Source: Chlorobiota bacterium (lineage in GTDB: Bacteria; Bacteroidota; Ignavibacteria; Kapaibacteriales; UBA2268). Taken from it: DNA of 64,000 nucleotides. Each line of letters opens with the position of its first letter. The first letter of the stretch is position 1. This document shows, piece after piece, positions 1 through 64,000 of this stretch. The position numbers were made by a program, and so were the translations under genes. The stretch lies in the NCBI GenBank assembly GCA_034670025.1, contig JAXMOE010000003.1, positions 16,708-80,707 on the forward strand, written 5' to 3'. The notes under the pieces were generated by a model. That model did not search any database and had not been told where the DNA came from. It was given only the letters and a program-made list of their open reading frames with translations.

Positions 1-315
1 AATTGCTGATAATCCCATCAATCCCCATCCCCAACCAAGAGTACCATTTTTACTGACTGAATTATATGATAATGAAATTTGTGGCACGAGAGTCTTTGTT
101 CCAGAAGGTGTGTATATAGGAATATTATAGTTGGCTGATCCATTAGGAGAAACACTGAATTTTCCTTTTAAAGTCCCTACAGGTTTTGTGTAATCAAGAC
201 TACGAGTTTCTAAATCTATAGTCGATGTTACATAGTTTATAGGACTAAACTGTTGCGATTCTAAAATAAGAGTAAAAACACTAATAAATAGTATTACTTT
301 AATTAACAGTTGCAT
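1..315 (-). CDS. SpvB/TcdB-N domain protein, N-terminus of a probable RHS/YD-repeat protein (partial, runs off the window)
   Basis: Manual translation from ATG at 315 (GGGAG upstream): MQLLIKVILFISVFTLILESQ...GKFSVSPNGSANYNIPIYTPSGTKTLVPQISLSYNSVSKNGTLGWGWGLMGLSAI; signal-peptide-like start plus the SpvB motif PxISLSYNS...NGxLGxGW. Confidence 0.8.
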   Translation of the reverse strand, partial: MQLLIKVILFISVFTLILESQQFSPINYVTSTIDLETRSLDYTKPVGTLKGKFSVSPNGSANYNIPIYTPSGTKTLVPQISLSYNSVSKNGTLGWGWGLMGLSAI

Positions 316-493
316 ATTAGCTCCCACGAAATTTAATATTCAGATTCTAAATTCATACTTTATTGAACATGTTTTCAGGCTGTATGATTTAATCTTTAAT
401 TCTAAATACAATTTAGAACAAATTACCCATCATGTAAATAGCTAAAAGGATTAGACACTGGTATTAAATTTTGTAATACTTACTATGACATTG

Positions 494-1135
494 CTATTTA
501 AATAAATAATTATATTTTACTTCTGAAGTAGATTTGATATTTAATTTTTTAAATATATTTCGTTTATGTGATTTTACTGTATTCTTTGAAATATATAATT
601 TATTAGCTATGAAGGATTCTGAATGTTCGTTAAAAAGTAGCTCCACTACCTCAATTTCTCTTAATGTAAGTTTTTTTGTGCTCTTCATTTCTTCCCTAAA
701 TGACTGAGTCATAATACAGTTTTCATATACTTTTTCTTTGTCATTAACTATCTTATTAATACTGCTAAATATTTTCCTGCAACCAATTTTTTTTAATAAA
801 TATCCATAAACACCATCTTCATATGCCTTTCTGATTAGACTTGGATTCTCATTAGCACTCAAAATCAAAAATTGCAATTCAGGATATTTTTTTATTAAGT
901 AAAGAGAACTTTCTCCATTTATATCAAGATCTAATATGGTTATGTCACAATAACTTTTTGAATTTTCAAAATCATTGATATTAAAAAATAAATTGACTGA
1001 CTCTACATCTTCATTTAATTCTAAATAAGATTTAAATGATTCGGCAAAAGCTCTATGATCTTCTAAAATGTTTATTTTCATATTACTAAGGGATTTTGAA
1101 TATTCTAAAAAACTAATATAGTAAATTATATCCAT
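494..1135 (-). CDS. NarL/LuxR-family response regulator (REC + HTH)
   Basis: ILEDH, ILDLDI, LILSA, GYLLK receiver motifs; LTLREIEV...IANKLYISKNTVKSHKRNIFKKL LuxR HTH; true start probably the internal MKINILEDH. Confidence 0.9.
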   Translation of the reverse strand: MDIIYYISFLEYSKSLSNMKINILEDHRAFAESFKSYLELNEDVESVNLFFNINDFENSKSYCDITILDLDINGESSLYLIKKYPELQFLILSANENPSLIRKAYEDGVYGYLLKKIGCRKIFSSINKIVNDKEKVYENCIMTQSFREEMKSTKKLTLREIEVVELLFNEHSESFIANKLYISKNTVKSHKRNIFKKLNIKSTSEVKYNYLFK

Positions 1136-1447
1136 TTACTTACTCTTGGATATTAGTTCTTTTCACTGAACATATAATTTATTTTTATTAAAGATTAGTA
1201 TATTTTTACAGTACAGTTTCATTAGATTTCAATATAACAAAATACCCAATTTTCAGAAAGAAACACCTATATTTTTTAATAAATAAGAATCTCACTGAAC
1301 TTATAGTTCAATTGCTAATAATCTATTTCTTAGAGTATAATGGTTTTCGTTCAGATTAAAACATTCTGTTATTTGTTTATGTTTATGTTTAGACTATAGC
1401 TTCATAACTTTTATTCTATTGCAATATATAAACTTATATCAGGGCAT

Positions 1448-1478
1448 TGCCTTTCCTTTGATAAGGCATTTTTTTTTT
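1448..1478 (+). terminator. Intrinsic terminator-like hairpin
   Basis: TGCCTT-loop-AAGGCA followed by a run of T. Confidence 0.55.
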
Positions 1479-1483
1479 GAGAT

Positions 1484-1510
1484 GTCATTGCGAACGAAGT
1501 GTGGCAATCT
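1484..1510. repeat. REP-like short interspersed element
   Basis: GTCATTGCGAACGAAGTGTGGCAATCT resembles the GTCATTGCGAG...GCAATC class of intergenic palindromic repeats. Confidence 0.5.
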
Positions 1511-1706
1511 ATCTATTTCATATAATTACTATTGCTTACATCGTTTTGCAAATGTAGTGCAGCCGGTGGTAATTCCAACTCACTACCTATCTACACCTCT
1601 CGTACACATATATTCTACCTTGGTTTTGTTAGGGCTTTTTGAGTGGGATGGGGGGATGGTATTGTTGATTGGGGTGTGTTGATTTCTATAGTAAGATATT
1701 TTTAAA

Positions 1707-2255
1707 TTAAGGCTTAAAGCTTTCAAAATAATCAGAATGAGGATTAAGATCATTACTTAGAGCAACTCTAGAAAAACTATTTCCAAATTGATGAGCAAGT
1801 TTCTCTCTATATGGGCTTGTGAGTCTTGCTTTTTTAATTTTTCTATTATTGGATAATTGATCTTTCAAATCGTCAATGCCAATAGTAAATAGCTCATTAA
1901 ATAGTACTAATATATAGTCATTATTCATGACATTTTGATTACATTTATCAAGAATAAACATGTTAATAATTTGATTTTTATTAATTTTTTCAAATTGCTT
2001 TATAACACTTTTCTTGGAATTATTATTCTTATTATAAACAATACTTAAATAATTTTTAAGTTCTGTTATTGTAGCTATCAAAACTGATTTGTTTTCAGTC
2101 ATTTTATTTAAATCGCAACTTTGAGATAGCACAATAACATTACCATGCTTTATTAAACCTTCTCTCACATCATGGATTCTTAAATTACAAAGGATATCTC
2201 CTTGCAACAATGAAGAGTCATCCTTAACTATTTCTTTGTACCATTCACTATCCAT
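1707..2255 (-). CDS. Hypothetical protein with PemK/MazF-like N-terminal pattern
   Basis: LQGDIL...VIVLSQSCDL...VLIATIT pattern; last gene of a three-gene overlapping operon. Confidence 0.55.
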   Translation of the reverse strand: MDSEWYKEIVKDDSSLLQGDILCNLRIHDVREGLIKHGNVIVLSQSCDLNKMTENKSVLIATITELKNYLSIVYNKNNNSKKSVIKQFEKINKNQIINMFILDKCNQNVMNNDYILVLFNELFTIGIDDLKDQLSNNRKIKKARLTSPYREKLAHQFGNSFSRVALSNDLNPHSDYFESFKP

Positions 2256-2677
2256 TAGTCAAAATATATTTTTATTGTTGAATCACTCTCTGGAAAATTA
2301 AAAGTCTTTATAGTTTCATATTCTGGTTTAAAATCAATTTCTTCTAATATAATTTGTTCTTCATATGTTTTACTGAAGTTAACAGTAATTAAATTGCTAC
2401 TAAAAGGATAAAAAGTATGCCTTTCCTCTTTTAGCTTTGCTCTTGAGCCAATAGAATCAATAATTTTCTGTATTTCTTCATTCTGAGTGAAATGAAAAGT
2501 ATCATTACTAGAACCATCTTCAATTATAATTTCATAAAGTGATCGGTTTTCATTGCGAATTGAATTTGATTGAACTTTACGTGGTTTATTATGTTTATAG
2601 AATACATCTTCATTAACATTCATAGATATTGAAGTTGCGGCACTATGTACTTGAATATCAATCATTTTACTCCCCAA
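2255..2677 (-). CDS. Hypothetical protein (middle gene of TIGR04255 module)
   Basis: 140-aa ORF overlapping both neighbours; acidic C-terminus. Confidence 0.6.
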   Translation of the reverse strand: MGSKMIDIQVHSAATSISMNVNEDVFYKHNKPRKVQSNSIRNENRSLYEIIIEDGSSNDTFHFTQNEEIQKIIDSIGSRAKLKEERHTFYPFSSNLITVNFSKTYEEQIILEEIDFKPEYETIKTFNFPESDSTIKIYFD

Positions 2678-3398
2678 ATTGTTTTAACAATATTCCATCA
2701 AAAGTTTTATAAAAAATATCTCTACATTTATCATGTGCCTTTTCAGCCCATTTAAGAATACTGATTTTATTAAACTTTAATTCACTATCACTTGTAACCG
2801 CATATTCTAACCAAACTCCTAATTCATCATCAATTTTTCTATCTTTTAAAATATAGTTAATTGTATTATTTTCATACTGAAAAGCAATATTGAAATTAAA
2901 TGCTTTTGTTTTTGATTTGTCAGTAATTATATTTTGATTTAGTTCAAAATTCATTTTGTTGGCTAAATATTCTATTCGGTTATCTTTCTCAAAGTTATCT
3001 TTTACGAAATCAAAATAAGTTAGTCTAGTTTTTACTTTATCAATTCCAAAAGTATCCAACCTTGATAAAGCATCAATAACAAATTCTATTTCTATCTTGA
3101 AAGTGTCCCAATCATAATTCTGATTTACTGTATTTACAGTTATTAGACCAGGTCCAATTTGGATTAATGGATACCCATCCTTTAATTTCCGATATCTATG
3201 TAATGGTCTATGGGTCAGTAATTCCATTGGTGGGATAGTACTATCATATACTGCATTTCTAACAGGATACTTGTTTTTAATTTCTGTAAATAAGTCACCA
3301 ATTAAATACTGCAGGTTATTATAATCGTAATCAACTTTTACTTCCCAAAAAATCTCAAGCATAACTTCGACTAATGGGGCATTTTCAAGTGTACTCAT
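2667..3398 (-). CDS. TIGR04255-family protein
   Basis: LENAPLVEVMLEIFW start, LIQIGPGLITVN...YDWDTF, C-terminal AHDKCRDIF. Confidence 0.75.
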   Translation of the reverse strand: MSTLENAPLVEVMLEIFWEVKVDYDYNNLQYLIGDLFTEIKNKYPVRNAVYDSTIPPMELLTHRPLHRYRKLKDGYPLIQIGPGLITVNTVNQNYDWDTFKIEIEFVIDALSRLDTFGIDKVKTRLTYFDFVKDNFEKDNRIEYLANKMNFELNQNIITDKSKTKAFNFNIAFQYENNTINYILKDRKIDDELGVWLEYAVTSDSELKFNKISILKWAEKAHDKCRDIFYKTFDGILLKQFGE

Positions 3399-3718
3399 AA
3401 TGATTTGGCTTCCAAGTTAGAAATTTACACAAATATATAAACTTCATATTTATAATCAAAATATATCATATTAAACGTTTAATTCAAATACTTGTTATCT
3501 TAGTGATTTTAATAAATAAAGCCAAAAGTTTATATTTAACTCTCTCAGTAGATACTTTTTACACTTTGAGAATTAGGAACGTGTATACACGCTAATGAAT
3601 TTCTTTGTTTTCCCCGTATTACTTATATCCTAAAATGCATCAACTTTTCTTAGCGTATTTTACTAAATATTAGCCCACTAACTAACATAAACACCTCTGT
3701 TTTATTTTATAATCACAC

Positions 3719-4192
3719 TCACCCCTCAGAGTGTAACATAGAGATTATCTCCTTACCATACTTCTCAATCTTTTTCCTGCCGAATCCATAAACGGAATAC
3801 AGCTCTAAGAAGTCAATTGGCATTTCTTTGATTGCAGAATATATATCAGCATTAGATAGAATCATATAGACTGGGAGTGATGCCTCGGAAGCTTTTTCGT
3901 CTCGCCATTGCTTTATTTTCTTTGCCATTTCTAGTTCTTCTTCATTCAAGTGGGATCTTGAATACTTTGTTTTAATAGTTGATGGACGTTCAAACTCAAT
4001 ATTTTCTGATTGTGGCTCTGGCTCGTTTTTCTCATCGTATTGTATTATCATCGACCAATAATCAACTCTTTCATTCACGAATGAAATTGCCGTTTCTATC
4101 ACTTCAACCGAGTCGAGGAACTCGTTCACTAACTGCTGGTCATACTCTAAGTACAACTCATGTGGTCTAATATTAAAGACTTTGACTTTCAT
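3719..4192 (-). CDS. HRDC-domain protein
   Basis: C-terminal KQWRDEKASEASLPVYMILSNADI...GFGRKKIEKYGKEII HRDC signature. Confidence 0.85.
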   Translation of the reverse strand: MKVKVFNIRPHELYLEYDQQLVNEFLDSVEVIETAISFVNERVDYWSMIIQYDEKNEPEPQSENIEFERPSTIKTKYSRSHLNEEELEMAKKIKQWRDEKASEASLPVYMILSNADIYSAIKEMPIDFLELYSVYGFGRKKIEKYGKEIISMLHSEG

Positions 4193-4260
4193 TTTATTTA
4201 GGATTGCTTCATTTCCAATCCCTCAATCTACAAAAAATCAGAGTCTTAAAGAAATGCCCA

Positions 4261-4683
4261 CTACCTCACAAAATGTACCATCTGAATCTTATCATTCTCG
4301 ATAGTGTAGATAGCGATGGCGTTCACTATTTCTCCCTCTATTATTCCTGTTACTTCCTCTGTGTCGATTACCACATTTCCCAGGACTTCGCGGTGGGTCA
4401 GTTTGCAGTGTAGGTTTACCGCCTTTTTAAACATCTTTCCGTACCTCTCGCGCATCTTATCTTTTCCTTTGTACATAAGCTGATCGGGGAAAGTATATAT
4501 CTCCACACTATCGCTAAAAGGAATGAGGAAGTTGTCGATATCGCGATTGTTGTATGCTGTCAATTGCTCTGTTGCCAATCTCTCGGCGGTTTTTTCTATT
4601 TCGGTCATTGTTTCCTCTTTCGTTTGTGATAGTAATATGCTTGTGAAAAGTATTAGAGTTATTATTATGATGATTTTTTTCAT
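4261..4683 (-). CDS. Secreted SnoaL/NTF2-like protein
   Basis: Signal peptide; EQLTAYNNRDIDNFL...VIDTEEV...AIYTIENDKI. Confidence 0.8.
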   Translation of the reverse strand: MKKIIIIITLILFTSILLSQTKEETMTEIEKTAERLATEQLTAYNNRDIDNFLIPFSDSVEIYTFPDQLMYKGKDKMRERYGKMFKKAVNLHCKLTHREVLGNVVIDTEEVTGIIEGEIVNAIAIYTIENDKIQMVHFVR

Positions 4684-4719
4684 TGTTTGGTCTTTCAGTT
4701 TTTGTGGATTTGGTTAGGT

Positions 4720-5301
4720 CTAACAACCACAATGGCTATTCACATAGGCAATAATATCTGGGAAAAAAGCATTGAACTCCTCGGTGAACAAATCATAATC
4801 TTCGTGTAGGTGGTCAATAGCACCACCGAAGTTCGACGGGAAACTTGTGCGTTCGTCCATTCTGTTAAGCGTGAATTGCAGCCCCTCTCTCGTTTTGTAA
4901 TTGTTGAGCCAATCGTTCTTTATCATTCGGGGAAGACTGAGTTGTAGCCCAGCAGGCAAGTCGTCCCTCCTTCTTGCAAATACCTTATACACATCCTGTG
5001 CATAGTCAGACAGTGTCATATCCGAGTACCGCTCCCAATTGTTGGCAAGCAGATGGTCATAGAGCACATCGATAACCACAGGCGAATACTTCTTGTGGTG
5101 TGGTCTCAACCTCTTCGTTGCCTTCCGAACTATATCGTGCTTGTCAGTGAATGAATCAATCTTCCTGTGCAGCTCTATCCCAGCATAGATTTCATCAGGC
5201 ACAAGTGTCAACTCCTTCATCGTGATGGAGTCTGCGATAAAGTTGCCTATCAGCAGGTCTTCATTGTTACATGAAAGAAATATATGGGCGAGGTAGTTCA
5301 T
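4720..5301 (-). CDS. acpH: ACP phosphodiesterase (DUF479)
   Basis: MNYLAHIFLS, GNFIAD, GIELHRKIDSFTD, DVLYDHLLA. Confidence 0.88.
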   Translation of the reverse strand: MNYLAHIFLSCNNEDLLIGNFIADSITMKELTLVPDEIYAGIELHRKIDSFTDKHDIVRKATKRLRPHHKKYSPVVIDVLYDHLLANNWERYSDMTLSDYAQDVYKVFARRRDDLPAGLQLSLPRMIKNDWLNNYKTREGLQFTLNRMDERTSFPSNFGGAIDHLHEDYDLFTEEFNAFFPDIIAYVNSHCGC

Positions 5302-5364
5302 AGATTAGAATGACGTTTTTAAATAAAAAATGATGTATCTCGCCCTGTAAGTAAAAGATATTTT

Positions 5365-6564
5365 CTAAACCCTTACTTGACCATCACCAAAGACATAATA
5401 CTTATTAGTTACTAACTGCTTCAACCCCAAAGGGCCTCTGTGGTGGAGTTTATCAGTACTTATCGCCAACTCTGCACCTACGCCCATTTGTCCACCATCA
5501 GTGAACCGAGTGGAAGCATTGTGATAAACAGCTGCACTGTCAACATTTTGCATAAAGCTCATGGCTTCTGGCTTATCTTCAGTGATAATTGATGCCGAGT
5601 GTTTACCTGAATACTTATTGATAATATCAATAGCTTCATCAAGATTGCCAACCTCTCCAATTAGTATTTTTAGAGCTAAAAACTCCTCGTACCACACATC
5701 CACATCCTTAACTGTCTCCTTGTCGGAAAGGATTTTGGCGACTTTTTCGTCAACTATTATCTCAACATTGTGCTGTTCCAACTTTTCTTGTAGCATATTG
5801 AGCTTAGCTTCGTAATCTGACAAATTTTTGTTTATCAGAACTTTGTCCAGTGCATTACAACCCGAAATTTTATCGGTCTTGGCATTGATTATAACTTTCA
5901 CGGCTTTGTCCCAATCTGCATTTTCAGAAACATAGAGGAAGTTGTTCCCCCTGCCGCTCACCAACACCGCGCAAGTAGCGTGGGTTTTTACAAAGTCAAT
6001 TAACCTTTCGCCGCCACGAGGAACAATCAAGTCCAACTGCTCGGTCGGGTTTCTCAAAAATTCCTGCGTTTCCTCACGCTTTAGGTGAAGTAAATTAATC
6101 CAATCTTTAGTAAGACCATTAGCTTCCAGAGCTTCGTGCCAGCATTTTTCTAAAATCAAATTACTATTGAGTGCTTCTTTGCCACCTTTAAGCAAAATCT
6201 TATTATTGGCTTTGAATGCTAACACAGCTGCCTCTATCGTAACGTCTGGTCTAGATTCGTAGATGATAAGAATCGTCCCAAAAGGTGCCGTAGTATTCAC
6301 AATGTTTAAATCGTTTTCTAAAGTTCTGTTTGATATTTCCTTACCAACAGGGTCGTCTTGCTGCATAACCTGTTTGATAGCGGTAATCATTTCGTCCACT
6401 TTTTTGTCATCAACCACTAATCTGTCGTAAAGTGCTTGGTCATCTCTTTGAAAAGCTTCTAAGTCTTTTTTGTTCTCAGCAATTATATTCTTCCTTTCAC
6501 GCTCTAAAATCTCAGTCATTGATTTCAGAACTCTATTTTTTTTGTCCGTATCTATAAGTTTCAT
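5365..6564 (-). CDS. proA: Gamma-glutamyl phosphate reductase
   Basis: IIYESRPDVT, LKGGKEA, VPRGG, catalytic GCNAL, NASTRFTDGG, ISTDKLHHRGPLGL. Confidence 0.96.
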   Translation of the reverse strand: MKLIDTDKKNRVLKSMTEILERERKNIIAENKKDLEAFQRDDQALYDRLVVDDKKVDEMITAIKQVMQQDDPVGKEISNRTLENDLNIVNTTAPFGTILIIYESRPDVTIEAAVLAFKANNKILLKGGKEALNSNLILEKCWHEALEANGLTKDWINLLHLKREETQEFLRNPTEQLDLIVPRGGERLIDFVKTHATCAVLVSGRGNNFLYVSENADWDKAVKVIINAKTDKISGCNALDKVLINKNLSDYEAKLNMLQEKLEQHNVEIIVDEKVAKILSDKETVKDVDVWYEEFLALKILIGEVGNLDEAIDIINKYSGKHSASIITEDKPEAMSFMQNVDSAAVYHNASTRFTDGGQMGVGAELAISTDKLHHRGPLGLKQLVTNKYYVFGDGQVRV

Positions 6565-6584
6565 TGTATTTATTTTTATTTAGA

Positions 6585-7367
6585 TTATTTAGTAGTAATA
6601 AATTTAGTGCCTACTTTTTTATTATTTATAATGTCAATGATAACATTTTCGCGTTTACCATTGGCAATATAGGTGGGAATGTTCTTATTAGCCGTGCCTT
6701 TGGCTACTTTTAGTTTTGAGGCCATTCCGCCGCGTCCTTCACCTTCTTTCTTGTCTGAGCTTTGAACATACTTTTCTACGTCTTGCTTGGTGTCAACTTC
6801 CCTGATAATCTCAGAATCAACATCATCTGGGTGTCCAGTATATAAGCCATCTGTGTCCGACAGTATAATTAACCTGTCTGCATCAATTAATTCTGCTACT
6901 AAACTTGCCAACTCATCATTATCCGAAAACATAGACATAGTTAGCGACACAGCGTCATCTTCGTTAGCAATTGGTATAATTCCTTCGTAGAGAAGAGCTT
7001 CATAGCAGTTTATCATATTGTCACGATGCTTACCAAGATCAAAATCTCGCTTAGTTGCCAAAATTTGTGCACATCGCATTCCATAATCATGGAATATGCT
7101 GTAGTAGTGGCGCATCATTCGAGGTTGCCCCACTGCAGAATAGACCTGCCGCCTAACAGATTTATCCTTTGTTTTGATGTCTCCCAAGACTTCCTTCCCT
7201 GCAATTGCAGAGCCAGAAGACACAAGGACTACCATAATGTCGTTTTCATACAGTACTGCCACTTGCCTCACTAGTTCCCTTAGCACAGGGCCTAATATCC
7301 TATTATCTCTATTTGTCAATACGTTGGTTCCTACTTTCACAACCACGCGTTTTATTTCATCACTCAT
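6585..7367 (-). CDS. proB: Glutamate 5-kinase (no PUA domain)
   Basis: VVKVGTNVLT, LVSSG, AVGQ, NEDDAV, DNDELA, GGMASKL. Confidence 0.96.
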   Translation of the reverse strand: MSDEIKRVVVKVGTNVLTNRDNRILGPVLRELVRQVAVLYENDIMVVLVSSGSAIAGKEVLGDIKTKDKSVRRQVYSAVGQPRMMRHYYSIFHDYGMRCAQILATKRDFDLGKHRDNMINCYEALLYEGIIPIANEDDAVSLTMSMFSDNDELASLVAELIDADRLIILSDTDGLYTGHPDDVDSEIIREVDTKQDVEKYVQSSDKKEGEGRGGMASKLKVAKGTANKNIPTYIANGKRENVIIDIINNKKVGTKFITTK

Positions 7368-7371
7368 AATA

Positions 7372-8178
7372 TCAGTCTTCCTTCCCCATTTCTACAGCCC
7401 TGTCGAATGCAGCATAGGCCGCATCTTGAATTAATTGCGTTACATTATTATCTTCCATAGAATCAATGGCAGCTCGGGTTGTCCCACCCTTCGACGCCAC
7501 TTTGTCAATCCATGATTTTGGTGAAATATCATTCTGATTGAATAGCTCTATTGCCCCTTCGAATGTATTACTCACCAACACCTTTGAATCGAAATCGGAA
7601 AAGCCCATCTTCTTTGCTGCTTCGAGCATAGATTGCATAAAGTAGAATACATAAGCAGGGCCGCTACCCGATATGCCAGTAGAAGCATCAATAAAGTTTT
7701 CAGTATCAACGTGAATTGAAGTCCCAGTGGTATCCAGCAAGCTGCGAATAAGTATTAATTCCACCTTCGACACCGCTTCCGATTCTGTATAAGAAGTCAC
7801 CCCTTTGCCAACTTTTGCTGGCAGATTGGGCATAGCTCGAACTACTTTTTCGGCAGCCAATTTTTCTCGAATGGAATCTATAGTAACACCAGCCATCAGA
7901 GAAACAAAAATCTGATTCTTGTTCAATATCGGCTTTATCTGTTCAAATAACTCATCGCTATGGTATGGCTTTACGGCAATGAACACAAGGTCTGCACTGG
8001 GAAAACAATCTTCCAAATTGTCGAACACATCGAACCTAGGGTCATTGCTCAAGCTTTCTCTTTTTTTGGGGTCTATGTCATAAATCCTTAGCTTATTCTT
8101 AGTAATCAAAGGCGATGTTGCCATTCCCTCGATATAAGTCAACCCCATATTCCCAGCACCTATTAATAGTATCTTCAT
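7372..8178 (-). CDS. proC: Pyrroline-5-carboxylate reductase
   Basis: IGAGNMG, AVKP, RAMPNLP, SGSGPAY, VASKGGTT. Confidence 0.96.
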   Translation of the reverse strand: MKILLIGAGNMGLTYIEGMATSPLITKNKLRIYDIDPKKRESLSNDPRFDVFDNLEDCFPSADLVFIAVKPYHSDELFEQIKPILNKNQIFVSLMAGVTIDSIREKLAAEKVVRAMPNLPAKVGKGVTSYTESEAVSKVELILIRSLLDTTGTSIHVDTENFIDASTGISGSGPAYVFYFMQSMLEAAKKMGFSDFDSKVLVSNTFEGAIELFNQNDISPKSWIDKVASKGGTTRAAIDSMEDNNVTQLIQDAAYAAFDRAVEMGKED

Positions 8179-8451
8179 ATATTTCCTGCTCTTATTATAA
8201 TACAGTCTATACTAATGAAAGTATTATAATTTATTATTTTGATTATTACTTATTACAAATATTAACCGAACAGTTAACCTACACTGGTTCATCTGTTCGG
8301 AGTTGTTTTACTATACGAACGACAAACTGTCGGGCATAGTGCTTACTTCACAAATGTAATTTCATGACTTGGTGGGTCTGTCGGTATGAATATATATATA
8401 CCCAACTGAAAATTTAGATTAGAAAACGATTAAACTTACCCAAACGAAGAG

Positions 8452-9189
8452 CTAATCCAATTTCCACATTTTGCCGGGTTTTCTTTTTTGGGAGTGCAAA
8501 TCTCGAGCAGCTACTCTGTCCCAAAACCGACCGCCTACTTTTTGCTCCACATCGTAAGTTACAGCCAAATAGTCTTCCAAATTACCAGTCAGCAGCTTGT
8601 TTTCCAACTCAAAAGTCCACAGCTTTAAGCGGCCTCGGTTGTCTTCTGCCAAAATACTCTTAGTAAAAGCGTGTGGAATAGGAACGTCAATACCATACTT
8701 CTCGGTGTCATTCCCAATGGTTTCTACTTTTTTGTCGAAATAGAAAATTGGAGCTGTCAACACATAAGTCTCCAATATATTTGGCTTATCGTTCAACTTA
8801 CGGATAGCCAGCTCTAAATTTCGCCAAATCCTTCTATTGAAATCTGGCATTTGTGGTGACATATTCGATAGCAAAAATGTCTCGCTATTTTGGATTTCTA
8901 ACTCGTCGTGGTTAGCACTAGCCACCAAGTGCCCCCTGTCATATCCACTTCCTGGGTAGGCCTTTAGTCCTGATCTGAACCTTCGTGGCAACCGAATATC
9001 TGCCCTAAAATTATTCCTTCTTTCTACTTCCCACTCGAATCGAGCATTGGGTTTAATTATTTCCAAAACCCACTTAGCTTGCCTAAAATACCACGAGTAA
9101 CCAATAGTGAAAAATCTACCAGTCAAAATCTCATCGCACACAGGTGAACCGTAGCGTAGTTCTTTTTGTATTTGAAACGGATCATTCAT
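8452..9189 (-). CDS. DNA/RNA non-specific endonuclease (NucA/Serratia family)
   Basis: SGYDRGHL, ETFLLSNMSPQ, FNRRIWRNLE. Confidence 0.92.
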   Translation of the reverse strand: MNDPFQIQKELRYGSPVCDEILTGRFFTIGYSWYFRQAKWVLEIIKPNARFEWEVERRNNFRADIRLPRRFRSGLKAYPGSGYDRGHLVASANHDELEIQNSETFLLSNMSPQMPDFNRRIWRNLELAIRKLNDKPNILETYVLTAPIFYFDKKVETIGNDTEKYGIDVPIPHAFTKSILAEDNRGRLKLWTFELENKLLTGNLEDYLAVTYDVEQKVGGRFWDRVAARDLHSQKRKPGKMWKLD

Positions 9190-9217
9190 AATTTACCACA
9201 CAAATTGTTACTAAAAC

Positions 9218-10204
9218 CTAACTCAACAGCGAGTAGCTAACCAACAGCTCACCCTTGTCTTTCCATACTATCCAGCCCTTTCCCATTTCCTTCAGTGAGT
9301 CATCAACTAATTTGACGTACGCCCAGTTTTGCTCAATCAATAATGGCTTCATAAAGCTATAATCGACTTCAACAATTGATGATTTATATGATGGTTTTTC
9401 GAATATTTTGTTATTATTCCCACCTCTAAATTCAAGCGAATTGGCAGACAATAGATATTCGGGCAAAGAGGTATAAGTTCCTTTGAATTTATCTATATAC
9501 ATTCGCTTATCTGTTTCCGAATCCACCACCACTTCCATAAAGTCAAACCCAATACTCAGAACTTTGAGTACAATTATCCCATAGTCTAACTTTAGGTGTT
9601 CGGGGTTGAACCACTTCGGTGCATAGTTCGCTTTGGGGTTGCCATATTTATCAATCCCAAACACAACACTGTCCGTAGGTAAATGTTCGGTCAACCCTTT
9701 CTCAGGGTTAATATCTTCGTAAAAATACATTGTTTTGTACTCAAAGTGATTTGGAGTATAATAACCCAAAGCCATTTTCACGCTACTTATGTCATCGGAA
9801 TTAGAAAAAGTAGAAGCCATAACAGGCATAGAGAAAAAGTTAATTGGTGAGGGCGAAGTTGGTTTAGTTCTCTGCCTCATTTCTTTTTCCCTTTCCTGCT
9901 GCTTCAGTTCCTGCCTTTTGGTATAGTTGTGTTGCAAATAGAAAAACGCCCCTATTAGTGCCACCAACAAAACCCAATTTGCCCTAACTATAATTTTCTT
10001 TTCTAATTTTGAGGCAAGAACTAGGGAAAGAATTAGTCCAACTCCTGCCCCAATAATCCCATAGCCGAGCACTATTGCCCCACCTGCTAAGCCCTGTGCT
10101 TTAGCTGCACCAGTTATACCCACAACCAAAACCCCAATTAGGAACGATGCCAAAATCATAAGTGTTACAAATAGGATATTCGGAATAGTAAACTTTTTTT
10201 TCAT
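9218..10204 (-). CDS. Hypothetical membrane protein
   Basis: Three N-terminal hydrophobic helices including GLAGGAIVLGYG, then a soluble domain. Confidence 0.7.
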   Translation of the reverse strand: MKKKFTIPNILFVTLMILASFLIGVLVVGITGAAKAQGLAGGAIVLGYGIIGAGVGLILSLVLASKLEKKIIVRANWVLLVALIGAFFYLQHNYTKRQELKQQEREKEMRQRTKPTSPSPINFFSMPVMASTFSNSDDISSVKMALGYYTPNHFEYKTMYFYEDINPEKGLTEHLPTDSVVFGIDKYGNPKANYAPKWFNPEHLKLDYGIIVLKVLSIGFDFMEVVVDSETDKRMYIDKFKGTYTSLPEYLLSANSLEFRGGNNNKIFEKPSYKSSIVEVDYSFMKPLLIEQNWAYVKLVDDSLKEMGKGWIVWKDKGELLVSYSLLS

Positions 10205-10241
10205 AGTAGTTGCCCCTTTTAATGATTATGTTTTTCTACTT

Positions 10242-10787
10242 TTACTCAATATATTTCATTATAAAAACAGGAAGACTTGCTATATTATAAAACTTCTCAT
10301 CTTCAATCTCTTTTCTTGAAATTTTTACAATGTTAAACCCTGTTGAGAAATCTACACAATCAATCATTATTGAATTAGACCCTTTTTGCATTTCCCTATC
10401 AAACACAATATTTGTACTCATTTCTGTATGACTGGGATAATCAGAGATACTAATTCCAGGTAAACTATCTATATCAGCTCTTAGTTGATTACTTGCTACA
10501 GCAGGGACAATAGAAATTTTGTAACTCCCATTTTCAGAAATAAAAAAATCTACTGTAACAGTTCCACTTTCAAAAGCAGGGTTAGAGTAAACAACAGCTT
10601 CGAAACCAGGTGTAACTTGAAACTCATTCAGAGCAGTGTCACCCAACATTCCAGCAGTTTGCGAATTAACTAAAGTGCGGATAAATCCGTGAACAGTCTC
10701 CAGCTCGTTAGTCTCGGTATTGGTTGGTTCATTATTACAACTAAGAGTAAGTAAGATAAGTGCGAGTAGTAAGGTTGCTTTTTTCAT
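10242..10787 (-). CDS. Hypothetical lipoprotein
   Basis: Lipobox LTLSC after hydrophobic signal. Confidence 0.7.
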   Translation of the reverse strand: MKKATLLLALILLTLSCNNEPTNTETNELETVHGFIRTLVNSQTAGMLGDTALNEFQVTPGFEAVVYSNPAFESGTVTVDFFISENGSYKISIVPAVASNQLRADIDSLPGISISDYPSHTEMSTNIVFDREMQKGSNSIMIDCVDFSTGFNIVKISRKEIEDEKFYNIASLPVFIMKYIE

Positions 10788-10861
10788 TTTAAATTTATAT
10801 TTATTTTTAAAACTATATTCTTAACCTACTAAATTGTTGGGATATAAACTAATTATATAAT

Positions 10862-10899
10862 AAAAATGCTACCCACTATTAAGAAAAGTGAGTAGCATT
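10862..10899 (-). terminator. Intrinsic terminator after the SulP gene
   Basis: AATGCTAC...GTAGCATT hairpin with adjacent A-run (U-run on minus strand). Confidence 0.6.
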
Positions 10900-10924
10900 A
10901 AAGTTAAAAAATAAAGTTTTCTAT

Positions 10925-12523
10925 CTATTCAGCCAAAGCCCTATCAAACTCAGCAACTGGGTCTTCTTTTTGATAAGTACCATTGAGACCAATAACAGAA
11001 ACATTAACATTGATTGTTTTAGCGTGTTCTTTGTAATCATCAATTATCTCAATGACATCGGGGTGAATTGACTTGGTTTTAGTTCCGTCGATTACAATAC
11101 TGGAATCGTTAGGAATCTGATCTAAAGTACGCATAATACCTGCTTTATTTAGGAAGCTAACTTCCTGAGCCAAGTTAAGGACATATTTGTTCTTTGCACC
11201 TTCAGTTTCATTATTTACTTCGTAAGGTGTTTTGTAATTATTCCATAGTATATAAACTACTGCTACTGCTAATCCAAGTGAAATACCAATAAGTAAATCT
11301 GTGAACACTATACCCAATATAGTTACAATAAATGGCAAGAACTCTGCCATGCCCTTATTATACATTTCTTTGAACAAAATAGGTTTAGCCAACTTATAAC
11401 CAACCACAAAAAGTATAGCCGCTAAACTTGCCAAAGGGATAAGGTTCAATATTGTTGGTATAAATACTGCGCAAAGCAATAGCAAGACACCATGTATGAT
11501 AGCAGATAATTTTGTTCTACCTCCAGACTGGATATTGGCAGAACTTCTAACTATAACTTGAGTAATTGGCAACCCACCAATCAGCCCAGATACAATGTTA
11601 CCAACTCCCTGAGCAGTTAGCTCTCTGTTTGTGGGCGTAACCCTTTTTTCTGGGTCTAACTTATCTGTTGCTTCTACACAAAGTAGAGTTTCCAAACTTG
11701 CTACTATTGCAATTGTAAAAGCCGTCATATATATCGCAGGATTGCCAATTTGGCTAAAATCAGGAGTTGTAAATTGACCAAAAAATCCTGAGAATGAGTC
11801 CGAAACTGGTATGCTCACTAACTGTTCTGAAATAAGTGCCAGACTAGGAATATTTTGGAATATTACACCCAATATTATTGATACAGTAACTGCAACTAAA
11901 GGACCTTGTACTAACTTTAGAGCACTAATTTTTTTCATAAAGGGTCTTTCCCAAAGTATTAATATTGCTAACGAAACCGCAGCAATAATCAATGCTCCTG
12001 GAGAAATGAAGTCCATCATAGCAAATATTTCAGAGAAGGTATTTTGACCATCTGGTTGAACAAAGGACAAGTCCCCTTCATAATCAGCATCATAGCCAAA
12101 CGCATGGGGTATTTGTTTTAGGAATATTATTACTCCAATCCCTGCTAACATACCTTTGATAACAGATGAAGGGAAATAGTAACCTATTACACCAGCTTTA
12201 AGTATTCCTAATATTATTTGGAACACTCCAGCTAAGACAACTGCCAGTAGGAATATATCGAAGCTACCCAAATCTTGGATTGCTACTAATACTATTACTG
12301 CTAATCCTGCAGCAGGGCCACTAACACCTTGAGCTGATTTACTTATAGAACCAACTACTATACCGCCAACTATTCCAGCTATAATACCAGAAAAAAGTGG
12401 TGCTCCGGAAGCCAACGCTATACCCAAACAAAGGGGAATAGCCACCAGAAGAACGACTATACTCGCTGGTACATCGGCCTTCAAATTATTTATAAAATCA
12501 TTATTCGAATTCATTTTAATCAC
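10925..12523 (-). CDS. SulP/SLC26-family anion (probably bicarbonate) transporter
   Basis: LVAIPLCLGIALASGAP, VSGPAAGL, ELTAQGVGN, VIVRSSANI; C-terminal STAS-like region. Confidence 0.93.
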   Translation of the reverse strand: MIKMNSNNDFINNLKADVPASIVVLLVAIPLCLGIALASGAPLFSGIIAGIVGGIVVGSISKSAQGVSGPAAGLAVIVLVAIQDLGSFDIFLLAVVLAGVFQIILGILKAGVIGYYFPSSVIKGMLAGIGVIIFLKQIPHAFGYDADYEGDLSFVQPDGQNTFSEIFAMMDFISPGALIIAAVSLAILILWERPFMKKISALKLVQGPLVAVTVSIILGVIFQNIPSLALISEQLVSIPVSDSFSGFFGQFTTPDFSQIGNPAIYMTAFTIAIVASLETLLCVEATDKLDPEKRVTPTNRELTAQGVGNIVSGLIGGLPITQVIVRSSANIQSGGRTKLSAIIHGVLLLLCAVFIPTILNLIPLASLAAILFVVGYKLAKPILFKEMYNKGMAEFLPFIVTILGIVFTDLLIGISLGLAVAVVYILWNNYKTPYEVNNETEGAKNKYVLNLAQEVSFLNKAGIMRTLDQIPNDSSIVIDGTKTKSIHPDVIEIIDDYKEHAKTINVNVSVIGLNGTYQKEDPVAEFDRALAE

Positions 12524-12676
12524 ACATATTTAATACCTAAATCATTGACAAATCACTGATTTTTTTATCAGCAATAATTATAAATCTAAGGCATAATTAA
12601 TAAATACCACAGCTTCACTATCAGAAGTGAGCTATGAACTAATTATTTCATTACTTTCGTATTGTATTAAGGGTTG

Positions 12677-13009
12677 TTAAGCTATGTGCGAAAGCTCTGG
12701 TGGTGGTGTGTGAACTTCAGGATAATGATCCGAATGTTTTTTGTTATAATATATTATTGATTTGATGTTTGATTCATACATTGAGAGAAACTTATACAAA
12801 TCATTTAAGCAAAGAGAACCAATTTTGTTTTTGCCTTTGTGATTTGTTTCGTTTTCTTCTTCATTTATTTCGTTAATAGTTATGTTTGCTTTTACTAATA
12901 ACTCACTGAAATAAGGGTAAGTAGATGTAGAAAGGAATAACATAAGCCCTACTAAGAATAGAGATCCAATCTTAGTTGTTTTGAATATATATGAGCTAAT
13001 ATTATACAT
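12677..13009 (-). CDS. Small hypothetical protein with C-terminal HTPPP motif (possible regulatory leader)
   Basis: N-terminal hydrophobic segment, EINEEENE acidic patch, ends HSDHYPEVHTPPPELSHIA; directly upstream of SulP. Confidence 0.6.
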   Translation of the reverse strand: MYNISSYIFKTTKIGSLFLVGLMLFLSTSTYPYFSELLVKANITINEINEEENETNHKGKNKIGSLCLNDLYKFLSMYESNIKSIIYYNKKHSDHYPEVHTPPPELSHIA

Positions 13010-13161
13010 CTTGATTAATTTTTATAATAATATATTTTATTTATAATTATATCGAAGTCCGAATATAATAAATATTGGACAAACTTTCTTGAATAACGAT
13101 TTATAAACAGATACTATTGCAATGTCAACTACATTTCAGAGTATGCTTAACACTACACAAT

Positions 13162-13195
13162 AAAAAAAAGCTTAGCTACTAAATGTAACTAAGCT
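13162..13195 (-). terminator. Intrinsic terminator after the BlaR1-TonB gene
   Basis: A-run plus AGCTTAG...CTAAGCT hairpin. Confidence 0.65.
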
Positions 13196-13222
13196 GAAAT
13201 TAAATTGAACTTCTTACTTTAC

Positions 13223-14350
13223 CTACTTCGGTAGCTTAAATTTAACAGGTACTTGCACCCAAGCAGCGATTGTTTTGCCACCAACTGTACCTGCTTCCCA
13301 ACTTTCCAAAGTCTTCACAGCTCTTACTGCCTCGTTGTCCAATGCTGTATTGCCTGAGCTATATTCAACTTCTGTATCAGTCTGATTACCTTCGTTATCA
13401 ATTTTTATTTTCACTATAACCCTTCCTTCAACTTTATTTTCATAAGCCGATTTTGGATATTTTATCTCATTTGATAATTCAGCCATCATATTTCCCTTAT
13501 AAGTTGGGACTTTATCTGTGCTTGTTATTTCGTCTGCTATCACCGAATGTGATGTCACAGCACTTATACCGACGGCAAATAGCGTTAGCATTACTCCTGC
13601 CATTATAGATAGAATGTGTTTACTTTTGGAAGTCTTCATTTCTATTCTCCTTTTGTAGTTAATAAAATTATGGTTACTTGTTATTGCAATAACATTTTTA
13701 TTTCTATTTAGAGTTGGAACAATCTCACTGAGTTTATAATTAGCATTGCTATCTACTTGAAACTCATGAGTTGCTTGTAGTTCTTTAGTCATAAGATATG
13801 TAAATGGGTTGAACCAAAATACGATAGAGTATAGATTACTTAGCAGTAAATCATAGTGGTGTTTGTTTGCTATATGTTCCAACTCATGATCTATTAAAAT
13901 TGCTTGATTCTCACTTTTTGCCACCGATATCGTTTGCCAAAAACAAAAGCTCAACCCCTCATTATTCTCATAGATTCTTGTATCATTCTGCACTTTAATC
14001 AATATGCTATTTTTTATTATTCTCTTTATCTTTGTGACACCAACTAACTTGTGAGTCAAGCTAAACACAACACCTACAAGATAGACGATTAGTAGCCAAG
14101 ACACAGTAATTCCCGTTTCAATCACTTTATTTGGTGTGACCAATACTTCAGGTAAGAATGGGATATTCTCCACTATATTGGTTGTGGTTATCCCAAACGA
14201 TGTAAATGAAAGAAACCAAAGTATTGGTATAACTGATAATATATACAGCCTCTTCATATTATAATACTTAGAGCTTCCAAAAAAATACCTTGCTACAATG
14301 TATGCAATTCCAGATAGCAGAGTAAACTCAACTAAATCAAAAACAATCAT
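13223..14350 (-). CDS. BlaR1/M56 metallopeptidase fused to TonB C-terminal domain
   Basis: HELEH zinc motif, WFNPF, HEFQVD; C-terminal IKYPKSAYENKVEGRVIV...LDNEAVRAV. Confidence 0.9.
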   Translation of the reverse strand: MIVFDLVEFTLLSGIAYIVARYFFGSSKYYNMKRLYILSVIPILWFLSFTSFGITTTNIVENIPFLPEVLVTPNKVIETGITVSWLLIVYLVGVVFSLTHKLVGVTKIKRIIKNSILIKVQNDTRIYENNEGLSFCFWQTISVAKSENQAILIDHELEHIANKHHYDLLLSNLYSIVFWFNPFTYLMTKELQATHEFQVDSNANYKLSEIVPTLNRNKNVIAITSNHNFINYKRRIEMKTSKSKHILSIMAGVMLTLFAVGISAVTSHSVIADEITSTDKVPTYKGNMMAELSNEIKYPKSAYENKVEGRVIVKIKIDNEGNQTDTEVEYSSGNTALDNEAVRAVKTLESWEAGTVGGKTIAAWVQVPVKFKLPK

Positions 14351-14718
14351 TTCTTCTCCTCCATCTTCGCTTCTATTATTCTTTTTAGCTCTTCTAACTC
14401 ACTAACTGTCAGCTCATTAGAGTCAGAAAAAAAGCTAACCAGATTTCTATAAGAGTTGTCAAAAAACCTACCCATCATACTTTTCAAATATTCTTTCTTA
14501 TATTCTGGTTCTTTAACTTTAGGATAATATCTGTGCGAGCGACCAAATTGCTCATAGTCAACAAACCCTTTATCTACCAATATCCTTATTAGTGTAGATA
14601 CAGTGTTATAAGCAGGTTTCGGTTCTGGGAACTCTTGTAGTATATCTTGTACAAATGCTTTTTCTAACCGCCAAAGGACAGCCATTATTTCTTCTTCGGA
14701 TTTCGTAAGTTTTTTCAT
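14347..14718 (-). CDS. BlaI/MecI/CopY-family repressor
   Basis: LTKSEEEIMAVLW, PAYNTVSTLIRILVDKGFV. Confidence 0.93.
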   Translation of the reverse strand: MKKLTKSEEEIMAVLWRLEKAFVQDILQEFPEPKPAYNTVSTLIRILVDKGFVDYEQFGRSHRYYPKVKEPEYKKEYLKSMMGRFFDNSYRNLVSFFSDSNELTVSELEELKRIIEAKMEEKK

Positions 14719-14741
14719 ATCAAACTATTTTTTCGTTTATC

Positions 14742-14777
14742 AACTAAGTATTTAGTTATATAACTAATATTTTAGTT
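14742..14777. promoter_or_regulatory. Tandem palindromic operators, probable BlaI autoregulatory sites
   Basis: AACTAA-gtat-TTAGTT (14742-14757) and AACTAA-tatt-TTAGTT (14762-14777) immediately upstream of the BlaI start. Confidence 0.75.
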
Positions 14778-14814
14778 AAAAGTTACAAATTCATTGAAAA
14801 TAGTTTCTTTTCAC

Positions 14815-14851
14815 AAAAAAAAGAGCTCCACAGATTAACTATGAAGCTCTT
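14815..14851 (-). terminator. Intrinsic terminator after the triple-caspase gene
   Basis: A-run plus AAGAGCT...AGCTCTT hairpin. Confidence 0.65.
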
Positions 14852-14878
14852 AAATTGTATTGGTTCTTTCTTTTTTTC

Positions 14879-17800
14879 TTACTCTTTCACTAACTTTATC
14901 GTTCTTAGTCCATTATCTGAAACCATACGACAATAGTAAGTGCCAGAAGGATACTTAGAACCATCTAAGTTAACTGTAGAAGTCCCCTTATTGTACTGAG
15001 TCAAAGGTAGTTTGTCAATCAAAGTACCAGTTAAATCAATAATCTCAATTGAGAAGCTTTCTGATTTTTCTAAAGTAAACTCGAAATGATATAAGTCTTT
15101 GAATGGATTTGGTCCATATTCTACACCGTCAATTAGAAACTTACTGCTTACACTATTGCCTGATTCTTCAACTATTACACCAGCTACCCAATCACTAAAG
15201 TGATCAGTTTTACCACAGAGAACAGTATTATCATTTACATTATGAACGGAAGGATATTGTGGTTTCCAATCATCATTTTCATTCTCTCTCCAGCACATAC
15301 CAATGACTTGCTTAGAGCCGGGGTTTAGATTTTCATATTGATTTCTCAATTGGAAAATCAAGTCAGCTGTAAATGTACCATTTTCAAGATCAGATTTAAT
15401 GGTCCACATTCTATTTCCAGAAAGCTCAATTATACCACTATTTTCATTTTTGTGCTTTCTTTCTTGAACTTCTAAAACTGTCTGAATATCAAAAAATGAA
15501 TCTGCAACAAAGTTTTCTATTCTAACATCATTATCTTTGAAACTGAAAGATTTCTTTTCTGTATCAACAACACCTTTAACTTTTGAAGTAAATGTAGGGC
15601 ATTGAGTAGTATCAACATCCTCGTTTTGTTCTTTTACCCAATCGAAGGCTTCTGCAAATGTTACTTTTTCATCCTCATTTGAATCCGCCTCTGGTTCACC
15701 ATAGCAAGTAAGGAAATAGCGTGTAAATATACCATAACCTTTAACATCATCTACTGAAGTACCAACAAATTCTGCTTCGGATTCCTTTTCACTATTCGAC
15801 GAAGTAACAAGAGTAACATTTGTACTATCAAATTTACCCTCAAGAGCATCTTTTGCTTTACCTGAGAAACATCCATCTAATACAATACAATTATCTGAAG
15901 CACCAATTTTATCTAACTTTGTCATCAGATCATCATAACTTAGCCAATCATCAGTTGAATCTCCAGTACAAATTTTGCCATCGGTTGAGCTATGACCTGA
16001 ATAATAGAAATATACTTTATCATACTTATCTGCCATACCTTCTAAGATAGAACAAATACTATCTTTTCCTATTCCATTCTCCATTCGTATATTGTTAGAA
16101 CCTAACTGCGCACCTAATTTCTCTTTAGTTAAATTATCAGCAAAGTCCTTAACATCACACACAAAAGATTCTTCAAGTAAACTATCTTTTGCATCGAGTC
16201 CCGATATTAAGACAGCACATACACCTTCCTTGTCTGAGCCTTCAACCTCTTCAGTAATTGTACTTTTAGATACTGATTTTATTGATGGCTTGAATCCATG
16301 TATTATTTGTTCATCTAAAAATTTCGATTCTCCATCGGGGCCTTTAGCAACAGGATACCACAAAGCAGGTTGAGTCAGAAACTCTTCATTTTCAGAGTTG
16401 TAAGAAAATAGTATAACATCATGTTCAAATTTGGCCATAGGGTTTAAATCAATCCAACCATAGTACCCTTCAGTAGGCATAGGTGGGAGTTGTAGTTCTG
16501 GTTGAAACATTGGTTGCAAAATCCAATTTGGAGGTAACGGAATTGGATCCCAATAAACTACAGCTCCTTCTGGACTTTGGTCAAATATGGGCTTTGTCAA
16601 AGCTTTTAGCAATTCTAAAATGTCTTTTGTAACTCGAGTATCAGCCTCATAGATTTGAGGGTTTTGAACTTGGTTTATCGAGTCTTTACGATATGTTGGG
16701 TTTTGTTTTCTTACCCAAGCAAATGCTTCATCAAATGTAATTACAGTATCCTTATTAGTATTTGCCAAAGTATCTCTTCCACAAAGGACTAACTTCTCAG
16801 TAAAGAAACTCAAACAAAGTAATTTTGTGGTATCTTTTTTCAATTTGTGCCATATAAATTTTGACTTTTTAGTTGAATCCGAAGATACAATAACTTTTAC
16901 ATCTCTTAGTCCTCTCGTAGGGTCACCTTTTGCAGCACTGAGTGCTTTACCAGCGTAGCAAGCATCAAGTACAGTCACGATTTCCGTTGCATTAGTGCAG
17001 TACAGCTCTTTGAATAACTCTTGATATGTCATCCAATCTTCAGAAAAGTCATTAGTACACATTCTGCCATCTTTGGAACCATGACCTGAATAATAGAAAT
17101 AAATCTTTTTATAATTTTCTTTAAGTTTTTTGATAGCTGCAATTACGTCTTCCCTGCTTCCTTCTGGTATAACTTCAACATTATCTTCAGATAATTCTTG
17201 CCCCCATTTGTTGTTCTGCAATACCCATTTGATATAATCACTGTCTTTCTTTAGTGCATTGGCTTGCTTAGCGTCAACCCCAGTTACAATTATTGCACAA
17301 ACTGAATCTTGCTTTACTGTTGGGCTAGGAATACCTAAATCAATATCTGGTCCTACTTGCACAGGTAATTCGGGCACCTCACCAAACATAACTTGTGGAG
17401 GAATAATCTCTAAAGGGTTAGGATTCCATGGTTCGTCATTGATAATTGGGAACCAATTAACATCGGCTACAATTGGCTCTTCTTCACCTTTTTCAAACAT
17501 AAGATAAGTAACAGGTTTTGAATATTTGCTAAATATATCCCAATCAATCATCACAAAATATAATTCTGATTCGACTGTTTTACTATATTCCTGAGTATCA
17601 AATGTCTGAACCGTTGCGGAAGGGAGTAATTTTTCAGGGAATAAAAATGCCATAGTATTTGTTAAATCAACACTACTATAATTATTTTCTAAAAACTGCT
17701 GAACTAACAACCTTATGTTGTCTATTGTGAATCTTGTATCTACTGTAAACAATTGTGGATTCTGTCCATTGCTCATAGCAGTGTCTAAAGTTTTAGCCCA

Positions 17801-19207
17801 ATCGAAAGCTTCTTTTGGTGATACAACAGTATCTTTGTTTTTATTTGCTAATGAATCTTGAGCACAAAGAACTAAAGCTCTTGAGAATAGACTTTCACAA
17901 TACTTTTTCGTTGTGTCTGCACTTGACCTAAACCAGACTACACTGGATACCTTGTTACTATCGGATGAAGTCAGCACTGTAACTTTTCTGTCTTTCTTTT
18001 TATCAATATCTTCAGCTGATTTTATTGCTTTTCCTGAATAGCAAGCATCTAAGATTACTACTATTTCGTCCGCATCTGTTCCAAATAATTCCTTGAATAA
18101 TTCATCATAAGTCATCCATTCATTCGATGCGTCGTTTGTACACATTTTTCCTTTTTTAGAACCATGGCCTGTGTAATAAAAATAGACTTTTTTATATTTA
18201 GTTTTTAACTCTTCTATCGCAGCTTTGATTTCAGCTTTTGTACCTTTGTCTAATACTTTAATATTATCATCAGAAAGCTCTTCGCCAAGGCCATTCTTTT
18301 GCAACATATATCTAATCCACTTTTTATCTTCATCTAAAGCAGATTGTAAAACACTATCTTTACCAGTAACAATAATTGCACAAACCGAATCTTTTTTTTC
18401 TGTTGGAACTGGCTGAGTAAAATCTATTGGTGGCTCTTCGGAAACAAACTGACCAGGTTGACCATATATCAGTTGATCAGTGCTGAACGGGTCTGGAATC
18501 CATAACTGACCATCTACATAGGGATACCACTCAACATCAAAAAATACGTCTTCCTCTCCTTCAGAAATCAACATATAAGTAACTGGCTTGGAATATTTCC
18601 CATGTATATTCCAATCAATAAATACGAACCATGAATCAGTTTCTAAAGTAGTTTCAAAATCTTCCTGATCAAAAGTCATGATTTCTGTACCAATTGGTAA
18701 AATCTCATGGCCAACATAAGCGTGAGTATTCTCCAATTCTTCTGGTGTATAATTATCCTCTAACATTTCTGCTACACGCATTTCGACCCAATCTCTATCA
18801 AAAGGAGGAATTAAATTAAAAACGTGCTCACCGTTATTGTTAGTTAAGTCTTCGTCGAATTCTTGTTGAGTTCCAATTTCAAGTATATATTCAGTATTCT
18901 CTTCTAACTCTTGAAAATCTAATGATCCGAAGTTGACTATTTCCTTCTGCTCAGGTAGTAGTTCTTGTAATTGCTTCATATCTTGATACATTATCTCTTG
19001 GTCGCTAGTTCTCCTTACTGTTAGTTGAAAAACAATTTGTTGGACAGGGAATTGTTGATGAATGTTTTCAAATTCAATTTGAATCTGAGTTTCATTCCCA
19101 AAGTGTAGTTCTTGTGGGAAGAAATATGTGTTAAACTTTAAATCTCCTCCTATAGCAATTGATGATGCTATAATAGAGAAAATTAAAATAGTAAAGAGCC
19201 TTTTCAT
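14879..19207 (-). CDS. Secreted protease with three tandem clan-CD (caspase/metacaspase-like) domains and T9SS C-terminal domain
   Basis: Signal peptide; YFYYTGHGS/ILDACYSG, YFYYSGHGS/VLDACYAG, YFYYSGHSS/VLDGCFSG; C-terminal YGPNPF...PSGTYYCRM...KLVKE. Confidence 0.85.
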   Translation of the reverse strand: MKRLFTILIFSIIASSIAIGGDLKFNTYFFPQELHFGNETQIQIEFENIHQQFPVQQIVFQLTVRRTSDQEIMYQDMKQLQELLPEQKEIVNFGSLDFQELEENTEYILEIGTQQEFDEDLTNNNGEHVFNLIPPFDRDWVEMRVAEMLEDNYTPEELENTHAYVGHEILPIGTEIMTFDQEDFETTLETDSWFVFIDWNIHGKYSKPVTYMLISEGEEDVFFDVEWYPYVDGQLWIPDPFSTDQLIYGQPGQFVSEEPPIDFTQPVPTEKKDSVCAIIVTGKDSVLQSALDEDKKWIRYMLQKNGLGEELSDDNIKVLDKGTKAEIKAAIEELKTKYKKVYFYYTGHGSKKGKMCTNDASNEWMTYDELFKELFGTDADEIVVILDACYSGKAIKSAEDIDKKKDRKVTVLTSSDSNKVSSVVWFRSSADTTKKYCESLFSRALVLCAQDSLANKNKDTVVSPKEAFDWAKTLDTAMSNGQNPQLFTVDTRFTIDNIRLLVQQFLENNYSSVDLTNTMAFLFPEKLLPSATVQTFDTQEYSKTVESELYFVMIDWDIFSKYSKPVTYLMFEKGEEEPIVADVNWFPIINDEPWNPNPLEIIPPQVMFGEVPELPVQVGPDIDLGIPSPTVKQDSVCAIIVTGVDAKQANALKKDSDYIKWVLQNNKWGQELSEDNVEVIPEGSREDVIAAIKKLKENYKKIYFYYSGHGSKDGRMCTNDFSEDWMTYQELFKELYCTNATEIVTVLDACYAGKALSAAKGDPTRGLRDVKVIVSSDSTKKSKFIWHKLKKDTTKLLCLSFFTEKLVLCGRDTLANTNKDTVITFDEAFAWVRKQNPTYRKDSINQVQNPQIYEADTRVTKDILELLKALTKPIFDQSPEGAVVYWDPIPLPPNWILQPMFQPELQLPPMPTEGYYGWIDLNPMAKFEHDVILFSYNSENEEFLTQPALWYPVAKGPDGESKFLDEQIIHGFKPSIKSVSKSTITEEVEGSDKEGVCAVLISGLDAKDSLLEESFVCDVKDFADNLTKEKLGAQLGSNNIRMENGIGKDSICSILEGMADKYDKVYFYYSGHSSTDGKICTGDSTDDWLSYDDLMTKLDKIGASDNCIVLDGCFSGKAKDALEGKFDSTNVTLVTSSNSEKESEAEFVGTSVDDVKGYGIFTRYFLTCYGEPEADSNEDEKVTFAEAFDWVKEQNEDVDTTQCPTFTSKVKGVVDTEKKSFSFKDNDVRIENFVADSFFDIQTVLEVQERKHKNENSGIIELSGNRMWTIKSDLENGTFTADLIFQLRNQYENLNPGSKQVIGMCWRENENDDWKPQYPSVHNVNDNTVLCGKTDHFSDWVAGVIVEESGNSVSSKFLIDGVEYGPNPFKDLYHFEFTLEKSESFSIEIIDLTGTLIDKLPLTQYNKGTSTVNLDGSKYPSGTYYCRMVSDNGLRTIKLVKE

Positions 19208-19473
19208 AGATTACCTCGAATATTTGTATAAATACGGTTTTCACAACATAATTAAAATAAATTCTGAAAGCAAACCTGCTTAGAGGAATAACCCTATGAA
19301 TAATAATAGATTATATGACTTGTAAAGTAGAGTTATTAAGGTTGTTTTTACATTTGGACAAGTGAAATATATTCACAAATTATATTACGATATGTCGGAA
19401 GTATTGCACACAGAAACCGCCAAATATATACCTGACAACAAAATAGCAAATTAAATAATCGGATTAAGTGTAA

Positions 19474-19695
19474 CTACTTTGCAATTGGGAAGGCATACTT
19501 TTTTAATTTGATAGCAGCATAGCTAAACACAAGCAGGAGAATTACTTTGCCAACCAAATAACCAAATCCGTATTGGGTAAGTCGGCTAAAGTCGAACAGG
19601 AGAATGCTAAGCACGTTAAGCAACAATAGCATAGCAACAACCAGTGTGATGAAGAATGGGATTTTTTTCATAGTAATACTAAGCAAGAGAGTCAA
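19474..19695 (-). CDS. Small membrane protein
   Basis: Two hydrophobic helices; likely start MKKIPFF. Confidence 0.6.
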   Translation of the reverse strand: MTLLLSITMKKIPFFITLVVAMLLLLNVLSILLFDFSRLTQYGFGYLVGKVILLLVFSYAAIKLKKYAFPIAK

Positions 19696-19707
19696 GACGA
19701 CTCTCTT
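19685..19707. terminator. Hairpin downstream of the Bor-like gene
   Basis: Perfect AAGAGAGTC/GACTCTCTT stem. Confidence 0.45.
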
Positions 19708-19725
19708 ACTATATAAAAATATATA

Positions 19726-20022
19726 TTATCGGGACACAGTAGTGGTAGATGGCGAATAAATTCCGAATGTAATAGCCGAAACCAAACCATTAATAAATGA
19801 TTGTCTAGTGTGAATAGTGTAATTTTTAGCACCAGAAGCCATTTGTCTAGTGTCAGAAACACCAACAGGAACTAATCCATATATAATATAATGATTCCAT
19901 TGTGTGTCAGATATTGTACCTTGGGCACCCTCTCCAATGTGGCTTGTGTGCGAGTAGCACGAAGTAAGTAAGATAGAAGCCACAAATAATGACCCTATGA
20001 TTTGCATAGCTTTAGAAAACAT
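19726..20022 (-). CDS. Bor/Iss-family lipoprotein
   Basis: Lipobox LLTSC; HYIIYGL, SFINGLVSAITFGIYSP. Confidence 0.8.
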   Translation of the reverse strand: MFSKAMQIIGSLFVASILLTSCYSHTSHIGEGAQGTISDTQWNHYIIYGLVPVGVSDTRQMASGAKNYTIHTRQSFINGLVSAITFGIYSPSTTTVSR

Positions 20023-20122
20023 AGTAAACCTATTTGGTTAATTGAAAAAAACTAATTCCTTAAATTATATGTTGACAATATAAATAAGTTGTCCCGAAAG
20101 TGCAAATAAATTCTTATTAGGT

Positions 20123-21097
20123 TTAACTCTCTCTACTAACAATAAAGTCTGCCAAATCTCGGAGTGGTTGTGTTTCTGCTATGTCGGCTATGCTTTCTAA
20201 AGATTTGATTGCTTCCTCAATATAATAATCAGCTTTGGCTTCAGTGTATTCTATCCCCTTGTATTCCAAGGCATAGTCAATGATATATCGGATTTGCTTA
20301 TTACTCAGACCACCTTTTCTTATCATCTTTCTTATCTTTTTGGCTTCTTTAGGAGTGCTGTTCTCAAAAGCATGAATTAGTGGTAGCGTAATTTTTTTCT
20401 CTACAATATCATTACCAACGGGTTTGCCAATCAACGAACTGGTAGAAAGATAGTCGAACAAGTCATCTTTCAGCTGAAATGCCATACCAATATTCTCGCC
20501 AAACTCTTCCATTTTACCAATTACTTCCTTGTTGTTCGTTACGCTGGCAGCACCAATTTTTGTGCAGGTTGCAAGCAAGGCAGCTGTTTTGTCAGATATA
20601 ATGCGGTAGTAAACTTCTTCAGTAATCTTTTTTGTTTTAATTACCTCTATTGCCTGTAGCTCCCCTTCGCTCATCCGTTTAACAGCGTTGCTAGTATAGT
20701 CCAAGAATCCTGTTTCGTTGTTTTCAGTAGCAATTATCAGCCCTTTTGAAAGCAAGTAATCACCCACCAAAACGGCAATTTTGTTATTCCACTTGTGGTT
20801 GATAGATAGCAAACCACGTCTGGTTTCGGCTCTATCAACTACGTCGTCGTGAACTAAGGTAGCAGTGTGGAGCAACTCTACCATAGCTGCACCAACATGA
20901 GTTCTTTGGTTTATTCCACCCAATGCCTTTGCTGTGTGGAACACCAATGTTGGCCTTATTCGCTTACCTTTCTTTTTGGTGAGGTATCTCAAAACTATAT
21001 CAAGAAGAGCAACATCCGTTTTCATTAGCCCTTTGAAATAGCTGTCAAACTCGTCTAACTCATCCTTTATTGGCTTGCTAATTTCTTTTAAGCTCAT
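20123..21097 (-). CDS. ispB: Polyprenyl (octaprenyl-type) diphosphate synthase
   Basis: GKRIRP, LHTATLVHDDVVD, RRG, FQLKDD, GKPVGND. Confidence 0.9.
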   Translation of the reverse strand: MSLKEISKPIKDELDEFDSYFKGLMKTDVALLDIVLRYLTKKKGKRIRPTLVFHTAKALGGINQRTHVGAAMVELLHTATLVHDDVVDRAETRRGLLSINHKWNNKIAVLVGDYLLSKGLIIATENNETGFLDYTSNAVKRMSEGELQAIEVIKTKKITEEVYYRIISDKTAALLATCTKIGAASVTNNKEVIGKMEEFGENIGMAFQLKDDLFDYLSTSSLIGKPVGNDIVEKKITLPLIHAFENSTPKEAKKIRKMIRKGGLSNKQIRYIIDYALEYKGIEYTEAKADYYIEEAIKSLESIADIAETQPLRDLADFIVSRES

Positions 21098-21879
21098 TAT
21101 TGCTCGTTCTCTTCATTTTTATAGTATTTCTTAATCGAAACCGCAGAAATAATTATACTGATTTCGTACAGCAAATAGATAGGCGTTGCTACTATTAGCT
21201 GATTGAACGGGTCTGGACTCGGTGTCAATATTGCCGCAATTATTAATATAACCACAATTGCGTGTCTTCTGTATTTTCTCAAAAACCGTGGAGTCAGCAA
21301 ACCAAATCGTGACAACACGAACGAGACCATTGGCATTTCGAAAAACACTCCTGCCGACAATATCATCAGCATTATGAAGCCCCAATAGTCATTTATATCT
21401 ATCAAATTCTTTATGTTGTCCGTACCAAAGTTTGCCGAAAATTCTAACATAGACGGTATCATAACCATATATGAAAATGTTATTCCTGACAAAAAACAGA
21501 AAGTAGTGAAAAAAGTAATTCTCCTTGCCCACCCTCGCTCAGCAGCATAGAGAGCCGGCTCTACAAACTTCCATATCTGAAACAGTATAAATGGGAATGC
21601 AATAATCACTCCCGATATTAATATCACTTTAAAATAGAGCATCGGCTTACCGAATACCCTAAGGTTCTGTAAATCCAGATTAGCTTCTATCGCTGGTTTC
21701 AATAGTATGCCGTTCATCAATGGCTCTATGAAAATTCCCGCAATTGCCGAACCAATAATCACACTTATTATGATGTACATCAGTCTTTTTCTGAGTTCAT
21801 CTAAGTGATCCATCAGCCCCATGTCTTTGTCGTCTTGGTTCTCTTCTGGCTCTGTCCCTATTTGCTTTTGTTCGCTCAA
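21097..21879 (-). CDS. tatC: Twin-arginine translocase subunit TatC
   Basis: MDHLDELRKRL, QIWKFVEPAL, FEMP, AAILTPSPDPFNQ. Confidence 0.96.
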   Translation of the reverse strand: MSEQKQIGTEPEENQDDKDMGLMDHLDELRKRLMYIIISVIIGSAIAGIFIEPLMNGILLKPAIEANLDLQNLRVFGKPMLYFKVILISGVIIAFPFILFQIWKFVEPALYAAERGWARRITFFTTFCFLSGITFSYMVMIPSMLEFSANFGTDNIKNLIDINDYWGFIMLMILSAGVFFEMPMVSFVLSRFGLLTPRFLRKYRRHAIVVILIIAAILTPSPDPFNQLIVATPIYLLYEISIIISAVSIKKYYKNEENEQ

Positions 21880-22896
21880 TTAACCTCTTTCGCCACTCAA
21901 AAATGCTTCACATTCTTCCACATCGTATTTGCTACCCAAATAAAGTGGGCTACGTTGGTGAATGTCCGTTGGCTGTATGTCCAATATTCTATCTTTGCCG
22001 TTGCTTGCCTTACCGCCAGCTTGTTCTATTAGCATAGCCAATGGATTGCATTCGTAAACTAATCTTAGCTTGCCATTAGGCGATGCAGTGTCTTCGGGGT
22101 ATGCAAATATACCTCCGTAGAGCAAAGTTCTGTGTATATCAGCTACTCCAGAACCGATGTATCTCGCAGAGTATGGGCGTGTGCCATCTTCCGACTTTTC
22201 TTTCAAGTGTTCAATATACTTTTTGAATTCTGGCTTCCACTTATGCGTGTTCCCTTCGTTCACAGAGTAATATTTCCCACGCTCAGGGATAGTGATGCCC
22301 TCGTAAGATAAGATAAACTCACCAACTGTTGGGTCATAAGTGAAGGCATTTACGCCGTTGCCAGTAGTGTAAACAAATACTGTGCTACTGCCGTATAGTG
22401 CATAGCCAGAGGCAACTTGCTTGTAGCCAGGTTGCAACACATCGTCAGCACTGCAATCAGCATCGCTATCAGTTACTCGTTTGTAAAGCCCGAATATAGT
22501 ACCTATGGTTACATTCACATCAATATTTGAAGAGCCGTCCAAGGGGTCGAATACCATAACGTAATCGCCTTTTTCATACTTTTCGGGTATATGTATTAGT
22601 TCTTCGTTCTCTTCGGAGGCCATAACGGCTAGTTTGCCAGTATGGTTGAGTGAGTTGATTATTATCTCGTTTGCTAACACGTCCAATTTCTTTACTTCCT
22701 CGCCGTGCACATTGGTGGTGTTAGTCATACCAATAATGTCGTTTATTCCAGCACGTCGCACTTCCCTTGCTATTAACCGTACGGCAAATGTAATGTCGTG
22801 CATAAATGAAGTAAATTCACCCGAAGCATCGGGGTGCTGGTTTTCTTGCTTTGTAATGAAATTATCGAGTGTGATAAACCGAGATACTTTTATCAT
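21880..22896 (-). CDS. fbp: Class 1 fructose-1,6-bisphosphatase
   Basis: FDPLDGSSNIDVN, SARYIGSGVADIHR, GKLRLVYECNP. Confidence 0.97.
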   Translation of the reverse strand: MIKVSRFITLDNFITKQENQHPDASGEFTSFMHDITFAVRLIAREVRRAGINDIIGMTNTTNVHGEEVKKLDVLANEIIINSLNHTGKLAVMASEENEELIHIPEKYEKGDYVMVFDPLDGSSNIDVNVTIGTIFGLYKRVTDSDADCSADDVLQPGYKQVASGYALYGSSTVFVYTTGNGVNAFTYDPTVGEFILSYEGITIPERGKYYSVNEGNTHKWKPEFKKYIEHLKEKSEDGTRPYSARYIGSGVADIHRTLLYGGIFAYPEDTASPNGKLRLVYECNPLAMLIEQAGGKASNGKDRILDIQPTDIHQRSPLYLGSKYDVEECEAFLSGERG

Positions 22897-23030
22897 TTCT
22901 GTTTTTACGTTTTTATGTATAAATAAACACGAAAGTTAACCTTATTTCATTTCTAAAACAATAGCAAAGTAATTACTCACTTGGCAAAATCAATAGCCGA
23001 AACAGGTTAGCTTACATATAGCCAGTGCTT

Positions 23031-23354
23031 TTATACTTGTTTTTCTAACTCGGACAGGTACTTCTTGTCAGTGTAGAAAGTACCGAATGGTAAAAGTGAC
23101 GCAAGCAACAGAATCAAGTTAGTTCGCAAGCCAGTTCGGAATTGATTTCTTATGACCAAAACACCAAACACGTAAGCCACAAACAGAAAGCCATGTGCCA
23201 TACCAACTATGTAGTTCGGGAGCGGCATATCGGCCCAATATTTCAGAGGCATAGTAACGCCGAAAAGCAGCAGATAGCTTATCCCTTCCAAAATCCCAAT
23301 AGTTCTGAATCTCTTCAGGTTCTTGTGTTTGTGCTCTTGATCCAATAATCCCAT
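23031..23354 (-). CDS. DUF3817 membrane protein
   Basis: EGISYLLL...MPLKY...GMAHGFLFVAY...ASLLPFGTF. Confidence 0.88.
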   Translation of the reverse strand: MGLLDQEHKHKNLKRFRTIGILEGISYLLLFGVTMPLKYWADMPLPNYIVGMAHGFLFVAYVFGVLVIRNQFRTGLRTNLILLLASLLPFGTFYTDKKYLSELEKQV

Positions 23355-23436
23355 TGAAGTACGCTCATAATATTTTATTATATTTGTAGTTATTACGTTG
23401 TTGAGTATTAACTATTGCTGGTAATAATAAAAGAAA

Positions 23437-24333
23437 ATGGCTATTAAACCGATGAATATTCTAATTACTGGTGCTACTGGAAATGTTGGCAGACAGGTAG
23501 TTCGTTACCTAACTGAAATAAATGCCAAAAGAAATTTACAGTATCAGGTCAAAATAGCTGACAGAGATATTGATAGGGCGAAAACGACATTTGCTAATGT
23601 TGACAACCTTAGCTTTAGGCACTTCGATTTTGACGATAGAACCTCATTTAAGGAATCATTTGACGGTATAGACATTATGTTTTTGCTCAGACCACCACAA
23701 ATATCAGAAGTTGACAAATATTTCCGCCCACTTTTTGATGAAGCCAAGAGCAAGGGAATAAGAAAAATTGTCTTCTTATCGGTGCAAGGTGCTGACAAGA
23801 GTAAGGTAATTCCCCACAATAAGATAGAAATATTGATTAAAGAATATGGTTTTGAATATATATTCGTAAGGCCAAGTTATTTTATGCAAAACCTGACTAC
23901 CACTTTGCTCAATGAAATAAAAACCAATAGCACAATTACGCTTCCTTCGAGCAATGCTAAGTTTAATTGGATTGATGTCAATAATATTGGCAGATGTATA
24001 GCAGAGCTAATTGTGTCATTCGATAATTATTCTAACCGAGTGATAACTATAACAGGTGAAGAGAATTTAGACTACTCCGTTGCTGCTTCTTATCTGAGTG
24101 AAGAGTTAGGAAGAGAAATAAAATTTAAGAGCGTAAACCCAATAAAATTTTACTTTTTGAAGAGAAAACAAGGAATAAGCAGCGGATTTGCAATAGTTAT
24201 GACCATACTGCACTTCCTACCTCGTCTGCAAAGCGAACCCAAAATAACTGACAATTATTACCTAATAACAGGTGAAAAACCTACATCACTCAAAGAATTT
24301 ATACCGAGAGAAATAGTTCAGTTTAAACCATAA
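23437..24333 (+). CDS. NmrA-family NAD(P)-binding protein
   Basis: ILITGATGNVG, RPSYFMQNL. Confidence 0.9.
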   Translation: MAIKPMNILITGATGNVGRQVVRYLTEINAKRNLQYQVKIADRDIDRAKTTFANVDNLSFRHFDFDDRTSFKESFDGIDIMFLLRPPQISEVDKYFRPLFDEAKSKGIRKIVFLSVQGADKSKVIPHNKIEILIKEYGFEYIFVRPSYFMQNLTTTLLNEIKTNSTITLPSSNAKFNWIDVNNIGRCIAELIVSFDNYSNRVITITGEENLDYSVAASYLSEELGREIKFKSVNPIKFYFLKRKQGISSGFAIVMTILHFLPRLQSEPKITDNYYLITGEKPTSLKEFIPREIVQFKP

Positions 24334-24371
24334 CCGTAGGCTGTCAAATATAATAAAACCCATAAATTGGT

Positions 24372-24407
24372 AAAAAAAAATCCCACTACTAACAAAAGAA
24401 GCGGGAT
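24372..24407 (-). terminator. Intrinsic terminator after the 236-aa secreted protein gene
   Basis: A-run plus ATCCC...GGGAT hairpin. Confidence 0.55.
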
Positions 24408-24433
24408 ATTACGTAATTAATTTGTAATTTTAC

Positions 24434-25144
24434 TTAGTCTTGTGGCCCGAATGGGAAACCCGATTCATGATTCAATATATAAAAGTAACTACCCGTTTTC
24501 AGAAGTATTATGAATTCACCACCATCAATTACTGGAAAATGGTTTTCATTTACATAAGTCAATTCATCATCACTAAAATTTGCGATATAATAAAGTGTAT
24601 TAGTGGGTAGTCCAGGAAACAAATCATCTTCATCAATTGTTAAATTACCTTCACCCGTGTAAACCATAATGTTTGATGTAAGTATGTCACCCAAATTATC
24701 TGCAGTTGTAAACTCTTCAGAATTTAAACTAAGATTACCATTGTTATAAGTATTCCCTTCTATAGTTACGTCTCCTTTTACTTTCAAACTAGAACTAATA
24801 AGCCCCATACGAGCAGAAAGGTCGATTAAGTAGTCCAATCTGTACTGAGCAACTACTGTTCCATTGTCCATTACGTTTACTACGTGAGAAGTAGTTACCG
24901 AAGCTTCTAAAATATCTTCCCATTCAGAATCACCATCACCTACAGAAAAGATGATTAGACCAGAAGAATTTGGCTCAGTTACTTCTATTTCTGATTCGTA
25001 TATTGCTGGTCCTGACCCCTCTGTTACAGAAACAGATAAGTTTTCACCATTGTCGTAGTTCACAGCCACAACTATTGGGCTAAGCGAGTAAGCCATTGTT
25101 GTAGAGGCAATAGCTAATGCAATTATAATTAAAATGTTTTTCAT
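24434..25144 (-). CDS. Secreted hypothetical protein; N-terminal domain paralogous to the 1530-aa fibre-like protein
   Basis: Signal peptide; SLSPIVVAV/NSSGLIIFSVG/EWEDI/NGTVVAQYRLD aligns with SLEPTRVSV/DDNGVITVNVG/EWDAI/NGALFSQGRVD. Confidence 0.7.
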   Translation of the reverse strand: MKNILIIIALAIASTTMAYSLSPIVVAVNYDNGENLSVSVTEGSGPAIYESEIEVTEPNSSGLIIFSVGDGDSEWEDILEASVTTSHVVNVMDNGTVVAQYRLDYLIDLSARMGLISSSLKVKGDVTIEGNTYNNGNLSLNSEEFTTADNLGDILTSNIMVYTGEGNLTIDEDDLFPGLPTNTLYYIANFSDDELTYVNENHFPVIDGGEFIILLKTGSYFYILNHESGFPFGPQD

Positions 25145-25205
25145 AAGACACCCTATATTTTATTTATTTAAACAATTATCCACAAATTTAAGGAAAAGTA
25201 ATTGA

Positions 25206-26315
25206 CTAAACAACCAAATCTTTCTTCTCATAGCCATATTTTTTTATCCAGTATTCTTTAGCAAACTCTATGGCACCACTATCTAACAGCTTCAAATCTC
25301 GGTCTAATCTGGTGTCTATGTCTTCCAATTCCTCTCTAAATTTGAACTTTGCCTCCAATGGCTTACCGTAATTCAGCTCTGAAACATAGCTAATCAGCGT
25401 GTTTACAGCTTCTTCTACCAACAGCTTATCTGCAAGTACTAACTCTTCCCTTATCTTATAGTGAGTTTCTGCCGCGGCTTTGCTACTGTTGGTCACATCT
25501 GTTGTAAGCGTTTGCGATAGTATTGCTTTCGATATTTCCTTGTTGCTGAGCTTTATCATCTCATTGTACAAACGGACGGAGCTATACCTATGCGGTTCCG
25601 CTATTTCTATATCAATGTCATTCGGTGTAACTATCACGCTGTCTTCTGTCATATTTGCAAGGTGTTCAGCAAGCGAATTTGCTTCATTCTGCGTAGCACC
25701 TCGGGTGTATTTGCCTATTAGTATCGGCATTCCGTAGCGTTCCATAAAGTTCACCCAAAACCGCATTCCTCCATTCTTGAACTTTACTGGCCAATAGCAC
25801 TTAGACAACAATGCTATGCCATAAGGATTCTGATAGCCAGCTCTGTAACGCAAGTCCAAGAACTTATACTTCGGTAACGCCACTCCCTTGGTCTTCCCTG
25901 CTGCGCGGTATTTCAACTCCGATTTGGTATCAATATAGAACAGCTCTTGCGGCTTTGCTATTGTGGCATTGGGCAATATCTGACCTTTCACTTTCTCCCA
26001 ATATATCTCAATCGGCTGAAATCCAAAAAGGATAGAGTCCTGCACTTCGTCTATTAGCTTTTCCATCTTTATTTCATTGAGCAAACTCGCCGCCAGTTGA
26101 TTGTCTTCCCCCACTATATCGTATTGTGTGGATAGCACTCCACTCTTCCGTGATTGCACACAGCTCCACAAGTGTGGATCATAAAGCAATTCCCTATACC
26201 CAGAGTACGTCGTTCCTGTCTTTCTCAATATCATATCGGGATTGGGCACTGCATCCATTATGCTCTGCCAACCGTCATTGCCTATGCTGACTACTTCTTT
26301 ATACAAATCATTCAT
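25206..26315 (-). CDS. Mu gp29-like phage portal protein (DUF935)
   Basis: PNPDMIL...YRELLYDPHL, NPYGIALLSKCYWP, WVNFMERYGMP, EISKAILSQTLTTD, AAETH. Confidence 0.9.
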   Translation of the reverse strand: MNDLYKEVVSIGNDGWQSIMDAVPNPDMILRKTGTTYSGYRELLYDPHLWSCVQSRKSGVLSTQYDIVGEDNQLAASLLNEIKMEKLIDEVQDSILFGFQPIEIYWEKVKGQILPNATIAKPQELFYIDTKSELKYRAAGKTKGVALPKYKFLDLRYRAGYQNPYGIALLSKCYWPVKFKNGGMRFWVNFMERYGMPILIGKYTRGATQNEANSLAEHLANMTEDSVIVTPNDIDIEIAEPHRYSSVRLYNEMIKLSNKEISKAILSQTLTTDVTNSSKAAAETHYKIREELVLADKLLVEEAVNTLISYVSELNYGKPLEAKFKFREELEDIDTRLDRDLKLLDSGAIEFAKEYWIKKYGYEKKDLVV

Positions 26316-26324
26316 TTTTCTCTC

Positions 26325-26726
26325 TCATTTACTTATTATAATTCCTAATAGCAATCCACCTGCAGCTGCAGCTGGTGTGTGCCACCAATCCTCTTTTTTA
26401 CAGGGAATGGCTATCGTCTTTACCTCACTATACACAGTGTCCGTAGCTAAGCGAATTGACATATTCATCTCGTTTTCGGGGTAGCTGTAGCTAACCATTA
26501 TTGTGTCTCGCTTATAAACCGTGTCAACCGTTGCTACAAAAGGGGCTGTCTTTATTATCGTGTCCCTTTTGTAAACTAACTTCGGTCTTACTTTTTCTAT
26601 TACAATCGGCGCTGGTTGTACAGTTATTGTGTCTCGAACTGTTGTTACTCTCACCGATGGATAGTACTCCTTAGTTAATAGCAGTGCCAACAAAGCCGAC
26701 ACCAACGCTGTTATTATATACTTCAT
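26325..26726 (-). CDS. Phage-type membrane protein, possible spanin-like lysis accessory
   Basis: N-terminal TM, repeated RDTI/DTV units, C-terminal hydrophobic WW...GGLLLGIII; sits in the lysis/portal operon. Confidence 0.5.
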   Translation of the reverse strand: MKYIITALVSALLALLLTKEYYPSVRVTTVRDTITVQPAPIVIEKVRPKLVYKRDTIIKTAPFVATVDTVYKRDTIMVSYSYPENEMNMSIRLATDTVYSEVKTIAIPCKKEDWWHTPAAAAGGLLLGIIISK

Positions 26727-26738
26727 TCTGTTCCTCCC

Positions 26739-28040
26739 TTATATCTCAGCATCTAACACATAGTGGCCACCAACGGACGACGTACTTATGCTAAATCCAG
26801 AATCATTAATCACCGTGAATGATTTCGCATTCTCATAGTCAACTGCCATTCCTACATTCACTCCTGTGCTTACCACCCAATAATCATTCACTGGTGGATC
26901 GGCGGATGATATTAGTTCAACCGATGGAGCTTTGTACATATCGCAATAGTGGACAGTGCCGACCACGTTGCCATTACTAATACCATAAGATGAAGCAAAG
27001 CTCACTTTCCCCTCATCCGTTTTCTTGTAAGGTGGCTCTGTTAAGCTATAACTCTTCTTATAAAACTGAAGACATTTGATAACCTCATCAACATAGTAAC
27101 CCTCTTTATAAGTTATATATGAACTGTGTTCTATTATTTGAGCATTGTTAATAGATATATACTCATCAGCACTTAGTCCCTCTATCCATAAGAAAATAGC
27201 TATGTTCTTAGCTCCACTACCAACACTAATGTCCTCCAGTTTCAGAGTCTGAAACTCACTACTCAATGTCACTTCATCGCTGATTGCATAATAGCTCCAA
27301 TCAGCTACCAAGCTCGGATTTGTACCGACTCCATTCCAATTGCTAACCACATCGCGAGTGGGTTCATCAGCATTCCCCTCCCAAGTGAGCAATGCCAATT
27401 TCGCTTTGGCAGTGCTATTGCTTTTAACATCAATAGAGAGAGACAAGCCATTACCCAAATACTGCTCCAAAAAGCGGTGAGGAACTATCTGTATTACTCC
27501 AAGCTTACCACTTGCTGTAGCTGTTAGTTTAGCTCCATCGTCCTCGATAGCAATTGGCTCACTGCTTTCGTTGAGTGCTAACCATCTGTCAGCAAAGAAA
27601 TCGCCATCATCACAGACCATCGACACCCTATCCAAAAGCAAACAAGTACCACTCAGCTCTGTGGTATTCGTCTCATCGCTTCCGGTGTTAGTATAGCTAA
27701 TGTGAGTGGCATCTACCTTAGTAATCTCAACACCACTTGGCTCATCGTAAGTGCCTGCACCCATATTCGTAATCTGTACCTTGTCCCCAGTTTGGTAACC
27801 GTGCGGTACTTCCGTTTCCAATGTCACCAGATTGCTCGTTCTCTCTCTGCTACTAATCTCCACCGGAGTGGCTACTCTTTGCCACACACTAAAGTTTGAA
27901 TTAATCAGCAAGTTCTGCTTCTGTTTTGCAGCTCCTGTTTTCTCATCTATCAAGTCTATCAAATCATCTTGGCGTTCTATATCGCCTTCCAAATTGCCCC
28001 AGACTTGTTCGCCCAGTGGCGGAAAATAACTAAACGGCAT
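26739..28040 (-). CDS. Phage fibre/spike-like protein
   Basis: WGNLEGDIERQDDL N-terminal fibre motif; QNLLINSNFSVWQR and ADRW carbohydrate-binding-type fibre motifs; DEVIKCLQFYKKSY resembling the ELxxCQRYY fibre motif. Confidence 0.65.
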   Translation of the reverse strand: MPFSYFPPLGEQVWGNLEGDIERQDDLIDLIDEKTGAAKQKQNLLINSNFSVWQRVATPVEISSRERTSNLVTLETEVPHGYQTGDKVQITNMGAGTYDEPSGVEITKVDATHISYTNTGSDETNTTELSGTCLLLDRVSMVCDDGDFFADRWLALNESSEPIAIEDDGAKLTATASGKLGVIQIVPHRFLEQYLGNGLSLSIDVKSNSTAKAKLALLTWEGNADEPTRDVVSNWNGVGTNPSLVADWSYYAISDEVTLSSEFQTLKLEDISVGSGAKNIAIFLWIEGLSADEYISINNAQIIEHSSYITYKEGYYVDEVIKCLQFYKKSYSLTEPPYKKTDEGKVSFASSYGISNGNVVGTVHYCDMYKAPSVELISSADPPVNDYWVVSTGVNVGMAVDYENAKSFTVINDSGFSISTSSVGGHYVLDAEI

Positions 28041-28052
28041 AGCTCACCTCCA

Positions 28053-28391
28053 TTATTTATAGTACAAGTGGGCATCTACTCGACCTGATATTATCCCCAC
28101 TGGCACGTATTCTATTCTTAAAAATTTAAACATCTGTCTGATAACTATCAGCTCAGCATCGTCATAATTGTCAGCTGTTTTCAGCTCATATATCTTCTTG
28201 TACCCTGCATTGCTCATATCATTGGAGCCAGTCAGCACCAAAAATCCATTCAGCGGTCCAACTATTCCCTTCCAACTTATTTGCAGCGAATGGGCTTTCT
28301 TGTTTCTACCCTTCATTTCTGGAGCTATATCCACCCATTTGCTACTGTATTCCAGCCCTGCGTTGTGGCTGTTCATTAATCTCAATATCAT
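28053..28391 (-). CDS. Small beta-rich phage-type virion protein
   Basis: SLQISWKG...GFLVLTGSND...FKFLRIEY pattern; translationally coupled in the phage-like operon. Confidence 0.5.
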   Translation of the reverse strand: MILRLMNSHNAGLEYSSKWVDIAPEMKGRNKKAHSLQISWKGIVGPLNGFLVLTGSNDMSNAGYKKIYELKTADNYDDAELIVIRQMFKFLRIEYVPVGIISGRVDAHLYYK

Positions 28392-28972
28392 ATCTTCACC
28401 TTTCTAAATGTAACAACTCCCCTCATCATCAGCAGACCGAGTGGGTGGTTGACAAATCTCGTCTTCACTGCCACCCCTTCGCCGCCTTTCGTTTTTACGT
28501 TGAAGCCAATGGTCTCCACTATTCCCTTCCGCTTCGTTCTCAGCACTCGCTCTATGTGACCAGACCAACTGTTCTTCGATTTCCAAACAATCAGATCGTG
28601 TCTTGCTATATCGCGGCTTACCAATCTGCCATTTCGCTTAGCGTGGTTGTATATACCATTTGCCACCGCCGTCCGTTCTATCGGAATAGCACTTTTGGGC
28701 ATTCCCAACTCTTCCGCTCCTTTGCTAAAGCTCCAATAAACTCCTGCCGCACAGTAAGGATAGCCCTCGCCCAAACCAACGGTAGCTAAGTATTTACCCA
28801 CTTCGCCTCGGTTGTCCTTTTCCTCCATTGTGCCAATTTGCGATAGTGTATAGCGTTCCGAAGTAGTGAGCAACCGCTCATCGCAGTCCAGCTCATACAT
28901 ATCAAAAGAGCAGAGTGCAGCCGCTAAGAGAACTGAACCAGATAAACGCCAAGCACCGTAAAGCCAACGCAT
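28388..28972 (-). CDS. CHAP-domain peptidoglycan hydrolase (endolysin-like)
   Basis: EKDNRGEV..YL, PYCAAGVYW (Cys), DLIVW...SGHIERV (His), ETIGFN. Confidence 0.75.
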   Translation of the reverse strand: MRWLYGAWRLSGSVLLAAALCSFDMYELDCDERLLTTSERYTLSQIGTMEEKDNRGEVGKYLATVGLGEGYPYCAAGVYWSFSKGAEELGMPKSAIPIERTAVANGIYNHAKRNGRLVSRDIARHDLIVWKSKNSWSGHIERVLRTKRKGIVETIGFNVKTKGGEGVAVKTRFVNHPLGLLMMRGVVTFRKVKI

Positions 28973-29199
28973 ATATGCACCCCCAAGAAAATATGTCCCA
29001 AATTTTGTGAAGCCACTCCGTAAGTAAAGTCAATCTGAGTGAAGCAATAGACCGCCAGAGCCGACAGCCCAACAGCCACCACTTCCACCATAATCATTAT
29101 CAGTAGGGTGTGGAGCTCTTCCACCCCTGGGGACAGAACGCCCCACGCCAACAGCATAATCCCTGCGAGCAAAGCGTATCTTGTCATTGGTCTATACAT
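28924..29199 (-). CDS. Holin-like small membrane protein (three predicted TM helices)
   Basis: About 90 aa, three hydrophobic segments, directly upstream of and overlapping the CHAP gene; start chosen at the ATG overlapping the 3' end of gp36 (track start 29229). Confidence 0.55.
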   Translation of the reverse strand: MYRPMTRYALLAGIMLLAWGVLSPGVEELHTLLIMIMVEVVAVGLSALAVYCFTQIDFTYGVASQNLGHIFLGVHICVGFTVLGVYLVQFS

Positions 29200-29644
29200 C
29201 GTCGCCCCCGAAATAAGAATCCATAACATTGCTATTATATATTCGGTTGTCGTTGGAACGCAAAGTAGTTATAGTAGGCGGTGAGTCATAGCCAGGAACA
29301 GCCCCACCCAAGTAAAGCTCACCCGATTGTATGTCCTCGAGCAGTTGGTTTGCCTCTTCGTAGTATGCCTTAATCTCTTCTGGTAGTGGCAACTCGCCAT
29401 ACTCTATTCGGTATAGGTGGTAGATAGTCAAGTCCGTGGAAATAGACATAATCAGCTCATCAGGCTCGGTAAAAGGTATGTCATACCTACCCAAAAGTGT
29501 TGCGTCTATGGTGGCATCGGCAAGCTCGCGTGCCAAATCCGTTCTCGCTGTGTCTATGGTAGTGCCTGTGTCGTCGCCAGTCAGCTTTGCTAGCTCTTCC
29601 GAGTTGAAGCGACCGAGTAGGTCTGTGTTTGTCGAATAAGCCAT
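29192..29644 (-). CDS. Mu gp36-like head-tail connector (DUF1320)
   Basis: MAYSTNTDLL.RF...EL..LT, ADATIDATLLGRYDIPF, DLTIYHLY, YEEANQLLEDIQSG; GGAGG RBS. Confidence 0.9.
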   Translation of the reverse strand: MAYSTNTDLLGRFNSEELAKLTGDDTGTTIDTARTDLARELADATIDATLLGRYDIPFTEPDELIMSISTDLTIYHLYRIEYGELPLPEEIKAYYEEANQLLEDIQSGELYLGGAVPGYDSPPTITTLRSNDNRIYNSNVMDSYFGGDDV

Positions 29645-29694
29645 CTTATTCGCCTCCGTTTACTATTATTTGGTTTATGATAATAGTATCAGTA

Positions 29695-29726
29695 GCGAAA
29701 GTATGGAGTTGGGTTTGCCCCTGCAT
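29695..29726 (-). promoter_or_regulatory. Putative promoter of the gp36-lysis-portal operon
   Basis: Minus strand ATGCAG-N17-TACTTT containing AACTCCATA, 50 nt upstream of the ATG; matches the motif at 35203-35234. Confidence 0.5.
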
Positions 29727-29780
29727 TAATGCGGTTTTAAATTTATATTTATATGGTATATCACTTATTCATTGAAGCTC

Positions 29781-30090
29781 ACTGAGCCTGTCGAAGTGAA
29801 CTTTAGTATTCAACCCCTAATGGTGTTGTTCTGAATATCCCATATGGATATAATATTAGTAGAGAATAAGTATTCAACCCCGATGGGGTTGGTTGCGGTG
29901 TTGTCAATCATTTGGCTACTAATATTTCGACTACGCTTAATACACTGTATTCAACTCCTACGGAGTTGGTGGGATGCTTACAAATATACCATTCTACTAA
30001 TGTTTGAACCCCTAACGGGGTTGGTGGGAACGCCTCCACTCACGCCAAGAGCGTGGCAAGCTCCGTCAACGCCAAGGCGTTGCCACCTAC
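29781..30090. repeat. Cluster of REP-like palindromes
   Basis: CTGAGCCTGTCGAAG at 29782; four hairpins of GT(A/T)TT(C/G)AAC(C/T)CC-loop-GGNGTTG type at 29806, 29870, 29947, 30002; GTAG-type palindrome CAACGCCAAGGCGTTGCCACCTAC near 30067. Confidence 0.65.
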
Positions 30091-30107
30091 GACACCGAGT
30101 AGGGATT

Positions 30108-30138
30108 AAAAAAAAAGCCCGACCAAATGGCCGGGCTT
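30108..30138 (-). terminator. Intrinsic terminator of the 1530-aa fibre-like gene
   Basis: A-run plus AAGCCCG...CGGGCTT hairpin about 30 nt after the stop. Confidence 0.75.
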
Positions 30139-30169
30139 GTGAATATTATGTTATGTGGTTGTTATGTGG

Positions 30170-33100
30170 TTAGAAAGTACCTATTATGTACCAGTCACCA
30201 TTTGTATCTTTTGTTACAATCCCACCTCTTACACCAGAGGCAGTACCATTTGAAGTACCATTGATATCATGAGTACCACTCGTGAATGCTATATGGACAA
30301 CAGAACCAGCAGGATAAGAATTAGGAAATGATGCAACATTAACATCAGCAGCTAAGAACAATACGTTTTTACCTGAAGCCACAGCTGTTGAATTAGAAAG
30401 ACCTAATTGACCTGTCATATCCAAATCACCTGAATTGTTAACAATGAAATTATTCCCACCAACTGTGAAGTTTTGATTAGTTACATCTAATCCTTGTGTC
30501 ATATCCGCAGCAGAATTTACAGTCAAAGTACCTTCGATTAAAGTATTACCACTTGGTTGAACTCTAAATGTTGTTGAAGGTGTATTATCACTCATTGTTA
30601 AATTTGCACCAGATATATCTACACCTTGTTCTACATCTAAGTTACCTTGTAAAACACCATTACCTGAAGTATTTACACTAAATACAGCACCAGCACCTGG
30701 ATCCAAAGTAATGTTACCAGATACATCTAATGCATCTGCAACTTCAACTGCATTACCACCAGAAGTATTCTTTAACGGAACTTGCAAATCTAAATCATTG
30801 TTACCTGTAATTACGATATCAGCATTAGTACCATTTAAAGCAGTATTAATTGTTTGACCACCGTCGTAAGCAACTTGTAGAGAAGTGCTACCCCAAGAAA
30901 GTACACCATTACCATCAGTGATTAACTGTTGGTCAGCAGAACCGTCAGCAGCTGGAAGAGTCCAAACTACATTAGTAGCAACTACAGCAGGAGAAGTGAA
31001 ACCAACATAGTTAGATTGGTCATCATCATTCAATCTCATATCACCGTCTATTCTAGCATTAGCACCTATGTTTGCATTATTACCAACATTCATATTGTTA
31101 GAGAAGAAACCACTTCTCCACTCACGAGTTGCAGAACCAATATCACGGTTATCAGCAGTAGCACTTGGAATCAAGTCAGAATGAATTCTACCAGTAACAG
31201 TAACTTCGTCAGCAGCAGCATCACCTAAATTAACGTTGCCGTTAAGAGTAGTGTTGCCATCAACGTTTAATCTAGCGTCTATGTCGGTACTACCTTGTAC
31301 AACTAATGCGTCATTAGTACCAGCTACATCACCTTCTACAGTTAATTGAGTTGCGTCATCACTATCACCCATAATAGAAGCAGCAGATTGAACGTTAATT
31401 CTACCGTCAACTTGTAAGCTAAGAATAGCAGTAGCACTTCCATTATTTTCGAAAGATAAAACTTGGTCAGCAGCATCATTTCTTTGTAAAGTGTTGTCCG
31501 AAATAATTAGATTTGGATTACCAGAATTAATGGTTAAGAATCCCTCTTCAATAAATACATCTGTATCACCATCGCCAGCAGCATCAAAATTAATTTGTGA
31601 GCTAGCAGCGTCGATAGTAACTTGAGCAGTAGTAGCATTATCAACATTGAAAGTAGCAACATCAGTATTGTAACCGATATTCAATTCTGCTGCACCAGCA
31701 CCAGCACCATTTGCTTCACCAATGTGAACAGAAGAACCTAATACATATAAGTCAGCCCATCTTTCTGCATCAGTACCTAAAGTAAATGCAGTAGCTGCAC
31801 CATTAGGTTGAATAGAAGAGTTTACTTTTGAGTTGAAAGTAGTTAAGTCAGTAACCAAATCATCACCTAAATTAACATTACCGTTTAGAGTAGTGTTGCC
31901 GTCAACATTAGCAGCATCATCAACTTGTAAATCATTACCAACATTAGCGTTGTTAGCTAACCATAAGTTTCTCCATTTGTCTCCAGCAGAAGAACCAATA
32001 CTCCAGTTGTTATCATAAGTAGGTAATAAGTGCGAACCAATATCGCCATTAATAATAACTGAGTCCAAAGAGTTAGTACCTAATGTAGTAAAACCTTCTA
32101 CGTTCAAAGAACCGTCAATATCGGCATCTCCTTGAAGAGCAAAATCATATATCATTGCATTATCAGGACTGATTACACCTTCTACAGTTAATTGAGCTGC
32201 ATCAGTACCATCACCGATAGTAGAAGCAGCAGATTGAACGTCAATTTTACCTTCTAAATCGATATTTAATACATTTCCTACACCAGCGTCAGTGTTGATA
32301 AAAGTCAATGTTTCAACTGTGGCATCGTTTCTTTCTACAGTAGCATCTGTGATAATCAAATCAGTGCTAGTACTATTGTCATCAGTATCAATAGTAAGTC
32401 CATTAGATCTAACTTCTAATACATTATTAGCATTAGCACCTAGAGGGTTTATAGAAACAACTTCTGCAGCAGCAGTTGCATCGATAGTTAACTGAGCGTT
32501 AGTCGCAGCATTAACTGTTAATGAACCAACGTTAGCAGCATAACCAATGTTCAATTCAGTATTACCTGCAGTACCACCTTCAGGTCCAACGTGAACTGAA
32601 TTACCCATAATATAAGCAGCTTGCCATCTTTTTGCATCAGTACCTAAAGTAAGAGCATTTTGAGCTTCGTCAGGAACTAAGTTAGAAACAAACTCGCCGT
32701 TAACTTGTATGTTATCTGTATCAGCATCACCTAATATAGTGTTGCCGTCAACTTTCAGTCTATTACCAACATTAGCGTTGTTAGAAAGTTGGAGATTTTG
32801 CCATCTGTTACCAAGAATACCTAAATCAAGTGTACCGTCAGTCATAGGAACTAAGCTAGTAGTAAATCTACCATTAGCAGCTATCTCATCAGTAACAGCA
32901 TCACCTAAATCAACATTAGCGTTTAGAGTAGTGTTACCATCAACGTTTAATCTAGCGTCTATGTCAGTGCTACCTTGTACAACTAATGCATCGTTAGTAC
33001 CAGCTACGTCGCCTTCTATTGTCAATTGAGTTGCATCAGCAGCGTCGCCCATAGTAGAAGCAGCAGATTGAACGTCTAATTTACCGTCTATAGTTACGTC

Positions 33101-34762
33101 TAATACACCAGCACCGCCGTTTACAAGACCTAAAGTCTCAGTATTGGCACTATTTCTTCCAACTGTAGATTGAGTCAAAGATAATACTGTTCCAGAAAGA
33201 ATTCCATCAGTATCAACATGAAGACCATCTTCTGCTATGAACACGTTACCAAAACCTTCGCCAGCAGGGTCAAAAGTAGTAACTTCCGAGCCAGTAGTTG
33301 CGTCTATAGAGAATTGAGAGCCAGTAGGATCGTTTACTTGGAAGTTAGCAGTGTTCGAATTGTAAAATACTTCTAATTCAGTATCATTACTCGCACCGTC
33401 ATCTGGACCAATATGAAGAGATTCATCTAAGTAAATGCTTCTCCATCTGTCAGAATCTTGACCCAAATCATTGTTGTTAGTAGGAATGATATCTGTATCA
33501 ACCCATCCGTCAAAATTAATTTCGTCATCAGAATTGTGACCTAAATTAATAATTGAATTCGGAGTGTTTGTAGTTACATCTACTTCAAATGCTAAGTTAC
33601 TGTTAGCATCTTCTACAGTAAGATCGCCACCAGTTACATCAACGCCAGCAGTTGCGTCTAAGTTACCATTGATAGTGAATTGACCAGTACCAGTAGTTAT
33701 TGGTCCGTTATTAACCCATGCTGGGTTAGCAGAAGCAGTAGAGTTCAATAATAAAGTACCATCATTCGAGTTACCAATTATTTCTTCTACATTATATATA
33801 GTGTTATCATTCATATTGAAATCACCAGTAAGTGAAAAACCATCCACTTCTAAGTAACCCATTTTAGCATCACCATCAATAACTAATTCATATTCATTAA
33901 GATTAAGAACAGGTTGAGCAGTTTTAACACCTACTATATTTAATTTTGTAGCATCAGTACCAGGAGTAGCACCAATAACGTTAGCATCTTGAGTTGCTGT
34001 AAAAGCACCAGAGATTTCTAAAGGTTGGTTGCCGTCATTGATTTCAGCAACATTGTCTAATATTTTACCTTGTAAATTTACGTCAGTATCAGTAATAACC
34101 ATCATATCAACACCATCAACAGAAATTTCACCTTCGTTGTTAACATCATCATAACGGATAGCAAGAACTTCATCGCCAGCTGTAAGAGCATCATCAGCAC
34201 CCAAACCATCAGCAGGACCAACAAACACACCTCTATTAGCTATAGGAGCAGTGTTGTCAATTTCTTTTACAAAAAGTGCATCATGTCTTTGTCCATCATC
34301 ACCTATGTAAGAAGGATCAGAAGTCGGCACCAAAACACCATTTGTGTTGAAGATAGAAGTGTTAGCTTGTATAATTACTTGCTGATCTACTCTACCTTGG
34401 CTGAACAAAGCACCATTGATGTAAACATCAAAAGTCCAGAAAGTATTCATGTTAGCAGCTTCAATAGCATCCCATTCATTTTGCTTTGTTACATTAGCAG
34501 TACCAACATTAACAGTGATAACACCGTTGTCGTCAGCAGTAACTTCTGGGTCGCCAGCAGTAAAAGTGTTACCAGTGTACAAAGTTAAAGCACCACCATC
34601 GTAGTTAACCAAGTCAACTCTTACCGAAGTGGCAGGAGTACCAGCTTGATATTGCGGAGCGTAAACTGAAACTCTAGTTGGCTCTAAAGAGAGACCGGTA
34701 GAGATTGCCATCATTGTGACAGCGAGAAGTAATAATAGTTTTTTCATTGTGAAAAACCCCAT
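30170..34762 (-). CDS. Large secreted beta-repeat protein resembling phage tail fibres / trimeric fibre adhesins
   Basis: Signal peptide (likely start MKKLLL at 34747); recurrent xxP...LG....RW..LY motifs; NYVGFTSPAVVATNVVWTLPAADGSADQQLITDGNGVLSW fibre motif; about 280-aa internal repeats. Confidence 0.7.
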   Translation of the reverse strand: MGFFTMKKLLLLLAVTMMAISTGLSLEPTRVSVYAPQYQAGTPATSVRVDLVNYDGGALTLYTGNTFTAGDPEVTADDNGVITVNVGTANVTKQNEWDAIEAANMNTFWTFDVYINGALFSQGRVDQQVIIQANTSIFNTNGVLVPTSDPSYIGDDGQRHDALFVKEIDNTAPIANRGVFVGPADGLGADDALTAGDEVLAIRYDDVNNEGEISVDGVDMMVITDTDVNLQGKILDNVAEINDGNQPLEISGAFTATQDANVIGATPGTDATKLNIVGVKTAQPVLNLNEYELVIDGDAKMGYLEVDGFSLTGDFNMNDNTIYNVEEIIGNSNDGTLLLNSTASANPAWVNNGPITTGTGQFTINGNLDATAGVDVTGGDLTVEDANSNLAFEVDVTTNTPNSIINLGHNSDDEINFDGWVDTDIIPTNNNDLGQDSDRWRSIYLDESLHIGPDDGASNDTELEVFYNSNTANFQVNDPTGSQFSIDATTGSEVTTFDPAGEGFGNVFIAEDGLHVDTDGILSGTVLSLTQSTVGRNSANTETLGLVNGGAGVLDVTIDGKLDVQSAASTMGDAADATQLTIEGDVAGTNDALVVQGSTDIDARLNVDGNTTLNANVDLGDAVTDEIAANGRFTTSLVPMTDGTLDLGILGNRWQNLQLSNNANVGNRLKVDGNTILGDADTDNIQVNGEFVSNLVPDEAQNALTLGTDAKRWQAAYIMGNSVHVGPEGGTAGNTELNIGYAANVGSLTVNAATNAQLTIDATAAAEVVSINPLGANANNVLEVRSNGLTIDTDDNSTSTDLIITDATVERNDATVETLTFINTDAGVGNVLNIDLEGKIDVQSAASTIGDGTDAAQLTVEGVISPDNAMIYDFALQGDADIDGSLNVEGFTTLGTNSLDSVIINGDIGSHLLPTYDNNWSIGSSAGDKWRNLWLANNANVGNDLQVDDAANVDGNTTLNGNVNLGDDLVTDLTTFNSKVNSSIQPNGAATAFTLGTDAERWADLYVLGSSVHIGEANGAGAGAAELNIGYNTDVATFNVDNATTAQVTIDAASSQINFDAAGDGDTDVFIEEGFLTINSGNPNLIISDNTLQRNDAADQVLSFENNGSATAILSLQVDGRINVQSAASIMGDSDDATQLTVEGDVAGTNDALVVQGSTDIDARLNVDGNTTLNGNVNLGDAAADEVTVTGRIHSDLIPSATADNRDIGSATREWRSGFFSNNMNVGNNANIGANARIDGDMRLNDDDQSNYVGFTSPAVVATNVVWTLPAADGSADQQLITDGNGVLSWGSTSLQVAYDGGQTINTALNGTNADIVITGNNDLDLQVPLKNTSGGNAVEVADALDVSGNITLDPGAGAVFSVNTSGNGVLQGNLDVEQGVDISGANLTMSDNTPSTTFRVQPSGNTLIEGTLTVNSAADMTQGLDVTNQNFTVGGNNFIVNNSGDLDMTGQLGLSNSTAVASGKNVLFLAADVNVASFPNSYPAGSVVHIAFTSGTHDINGTSNGTASGVRGGIVTKDTNGDWYIIGTF
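31216..33074. repeat. Intragenic direct repeats in the fibre-like gene
   Basis: 31216-31394 is highly similar to 32896-33074 (offset 1680 nt); a third, more diverged copy of the QSAAS unit at about 32227. Confidence 0.85.
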
Positions 34763-34860
34763 ATATATTTATAAAAATTAAATGTTTTATTTCATTGTAA
34801 CATTATACAGCATACAAATTAACAAATTTGCACACAATAACAAGCAAACGCAGTAATTTT

Positions 34861-34882
34861 AGTGTGTAAATAACTACACACT
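34861..34882. promoter_or_regulatory. Perfect inverted repeat in the divergent intergenic region (possible operator)
   Basis: AGTGTGTA-aataac-TACACACT. Confidence 0.4.
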
Positions 34883-35114
34883 TTAACCACCGATTGAGAG
34901 TTGGATTAATTCATGCAATTTCCTTGCCAAAGTTGAGCTTAGAGCAATAATCTGAACACCTTAAGCTTATGTTGTCGAATTATTAGTTGTCTTGTGGCTT
35001 ATTTTTTTTCGGAAATACTGTTACTTCGTTGTAAATATTGATATTTGTGGAGTTATTTACTCAACTTTTTTTAGTAAATCCCCACATCTCATTTTTTCAA
35101 CTATGGGGGAGTTC

Positions 35115-35146
35115 AATCCCCCCGGCCCCCTTTATCAAGGGGGAGC
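35115..35146. repeat. REP-like GC hairpin
   Basis: AATCCCCCCGGCCCCCTTTATCAAGGGGGAG, a common intergenic palindrome type. Confidence 0.5.
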
Positions 35147-35202
35147 TTAAAGGAAGTCCTCCATAATAAATACCATACCAAAACCGTTTTAAAATAGTAC
35201 CT

Positions 35203-35234
35203 ATGCACATATACTGCTAACCCCATAGCTTTGC
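35203..35234 (+). promoter_or_regulatory. Putative promoter of the protease-capsid operon
   Basis: ATGCAC-N17-TAGCTT containing AACCCCATA and a TAnnTTTG element, 45 nt upstream of the ATG. Confidence 0.5.
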
Positions 35235-35279
35235 CTCACACTAAAATCAACAACCACAAACAAAAAGAGGTACACAACT

Positions 35280-36122
35280 ATGTGGATAGAAGTATTTCGG
35301 TCTGGGACACATACCGATTCGGGTGGCAACACTGCCACTTATACCAATGCAGATTTGGCTACGATAGCCAACAACTACAACACAGAGCTGAGCAAGGACG
35401 AAAGCAGCTTAGCCCCAATAGTCAAAGGACACCCAAAGACCGATGCGCCTGCTCTGGGTTGGGTGGGTCAGCTGAAAGTAAGTGGCGACAAGCTGTTGGC
35501 TAAGATAAAGCAGGTTTTGCCAGAGTTCGCCAATGAGGTGAAGTCAGGCAGATACAAGAAAGTTTCCATAGCACTTTACCCTGGCAATGTACTTAGGCAT
35601 ATTGGTTTTTTGGGTGCTACTGCCCCTGCTGTGCGTGGGCTGAAACCAGTAAGCTTTGCTGACAAGGGCGATTACGCTGAGTTCAGCACTGCACCGAAGC
35701 AGAGCCGATTGGAGCAATTAGAACAAGAGAACGCAGAGCTGAAAATGCAGATAGCAGAGAAGGACTCAGAGCTATTGGGTAAGCAAAACTCCGAGTTTGT
35801 AGCTCAATTAATTGATGAGGGCAAGGTAACGCCTGCACAAGCCACCATACTCAATGAGATATTGGACTGCGAATCGGCTGGAGGACAGTATGCCAAGGGC
35901 AAGTCGGTGATTGATTTAGTCAAAGAATTTGCCGAATCGGGCTGCCCCATTGGCGATTTGGAAGCGGAGTTTGCCGACAATAACGTGCCACCAGTGAGCA
36001 ATGAGTATGAAGGAAAACCCACAGAGCCAGAGAGGTTACAGCTACACAACCGAGCAATGACAATCAGCAGAGACAACCCAAACATAAGCTACGAGCAAGC
36101 ACTTATGCTTGCCACGGATTAA
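35280..36122 (+). CDS. Mu-like prohead protease with C-terminal scaffold region
   Basis: WIEVFRSGTHTD, APIVKGHPKTDAPALGWV, GRYKKVSIALY, LRHIGFLGATAPAVRGL; helical C-terminus ending SYEQAL. Confidence 0.9.
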   Translation: MWIEVFRSGTHTDSGGNTATYTNADLATIANNYNTELSKDESSLAPIVKGHPKTDAPALGWVGQLKVSGDKLLAKIKQVLPEFANEVKSGRYKKVSIALYPGNVLRHIGFLGATAPAVRGLKPVSFADKGDYAEFSTAPKQSRLEQLEQENAELKMQIAEKDSELLGKQNSEFVAQLIDEGKVTPAQATILNEILDCESAGGQYAKGKSVIDLVKEFAESGCPIGDLEAEFADNNVPPVSNEYEGKPTEPERLQLHNRAMTISRDNPNISYEQALMLATD

Positions 36123-36147
36123 TTCATTATAAAAATTGGAGACAAAT

Positions 36148-37089
36148 ATGTCAAAAAGAACCGATAATCTTAGAATGGTAGATCCCGTTCTGAGTACAAT
36201 AGCACAGGGCTACAGCAATAGCTCATTCGTATCGGAAGCACTATTCCCGATAGTAAATGTGAGCAAGAGTAAAGTGAAAATACCAGTTTTTGGTAAAGAG
36301 GCGTTTTACTTGCGAGGAGTTGATAGGGCGATAAGAGCGGAGAGCAACAGGATACCAGCGAGCAAAGTCAGTTTAATGGACTTTGAGACACAGGAGAAAG
36401 ACTTAGAAGTCGCTCTTGACCATTTGGAGCAAAAAGAAGCCCACAACTTAGAGCTATATATGAGCCAGGTAACTAAGACTTTGGCGGATGGAATATCGCT
36501 CAACAGGGAGAAGGAAGCGGCAGACATTGCCCAAGATGCCAGTAAGTATGCAGCGAGCAACAAGATAGTAATTACATCTGGAAATGCCTTCGATGATTAT
36601 GGTAACACCACTGACCCACTTGCAATAATCAAAGATGGAATGGAGGCAATTAGAAACAAGATTGGGAAGTTCCCAAACACTATGGTGCTGGGCGAAACTA
36701 CTTACAGAGTGCTGATGAGCCACCCCAAGATATTGGAGAAAATCAAATATTCTTCGCTGGGTAAGGCATCGAAAAGTATTCTGAAAGAGCTTACGGACAT
36801 AGACAACATTTCGGTAGGGCTTTCAGTTTACACTGATGATGGCGATGATTTTACTGATATATGGGCTGACAATATTGTCCTTGCCTATGTTGATAGCAGT
36901 GCAAAGGGCAACCGCTCGGAGTTCAACCCAAGTTATGGTTACACTTTCAGAAGAAAAGGAATGCCCGAAGTTGACACATACAACGAGAATGGCGGTAAGA
37001 TTAAGGTACTACGATACACGGATAACTACTCTGTGAATGTAACTGCAAACGATGCAGCTTACTTAATTTCAAACACAAACCACGAATAG
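36148..37089 (+). CDS. Major capsid protein (transposable-phage type, HK97-fold family)
   Basis: LRMVDPVLSTIAQGYSN, LFPIVNV, FGKEAF..RA, PNTMVLG, IWADNIVLAYV, PSYGYTF; GGAG RBS before ATG 36148. Confidence 0.9.
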   Translation: MSKRTDNLRMVDPVLSTIAQGYSNSSFVSEALFPIVNVSKSKVKIPVFGKEAFYLRGVDRAIRAESNRIPASKVSLMDFETQEKDLEVALDHLEQKEAHNLELYMSQVTKTLADGISLNREKEAADIAQDASKYAASNKIVITSGNAFDDYGNTTDPLAIIKDGMEAIRNKIGKFPNTMVLGETTYRVLMSHPKILEKIKYSSLGKASKSILKELTDIDNISVGLSVYTDDGDDFTDIWADNIVLAYVDSSAKGNRSEFNPSYGYTFRRKGMPEVDTYNENGGKIKVLRYTDNYSVNVTANDAAYLISNTNHE

Positions 37090-37105
37090 GAAAAGGAGAA
37101 AAATT

Positions 37106-37450
37106 ATGCCAATAAACAAAGCAACAAGCAGCCCAGTGCTGACACTAAGTCAAGTAGCAGGAGAAGATTTGCTCGCTTACAGAGCTATAAATTTTGATGG
37201 TGAACTAACGGATGACGGTGATGATTTTCTTGGTGTGACAGACTTGGAATGGAGAGAGGGCGAAATAGCATCAGCAATAGCACTAGGAGCCCCGATAATG
37301 GAAGCCAGTGGTGCAGTCAGCAAAGGCGACAACATTGTACTTGACACCGGTGGCAAAGCCAAAGCTTATGCTGGTTCTGGTGCAAAGATTGGCTTTGCAC
37401 TCAACTCAGCAGCCGATGGAGGATATGTGAAGGTGCTGATTAGGAAGTAG
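37106..37450 (+). CDS. DUF2190-family capsid cement/decoration protein
   Basis: YRAINFDG...LGV...EASGAVSKGD...IGFALNSAADGGYVKVLI; directly after the capsid gene. Confidence 0.85.
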   Translation: MPINKATSSPVLTLSQVAGEDLLAYRAINFDGELTDDGDDFLGVTDLEWREGEIASAIALGAPIMEASGAVSKGDNIVLDTGGKAKAYAGSGAKIGFALNSAADGGYVKVLIRK

Positions 37451-37473
37451 GTGATTTTTGTAATATAAATAGT

Positions 37474-37506
37474 AAGCTCAGTTGAATATTCGACTGGGCT
37501 TTTTTT
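37474..37506 (+). terminator. Intrinsic terminator of the capsid operon
   Basis: AGCTCAGTTGAA-TA-TTCGACTGGGCT hairpin plus T-run. Confidence 0.75.
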
Positions 37507-37588
37507 ATGATATTTAGTAACCTTTGCGAAAAATATTTATATTGCATATTGCATAAATTTAATAAAATGAAATCCGACTAAGACAAGA

Positions 37589-40000
37589 ATGAAATTATCA
37601 TACAATTGGCTAACAGAATACGTAGAAATACCAGTCACAACCGATGAGTTGGTAGATATACTAACGACTACTGGGCTCGAAGTAGAAGAAGTAACAGACG
37701 ACCGAAAGAAATTTGACGGCTTTTACACAGCACGAATCACAAAAATTGAGCCACACCCCGACGCAGACAAGTTGCAACTCTGTACCGTGGACTCTGCTAA
37801 TGGTGAGCAAACTGTAGTTTGTGGTGCACCCAATGTTAAAGTAGGGCAAAATGTAGTACTGGGAACTGAGGGTGCAACAGTGCCGTCGGCAGGATTCCAA
37901 CTATCAAAGCGTAAGATAAGAGGCGTAGAGTCCAACGGAATGATATGCAGCAAAATGGAGTTAGAACTCGGCGAAGACCACGACGGAATATGGGAATTGC
38001 CCGATGGAGTGGAGCCAAGCCAATCGCTTGCTGATTATTTAGAATTGGACGATGTCATATTTGAAATAGCAATAACCCCCAACAAGGGTGATTGCCTTAG
38101 CCATTACGGTATTGCTCGTGATTTGGCTGCTTACTTTGGTACAAAGGCGAAATTGCCCGACACAGCTCACAATTCAAACGAAACTGATGTTTCTGATTCT
38201 GTAGAAATAGAGATAGAGAACACCGAAGCTTGCCCACGCTATGCAGCAAAAGTTGTACGTGGAGTAAAAGTTGGAGAGTCTCCCGATTGGCTAAAGAAAA
38301 AGCTAACTGCCATTGGGCTTAGACCAATAAACAATGTAGTCGATGCTACTAATTTTGTACTAATGGAGCTTGGGCAACCACTCCACGCTTTTGACTATGA
38401 CTTAGTTGCAGGCAAGAAGATAGTAGTGAAAAATGCTACTGATAAACAGAAATTCACAACCCTCGATGACAAAGAACGCACGTTAGATTCAGAAATGCTA
38501 ATGATATGCGATGCCGAAAAGCCAATTGCTGTAGCAGGAGTTATGGGTGGTGGCAACTCAGAAGTATCGGACGGCACCGTAAATGTACTGATAGAGTCTG
38601 CATACTTTGCACCGAACTCAGTCCGCAGAACAGCCAAAAAGCTCGGCATCAACAGCGATGCTTCGTACAGGTTTGAACGAGGTGTTGACATAGATGCTGT
38701 GGAGTTAGCTGCCAACAGATGTGCTCAGCTATTGGAACAAGTAGCAGGCGGAAGCGTTGAACATGGAATAGTAGACAGCTATCCGAATAAGAAAGAAAAT
38801 ATTACAGTATCACTTAGGTACACCCGAGTAGAAAAAGTAATTGGTATTAAGTTAGAAAAAGCAAAAATAAACGAAATATTAACATCATTGAACTTCAAAT
38901 TAGTAAGTGATAACGATGAAAAAGCAGAATTTGAGATTCCTAACTATAGACACGATATAGAAGCTGAGATTGATTTGATAGAAGAAGTTATCCGTATGTA
39001 TAACTACGATAACTTAACTCCACAGTTCTTCGCTAATGTATCATTCGATTCAAGGAAAATGCCCAAGAAATTGGAAAAGCCACAAAGAAGAGATGAGCTT
39101 CGTCACTTCCTAATCAACGGTGGTTTCAACGAATCGCTAACACAAAACCAGATAGACCCTGCTTCGGCAGAGATATTTACAGAGTCGCCAGTGGTTGTCT
39201 CTAATCCTTTGGGACGTGATTTGTCTATTATGCGTCCGTCACTTATTCCGTCTATGCTCAGAGTAATCAGCAGGAATATAAGATTGGGAACAAGCGACTT
39301 ACAACTGTTTGAAGTTGGAAAATCATTCGAATCGAACGATGATGAAGGCAACACGGTAAAAGGGATAGAAGAGAAAGAAAACTTACTAATAGCTATTACG
39401 GGCAAAGAAGCACCGAGCAATTGGAGCATGAAAAGTACAGAAGTAAGCTATTATAATATAAAAGGTTTATTGGAAAATATAATAGAATTTGCTAAGTTGA
39501 AAAACATAAAGTTTAAGCAAGAAGCAACAGTTGGGTTTGGTGGCAATAGCTGCGGTATATACCAAGGTAAGAGTAAGCTCGGTCACTTCGGTGAGTTGGA
39601 CGTGCGAATACTGAAGCAATACGATGTGGAGCAGCCAGTATTTGCAATCGAATTAGATTTGACCAAGTTATATGAAATAGAAAAAGAGCCAAGCAAGTAC
39701 AACACTGTATCGGCATTCCCTTCTACAAGCCGCGATTTGGCATTTGTACTGGACGAAGGAACAGATGCAGGCAAGATACTGACTTTGATAGAATCGAACG
39801 GTGGCAAATACTTGAAATCTGCTGATATATTCGATGTATATACTGGCGACAATTTGCCAGACGGCAAGAAGAGCGTTGCATACTCTATGGAGTTTGTCTC
39901 CACAGAGCGAACGCTGAAAGATGCTGATATAGATAAGGTAATTGGTAAGTTGGTTAATAATATAGAAAACACCTTCAAAGCACAATTGCGTAAGTCATAA
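37589..40000 (+). CDS. pheT: Phenylalanine--tRNA ligase beta subunit
   Basis: HPDADKL, VVCGAPNV, ITPNKGDCLS, RPINNVVD, SYRFERGVD, DLIEEV, SRDLAF. Confidence 0.98.
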   Translation: MKLSYNWLTEYVEIPVTTDELVDILTTTGLEVEEVTDDRKKFDGFYTARITKIEPHPDADKLQLCTVDSANGEQTVVCGAPNVKVGQNVVLGTEGATVPSAGFQLSKRKIRGVESNGMICSKMELELGEDHDGIWELPDGVEPSQSLADYLELDDVIFEIAITPNKGDCLSHYGIARDLAAYFGTKAKLPDTAHNSNETDVSDSVEIEIENTEACPRYAAKVVRGVKVGESPDWLKKKLTAIGLRPINNVVDATNFVLMELGQPLHAFDYDLVAGKKIVVKNATDKQKFTTLDDKERTLDSEMLMICDAEKPIAVAGVMGGGNSEVSDGTVNVLIESAYFAPNSVRRTAKKLGINSDASYRFERGVDIDAVELAANRCAQLLEQVAGGSVEHGIVDSYPNKKENITVSLRYTRVEKVIGIKLEKAKINEILTSLNFKLVSDNDEKAEFEIPNYRHDIEAEIDLIEEVIRMYNYDNLTPQFFANVSFDSRKMPKKLEKPQRRDELRHFLINGGFNESLTQNQIDPASAEIFTESPVVVSNPLGRDLSIMRPSLIPSMLRVISRNIRLGTSDLQLFEVGKSFESNDDEGNTVKGIEEKENLLIAITGKEAPSNWSMKSTEVSYYNIKGLLENIIEFAKLKNIKFKQEATVGFGGNSCGIYQGKSKLGHFGELDVRILKQYDVEQPVFAIELDLTKLYEIEKEPSKYNTVSAFPSTSRDLAFVLDEGTDAGKILTLIESNGGKYLKSADIFDVYTGDNLPDGKKSVAYSMEFVSTERTLKDADIDKVIGKLVNNIENTFKAQLRKS

Positions 40001-40035
40001 ATTAATTATAATGTTATCAAAATAGAAGATACGAT

Positions 40036-41253
40036 ATGGTAAGTGATTCATTAGTACTAAAAATAAACGAGTTCAAAGAGCTATTGGTCAGCGCGTCTTC
40101 GCAGCTAAGTGAGCTGAAAGCAGAAAACGCTACTCTGAAAGAGAAGAATAATGAGCTGTACCAAACTCTGATGAGCAATGACGATTCGCTTTCGGAAGTG
40201 AAAGACACCGAATCGGAGCTACGCCAAAAAGTAAAGGCACAGGAATACAGAATAGAACAATTGGTAAGTGAAAACCAAACACTCAACGAAGAGATAGAAG
40301 ACAAGGACTTACAAGCAGAAGAAAAAGACGAGAAGGTCGGCGAGATTCAAAGCAAGTTAGACGAATTCAATTCTAAACTGACTGAGCTGGAAGATGAGCT
40401 AACAGACAAAAACAGAAAGCTAAACAACCTGGAAACGAATCAGTATCACTTAAAAAAAGAGTTAGCTGAAAAGAAAGTAACCTTATTGACTGTTGACAAT
40501 ACTATAACAGAGCACAAAGAAGAAAGTGCTAAGCTAAAAAATGAGTTGTACCACGCAAACCAAAAGTTAGAGCAATTCCCTGAGTTAAAGAAAAAAGCTA
40601 AGGAATATGATGAATTTATAGAAGCAGCAAAGACAGACGAAGAAGAATATTTGAAAAATATAGCCGATCTGAAGCAGCTAACCCACTTGTTGGAAGAAGA
40701 GCACGGCAAAGAGAAGAAAATGTTCGAAGCATCTGTTGCAGACAAAGAGCAACAAATAGAGTTGTTAGAGAAAAAGATTGAAGTTCTTAGGGATTCGGAT
40801 ACAAAAGAAGCCAAGAATAAAACACTTGCAGAAGAAATAGCTCAGTTGCAAGAAAAGTTAGACGCTAAAGAAAAAGAGGTCAATGACTTGAATGATGCTG
40901 GCTACGGTGTGTTGGGTCAGACTTTGTTCGGTAGTATGAATTTTGATGATGTTGATGTGAAGCGTGAATCAGGTAAAGTCGGCGAAATGCAAGAGAAAGT
41001 TGACAAAGCCGAGTTTAGAATGAAGCTATTAGTTGATGAAAACCAAGAAATTAAGCAAGAAGTAGATGAGCTAAAAGTTAAGAAAGAAAGCTTAGAAGCA
41101 TTGGTAAAGAAAAGATACAAGCAAATACAGATTTTGGAAGAAGAGCTAAGCAATGCGATTGATTACAAAATGAAAACCAAAGAGAGTCGTCTTAAATTAG
41201 CAGATAGTTTGGAAAAATATCTACACAAAATTGAAAATATCATTGAAAATTAA
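40036..41253 (+). CDS. Long coiled-coil protein in the ZapB position
   Basis: E/K/L-rich heptads throughout; between pheT and zapA. Confidence 0.75.
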   Translation: MVSDSLVLKINEFKELLVSASSQLSELKAENATLKEKNNELYQTLMSNDDSLSEVKDTESELRQKVKAQEYRIEQLVSENQTLNEEIEDKDLQAEEKDEKVGEIQSKLDEFNSKLTELEDELTDKNRKLNNLETNQYHLKKELAEKKVTLLTVDNTITEHKEESAKLKNELYHANQKLEQFPELKKKAKEYDEFIEAAKTDEEEYLKNIADLKQLTHLLEEEHGKEKKMFEASVADKEQQIELLEKKIEVLRDSDTKEAKNKTLAEEIAQLQEKLDAKEKEVNDLNDAGYGVLGQTLFGSMNFDDVDVKRESGKVGEMQEKVDKAEFRMKLLVDENQEIKQEVDELKVKKESLEALVKKRYKQIQILEEELSNAIDYKMKTKESRLKLADSLEKYLHKIENIIEN

Positions 41254-41310
41254 AATATTTTTGATATTATAGTATAGTTTACAAAGTGTGAACTTAATAA
41301 AAAGACAAGA

Positions 41311-41601
41311 TTGATGAGAAATACTGTAAAAGTAAAAATTGGAAATAAAGACTACAATTTATCTAACGACGGTAGTGACATAGACATAGTAGAAAGTGTT
41401 GCTAAAGTTAATAAAATGTATGATTTTGTAAGAGAAAATATTTTAAGCCGTTCTGCTTCCGAGCAGGATGTAGCTGCTCTTTCTGCCCTTAACTTGGTAG
41501 AAGAAGCTGAAATTAAAGAAAATAAATACAAAGAGAATTTAGATTACTTGGAAAATGAATTAGAAAATATGTCAAACATACTTAAAGAATCATTATTGTA
41601 A
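41311..41601 (+). CDS. zapA: Cell division protein ZapA
   Basis: VKVKIGNKDYNL...VAKVNKM...VAALSALNL; conserved pheT-zapA-6S-rny context. Confidence 0.85.
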   Translation: MMRNTVKVKIGNKDYNLSNDGSDIDIVESVAKVNKMYDFVRENILSRSASEQDVAALSALNLVEEAEIKENKYKENLDYLENELENMSNILKESLL

Positions 41602-41665
41602 TCTATTCTACTGTATTTACTTACACCACATTTGCTCTTTAGCAGTATAAAATAATATTAAACTC

Positions 41666-41921
41666 GCGTTTACTATCCTTGTCTTACGTAATAGAATCTA
41701 TAACTACTATAATAGGGAATTAGACTTCGATTATTGATATCGGGCCGCAAGGTGCAATCTTTTGATTGTGTTTAATCAGTCTTCGGTTATTTATAGAACT
41801 GAAGAAGGATCGGCGGATTTTAGATATAGTTGAGCTTTTACCCACCGTGTTTGACTTGGGTTCAACACGTCACATTGGTCACAAATGCTTAATGGCTGTG
41901 GCCTTATAGGATAGTAAACGC
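41666..41921 (+). ncRNA. ssrS: 6S RNA
   Basis: 14-bp closing stem GCGTTTACTATCCT/AGGATAGTAAACGC; CCCACC...GGGTTCAA segment; canonical position between zapA and rny. Confidence 0.75.
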
Positions 41922-41971
41922 TTTTATTTTTTTTATACTCTCATCATGCTAATACATTACATGGAGAACAA

Positions 41972-43540
41972 ATGGACGACTCAATGATGCTGGCTATCGG
42001 CATAGGTATTGCAATAGCTGCCGTTTTAGGTGCAGTGGCTTACTTAGGCGGTAAAAAAGCAGGCGACAAGAAAATAGCCGAGGCAGAAGCCAAAGCCAAA
42101 GACATAATCGATAAGACTTACCAAAAATCTAATAGAATAAAGAAAGAGAAGAAATTAGAGCTGAAAGATGAGTGGCGTAAGAAAAAGCAAGAGTTCGACG
42201 ACACTTACAAATCGAAAAAAGAAGAGCTAAGGATAAAAGAAACTGCTGTTCAGACAAGAGAGAAAGGAATAGATGATAAGTTGGATATAATTCTGAAGAA
42301 AGAGAAAAACCTCCACAACTTTGAACAAGACTTAAAAAGAAAAGATAAGCACCTAAGCGAAAAAGAAAAGAAAACTGATCAGATGTTTGATGAAATGACG
42401 CAAAAGTTAGAGCAAGTTTCGGGAATGTCAAGAGAAGAAGCAAGGAAAAAAATATACGAGGAGTTGGCTACAACGGTCAAAAAACGCTCTGCACAGAAGC
42501 TAAATCAGATTAGAGAAGATTATAAGCTAAAAGCAAGAAAAGAAGCTGTGAACATAGTTGTTGGAGCTATACAGCGTTCTGCTTCCGATATTGCTATTGA
42601 CAATACTGTATCTGTTGTGCAGTTAGAAAGCGACGATATGAAAGGTAGAATAATTGGGCGTGAAGGACGTAACATACGTGCATTCGAAGCAGCTACTGGC
42701 ATCGATTTGATTATTGATGATACCCCAGAAGCAGTTATCATATCTGGTTATGACCCATTCCGTAGAGAGGTTGCCAAACGTTCTTTGGAAACACTAATGC
42801 TCGATGGCAGAATACACCCTGCTAGAATTGATGAAGTAGTTACTAAAGTAGAAAAAGAATTAGAAGAAGAGATAGTAGAAGTAGGGCAAAAAGCATTGCT
42901 CGACCTCGGTCTGTCGAATATGAAATCGGGATTAGTTTACCACGTTGGTAAAATGAAGTATCGTTCGAGCTACGGTCAGAACTTGCTGAATCACTCTATT
43001 GAGGTTGCAAATATCTGTGGTATTATGGCTGCACAATTGGACTTAGATGTCAACACTGCCAAAAGAGCTGCATTGCTCCACGATATTGGTAAGTGTGCTC
43101 CTAAGGAAATGGAAGGACCACATGCAATGGTTGGTATGGAATTGGCAATGAAATACAAGGAAAAGCCAATTATCTGTAATGCAATTGGTGCTCACCACGA
43201 AGATATAGAAATGGAATCTCCAATTGCCGTATTGGTACAAGCTGCCGATTCGATAAGTGGAGCCAGACCTGGTGCAAGACGTGAATCTCTTGAGAATTAC
43301 ATAAAAAGATTAGAGAAATTAGAATCGATTGCTAATCAGTGGGATGGCGTTGTTAAAACTTACGCTATTCAAGCTGGTCGTGACCTTAGGGTTATAGTAG
43401 AACCGTCGAAAGTGAGCGATGCTACTGCTGACGAAATGGCTGACGACATAGCAAGCAGAATCCAAGAGGATATGGAATATCCAGGACAGATTCAAGTTAC
43501 TGTTATTCGCGAAAAACGTTCTGTGGCTATGGCGAAGTAA
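41972..43540 (+). CDS. rny: Ribonuclease Y
   Basis: N-terminal TM, coiled coil, KH MKGRIIGREGRNIR, HD LLHDIGK, AADSISGARPGARRE. Confidence 0.98.
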   Translation: MDDSMMLAIGIGIAIAAVLGAVAYLGGKKAGDKKIAEAEAKAKDIIDKTYQKSNRIKKEKKLELKDEWRKKKQEFDDTYKSKKEELRIKETAVQTREKGIDDKLDIILKKEKNLHNFEQDLKRKDKHLSEKEKKTDQMFDEMTQKLEQVSGMSREEARKKIYEELATTVKKRSAQKLNQIREDYKLKARKEAVNIVVGAIQRSASDIAIDNTVSVVQLESDDMKGRIIGREGRNIRAFEAATGIDLIIDDTPEAVIISGYDPFRREVAKRSLETLMLDGRIHPARIDEVVTKVEKELEEEIVEVGQKALLDLGLSNMKSGLVYHVGKMKYRSSYGQNLLNHSIEVANICGIMAAQLDLDVNTAKRAALLHDIGKCAPKEMEGPHAMVGMELAMKYKEKPIICNAIGAHHEDIEMESPIAVLVQAADSISGARPGARRESLENYIKRLEKLESIANQWDGVVKTYAIQAGRDLRVIVEPSKVSDATADEMADDIASRIQEDMEYPGQIQVTVIREKRSVAMAK

Positions 43541-43567
43541 GATAGATTAAGATTAGATTTATAATTA

Positions 43568-43603
43568 AAGCAAATGGATGAAAATTCATTTGCTTTTTTT
43601 TTT
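43568..43603. terminator. Terminator between convergent rny and ABC operon
   Basis: AAAGCAAATG...CATTTGCTTT plus T-run. Confidence 0.75.
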
Positions 43604-43608
43604 GAGTT

Positions 43609-44280
43609 TTAACTGATTATCACACCGTCTTCCATTTCTATTATTCTATCAGTTTTGTCGGCAAAGTCTTTGTCATGAGTTACTACCAGTAGGGACATGT
43701 TTTTTTCTTGGCTCAAATCTTTGAATATATTAAATACATTTTCCGAATTTTTACTATCCAAATTCCCTGTCGGTTCGTCACCCATTATTATATCTGGGTC
43801 ATTGATTAGTGCCCTTGCTATTGATACTCTTTGCTTTTGTCCACCCGAAATCATACTTGCTTTTTTCAAAGCTTGGTCCTTTATTCCAAGTAAATCCAAT
43901 TTTTCATAAGCATCTTTTTTAATCTCTTTGTCTGATTTTAGAGCTAATTTTCTGGCTGGTAGCATTACATTATCTAACACAGTAAATTCAGGGAGTAAAT
44001 AGTGGAATTGGAATACAAAACCAATATGTTTGCTTCTCAATACTGCAAGTTCCCTCTGCTTTTTACCCGATACTTTTTCACCAGAAAGATACAAATCGCC
44101 TGTGTAGTCGGTGTCCATAGTCGATAGAATATAGAGCAATGTAGATTTGCCACATCCCGATTTGCCCATAATCGAGACAAACTCACCAAAGTCAATGTTG
44201 AGACTGATGTCTTTCAGTACATGGAACTCTACTGGCTTGTGGAAATATTTGTTGATATTATTGGATTTAAGTACTGACAT
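43609..44280 (-). CDS. ABC transporter ATP-binding protein (LolD/MacB-like)
   Basis: GKSGCGKST, ISGGQKQRVSIARAL, DEPTGNLD. Confidence 0.93.
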   Translation of the reverse strand: MSVLKSNNINKYFHKPVEFHVLKDISLNIDFGEFVSIMGKSGCGKSTLLYILSTMDTDYTGDLYLSGEKVSGKKQRELAVLRSKHIGFVFQFHYLLPEFTVLDNVMLPARKLALKSDKEIKKDAYEKLDLLGIKDQALKKASMISGGQKQRVSIARALINDPDIIMGDEPTGNLDSKNSENVFNIFKDLSQEKNMSLLVVTHDKDFADKTDRIIEMEDGVIIS

Positions 44281-45543
44281 TTATTGGCCTCTTATTATTT
44301 CTACTGGGTCTATGTTTTCAGCTTTGCGAGCAGGCAAATAGCCAGCAAGAAAAGTAGAGATAACCGCAAAAACAATGGCTATAATATAAAACATTGGGTC
44401 ATAGTTAATTGGGTAGGTTTTGATAGTAGGCAAAGCTTCTGTTTCAAAGCTGGTCATATCAATAGCCAACGAACCCAAATACCCCACTAATAGTCCAATA
44501 ATACCTCCCACTAATCCAATTATAAGAGCTTGGCTGATGAATATTCTCTTTACGTCTGCACCAGTAAATCCAACGGCTTTCAATATAGCTATATCGTTCA
44601 TTTTTTCATATATCAACATATTCAATATATTATATATACCAAAGCCCGCAACAATGAGTAATGTGATGGAAACAGCATAGGTAATTAAATTTCTAATCTC
44701 GCTACCTGTGTCAAACTGAGCATTGGCAGTTTGTATATCTACTGCACTTAGGTTGTAATTTCGTTCTATGTTTTCGGCTATTGTAGGAGATTTATTCAAA
44801 TCGTACAGCTTTACATTAATATCAGTTATGTAATTCCTTCCTTTCCCCAATAGTTTCTGTGCTGTTGATAGGTTCACATAGCTTTGCACATTGTCAACCT
44901 CAGATAATCCACTCTGGTAAAGACCTACTACTTTCAGTGGTAGCGAAGTGCCGTTGGATGCCATTATATTAACCTTGTCTCCTATACTCAGTGACATTTT
45001 CTTGGCCACACCAGCACCCAACAGTATTCCATTCTTATTCTTAGTTAGTTCTTTGGTAGTGCTGCCCACTACGTAATCACCAAAGTTGAATAGTTTTGCT
45101 TCTTCCGAGGGGTTTATTCCTCTGATAGAGCCATTGAACTGAATGGAGCCAGCCACATAAAACGCCATTGCTGATGTTTGAGAGGTTACTCCTTTGACCA
45201 TCTTATCCTTCTTCAGGTTAGCTATAAGTGGCAAAGCGTCGTGTATTTTCTCTAAGCTTACTTTCGGTTTTATAGACTTAATCACATTAAAATTATTCTC
45301 AAATAATTCGGATTTGTCTATTGGCTGAGTGTCACTTGGTTCTATCTCGTTGAATATATGAATGTGGGGTGTCCTGTTGAGTACCAACCCATCGAGTAAC
45401 CCATTGAGCCCCGTCATGAAACCCATCATAATTATGAATGTACTAATGCCAAACATAACCCCCAGTGCAGCTACTGAAGTTTGTTTGAACCTAGTTAACA
45501 GATGAGTTCTGGTTATACTCAATATGATTTTGAGGTTTCTCAT
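44281..45543 (-). CDS. ABC transporter permease (FtsX/LolE/MacB-like)
   Basis: Four-TM layout; EKMNDIAILKAVG, YLPARKAENIDPVEIIRG. Confidence 0.92.
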   Translation of the reverse strand: MRNLKIILSITRTHLLTRFKQTSVAALGVMFGISTFIIMMGFMTGLNGLLDGLVLNRTPHIHIFNEIEPSDTQPIDKSELFENNFNVIKSIKPKVSLEKIHDALPLIANLKKDKMVKGVTSQTSAMAFYVAGSIQFNGSIRGINPSEEAKLFNFGDYVVGSTTKELTKNKNGILLGAGVAKKMSLSIGDKVNIMASNGTSLPLKVVGLYQSGLSEVDNVQSYVNLSTAQKLLGKGRNYITDINVKLYDLNKSPTIAENIERNYNLSAVDIQTANAQFDTGSEIRNLITYAVSITLLIVAGFGIYNILNMLIYEKMNDIAILKAVGFTGADVKRIFISQALIIGLVGGIIGLLVGYLGSLAIDMTSFETEALPTIKTYPINYDPMFYIIAIVFAVISTFLAGYLPARKAENIDPVEIIRGQ

Positions 45544-46626
45544 CTATTCTGGTATTTTTATTTTTGTGTCAATGTTTATGCCATCCAATATTTCTACACT
45601 CTGCATATTTCGTTTTCCAACTTTTACTGTTGACATGCTGTCTTTTGTTTGTACTGTGTTCGATTCAGTCAAGTATTCTACTGGTATAGTCATAACGTCT
45701 TTTTTAGTTTCTATGACTATGTTTGCTTCTCCAGCGAGCCCAGCGTAGAGTTTTTTGGGCATTTCAGTAAACTCTGCTTCTACTATGAATGATAAGGTTT
45801 TCTGATTTTTAAGAGGATAAATCTTAGTGATTTTGCCTTCATAAGTGTTGTCAGAATAGGCATCCAATGAGATAATTACCAATTGATCTAACTCTATTTT
45901 GGATATATCAACCTCGTCCACTTCCATTGAAACTACAAAATCTTTTGTTTTGCCAAGCATTGCCAATGGCTCTTGGGTAGTGATTATTTCGCCTACTTCT
46001 TTACTTAGTGAATAGACGGTGCCATCAATTTTGGACTTTATGACAAAATCATCCAAATCGAGTTGTGTTCTTTCTAATCTGTTTTGCGATTGTTTGTAGT
46101 TTGTTCTCAATTCATTTTTTAGCTGTTTACGTTTGTTGAGCAAAGATTTGTGTTTGTTTTTGCTCACATCGTAGGCCAACTTAGCTGATTCGAGTGTTGA
46201 CTTACTTCCAACGCTTTTCTTATACAATCTATCTCTTCTCATATATTCAAGCGAGTCTTGGGATAATTTTTCTTGACTCGAACGAATCTCGTTTTCCAAA
46301 TTTTCTAACTCAGAGTAACTACCTTTGTACTTGCTTTTGGCTAATTCCAGATTGAGTTGAGCATTCTGATTTTCTATTCCTGCTTTGTCCGAAGTTATTA
46401 TAGCAATAGAGTCCCCTATATTTACCTCTTCGCCTTCTTCCACATATATTTTGTTTATTATACCTGGAGTTATAGTGAATACATTATACTTTTCTTTTGG
46501 CTCTACTATTACGGTAGCATAGACCGAAATGGTAAGGTCTTGTTTTTCAGGAGTTATATATTCGCCCTCGTTGCTACAACTGAGCGCAAGGAAGGTTAGT
46601 ATAATTAGTAAGTAATTTGTTCGCAT
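45544..46626 (-). CDS. Efflux periplasmic adaptor (membrane fusion protein)
   Basis: Lipobox ALSC; lipoyl halves IYVEEGEEV and IKSKIDGTV; VDEVDISKI. Confidence 0.88.
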   Translation of the reverse strand: MRTNYLLIILTFLALSCSNEGEYITPEKQDLTISVYATVIVEPKEKYNVFTITPGIINKIYVEEGEEVNIGDSIAIITSDKAGIENQNAQLNLELAKSKYKGSYSELENLENEIRSSQEKLSQDSLEYMRRDRLYKKSVGSKSTLESAKLAYDVSKNKHKSLLNKRKQLKNELRTNYKQSQNRLERTQLDLDDFVIKSKIDGTVYSLSKEVGEIITTQEPLAMLGKTKDFVVSMEVDEVDISKIELDQLVIISLDAYSDNTYEGKITKIYPLKNQKTLSFIVEAEFTEMPKKLYAGLAGEANIVIETKKDVMTIPVEYLTESNTVQTKDSMSTVKVGKRNMQSVEILDGINIDTKIKIPE

Positions 46627-46920
46627 TGTTTTCTATTGTTTTGTTATGTGGCTACTATAAAGTTAACAAATATCTCTGATTTGGAGCTTATTAATTCAAT
46701 TAATTTTTGCTCATTATTTAAAAATTACAATTTAAAATAAACAAAATCAACCACAACAATAGGAAAACCCATAAGGTCAGCACAAGACAATAGTGTAATA
46801 CCTTTAAGTGATTGGGTAGTAACTATGCTCTTAGTAGAATTTTCTTAGGTGAGTTCACTTATATTTCACTACCTATAAACAGACTCTGTTTTTTATAATT
46901 TGGAGGTTTATATCCTTTTG

Positions 46921-47124
46921 CTAATCATCTTTTTTAATCTTAATTGGCTTTAATTGCTTCATAAAATCGTCTATATATTTATCATCAATAAATATAAGTA
47001 AAACAGCAATCACAAATAAGGGGATAAGGAAAGTGGTATCAACATTAAGCGTTATAGCCAACAGCCCACTAATTGAGCTAGCTATCAACAAATAAATGCC
47101 TATATGTCTTAATTTTGGTATCAT
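46921..47124 (-). CDS. Small membrane protein
   Basis: Two hydrophobic helices, 67 aa. Confidence 0.5.
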   Translation of the reverse strand: MIPKLRHIGIYLLIASSISGLLAITLNVDTTFLIPLFVIAVLLIFIDDKYIDDFMKQLKPIKIKKDD

Positions 47125-47218
47125 TGTATATATATACGGACAATTACTGCAAATAGTTTACTAATTAGTCCGTATTAGCTATTGATAAAAATTATTATAA
47201 ATATCTGGAGATAACATT

Positions 47219-47665
47219 ATGGGTGTTGAAAAAATAACACTTATTATTCTGCACTTACTTGGTGCATCTGTTTGGTTAGGTGGGCTTCTTATTTTTGTTA
47301 TTGGTGTGCTCCCTAAAGCAAATAAGGCACAAAGCATTGTACCAACAAGAAATTATGAGAATGCGTTCCACATTGCAGGTATGGTAGCACTAACATTGCA
47401 ATTCCTAACTGGGTTCCGATTAGCAATGATCTATGTTGGTGGAATGAAAGGATTATTTGACTTCAGTAATCACGGTGCAGTTTTATTCTTATGGAAATTA
47501 GTGCTGATACTGATCAGTATGGCAGTGTTCGTAATATTTAAGAAAAAACTAAAAGCTGCAAAAGACGATGACCCTTGCTCTGTTTCTCCTTTCGTTGTTA
47601 CTTTATTAGTTTTAGCACTAGGACTTATGGTATTAGGATTAGGATTTAGTCGTGGGATTGTATAA
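47219..47665 (+). CDS. CopD-like membrane protein
   Basis: LHLLGASVWLGG, LQFLTG, KLVL; GGAG RBS. Confidence 0.75.
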   Translation: MGVEKITLIILHLLGASVWLGGLLIFVIGVLPKANKAQSIVPTRNYENAFHIAGMVALTLQFLTGFRLAMIYVGGMKGLFDFSNHGAVLFLWKLVLILISMAVFVIFKKKLKAAKDDDPCSVSPFVVTLLVLALGLMVLGLGFSRGIV

Positions 47666-47713
47666 GTTAACTCAATACAATTAGTTAAACTTCAAAAAAT
47701 AAGGGTTGCCGAA

Positions 47714-50086
47714 ATGAAATATTCAACACTAATCATAATAATCTTTGCTTTAGGTGGAACTCTTTCTAATGGCTCTATACTAACTAAAAGTGATATAGAA
47801 CTGAAAGTCGGTAGCAATCCCGTTAGTATATTGGAAAACACAGAAAATGGTGTAATCAGTATTTTCTGTGCTGGTGTTGATGCCAACAAAAACAAAATTA
47901 TTGATGAAGGCGAAGAGCAGCCCAGTTGGTGGAAATACAACCCGAATGAGGGTGAGCCCGAAAAAGTGATGGACTTTGATAGATTCTTTGTTGAGCCGTT
48001 CAAACCCAGCTTTAATATTTTTAATGATAACCCAACATTTTATATCCCGTTAGCCGGCAAATCGGAAAATGACAATTTCACAGAAAACGGGATTCTAAAA
48101 ATCATAGTAATAGAGTCGGATCAAATTTCAGAAATAGATAGTGAAGTTTCTAATGGTGAGACCCTGCACGCTGGATCATATCTAGGCAACACCGTCAGTG
48201 TATTAAGGAAGAATGGCAAAGATTCTATAAAAATAAAGAACGAGAAAACAAATCTACTGTCATCTTTTGAAATAGATGGAGACATATTAAGTTTTGAAAC
48301 ATTTGCCAAAGATGATTATGTCTATTTAGCACCACTCTATTCTGATGGAGATTCTTCTCAATTTGATATAATTAGAATTGATGAAGAAGGCAATTACGAA
48401 CTAATAATTGAAGGACAAAAAACTTGGTCGGCTGCTAATTCAAGTGCTAATTATAGCTCCTATAATGATAAACTATTCTTATTATCAGAAAATTCAGAAT
48501 ATGCAACCTTTTACTCGTATAATGAAGAACAAGGAGCAATGAAAGTAAGAGTTTCGGTTTCCGAAAACGGCAAGGATAATTATATAGCTGGTATTTCAGA
48601 TGATATTCAAGTTAGAAGCAAAGATACAAAAGATATTTTTGTTACAAACTTAGAATATGGAGATATCAAAAGAGTCCATGAAATGCATAGGGCAGCTTTC
48701 GAAGTTGCATATATGAAAAGAGTTGGTGACTATTTCTATTGTGCAAACGCCGAGAACAATGATTGGGGCTATGGCAAAGTGGCAGTTTATAATATAACAG
48801 ATAAGGAACGCAGAGACTCATCATTAATTAATCAAGCATTTGTTGAATATAATCCCGTTGGTTTATTTGATTTAGGGATTCATCCTCGACAAGCAACTTA
48901 TACTGTTAGTCAAGGAATAGACTACAATGGGAATGGAGTTTTTGAAGAAAGTGATGGAGATATTCCAACAACAATATCAACCCATTCTTTGGGCCCTAGC
49001 TTAGAAGGGGGAGATATCCCACATAGATTCGATTTCCCGTTGAATATCCCACTAAAAAGTAATATGACTCGATTAGATTACACTGCCACGGATGGTAGAA
49101 TATATCTTCCTTCAGGAAATTTCATATATGCTTTCAACACTGCACTTCGAGAAATATCCGATACATTAGTTACTGATATGTATGTTGCTTGTGTTTATGG
49201 TGTACTTGACTATATGGTGATAGGTCAAAGGGATTTGGAAGAAGACAAAAGTTACATCAGAATTATAAAAGAAGATCAGATTGATGTCAAAACTGAAGTT
49301 GGTCATAATGTATTAGATTGTATTATATACCAAAATGAATCGGGCTTTGGCGTTGTCTCTATTTCGGAAGGAACATTTGGAGAATCAGATTCTAAACTAA
49401 ATATTATAAAATTAAGCACTCAAGGCATATCGGACAATACCGTTTTGGATATTGGTAGTGGAGCAGCTTCAATTGTTGCAAATCAAGACCAAACTAAGGC
49501 CGCAATAGTAATGCACGGAAGCCACGAAGTACACATCCTCAATCTGTTAACAGGAGAAATTAGCACTACTATACCTACTGGGACAAGTGGATTGGGTGGC
49601 CCAAGAGATGCAGTGTTCTATAACAATATGCTCTATGTTACTACTTACAGCAATAGAATACTTGTAATAGACTTAACAAAAGGTGAGCAAGTTGGGTATC
49701 TAAATGTAGATGGTGAGACGGAAGCAATCATCACTGAGAATAATTTCATACTTGTTGCAAATTCAAAATATGCCGACAAGGAACCTAACAATAGATTAAT
49801 TGCTTACAACATAGACAATATAACTAATGTAGAGATAACAAAAACCCAGCAAACAATAAGGGTATATCCTCACCCCGTGGTTAATGACTTTAACATTGTT
49901 TCTGATGATATTTCTGGACAATTCGATTTAGTTATTTTTGATGGCCAAGGTAAAGTAATAGCAACCAAAAGCGGACACTCCTCAGGTGCCATAGCTCTGA
50001 ATATAGAAGAATTAGGCCTAACAAATGGAATTTATACAGCAATCATCAATGGCAATAGAACTGTTAGGTTCGTAGTAGGAAAATAA
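47714..50086 (+). CDS. T9SS-secreted beta-propeller (YncE-like) protein
   Basis: Signal peptide; propeller-type blades (VGSNPVSI, GPRDAVF, LYVTTYSNRILVID); C-terminal VYPHPV...GIY...RFVVGK. Confidence 0.75.
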   Translation: MKYSTLIIIIFALGGTLSNGSILTKSDIELKVGSNPVSILENTENGVISIFCAGVDANKNKIIDEGEEQPSWWKYNPNEGEPEKVMDFDRFFVEPFKPSFNIFNDNPTFYIPLAGKSENDNFTENGILKIIVIESDQISEIDSEVSNGETLHAGSYLGNTVSVLRKNGKDSIKIKNEKTNLLSSFEIDGDILSFETFAKDDYVYLAPLYSDGDSSQFDIIRIDEEGNYELIIEGQKTWSAANSSANYSSYNDKLFLLSENSEYATFYSYNEEQGAMKVRVSVSENGKDNYIAGISDDIQVRSKDTKDIFVTNLEYGDIKRVHEMHRAAFEVAYMKRVGDYFYCANAENNDWGYGKVAVYNITDKERRDSSLINQAFVEYNPVGLFDLGIHPRQATYTVSQGIDYNGNGVFEESDGDIPTTISTHSLGPSLEGGDIPHRFDFPLNIPLKSNMTRLDYTATDGRIYLPSGNFIYAFNTALREISDTLVTDMYVACVYGVLDYMVIGQRDLEEDKSYIRIIKEDQIDVKTEVGHNVLDCIIYQNESGFGVVSISEGTFGESDSKLNIIKLSTQGISDNTVLDIGSGAASIVANQDQTKAAIVMHGSHEVHILNLLTGEISTTIPTGTSGLGGPRDAVFYNNMLYVTTYSNRILVIDLTKGEQVGYLNVDGETEAIITENNFILVANSKYADKEPNNRLIAYNIDNITNVEITKTQQTIRVYPHPVVNDFNIVSDDISGQFDLVIFDGQGKVIATKSGHSSGAIALNIEELGLTNGIYTAIINGNRTVRFVVGK

Positions 50087-50160
50087 TATTTATATGTTTA
50101 TTGTTTTACTTCGGCTTTGTTAAAAATTAAATTCATATATTGAGTTTTATAATTTGATAT

Positions 50161-51018
50161 ATGAACAAGCAAATTTTGACAGAAGATAAACGAACAGTAT
50201 CCATTGCTACCGTCAATACTTTTTTTGATGGTATTAGCACAAATAATATGTCTTTCGCTCGTTGGATATGGGTGCATATATTTACATTTCTTCGGCTTAG
50301 ATTCAAAATAAGAAAAGCACAAATAACTCGAAAAGATGACCACCCAATAGAGCATGTAATCAAACACCACAATCCTACTATAATCAATGCCAACGAAGTG
50401 ATTAACGCAAAGTGGGGCAGCGATTCGTTTATGCTGCTGAAAGACAGTGGCTACGAACAGATGGTAGTTGGTGCATCTCCTACTCCTAAGAACAATCTTA
50501 CTCGTTTGAATTTGGTTGCTTGTAGAGCTCCAGGCAAAAGAATAAGAATGGGAATAGAAAACGATAACGGAGGCAGATTCTGTTGCTTTGAGTTAGAAAG
50601 AACTGGCACTCAAATCATTGGTGTGCTCGCTTCTCCTTTCTACCCTACCCCGAGAACAAACCAGATTAAAAAAGTTATAGACTACGGTATAGAACAGATG
50701 AATAATGACAAAAAGGTAATTATTATGGGTGATATGAATTGTGAGTTAGCAGACTTGCCATTCTACGATCTGATAACCGACAACTTCCAAATAGTAACAG
50801 ATGGTACATTCCCCAACCCTGAACTTATGGACGCAATTAACCGTGTTTGGCAACCGTTTAGAGCATTGGCTAAGTATGTGTTATCAATCAGTAAAGGGCA
50901 TCAGAAATTAGACTACATTCTACTACCGAAGTCAGTCAAAATATATGCTACCCACACTGTTACTACTGCATCGGATCACCAAAGTATAGTCGTAGAAGTT
51001 GACCCAGATGAGTTGTAA
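50161..51018 (+). CDS. Endonuclease/exonuclease/phosphatase-family protein
   Basis: IATVN, ANEV, IIMGDMN, KLDYIL, ASDH. Confidence 0.85.
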   Translation: MNKQILTEDKRTVSIATVNTFFDGISTNNMSFARWIWVHIFTFLRLRFKIRKAQITRKDDHPIEHVIKHHNPTIINANEVINAKWGSDSFMLLKDSGYEQMVVGASPTPKNNLTRLNLVACRAPGKRIRMGIENDNGGRFCCFELERTGTQIIGVLASPFYPTPRTNQIKKVIDYGIEQMNNDKKVIIMGDMNCELADLPFYDLITDNFQIVTDGTFPNPELMDAINRVWQPFRALAKYVLSISKGHQKLDYILLPKSVKIYATHTVTTASDHQSIVVEVDPDEL

Positions 51019-51035
51019 GCTATACTCATAGATAG

Positions 51036-51578
51036 TTATTTAAGGACAAAACTATCTAATATTGTCTCACCTATTTCGATGTAGTTCTCAAATTCTGAAA
51101 CTTCACAAGTTAAAGTGAGAAAGTACACTTCGGAATCTTTCATCATGTAATACTGCACAAATTTCAGATCCAAGACACCTTGTTTCCCAGTGAACACCAA
51201 CTTATGTATTGACTGCCCATTTCTTTCTATTTTCTCGCTTTGCTCCAACTCCCCATCAGTCATCATTTTAGCAACTTGTTCTTCTGATAGCTTTACAAAC
51301 TCATCAAAAGTAACATCATACGCAGTCATATCCTGGTGCATCATGTTTACATTTTCCATAAAATTGTCAGCTCCATCTTTCAACGGGCTGTAAAGGAAAA
51401 AGCTAGTCCCCATTTTTCCAGATTCATCCAATTCCCAATCGGAAGGATAATCAACTTCATATTCTTCGTTTTCCAAAGTAATCCATCCGTCAGTATCGAC
51501 TTCGGCGGCATTGGAGTCTATATTATTTATTGCTATTAGTAGAGATAGAACAATAAGTGCAAATTGTATTTTTTTCAT
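51036..51578 (-). CDS. Secreted PsbP/DcrB-like protein
   Basis: Signal peptide; VDYPSDW, FMENVN, ILDSF. Confidence 0.7.
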   Translation of the reverse strand: MKKIQFALIVLSLLIAINNIDSNAAEVDTDGWITLENEEYEVDYPSDWELDESGKMGTSFFLYSPLKDGADNFMENVNMMHQDMTAYDVTFDEFVKLSEEQVAKMMTDGELEQSEKIERNGQSIHKLVFTGKQGVLDLKFVQYYMMKDSEVYFLTLTCEVSEFENYIEIGETILDSFVLK

Positions 51579-51656
51579 TTTATTTGGCTTTTGTCATTAA
51601 AATATAATAATTTGTAAATTATAGATTATTCTCAAATATTCAAAGAAATAATAATT

Positions 51657-52271
51657 ATGCGGCTTATTATATTAATAACTATTACCTTGTTGCCACTTTC
51701 TCTGCTATCAAAACCAGATTTCATAGGTAGTTTTGATTTAGTTTCGGAGCAGACTTATAAAAATGGGAATGTAAGGCACGACACACTCAAATACTCTTTT
51801 GCTGAGAACAAAACCACTATGATTATATTAGCAAAAGGAAACCCTCGGGAAATGAAAATGATTTTCAACTTCGCCGATTCTACTATCAAAACAGAGTTCG
51901 TAATGAATGGTAAGCAAGGTGGATACACATTACCTATGGATTTGGAACATTGGCCCGGTATGCCCCGTTCTTACACAATAGAGCAATCGGCTTTGGACAA
52001 GAGCTCCGAAAATAAATTAATAGAAGGTATAGAAACTTATAAAGTAACTGCCAGTTCCAACGATTATGATGCTGAACTTTGGGTGACAGATAAATACAAC
52101 TTATCTATGCTACAAGTGTTAAGTTACCAAAGTGTCGGCAAAGGAAAATCCAAAAAAGAATTGGAATTATTCGAAGAGTTTGAACTTTACAATCTTCCTT
52201 TGCTTATGAAGCTGAAAAGCAAAAAAGGGAAAGCAGATGTAGTTATTAGACTTGTGAATTTTAAAGATTAG
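51657..52271 (+). CDS. Secreted protein, DUF4412-like
   Basis: Signal peptide; KLIEGIETYKV...AELWVT...LPL. Confidence 0.55.
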   Translation: MRLIILITITLLPLSLLSKPDFIGSFDLVSEQTYKNGNVRHDTLKYSFAENKTTMIILAKGNPREMKMIFNFADSTIKTEFVMNGKQGGYTLPMDLEHWPGMPRSYTIEQSALDKSSENKLIEGIETYKVTASSNDYDAELWVTDKYNLSMLQVLSYQSVGKGKSKKELELFEEFELYNLPLLMKLKSKKGKADVVIRLVNFKD

Positions 52272-52325
52272 ACTGTCAACTTCTATTACTTTGTCGAATA
52301 CTATATAATAACAGCAAAGTAAAAA

Positions 52326-52949
52326 TTAATTTATCATTCCAAACATCAATCCTGCCTTTACACCTAGGAATGGTCTATCAGAATTATAAAAATAACTGGG
52401 TTCTATATAAAACCCGAAAAAGTTAATCGGTATAAACTCTATTCTTGGAGAAAAAACTAAGCTTGTTTTACTGTACTTGAAGTAATCATTATCATGACTT
52501 TTATTCTGCAATCTGTATTCATTGTTTGGCTTTTCTACCCAATTAATAGGTTCGCTTATAATTGTATGAGCAGCACCAATATTCATGTGTAATCGTATTG
52601 TTTCTATACTATTTAGATATAATATTTTACCTAAAGTGAGGTGTATATGCGTTAAGTCATCTACAGGTGTGACAAATTGTTCATAAGCATAGTAATCATC
52701 TGGCAAAGAAGAAGCTTTCTTAAACATCCAACTAGCTCCTAATTGCAAGGAGTAACTTTTATCATAAGTGTATGTCCAGTTAATCCCTAGACCCACGTAA
52801 TTGCCAATAATTATTTCAGGTGATACATACACTCCATGTACCGAGGACTCATCATCATCAAAAAAGCCGTCTGAATATGCTTCAAAAGAAGAAAGCAGTA
52901 TTATGCAAAAACTCATAACTGCCATTAGTCCAATTTTTCTATGTATCAT
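52326..52949 (-). CDS. Putative outer-membrane beta-barrel protein
   Basis: Signal peptide, alternating aromatic strands, C-terminal GLMFG. Confidence 0.55.
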   Translation of the reverse strand: MIHRKIGLMAVMSFCIILLSSFEAYSDGFFDDDESSVHGVYVSPEIIIGNYVGLGINWTYTYDKSYSLQLGASWMFKKASSLPDDYYAYEQFVTPVDDLTHIHLTLGKILYLNSIETIRLHMNIGAAHTIISEPINWVEKPNNEYRLQNKSHDNDYFKYSKTSLVFSPRIEFIPINFFGFYIEPSYFYNSDRPFLGVKAGLMFGMIN

Positions 52950-52982
52950 TACAAACCCTCATTTATATTTCAATCCCCACCA

Positions 52983-53025
52983 CTACGGCGACACTATCCG
53001 CATCATTTCTGCTGCTAATATTGCA
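52983..53025. repeat. 43-bp exact copy of the DUF819 gene 3' end
   Basis: CTACGGCGACACTATCCGCATCATTTCTGCTGCTAATATTGCA, identical at 54056-54098. Confidence 0.95.
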
Positions 53026-53039
53026 TAGTAGAAATAAAA

Positions 53040-53993
53040 TTAGACATCATTTTTGTCATAAAACTCTACTTCAAAAGACCAATACCGATTATGATTCGTT
53101 TTAGCTGAAACAACATTAAAAGTATTATAAACATTTATATCTAACCCGACACTTAGATTTATTTTTTCAGTGTGTGATTGACTAGTTAAATTACCATTTA
53201 TTCTTGACTCTATGGTTTGCATAACTGAAGGTAAATCTTGAATAAAATACTTGTTCTTCATAGCTCTTTCTGGGTCAAATACACCCTTGCCAAAAGTCCT
53301 TTTTCGTAGACTAGTTTTGCCCAGTTCATTACTTGCATCTACCCCTTTTACTGAGTCGCTAACCGAAATATCAGATTGAGTATTTGTTATATCGGTAACG
53401 CTAATTGATTTTGCACCCAGTGCTTCATAAGCTCCCATTGTTTCTTGTAAAGTGATTCTTTCAATAAGATCACTATACTTTGACAAGGGTAATAGCATTT
53501 CATTGTTTTTTGGATGTGAAACATATAAACCTTCGTCAAAGTATCCATCATTGATATGTTTATATAGTTTATGAGCTTCCTCTTTTTCTAATATTATTAA
53601 TGATGAACCACTTTTAGATTGCATTAAGTTCTTGAATGGAGCAACATTCTTTTTAATAAACGAAGAGAACAATCCATAAGTAATTTCCTCATATTCATCA
53701 TAGTCATCATTGAGAAATTTGTTATCTATAATGATTCTTTTCTCTTGCGTTTTTAATGGTTGTCTTATTCTGATAGTGTTATCATTTTTAACAATTCCAA
53801 TCATTTTAAATGTTGAATAAGCTAATCCTGTTACTGGGGATGCCCATTTTAAGGCATTAATTATAATATTATTATCTGAATCAGAAAAGTCAGACAAAAA
53901 ATCTTCAAATTCAGTTTCAGATATTTCCCTTCTACCATAAAGACCCGATTTATGTTCGTCTTTTATTTTATTTACTATTCCAAAATATTCCAT
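53040..53993 (-). CDS. Hypothetical protein (AT-rich inserted gene)
   Basis: 317-aa ORF with YVSHP...LLP...EALGAKSISV motif, bracketed by the 43-bp repeats. Confidence 0.75.
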   Translation of the reverse strand: MEYFGIVNKIKDEHKSGLYGRREISETEFEDFLSDFSDSDNNIIINALKWASPVTGLAYSTFKMIGIVKNDNTIRIRQPLKTQEKRIIIDNKFLNDDYDEYEEITYGLFSSFIKKNVAPFKNLMQSKSGSSLIILEKEEAHKLYKHINDGYFDEGLYVSHPKNNEMLLPLSKYSDLIERITLQETMGAYEALGAKSISVTDITNTQSDISVSDSVKGVDASNELGKTSLRKRTFGKGVFDPERAMKNKYFIQDLPSVMQTIESRINGNLTSQSHTEKINLSVGLDINVYNTFNVVSAKTNHNRYWSFEVEFYDKNDV

Positions 53994-54055
53994 AATAAAT
54001 CCAAATTATTAAACTCTAAATCAATATATAATAATTACCCTCCCCACAACGCAAG

Positions 54056-55297
54056 CTACGGCGACACTATCCGCATCATTTCTGCTGCTAATATTGCACC
54101 ATAAGTACCCAAGGCATAGCCAAGCACAGCGAGCAACACACCAACAGATGCAAGCGATGGGTGGAATGCCGAGGCGACCACTGGAGCGGAAGCCGCACCA
54201 CCTACATTTGCCTTACTACCAACTGCGAGGAAGAAGAAAGGCGATTTGATAATCTTTGCCACAATAAAAAGCAGTATCACGTGGAAGCCCATCCAGATAA
54301 GCCCAACAGCTAATAATCCAGGATTGTCAAACGTCTGTGTTACGTCCATTTTCATACCGATTGTCGCTACCAAAATATAGATAAATACACTACCGATTCT
54401 GCTTGCTCCTGCTCCTTCGTAATTCCTTGCTCTTGTAAATGAGAGTATTAGCCCGATAGTAGTGGCAGTAACTACAAGCCAGAAGAAGTGGCTGTTGAGT
54501 ACCGATTGCTGCAACGCCACCGAACCGAAGTCTGCTATTAAACCTGTAACTATATTCGCCACAAAGTGCGATAGCGAAGTGGCTCCGAACCCAATTCCCA
54601 ATATCACCATAGTATCCGTGAGCGTAGGCATTTTCTCTACTGATAATCTATAGCTCTCCATTCTGTCTTTTAGTCTATCTATCGACGATGAGTCAGCTTT
54701 CAGCCATTTGTCCATAGCGTCACTTCGGCCAGCTCCCCAAAGCAAGAAAGCCATCCAGATATTAGCAACAATTATGTCCACCGCTACCATACCAGCGTAG
54801 AGCGATTGGTTGTACTCATACATTTCCAGCATAGCGGCTTGGTTAGCACCGCCACCTATCCAACTACCAGCTAAGGTAGCAAGCCCACGCCAAACTGCAT
54901 CGCCACCAGCTCCGCCAACCGTTTCGGGTGAGATAACGGAGAGAATAAGCACCGCTATTGGCCCCCCGATAACTATACCAGCAGTGGCTGTAAAAAACAT
55001 AATCAATGCCTTGTTCCCCAATCGGAGTATCCCCTTGAAGTCAATGCTCAAAGTAAGCAGCACCAAACTTGTTGGTAATAAGTAGTCTTTGGCCATAGAG
55101 TAAAGCCCAGAAGTGCCGTCGGAAATAACGCCGAATGTGTTGAATAGCGACGGAATCAGGTAGCACATAAGTAGTGCCGGTATGACTGCGTAGAACTTTT
55201 TCCAATATTTATTTTCAGAGCTCGAGGTGTAGAACACAAACCCAAGTGTCATGGCTAATATTCCGAATACTATCTGGTCTTGCGGGAAAACTGGCAT
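54056..55297 (-). CDS. DUF819-family membrane protein
   Basis: GSWIGGGANQ, GSKANVGGAASAPVVA, multi-TM. Confidence 0.92.
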   Translation of the reverse strand: MPVFPQDQIVFGILAMTLGFVFYTSSSENKYWKKFYAVIPALLMCYLIPSLFNTFGVISDGTSGLYSMAKDYLLPTSLVLLTLSIDFKGILRLGNKALIMFFTATAGIVIGGPIAVLILSVISPETVGGAGGDAVWRGLATLAGSWIGGGANQAAMLEMYEYNQSLYAGMVAVDIIVANIWMAFLLWGAGRSDAMDKWLKADSSSIDRLKDRMESYRLSVEKMPTLTDTMVILGIGFGATSLSHFVANIVTGLIADFGSVALQQSVLNSHFFWLVVTATTIGLILSFTRARNYEGAGASRIGSVFIYILVATIGMKMDVTQTFDNPGLLAVGLIWMGFHVILLFIVAKIIKSPFFFLAVGSKANVGGAASAPVVASAFHPSLASVGVLLAVLGYALGTYGAILAAEMMRIVSP

Positions 55298-55478
55298 ATA
55301 TTATTTCCTAAATTTTTACTTTTCTATATTATAAGCCACTAATATAGGAAAATTTTTGGAAATAGGATTGAATTATGAATATTAGAAATAGAATTTTTTT
55401 TTCTTCATACATACTTACCTCTCCCCTTTTATTCTTATATTGTGAGATTAGAAAAAAGAAAAAAACAAGGAATTAATT

Positions 55479-57206
55479 TTGAAACACATAAAAGAAATCG
55501 CAGACAAAGCTGGAATTAGAGAAGAAGAATTAGAGTTATACGGCAACACCAAAGCCAAAGTAAAATTGGATGTAATAGACCGACTGAAAGACGAGAAAAA
55601 CGGCAAGTATATACTCGTTACTGCAATTACCCCTACTCCGCTGGGGGAGGGTAAAACGACGACACTATTGGGTCTAACTCAGGCGTTTGGTACGGTGCAC
55701 AACAAGAATGTAATCGCATGTATTCGCCAGCCGAGTATGGCACCAACATTCAACATAAAAGGTGGTGGAGCTGGTGGTGGTAAGAGCTTGGCTGTCCCAG
55801 TTGATGAGATAAATCTAGGGCTGACTGGAGATATTCACGCTATTGGTGCTGCACACAACTTAGCTATGGCTGCACTCGACACTCGTATGTGGCACGAAAC
55901 AAGGCAATCGGACGAGGCACTGAAATCGAGGGGAATAGATCGACGATTGGACGTTGACCCAGAGTCTATCATCTGGAACAGAGTGGTAGATGTGTGCGAC
56001 AGGTCGTTGAGGGGTATATCAATTGGCTTGGATGACAACACTGTAAAGGACGGCAGCCCAAACCCAGTTTTCCCCCGCAAAACTAACTACGACCTAACGG
56101 TAGCGAGCGAGCTGATGGCGATTTTGGCACTTGCCACCGACCTAAAAGACTTAAGAGAAAGAATAGGCAAGGCAGTAATTGCGCTTGACAAATCGGGCAA
56201 TCCAGTAACATTAGAAGACCTACGAGTAGCAGGTGCGGTAGCGGCGATATTGGTTGACGCAATAAAGCCAACACTCGTGCAAACAAGTGAAGGGCAACCT
56301 ACATTAGTACACACAGGGCCATTTGCGAACATAGCCCACGGAAATTCATCGATTGTGGCGGACAAGATTGCTCTGAAGCTGGCTGATTATGTAATCACCG
56401 AAGCAGGATTTGCTGCAGATATGGGAATGGAGAAATTCTTCAACATCAAGTGTCGTTACTCTGGCCTGTCGCCAGATGCAGTGGTTATGGTAGCAACTGT
56501 AAGAGCATTGAAGCTGCACGGAGGCGTCCCAGCTGTTCGCCCTGGCAAATTGGACGAAGTTTATACATCTGAGAATTTGGAGCTGTTGGAAAAGGGATTG
56601 GACAATCTTGGGGCACACATTCGCAATGCTAAGAAATATGGCGTAGAGGTGGTTGTGGCAGTCAATCAATTCCCAGAAGACACCGAAGCCGAAATAGAAA
56701 TGATACGCAAATACTCTATGGAAAACGGTGCTCTCGATGCTGTTGGCTCATCGCACTTCTCCGATGGTGGAGCAGGTGCAGGAGACCTTGCCGCAGCTGT
56801 AATCAAAGCCGCCGAGACAAAATCGGAGTTCAATTTCCTATACGATTTGGATGACAGCATAGAGCAGAAGATAAACACAATAGCAACAAAAATGTACGGT
56901 GCAGACGGCGTGGACTTCTCCGACAAAGCGAAAGAGCAGATAGAAAAGTACACCAAACTCGGCTTCGACAAGATACCGATTTGTATGGCAAAAACCCCGC
57001 TCAGCTTAAGCCACGACCCAAGTTTGAAGGGTGTGCCGAGTGGTTTCCGTGTCCCAATAAAAGAGATTCGAGCTAGCGTAGGAGCTGGCTTCCTTTACCC
57101 ACTAACTGGCGATGTCAGCACTATGCCGGGCTTGGCAACTCGCCCATCGTTCATGGATATTGACATCAACACCGAGACTGGTGAGGTTGTGGGGGTTGAG
57201 CATTAG
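55479..57206 (+). CDS. fhs: Formate--tetrahydrofolate ligase
   Basis: TPTPLGEGKTT, IKGGGAGGG, GPFANIAHGNSS, TEAGF, CMAKT, TMPGL. Confidence 0.97.
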   Translation: MKHIKEIADKAGIREEELELYGNTKAKVKLDVIDRLKDEKNGKYILVTAITPTPLGEGKTTTLLGLTQAFGTVHNKNVIACIRQPSMAPTFNIKGGGAGGGKSLAVPVDEINLGLTGDIHAIGAAHNLAMAALDTRMWHETRQSDEALKSRGIDRRLDVDPESIIWNRVVDVCDRSLRGISIGLDDNTVKDGSPNPVFPRKTNYDLTVASELMAILALATDLKDLRERIGKAVIALDKSGNPVTLEDLRVAGAVAAILVDAIKPTLVQTSEGQPTLVHTGPFANIAHGNSSIVADKIALKLADYVITEAGFAADMGMEKFFNIKCRYSGLSPDAVVMVATVRALKLHGGVPAVRPGKLDEVYTSENLELLEKGLDNLGAHIRNAKKYGVEVVVAVNQFPEDTEAEIEMIRKYSMENGALDAVGSSHFSDGGAGAGDLAAAVIKAAETKSEFNFLYDLDDSIEQKINTIATKMYGADGVDFSDKAKEQIEKYTKLGFDKIPICMAKTPLSLSHDPSLKGVPSGFRVPIKEIRASVGAGFLYPLTGDVSTMPGLATRPSFMDIDINTETGEVVGVEH

Positions 57207-59178
57207 GGGGGTATTCTAATTCCTTTATACCGATTTCTTTAAAGTATTTATAAGTATCATCATAAAAATGACAAGATCTGGTTTCATCTGTTATGCTTCC
57301 TTTGGGTATAAATATTACCATACCTTGTCTTGCTCTGGTGAGAAGGACCCTATATGTGTTTTTTAGATATTCTTTGTCAATTTCTTTATTGATATTTTGC
57401 CATTTTGTGCCTTTGAAATTTTGATATTTCCATTCTCTATTTTCTATATGAAAATTCCCACCCCAAGCAATACAAGCCCAATCAATTTCCAACCCTTGAA
57501 TATCAAATTCTGTTGCGACTTCTTCTAAGAAGAATGAAGACCTAACATCATTATTATCATTTAAAAACCAATTTGATGCTGTGATTTCATTTTTGACATT
57601 TATACCTAAATGACGAAGTCTTCTTGCACCTGAAGAACTAATTATACCAATTCTTTCAGACCCTTTAGCATTATTACGTAGCCATTCTTTTGCTTTATCT
57701 AGATTTCTTGTTAATACAATAGGATATACATTGCATATCATAGAGTAAATTTTCTTTGAACTTTCAAGTTTATTATTTAGCAATTCATGTATGAAATTTG
57801 ACAATTGTTCTGACCTAAATGATCTTACTGAAACTGCTAGATGTAATTCTGCCAAACTTTTTCCTTTTTCCAATAACCATTTTTTAGAACTATCAGATTT
57901 TAAATAGTTATCACTTTCTAATATTGTATTCGAATAATGAACTTCCCAGTCTTGGAAATGTTCTTCAAGAGATTTAATCCACTCTTCTAAACCTGCTTCG
58001 CCAGTATTGATTTCTTGTCCGCCACCTATCAAGCAAACTATAGTACACCAATCAGTATGCCTATTCATAACTTCAATTAAGAATTCAGGTTCCGACTTAT
58101 TAAATTCATCATTGCCTTTTTTTCTTTTCATAAATGAACTAGCTTGCTTTCTAGTCCAAGCTCTTTGTGCCTCATCAAAAACAACTACCTTTTCAATAGG
58201 CGCTTTATTTGAAAGTAAATTATCGTCTCTAAAATGGTGTATATTTTGAATGAATGCATTTGTTTTAATTTTGGCTTGTTCTTTTGTCAGCTTTTTACCA
58301 TTCTTTTTAGCAGTTAAAACTTCATCCCTTGTAAGTGCTTCTCTTAGAACTCCAACTAAAGGGCCATTGCCTGACAAAAACACAGCATGTTCATCTTCAT
58401 CTGCTTTCATTCTTTCTACTGCAATATTTAAACCTGCTAATGTCTTACCGGCACCAGGAACGCCTGTCACAAAACAAATTGATTTAGCTTTGTTAGACTT
58501 AGACTTCTCAATTATAGAATTAATGCCTTCTGCAGTTTTAGAGAGATTAATAGCTCCTGAGTCCGACCTAGTAATCTCTTTAACATTATGCCCTTTGTAT
58601 AGAGCTTGTGCGGCCTCTACAATAGTAGGTGTTGGCTTGTAAATAGAGTTTTCCCAATATTCAATATCAATTGATTCTTTATTATTAATAATATAATTCT
58701 TGAGAGTTTCGGCTAAACTAAATTGATTGGTTTTAGCAGCAGTAATATGATCGAGAACCTGACTATTTTTTTCAGAAACATTTGTTGCGTTAGTTGCTAT
58801 TAGAATTGGTACTAACCTAATATTATGACTTCCTTCATGAAAGTTTTTCAAGTCTATTGTGTAATCAATCACTTGTTCTATTGCGTGTTTATCATAACTA
58901 TCACCACCAACTTTAAATTCAATAATGAAAACAGTATTTTTAATTATAATGATGTTATCAACTCGTTTTCCCATTCTAGGAATTGCAAACTCAAAGTATA
59001 TTCTACCATTTAAACCAACCAGCTGATCTTTTAGTATTGCTATTTGCTTACGCCAAGCATTTACTTGTAATTCTTCTAGTGATCTGTTGCTGTGATTAGC
59101 AGTTAATTCACCTAAAATACTATTATTAGACTCTTGTAGAAAGTCTTTTATATCACTTGAGTAGTAAGCTCTTTTCAT
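57166..59178 (-). CDS. DUF2075 (Schlafen group 3-type) helicase with N-terminal PD-(D/E)xK-like nuclease domain
   Basis: RVDNII...IIEFK; GVPGAGKT; VFDEAQRAW; GGGQEIN; QGLEID; YRVLLTRARQG. Confidence 0.9.
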   Translation of the reverse strand: MKRAYYSSDIKDFLQESNNSILGELTANHSNRSLEELQVNAWRKQIAILKDQLVGLNGRIYFEFAIPRMGKRVDNIIIIKNTVFIIEFKVGGDSYDKHAIEQVIDYTIDLKNFHEGSHNIRLVPILIATNATNVSEKNSQVLDHITAAKTNQFSLAETLKNYIINNKESIDIEYWENSIYKPTPTIVEAAQALYKGHNVKEITRSDSGAINLSKTAEGINSIIEKSKSNKAKSICFVTGVPGAGKTLAGLNIAVERMKADEDEHAVFLSGNGPLVGVLREALTRDEVLTAKKNGKKLTKEQAKIKTNAFIQNIHHFRDDNLLSNKAPIEKVVVFDEAQRAWTRKQASSFMKRKKGNDEFNKSEPEFLIEVMNRHTDWCTIVCLIGGGQEINTGEAGLEEWIKSLEEHFQDWEVHYSNTILESDNYLKSDSSKKWLLEKGKSLAELHLAVSVRSFRSEQLSNFIHELLNNKLESSKKIYSMICNVYPIVLTRNLDKAKEWLRNNAKGSERIGIISSSGARRLRHLGINVKNEITASNWFLNDNNDVRSSFFLEEVATEFDIQGLEIDWACIAWGGNFHIENREWKYQNFKGTKWQNINKEIDKEYLKNTYRVLLTRARQGMVIFIPKGSITDETRSCHFYDDTYKYFKEIGIKELEYPPNAQPPQPHQSRC

Positions 59179-59205
59179 TTTTTTCTTTTTTGTTTGTTAT
59201 TACCC

Positions 59206-60237
59206 CTACCCCATCCCCACACCCAACCACTCCAGAACATTCTTGTGCCAGATGTCCTTGCCCTCTTGTGCGGTTAGGATGCCAGTCTCTACCGCGAAGT
59301 CCACTACTCTGCCTGGGTATGACGTGCCTACTCCCTCCATTTCGCCAAGTGGATATGGGTCGTCCAGTGCCATGATTATTTGGCTGGTGCCTACTCGTCT
59401 TTTCAGCAGCTCTAGGGTGTATGAGTCGTGTACCAGAGTGTCGAAGAATAAGTTCTTGTGGCCGAGTGTTTTACGTGGGTCAGTCAGCCCTTCGAATATA
59501 TCGGGGCGACCGTCGAACCCCTGTATTCGCCTGCCGTAGTTAGCTATACCGAGCATACCACCGTGGGCAAAACTCGTTCGCATATTTGGGAATCGGTTCG
59601 GCAAATCGCGGAGGGTGAACACGTGGATTGTGTCAGCACACTGTGCCATCATCCACACCAGATGGAACCGCCAGTACTTATTTTTCAGAGCAATCATTTT
59701 CTCCCCATCGTAAGGGTGAATCTGCACAGCAAGACCGTATTCGTTGGCGAGTTCATATATCGGGTCCACGTCGGCTTCCGCTATCGATAGCCACTCTCCC
59801 TCGGCATTCAGAAAATGCGTTGGCAAGCAGAGCAATCTCATTCCCAGCTCATTCACGCAGCGGTCTATCTCCTTCAGTGCCTGATCCATATAGAGCGGTT
59901 GCACCACAAACCCACAAGTGAATTTGTCTGGGTACTCACTCTGTATGGAGGCATTGTAATCATTTTGGAAGCGAATAGCGTCGGCACAATCTTGCTTTTC
60001 CCACCCGTTGCAATAGAGCTGCGACAGATTGAGCATAACCCCATGGTCTATTTTGTGTCGCTCCATCCACTCCAGCTTTTCTTTCAGGAAAAAGCTCGGG
60101 TCGGTTATTGGCCTTGACCAATCGCCTTGCCTCATGAATTTCTTATCATCATCTATCCAAAAGAGCTTTTTGTCCTTCATGAACTTGGGTATCTGTGATG
60201 GCTCTGGGAGTATATGTCCGTGTCCGTTTATTCGCAT
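59206..60237 (-). CDS. Amidohydrolase-2 family protein (ACMSD-like decarboxylase)
   Basis: NGHGHILP, QIHP, AHGG, FDTLVH, DDPYPLGE. Confidence 0.8.
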   Translation of the reverse strand: MRINGHGHILPEPSQIPKFMKDKKLFWIDDDKKFMRQGDWSRPITDPSFFLKEKLEWMERHKIDHGVMLNLSQLYCNGWEKQDCADAIRFQNDYNASIQSEYPDKFTCGFVVQPLYMDQALKEIDRCVNELGMRLLCLPTHFLNAEGEWLSIAEADVDPIYELANEYGLAVQIHPYDGEKMIALKNKYWRFHLVWMMAQCADTIHVFTLRDLPNRFPNMRTSFAHGGMLGIANYGRRIQGFDGRPDIFEGLTDPRKTLGHKNLFFDTLVHDSYTLELLKRRVGTSQIIMALDDPYPLGEMEGVGTSYPGRVVDFAVETGILTAQEGKDIWHKNVLEWLGVGMG

Positions 60238-60252
60238 TGTGTTTTTGTAGGG

Positions 60253-60319
60253 TTTTGTGGTTTTAGCTTTACTATTATAACATTAAGATATGGAGTTTTG
60301 CTGTTATTTGCAAGTGGGG
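60253..60319. repeat. 67-bp direct repeat, copy 1 (contains a promoter-like sequence on the minus strand)
   Basis: Matches 60932-60998 with 4 mismatches; minus strand TTGCAA-N17-TATCTT. Confidence 0.9.
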
Positions 60320-60348
60320 GGGGATGGGGTGTGATAACTAGGAAGTAT

Positions 60349-60912
60349 TTACATATACCACTTATTTATCCAATCATTGAATTCTTTTACTCTTTGCTCT
60401 CCATTTGCTAATATATTTTGGTTCATGATAGCGTCATAGTATTCTAATTCATGAATGAGAATCGGGGTTTCAGACACATTTGATTCATGAGTTTTCTTAA
60501 CAACATTTATTAGTATCTTAATAAATTCACTTGTGATTTTTTCACTTTTTTTCATACAGTTGTCTATATCTTGTTCAACATCATTGTCAGTAAAATTTAG
60601 CCCTAACTCATCAATCCAATTGCTAATCAATACCTTCCCATTTTTATCCTTATAGTCTCCTATTACTGCTAATTGGTTTTGAATCCAAAACGCATAATTC
60701 CATTTCGCCTCTGATGAGTCAGAAGCATCCTTAATATTTTCATTTAAGTTTGAATTAGTATTAAACCCAATTGTTAAAGTTGGAAGTCTCGGGTCATCAT
60801 TTTCATCATATACAAAAAAAGAAAACGCGTAAATATCATCTAGTGTCTTATTGTCAATTCTATTAAGGATATTTATCCAAACATCGTAGATATGGTTTTG
60901 AAGTTTACTCAT
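60349..60912 (-). CDS. Hypothetical acidic protein (immunity-protein-like)
   Basis: DIYAFSFFV...EAKWNYAFW...PILIHELEY; bracketed by the 67-bp repeats. Confidence 0.65.
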   Translation of the reverse strand: MSKLQNHIYDVWINILNRIDNKTLDDIYAFSFFVYDENDDPRLPTLTIGFNTNSNLNENIKDASDSSEAKWNYAFWIQNQLAVIGDYKDKNGKVLISNWIDELGLNFTDNDVEQDIDNCMKKSEKITSEFIKILINVVKKTHESNVSETPILIHELEYYDAIMNQNILANGEQRVKEFNDWINKWYM

Positions 60913-60931
60913 TATTCAAATTGAACCTATT

Positions 60932-60998
60932 TTTTGTGGTTTTAGCTTTACTGTTATAGCATTAAGATATGGAGTTTTGCTGAGATTTGCAAGTGGGG
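60932..60998. repeat. 67-bp direct repeat, copy 2
   Basis: Matches 60253-60319. Confidence 0.9.
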
Positions 60999-61019
60999 TG
61001 GGTTGGAAACTATCTAATA

Positions 61020-61484
61020 TTATCGCTTCCATTTTATTTTTATAGCAGTGATTTTGTTCGATTTTAATCTTTCTTTTTCTAATACTTCGAACCCATTTTT
61101 GAGGTAGAATTCTAGTGGCGAAATATAGTTATCACCATTCATTTTCTTATAATCGTTGTGGCTTACAACCCAGCCATTCAGCTCTTTATGTTTCTCTTTT
61201 GCATATCCAATTAACTTAGTCCCATATCCTTTCCCATGATATTCTGAATCTAATATAATTGCAAAGTTCCTTTGTTCTTCCCTTACGAAATCAAAATACC
61301 AACCTACTATTCCTCCTTGACTATTAATCATCAACGCATGGTTTTGATCAATTAAGTTCCCTAGATATTCTTCGAATTCTTCAATTGAATTATAAACTAA
61401 TTGCTCAGGATATTCATTATTCCAGAGTTCGAAAACACGTAGCTTTTCATCATAATCCAAATGATGTTTGTTTACTATATTCAT
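61020..61484 (-). CDS. GNAT-family acetyltransferase
   Basis: YHGKGYGTKLI, FYLKNGF. Confidence 0.85.
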   Translation of the reverse strand: MNIVNKHHLDYDEKLRVFELWNNEYPEQLVYNSIEEFEEYLGNLIDQNHALMINSQGGIVGWYFDFVREEQRNFAIILDSEYHGKGYGTKLIGYAKEKHKELNGWVVSHNDYKKMNGDNYISPLEFYLKNGFEVLEKERLKSNKITAIKIKWKR

Positions 61485-61512
61485 TTCAACACTTTACTCA
61501 ATATATTACCTT

Positions 61513-61905
61513 TCACAAACCCTTTTCTATATTCCATAACCAGTTTATTAGTATTAAAGCTAACAAGACAATTTTGACTCTATTACTCCAATCTTCTGTT
61601 AAAAATTTTAAGAATGAATACTTATCTCTGACAATATCACTTATTATCCAGAAGATTGAAACAGCGATAAAACTGTTAAGCAACAAACCAATTGGATTCA
61701 GAAAAATAGAGGTAGCAACATCTCCTTGAAATAACAGCATAGTAGCCCTAGTTGAGCCACATGCAGGACAAGGCACATCAGTTACCGACTTAAAGATGCA
61801 AAATGATATGTCACTTATTATATTTGGGTAATAGAATAAAGTAAAATATCCAGCACTTAAGATTGATAGAATTATAAGATATTTAGTTCTAGGGCTAGTA
61901 GGCAT
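61513..61905 (-). CDS. DUF2752 membrane protein
   Basis: CIFKSVTDVPCPACGSTRA...NP. Confidence 0.9.
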   Translation of the reverse strand: MPTSPRTKYLIILSILSAGYFTLFYYPNIISDISFCIFKSVTDVPCPACGSTRATMLLFQGDVATSIFLNPIGLLLNSFIAVSIFWIISDIVRDKYSFLKFLTEDWSNRVKIVLLALILINWLWNIEKGL

Positions 61906-62233
61906 TTTGCATAAACTTATGGAAGTTATACTCTTTCGTATTATTAGTTATAATAAACCAATCAACTATAGTCCATATCCCCAATCCACCGCAAGTTATG
62001 AGTTTCAGAACTCCTAGACCAGTTTCACCTAACATAAACCTATCAACTCCGAAACTACCTAAAAATATTGAAATAATAAGTAATATAATAGGATTCTTAA
62101 ATTCAATTGATTGTATGTAAGGGAATCTGGAGTCATCTAAACTTTCTAAATGAGAACGGATAGACATCATTTTATCAGCTGCAAACTTTTCATTCATAGT
62201 AGAAATGAATAGGTCAATTTTATATTGTTCCAT
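61895..62233 (-). CDS. TM2-domain protein
   Basis: SIFLGSFGVDRFMLG...KLITCGGLGIWTIVD. Confidence 0.92.
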   Translation of the reverse strand: MEQYKIDLFISTMNEKFAADKMMSIRSHLESLDDSRFPYIQSIEFKNPIILLIISIFLGSFGVDRFMLGETGLGVLKLITCGGLGIWTIVDWFIITNNTKEYNFHKFMQNAY

Positions 62234-62387
62234 ATATATTCTTCAAATAATTATTAAAATCTATGTATTTAATCGATTTACATGAAATCAATTTAGCCCA
62301 ACATACCAAAACACCACCAAAAATAAAAATTATAATATCCCACCGATAATAATTATCTTATGCAATCAAGAATTACAGACATTGAAA

Positions 62388-64000
62388 ATGAAAAAATACC
62401 TTCTGCTTTTATTAGTTCTTTTACTAACTTCAAAAACTGCCTCGGCAGCAGTGATAACTGGCAAGGTGACTGACGAAAAAACTGGCGAGCCAATAATCTC
62501 CGCCTCGGTGCAGGTAGTGGGAACTAGCAAAGGCACCTATGCTAACCGTGATGGGGTATTCAAATTGCCACAAATTGATAACGTGAAGCAAATAAGGGTG
62601 TCGTCTATTGGGTACAAATCGAAAGTGATTTCTATTTCGGATAAGGATTATTACACGGTTAAGCTGACTCCACAATCCGTAAATATGCAAGAAGCAACAG
62701 TCACCGATGACATATTGGCAACTGAAATCATTCGCCGAGCGGTGGCTAACAAAGAAATAAACCAAAGTAAGATAAAGACCGTAAACAAATCTCTTTTCTC
62801 TAAAATGAAAATAGAAGTTGGAGGGGATATGTTTGAAATTGACAGTGCCGATTTTGAAGATGAAGCAGAAAGAGAAGCGGCAGAAGTGCTAAAAAATATT
62901 ATCGCTGAGACATACTCTCAAAGTTATAAGGATTTTGATAAAAATGTCAGCAAAGATGTTATTATAAAGCGAAGATCAACAGGCAATTTCCCTTCTAATT
63001 TCAATATGCTTTCTTTCTCCTCATTTGTCAATTTCTACAATGACGAGCTAAAGATTGGTACTACTCGCTTTACCAGCCCACTAAGCGAAGACGCTCTGGA
63101 TGAGTATGAATATAAGCTGACTGGTAAAGAGCTGTTCGAAGGGAACTATATTTACAAAATAGAATATGTATCAAAAAGCTCACTATTCCCTGGGTTTGTG
63201 GGCACATTGCATCTGCTTGAAAACACTTATGAACTCGTCTATATTAAGGCCAAACCGATACAAGAAGACGTAATTGAGTTTATTTCTGACTTGGAGTTTG
63301 AAGAGAAGTTCGAGAAAGTTGACTCCCTCTATTGGTACCCAACATTACTCAGCACTAGCGGTACGCTCAATGTGGAAATAATTACTGGACTGATAGAGTT
63401 CGATGCAGAGGCCTCATTAATGTCTGTGGTGGAATCAGTGGAAATTAATAAACCACTCCCTGACTCAGTTTACAGAGAAGAGCAGGAGAGAGTAATAGCC
63501 GTGAGCGATGCCGACAGTTTGGTGTGTGAGTTTTGGACGGAAAACTCGCTTATACAAACGAGCGATGAAGAAGTAATGCTATACCACAAATCAGATTCAA
63601 TTGCTACCGAAAGAGATTTGTTTGCAGGAATGAACGATGAGTCAGATTTTGAATTCAACCAATCTGGTGGGCTAAACAGAGTAGATGGATATACTTTAGG
63701 TGCGGACTTTGTATTTAGGAATATCAGCCAATACTTCAAGCCAAATCTTTACGCTATGTACGCTTTCAGCAATAAGAATATATACTATGGCGGTGAAATT
63801 ACATCGGATATTTTAGGTAATCTGAGCACACGTTTTGCATTCGATTACAACACGAATCCACTTTCCAACAATGTAAACGAAGACATTGTGCTTTCTTCGC
63901 TTACATCGCAGTTCCGCGAAGATTACCACGACTGGTATTTGGCGGAAAGGTTCTCATTTGGGATAGATTATTCACTCCAAAACTTCACTGCAAAAGCTAT
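62388..64000 (+). CDS. Carboxypeptidase-regulatory-like domain / DUF5686 outer-membrane protein (partial, runs off the window)
   Basis: Manual translation: MKKYLLLLLVLLLTSKTASAAVITGKVTDEKTGEPIISASVQVVGTSKGTYANRDGVF...SSIGYK...EIIRRAVANKEIN; absent from the ORF track, consistent with no stop in the window. Confidence 0.8.
   Translation, partial: MKKYLLLLLVLLLTSKTASAAVITGKVTDEKTGEPIISASVQVVGTSKGTYANRDGVFKLPQIDNVKQIRVSSIGYKSKVISISDKDYYTVKLTPQSVNMQEATVTDDILATEIIRRAVANKEINQSKIKTVNKSLFSKMKIEVGGDMFEIDSADFEDEAEREAAEVLKNIIAETYSQSYKDFDKNVSKDVIIKRRSTGNFPSNFNMLSFSSFVNFYNDELKIGTTRFTSPLSEDALDEYEYKLTGKELFEGNYIYKIEYVSKSSLFPGFVGTLHLLENTYELVYIKAKPIQEDVIEFISDLEFEEKFEKVDSLYWYPTLLSTSGTLNVEIITGLIEFDAEASLMSVVESVEINKPLPDSVYREEQERVIAVSDADSLVCEFWTENSLIQTSDEEVMLYHKSDSIATERDLFAGMNDESDFEFNQSGGLNRVDGYTLGADFVFRNISQYFKPNLYAMYAFSNKNIYYGGEITSDILGNLSTRFAFDYNTNPLSNNVNEDIVLSSLTSQFREDYHDWYLAERFSFGIDYSLQNFTAKA

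Follow-up and report, generated by a model that had tools for sequence, protein, structure and literature searches.

The stretch of DNA analysed here (the window; 64,000 nucleotides) comes from a bacterium of an uncultured, Kapabacteria-type family and harbors a module of phage-type head and lysis genes, the features of which are listed in Table 1. The open reading frames named in the original prediction, which read this region as a Mu-like head-plus-lysis cluster domesticated into a gene transfer agent (GTA)-like particle system, are all present with open frames. They are arranged in two diverging operons: a capsid unit that ends, as described, at a clean terminator before pheT, and a unit running from the gp36 adaptor gene to the portal gene, from which the intervening gene for a 1530-aa protein is set apart by a strong terminator of its own.

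Table 1. Genes and terminators of the module in the window.
Feature	Position	Strand	Family match or other evidence
Portal, Mu type, 369 aa	25206-26315	-	PF06074 2.2e-89; phrog_113
133-aa protein, hydrophobic segments at N- and C-terminus	26325-26726	-	candidate lysis accessory or spanin-like protein
Fibre-like protein, 433 aa	26739-28040	-	phrog_4492 tail fiber 9.4e-05
Jelly-roll protein, 112 aa	28053-28391	-	candidate capsid decoration or other virion protein
CHAP-like peptidoglycan hydrolase, 194 aa, N-terminal hydrophobic segment	28388-28972	-	PF05257 7.3e-05
Holin-like protein, 101 aa	28924-29229	-	three hydrophobic segments read from sequence
Head-tail adaptor, Mu gp36 family, 150 aa	29192-29644	-	PF07030 3e-22; phrog_195 2.8e-26
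Terminator of the 1530-aa gene	30115-30138	-	10-pair stem with 7 G-C pairs, then T run
Secreted repeat protein, 1530 aa, interrupting the module	30170-34762	-	no Pfam or NCBIfam family
Head maturation protease with scaffold-like C-terminal part, 280 aa	35280-36122	+	phrog_976 1.1e-65
Major capsid protein (MCP), 317 aa	36136-37089	+	phrog_1005 7.5e-91; PF03864
Cement/decoration protein, 114 aa	37106-37450	+	PF09956 1.8e-05; phrog_673 8.8e-17
Terminator closing the capsid unit, before pheT	37474-37501	+	12-pair stem, then T run

The window was confirmed to lack terminase, transposase and tail genes; Mu F is absent from it too, and no tRNA or Rfam matches were found near the module. Over positions 22,000 to 41,000, contigs from three additional runs of the study that yielded this DNA match it with no listed differences, and pieces of these contigs bridge the gene junctions, which counters the concern that the arrangement is a product of mis-assembly.

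The head genes show the Mu-type ancestry that had been proposed for them. A PF06074 portal, a PF07030 adaptor, a protease/scaffold and a related MCP are combined, as in Mu-like head modules, and the MCP is approximately 45% identical to the capsid proteins of BcepMu and phiE255 and matches PDB entry 3bjq at 1.6e-35. The portal, for which 70 columns are invariant in a nine-genome alignment, is approximately 85 C-terminal residues shorter than the 479-aa prophage portal of the same genome. The CHAP assignment is weak in Pfam (PF05257 at 23.6 bits, versus a cut-off of 26 bits); Cys74 and His139 of this protein are invariant in all five aligned genomes, 29 of its 30 protein-atlas matches lie in CHAP clusters (scores 0.96–0.97), and its gene occurs in 22 of 24 family genomes. 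Two further small proteins have no match in Pfam, PHROG or NCBIfam: the holin-like protein, whose C-terminal motif is kept in seven of seven aligned genomes, and the 133-aa protein, which is conserved in five of five aligned genomes, always encoded just before the portal, and for which the protein atlas returns weak, unnamed viral clusters. From its sequence, the latter is a candidate lysis accessory or spanin-like protein. An all-beta AlphaFold2 model (mean pLDDT 85) was obtained for the 112-aa protein; even its closest PDB structures match weakly (Carin1 capsid chain 8cjz_A, TMq 0.60, E 2.7e-3), all 19 BFVD matches at E<=1e-3 are small uncharacterised proteins of tailed phages, and 187 representative proteins (50%-identity clusters) are matched at E<=1e-3. 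The modelled jelly roll makes it a candidate for capsid decoration or another virion role. The fibre-like protein shares 41% identity (E 6e-95) with a tail-fibre-like prophage ORF of the same genome (L018:13944-15200), and its gene occurs in eight of nine other genomes of the genus, always within the module; a search of 15 further genera in the family returned only a 47-residue N-terminal match in G010. As judged from this distribution, the fibre-like gene is a genus-specific addition to the module.

The module was compared across the family from the genome carrying the window (G000) and from a second genome of another genus, G022. In other genera it forms a single operon of approximately 5–6 kb in the order protease-MCP-cement-gp36-holin-CHAP-small-small-portal, which is found in G015, the complete genome CP058732 and G022, and also in G012, where the genes encode 289, 311, 112, 158, 118, 206, 116, 116, 137 and 316 aa and are flanked by host genes (TonB-type receptor, sigma-70 factor, DUF4397). 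The split into two operons, which the original prediction had pointed out, is on these gene orders a local rearrangement in the window's genus and not a defining feature; its premise that such genes are colinear on one strand also fails here, since related phage-type clusters in the lineage are themselves divergent. Synteny with pheT holds in G000, G003 and G005 and in no other genome, and the upstream host flanks are common to the species of the window's genus. The 1530-aa gene is outside the conserved module set, being missing at the corresponding position in G004, G006, G007 and the other genera.

A search outside the window for an orphan terminase, which had been recommended at the outset, revealed an intact gene for the large terminase (TerL) at G000:C3:186097-187494, among host genes and 144 kb from the module; its product carries Walker A, Walker B and a nuclease domain. 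TerL is likewise solitary, in differing host contexts, in G017, G024 and G010, and host genes lie between portal and TerL in the window's genus; in one genome (G012), a 514-aa TerL directly follows the operon and overlaps the end of the portal gene. TerL was found in 23 of 24 family genomes versus 1 of 16 genomes from ten other families; it was not found in G013, and in G015 the locus has shrunk to a 211-aa ATPase-only ORF. Because three of five genomes that lack the MCP, and also the portal (0/5), retain an intact TerL, its linkage to the module is loose: TerL may serve a purpose independent of the module, or the assemblies may have gaps.

Among relatives, the module is carried by almost all genomes of the host family and is scarce and patchily distributed elsewhere. 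The portal was found in all 24 family genomes, a count that includes a paralog in G011 and fragments in G005, and the MCP in 21 of 24, versus 0 of 16 genomes from ten other families for both. Among 101 family genomes of at least 90% completeness, the MCP occurs in 93, covering 41 of 44 genera, and the best match reaches at least 41% identity in 91 of the 93; in the other eight of the 101, an MCP match is lacking. A sample of the order gave 40 of 43 family genomes versus 4 of 107 genomes of other families (33–43% identity), and a sample of the class gave 6 of 6 versus 3 of 194. Losses comprise a clean deletion in G005, reaching from the middle of the MCP gene to the middle of the portal gene, and a genus (g3) with a phage-type paralog only, or nothing; in addition, internal stop codons lie in the G002 MCP, the G017 portal and the G013 CHAP gene, and the G104 MCP is split, although nearly all of the genomes are metagenome-assembled and some gaps or stops may be artefacts.

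The expectation of no decay in relatives was thus upheld for most frames and not for some lineages, and these deletions, stop codons and the truncated TerL are what would be expected of a decaying prophage remnant that has no present function. Such a remnant is very improbable, since the frames are open in approximately 90 species at protein identities down to 41%, and the catalytic residues, like the ATPase motifs, have been preserved. Between G000 and G003, moreover, the MCPs are 92% identical in protein and approximately 82% in DNA (derived from a mean column identity of 91% in a two-sequence alignment), with the differences mainly at third codon positions. This excess of protein over DNA identity speaks against decay and suggests that the MCP is under purifying selection.

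Host tracking, as had been anticipated, was evident from both vantage genomes, where the identities of the module proteins follow those of PheT. From G000, the values for PheT, MCP, portal and TerL are 90, 92, 88 and 76% in G003, 68–72, 81–82, 60–63 and 60–63% in the other species of the genus, and 44–52, 48–61, 40–52 and 41–46% in other genera. From G022, in whose genus the MCP is present in 10 of 10 genomes, PheT and MCP are 57–74 and 71–82% identical in the nine other genomes of the genus and 41–47 and 45–54% in other genera. These tiers bear directly on the possibility that the family was entered repeatedly, without vertical descent, by a mobile satellite or a small prophage. Flanking genes do vary between genera, and a related second copy occurs in some genomes, as such spread would produce. 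The second copies, however, form a separate lineage in phage-type clusters (compared with the G022 module MCP, the second MCP of G105 shows 40% identity and the G105 module MCP 82%), no integrase, transposase or tRNA adjoins the module, upstream flanks are common within the genus, and host genes separate portal from TerL there. Repeated spread is therefore hardly to be expected, and vertical inheritance of a domesticated module fits the identity tiers.

No tail genes were found in or adjoining the module in five genomes read by ORF lists, and no integrase or transposase gene is attached to it. The search of G000 for a separate tail locus, also proposed originally, yielded only prophage-borne ones: the two prophages of this genome, on C1 and C2, are the sole carriers of tape-measure genes and of Mu F, and a sheath gene is lacking throughout the genome. 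The module is accordingly not a complete Mu-like transposable phage. Neither a head-closure protein nor a small terminase was recognised; the searches with PF11985 and PF02914, and that for a Mu transposase with DDE_2, were blank, but these are weak blanks, as the respective controls gave no signal either. The matches outside the family, like the second copies within it, belong to phage-type clusters whose long rows of ORFs resemble tail genes, PHROG tail matches having been obtained only in the C1 prophage.

The co-residence of tailed prophages raises the question of tail piracy, in which the module would yield tail-less, DNA-filled capsids that become infective only via the tails of co-resident phages. 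A gp36 head-tail adaptor is kept in a module without tail genes, G000 holds two tailed prophages, and the module fibre resembles a gene of one of them; cf-PICIs are reported to release tail-less capsids that join phage tails (10.1101/2025.02.11.637232). Against this, no integrase, replication or induction genes adjoin the module, which is vertical and not patchy, and the resident prophage heads differ (the C1 MCP is of phrog_29, and the C1 portal is 28% identical to the module portal). The gp36 gene is single-copy in G000, with no paralog, and any fit between this adaptor and a resident tail is hypothetical. On balance, tail piracy is unlikely, though it is the least improbable of the alternatives.

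Taken together, these results favor, with a probability of roughly 0.55, the reading of the module as a domesticated, vertically inherited, GTA-like head-plus-lysis set of a Mu/BcepMu-type phage, passed down in one bacterial family. Most of the comparative checks proposed with the original prediction of a GTA-like domesticated particle turned out favourably for it: the fixation, host tracking, open frames, orphan TerL and Mu-type ancestry stand, whereas a tail locus apart from the prophages was not found, synteny with pheT is limited to three genomes and the two-operon split is local. The module goes back to a phage of the Mu/BcepMu type, from which protease/scaffold, MCP, cement, gp36, holin-like, CHAP-like, small jelly-roll and small membrane proteins and the portal were retained, the large terminase usually being encoded elsewhere on the chromosome. 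The products would assemble capsids into which TerL packages DNA in trans, and since a small terminase was not found, this packaging may lack sequence specificity; holin and CHAP hydrolase would then lyse the producer cell and release the capsids. The particle would be GTA-like, without a tail of its own, and in the window's genus may bear a fibre acquired from a phage of that host. With no tail, head-closure protein or small terminase recognised, how the capsid would hold and deliver DNA is hard to explain. Studied GTAs are listed in PMC12946183; no published description of such a module was found. The module would represent a captured virus that now serves its host, possibly for DNA export.

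A host function besides gene transfer, either an anti-phage decoy with suicide lysis or a programmed lysis by which DNA or cell contents are set free for the population, would also account for a full lysis set (holin-like, CHAP-like and membrane protein) within a conserved operon in a family that related phages infect, and family-wide retention implies some benefit, of whatever kind. None of the ten module proteins matched PADLOC defence models, and lysis or a decoy alone leaves the family-wide portal, adaptor, cement and intact two-domain TerL unexplained; such a function is considered slightly less probable than tail piracy.

GTAs as a class package random fragments of host DNA, each too short for the complete gene set, and normally use a tail to deliver them. 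Among known systems, the RcGTA of Rhodobacter capsulatus and other Alphaproteobacteria consists of fixed phage structural genes that are inherited vertically under selection, lacks integration and replication genes, has its parts dispersed over the chromosome and is released by lysis. The module is similar in that lineage-fixed phage structural genes, vertical and, on identity evidence, under purifying selection, are dispersed in the host chromosome without genes for autonomous replication, integration or excision, and it would likewise rely on lysis for release. In RcGTA, however, a tail, head-tail connectors and a small terminase are present and the phage stock is a different one, whereas the module lacks tail genes and a recognised small terminase, such that another delivery route is possible, and is distinguished by its Mu/BcepMu ancestry, lysis genes inside the head operon and an FCB-group host. 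With BcepMu and phiE255 it shares the PF06074 portal, the PF07030 adaptor and an MCP gene directly after the protease gene; unlike in these phages, Mu F and tail genes are lacking, a Mu transposase was not found in a weak search, the portal is shortened, and portal and TerL are downstream of the head genes or unlinked. Phage-type clusters of the same family (G000:C1, G105:C1:~1-20 kb and G011:C25) and one of another family (G127:C8) carry TerL, portal, protease and MCP homologous to those of the module at 27–47% identity, the G011 cluster also having a CHAP-like gene within its structural operon. They differ from the module in being patchy and in their long extra ORF rows and longer portals (479–506 aa), and the C1 prophage in its confirmed Mu F and tape-measure gene. 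cf-PICIs are described as mobile, helper-induced elements, identical from one species to another, that package their own DNA (10.1101/2025.02.11.637232). They resemble the module in encoding their own capsid and packaging genes but no tail genes; the module, with no adjoining integrase, regulatory or replication module, differs in being fixed and in diverging with its host.

From sequence comparisons, the phage-derived head-and-lysis gene set at positions 25206–37450 (hereafter, the module) is best read as a domesticated set of Mu/BcepMu ancestry that is fixed in one host family, that of the source genome (G000), and appears to be kept by selection. The inventory of phage genes given in the original prediction was borne out by an ORF listing and family scans of the window (see table), and the major capsid protein (MCP) is approximately 45% identical to that of BcepMu. 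The score of the CHAP-like hydrolase is weak against the Pfam cut-off for CHAP of 26 bits; in the alignment its Cys and His are invariant across genera, and 29 of 30 protein-atlas matches lie in CHAP clusters. Comparison of its profile with solved structures gave nothing meaningful (best E 0.67). Fold matches of the 112-aa protein were weak jelly-roll likenesses, from which a decoration role might be guessed. The gp36 gene is present as a single copy in the G000 genome. No tRNA or Rfam element was found near the module, and a search of the genome for the Mu transposase (PF02914) was silent, a weak blank as its control likewise gave no match anywhere. A 236-aa gene downstream of the portal (24434–25144), with a weak N-terminal likeness to the 1530-aa protein (E 0.028), was left out of the module.

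Features of the module and its surroundings in the window
Feature	Position	Strand	Evidence and remarks
Mu-type portal	25206–26315	-	PF06074, 2.2e-89; last in transcription order
133-aa protein, hydrophobic ends	26325–26726	-	Sixth in transcription order
433-aa fibre-like protein	26739–28040	-	PHROG and prophage comparison; fifth
112-aa protein	28053–28391	-	Fourth in transcription order
CHAP-like hydrolase	28388–28972	-	Pfam 23.6 bits, invariant Cys/His, atlas clusters; third
101-aa protein (holin-like), three hydrophobic segments	28924–29229	-	Second in transcription order
gp36-type adaptor	29192–29644	-	PF07030, 3e-22; first in minus-strand transcription order
1530-aa secreted repeat protein gene	30170–34762		Separates the two units; own terminator 30138–30115
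Protease/scaffold	35280–36122	+	phrog_976, 1.1e-65
MCP	36136–37089	+	phrog_1005, 7.5e-91
Cement protein	37106–37450	+	PF09956
Strong terminator	37474–37501	+	After cement gene; pheT comes next

Four DNA runs matching this region were found, all from one study, and one of them may be the source of the window. A mis-assembly is unlikely, since the contigs of the three other runs agree with the window from 22000 to 41000 without listed differences and their pieces span the gene junctions. In all three runs, contigs depart from the window at 27042, in the fibre gene near the C-terminal part, and at 34134, in the 1530-aa gene, a hint that the population contains strain variants of both of these surface-type proteins. 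Between gp36 and the 1530-aa gene, at 29800–30030, a short hairpin repeat is present in four copies, each made up of CAACCCC, four bases and GGGGTTG and all sharing the lead GTATTCAAC; public contigs break or loop there and leave loose ends at 29968 and 29994, in line with a dispersed repeat, and the 109-aa ORF at 29844–30173 is probably spurious. The G+C content of positions 1–4000 is 0.26–0.28, compared with 0.33–0.45 in the remaining window.

The distribution of the module was first surveyed in 40 relatives, comprising 24 genomes of the same family and 16 from ten other families of the order. Within the family, the portal was found in 24 of 24 genomes, the large terminase (TerL) in 23, the MCP in 21 and the CHAP-like protein in 22; the corresponding numbers among the 16 other genomes were 0, 1, 0 and 1 (weak). 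When all family genomes of at least 90% completeness were considered, the MCP was matched in 93 of 101 genomes and 41 of 44 genera, and in 91 of those 93 the best match reached 41% identity or more. An order-wide sample gave MCP matches in 40 of 43 family genomes and 4 of 107 from other families (33–43% identity), and a class-wide sample in 6 of 6 and 3 of 194, respectively. Presence is near-universal in the family and rare and patchy in other families. A recurrently spreading mobile element is a poor fit to the data. One of the matches outside the family (G127), and the second copies within it, sit in divergently arranged clusters with long further rows of ORFs that look like whole prophages.

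The predicted vertical inheritance was judged from search identity tables and ORF lists, with the housekeeping protein PheT as the host yardstick. Identities to G000 of PheT and the module proteins fall into the same tiers: for PheT, MCP, portal and TerL, respectively, they are 90, 92, 88 and 76% in the relative G003; 68–72, 81–82, 60–63 and 60–63% in other species of the genus; and 44–52, 48–61, 40–52 and 41–46% in other genera. From a second vantage point in another genus (G022), all 10 congeneric genomes carried the MCP, with identities in the nine others of 71–82% (PheT, 57–74%), and of 45–54% in other genera (PheT, 41–47%). From both vantage points the module identities run with the PheT tiers, consistent with descent alongside the host. 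Between G000 and G003, the MCP is 92% identical as protein, whereas its gene is approximately 82% identical in DNA, as derived from the alignment column score, and the changes lie mostly at third codon positions.

A dead remnant likewise fits poorly, although individual copies are damaged or lost. No MCP match was obtained in 8 of the 101 family genomes; in five MCP-negative genomes the portal was found in none and an intact TerL in three (G056, G072 and G120). In one genus (g3), either a phage-type cluster is all that is present or there is no match. Internal stop codons interrupt the MCP of G002, the portal of G017 and the CHAP gene of G013, in which TerL was not found; the MCP of G104 is split, and the TerL locus of G015 as read is reduced to an ATPase-only ORF. 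Some of these losses and stops may be artefacts, because nearly all of the genomes are metagenome-assembled. G005 is closely related to G000 and its genome is small; a deletion runs from mid-MCP to mid-portal, and the reading frames of TerL and the cement protein have stayed open. Beside this deletion (G005:C11:~27000–30000; locus L040, 16174–18992), the glycosyltransferase gene adjoining TerL seems broken into ORFs of 218 and 108 aa and the large histidine kinase is absent, which is consistent with general reduction of this 1.7-Mb genome.

The two diverging operons on which the original prediction drew are present in the window, but they represent a genus-level rearrangement, since ORF lists show the module genes of other genera head to tail on a single strand. 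In G012, the operon's products measure 289-311-112-158-118-206-116-116-137-316 aa; a 514-aa TerL, which overlaps the end of the portal gene, comes next, and the flanks are host genes for a TonB-type receptor, a sigma-70 factor and a DUF4397 protein; up to the portal, the order is the same in G015, G022 and the complete genome CP058732. Alignments confirm orthology between genera for the holin-like, CHAP-like, 112-aa and 133-aa proteins. Species of G000's genus have upstream host flanks in common and, judged by comparison, the 1530-aa gene represents an insertion, which was encountered only in the vicinity of G000 and G003. Its product has no family match; by eye, it contains repeated segments, in each of which a short Leu-Gly ... 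Arg-Trp motif recalls the repeats of phage fibres, and no tandem DNA repeat was found in the gene. No promoter motif common to the regions upstream of the protease, gp36 and TerL genes was evident by eye.

A search for an orphan terminase, as had been proposed, identified an intact TerL elsewhere in G000 (contig C3, G000:C3:186097–187494), 144 kb from the portal and flanked by host genes, a PAS histidine kinase gene on one side and a glycosyltransferase gene on the other. This 465-aa ORF contains ATPase and nuclease domains with Walker A and Walker B motifs. In G003, the gap between portal and TerL is approximately 10 kb and is filled by the same host genes; in G017, G024 and G010, TerL stands alone in differing host contexts. 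The other of the two Terminase_6 genes of G000 lies in a prophage on contig C1, adjoining a second portal that is 28–31% identical to the module portal, which is approximately 85 C-terminal residues shorter. No orphan copy of a small terminase was found in the genome with the 233-aa ORF adjoining the prophage TerL as query; the PF11985 profile gave no match, a weak blank as its control was equally silent. Two terminase candidates were rejected: the 433-aa ORF upstream of the portal, which is fibre-like, and, in CP058732, a 547-aa ORF located downstream of the portal gene, which has no similarity to TerL.

Tail genes were likewise sought elsewhere in the genome, and tape-measure genes were found, but in two co-resident prophage-like regions that also hold both Mu F genes; no sheath gene was found in the G000 genome. 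The C1 region (G000:C1:~272000–298000; loci L002, L017, L018 and L133) has a divergent layout: one strand carries TerL, a portal of 479 aa and a Mu F-like protein, and the other a protease, an MCP (phrog_29), tail proteins, a fibre-like gene and a tape-measure ORF of 1792 aa. Adjoining TerL is a gene that resembles those for phosphoadenosine phosphosulfate (PAPS) reductase. The C2 region (G000:C2:~18000–45000; loci L134 and L135) contains a 1274-aa tape-measure ORF, a Mu F-like match and an ORF of 532 aa, which may encode a terminase from a different family. The 433-aa fibre gene of the module is 41% identical to the fibre-like gene of the C1 prophage. It occurs in eight of nine other genomes of the genus, always within the module, and its sole trace in other genera is a 47-residue N-terminal match in G010; it outpaces its neighbours in divergence (76% identity in G003, 44–46% in other species of the genus). 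These features are in keeping with a receptor-binding component captured from a phage that shares the host. The AlphaFold2 model of the fibre (mean pLDDT 47.8) was too poor for a structure search.

We infer that the module would yield DNA-filled, tail-less capsids that are freed by lysis and act in the manner of a gene transfer agent (GTA). The proposed particle would consist of capsid, portal and adaptor, would be filled by the unlinked terminase and freed by the built-in lysis genes, and could deliver DNA by way of the borrowed fibre or of tails acquired from resident phages. In our estimate, the probability is roughly one in three that a Mu/BcepMu-type phage was independently domesticated in this way into a functional, family-wide particle that lacks its own tail and moves host DNA between cells. 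A rival reading would assign the module a role in defence or lysis; against defence, no module protein had a PADLOC match. Another would have its capsids borrow tails from resident phages, by analogy with capsid-forming PICIs (cf-PICIs), phage satellites whose tail-less capsids take tails from phages, as reported in 10.1101/2025.02.11.637232. For studies of the putative particle function, the compact operon is of a size that could be expressed in a laboratory host. The module is at risk of being miscalled as an incomplete prophage in genome annotation, and its intact, rearranged and lost copies offer a natural series for studies of domestication.

No published description of the module was found in the literature searched on Kapabacteria prophages or GTAs and on Bacteroidota or Mu-like GTAs. 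The GTAs studied are few, mostly from Alphaproteobacteria, and are listed in PMC12946183 as those of Rhodobacterales, Desulfovibrio, Brachyspira, Bartonella, Caulobacter and Methanococcus voltae. A separate origin in an uncultured and little-known family of the FCB group would widen the view of how often bacteria capture phage heads. With approximately ten genes and no tail, the module would be a very small GTA-type system, raising the question of how a capsid that has no tail holds and delivers DNA. If the proposed function is correct, the module would extend GTA-type elements for the first time to this phylum and to descent from transposable phages, and would be the chromosomal equivalent of the tail-less capsids that cf-PICIs produce.
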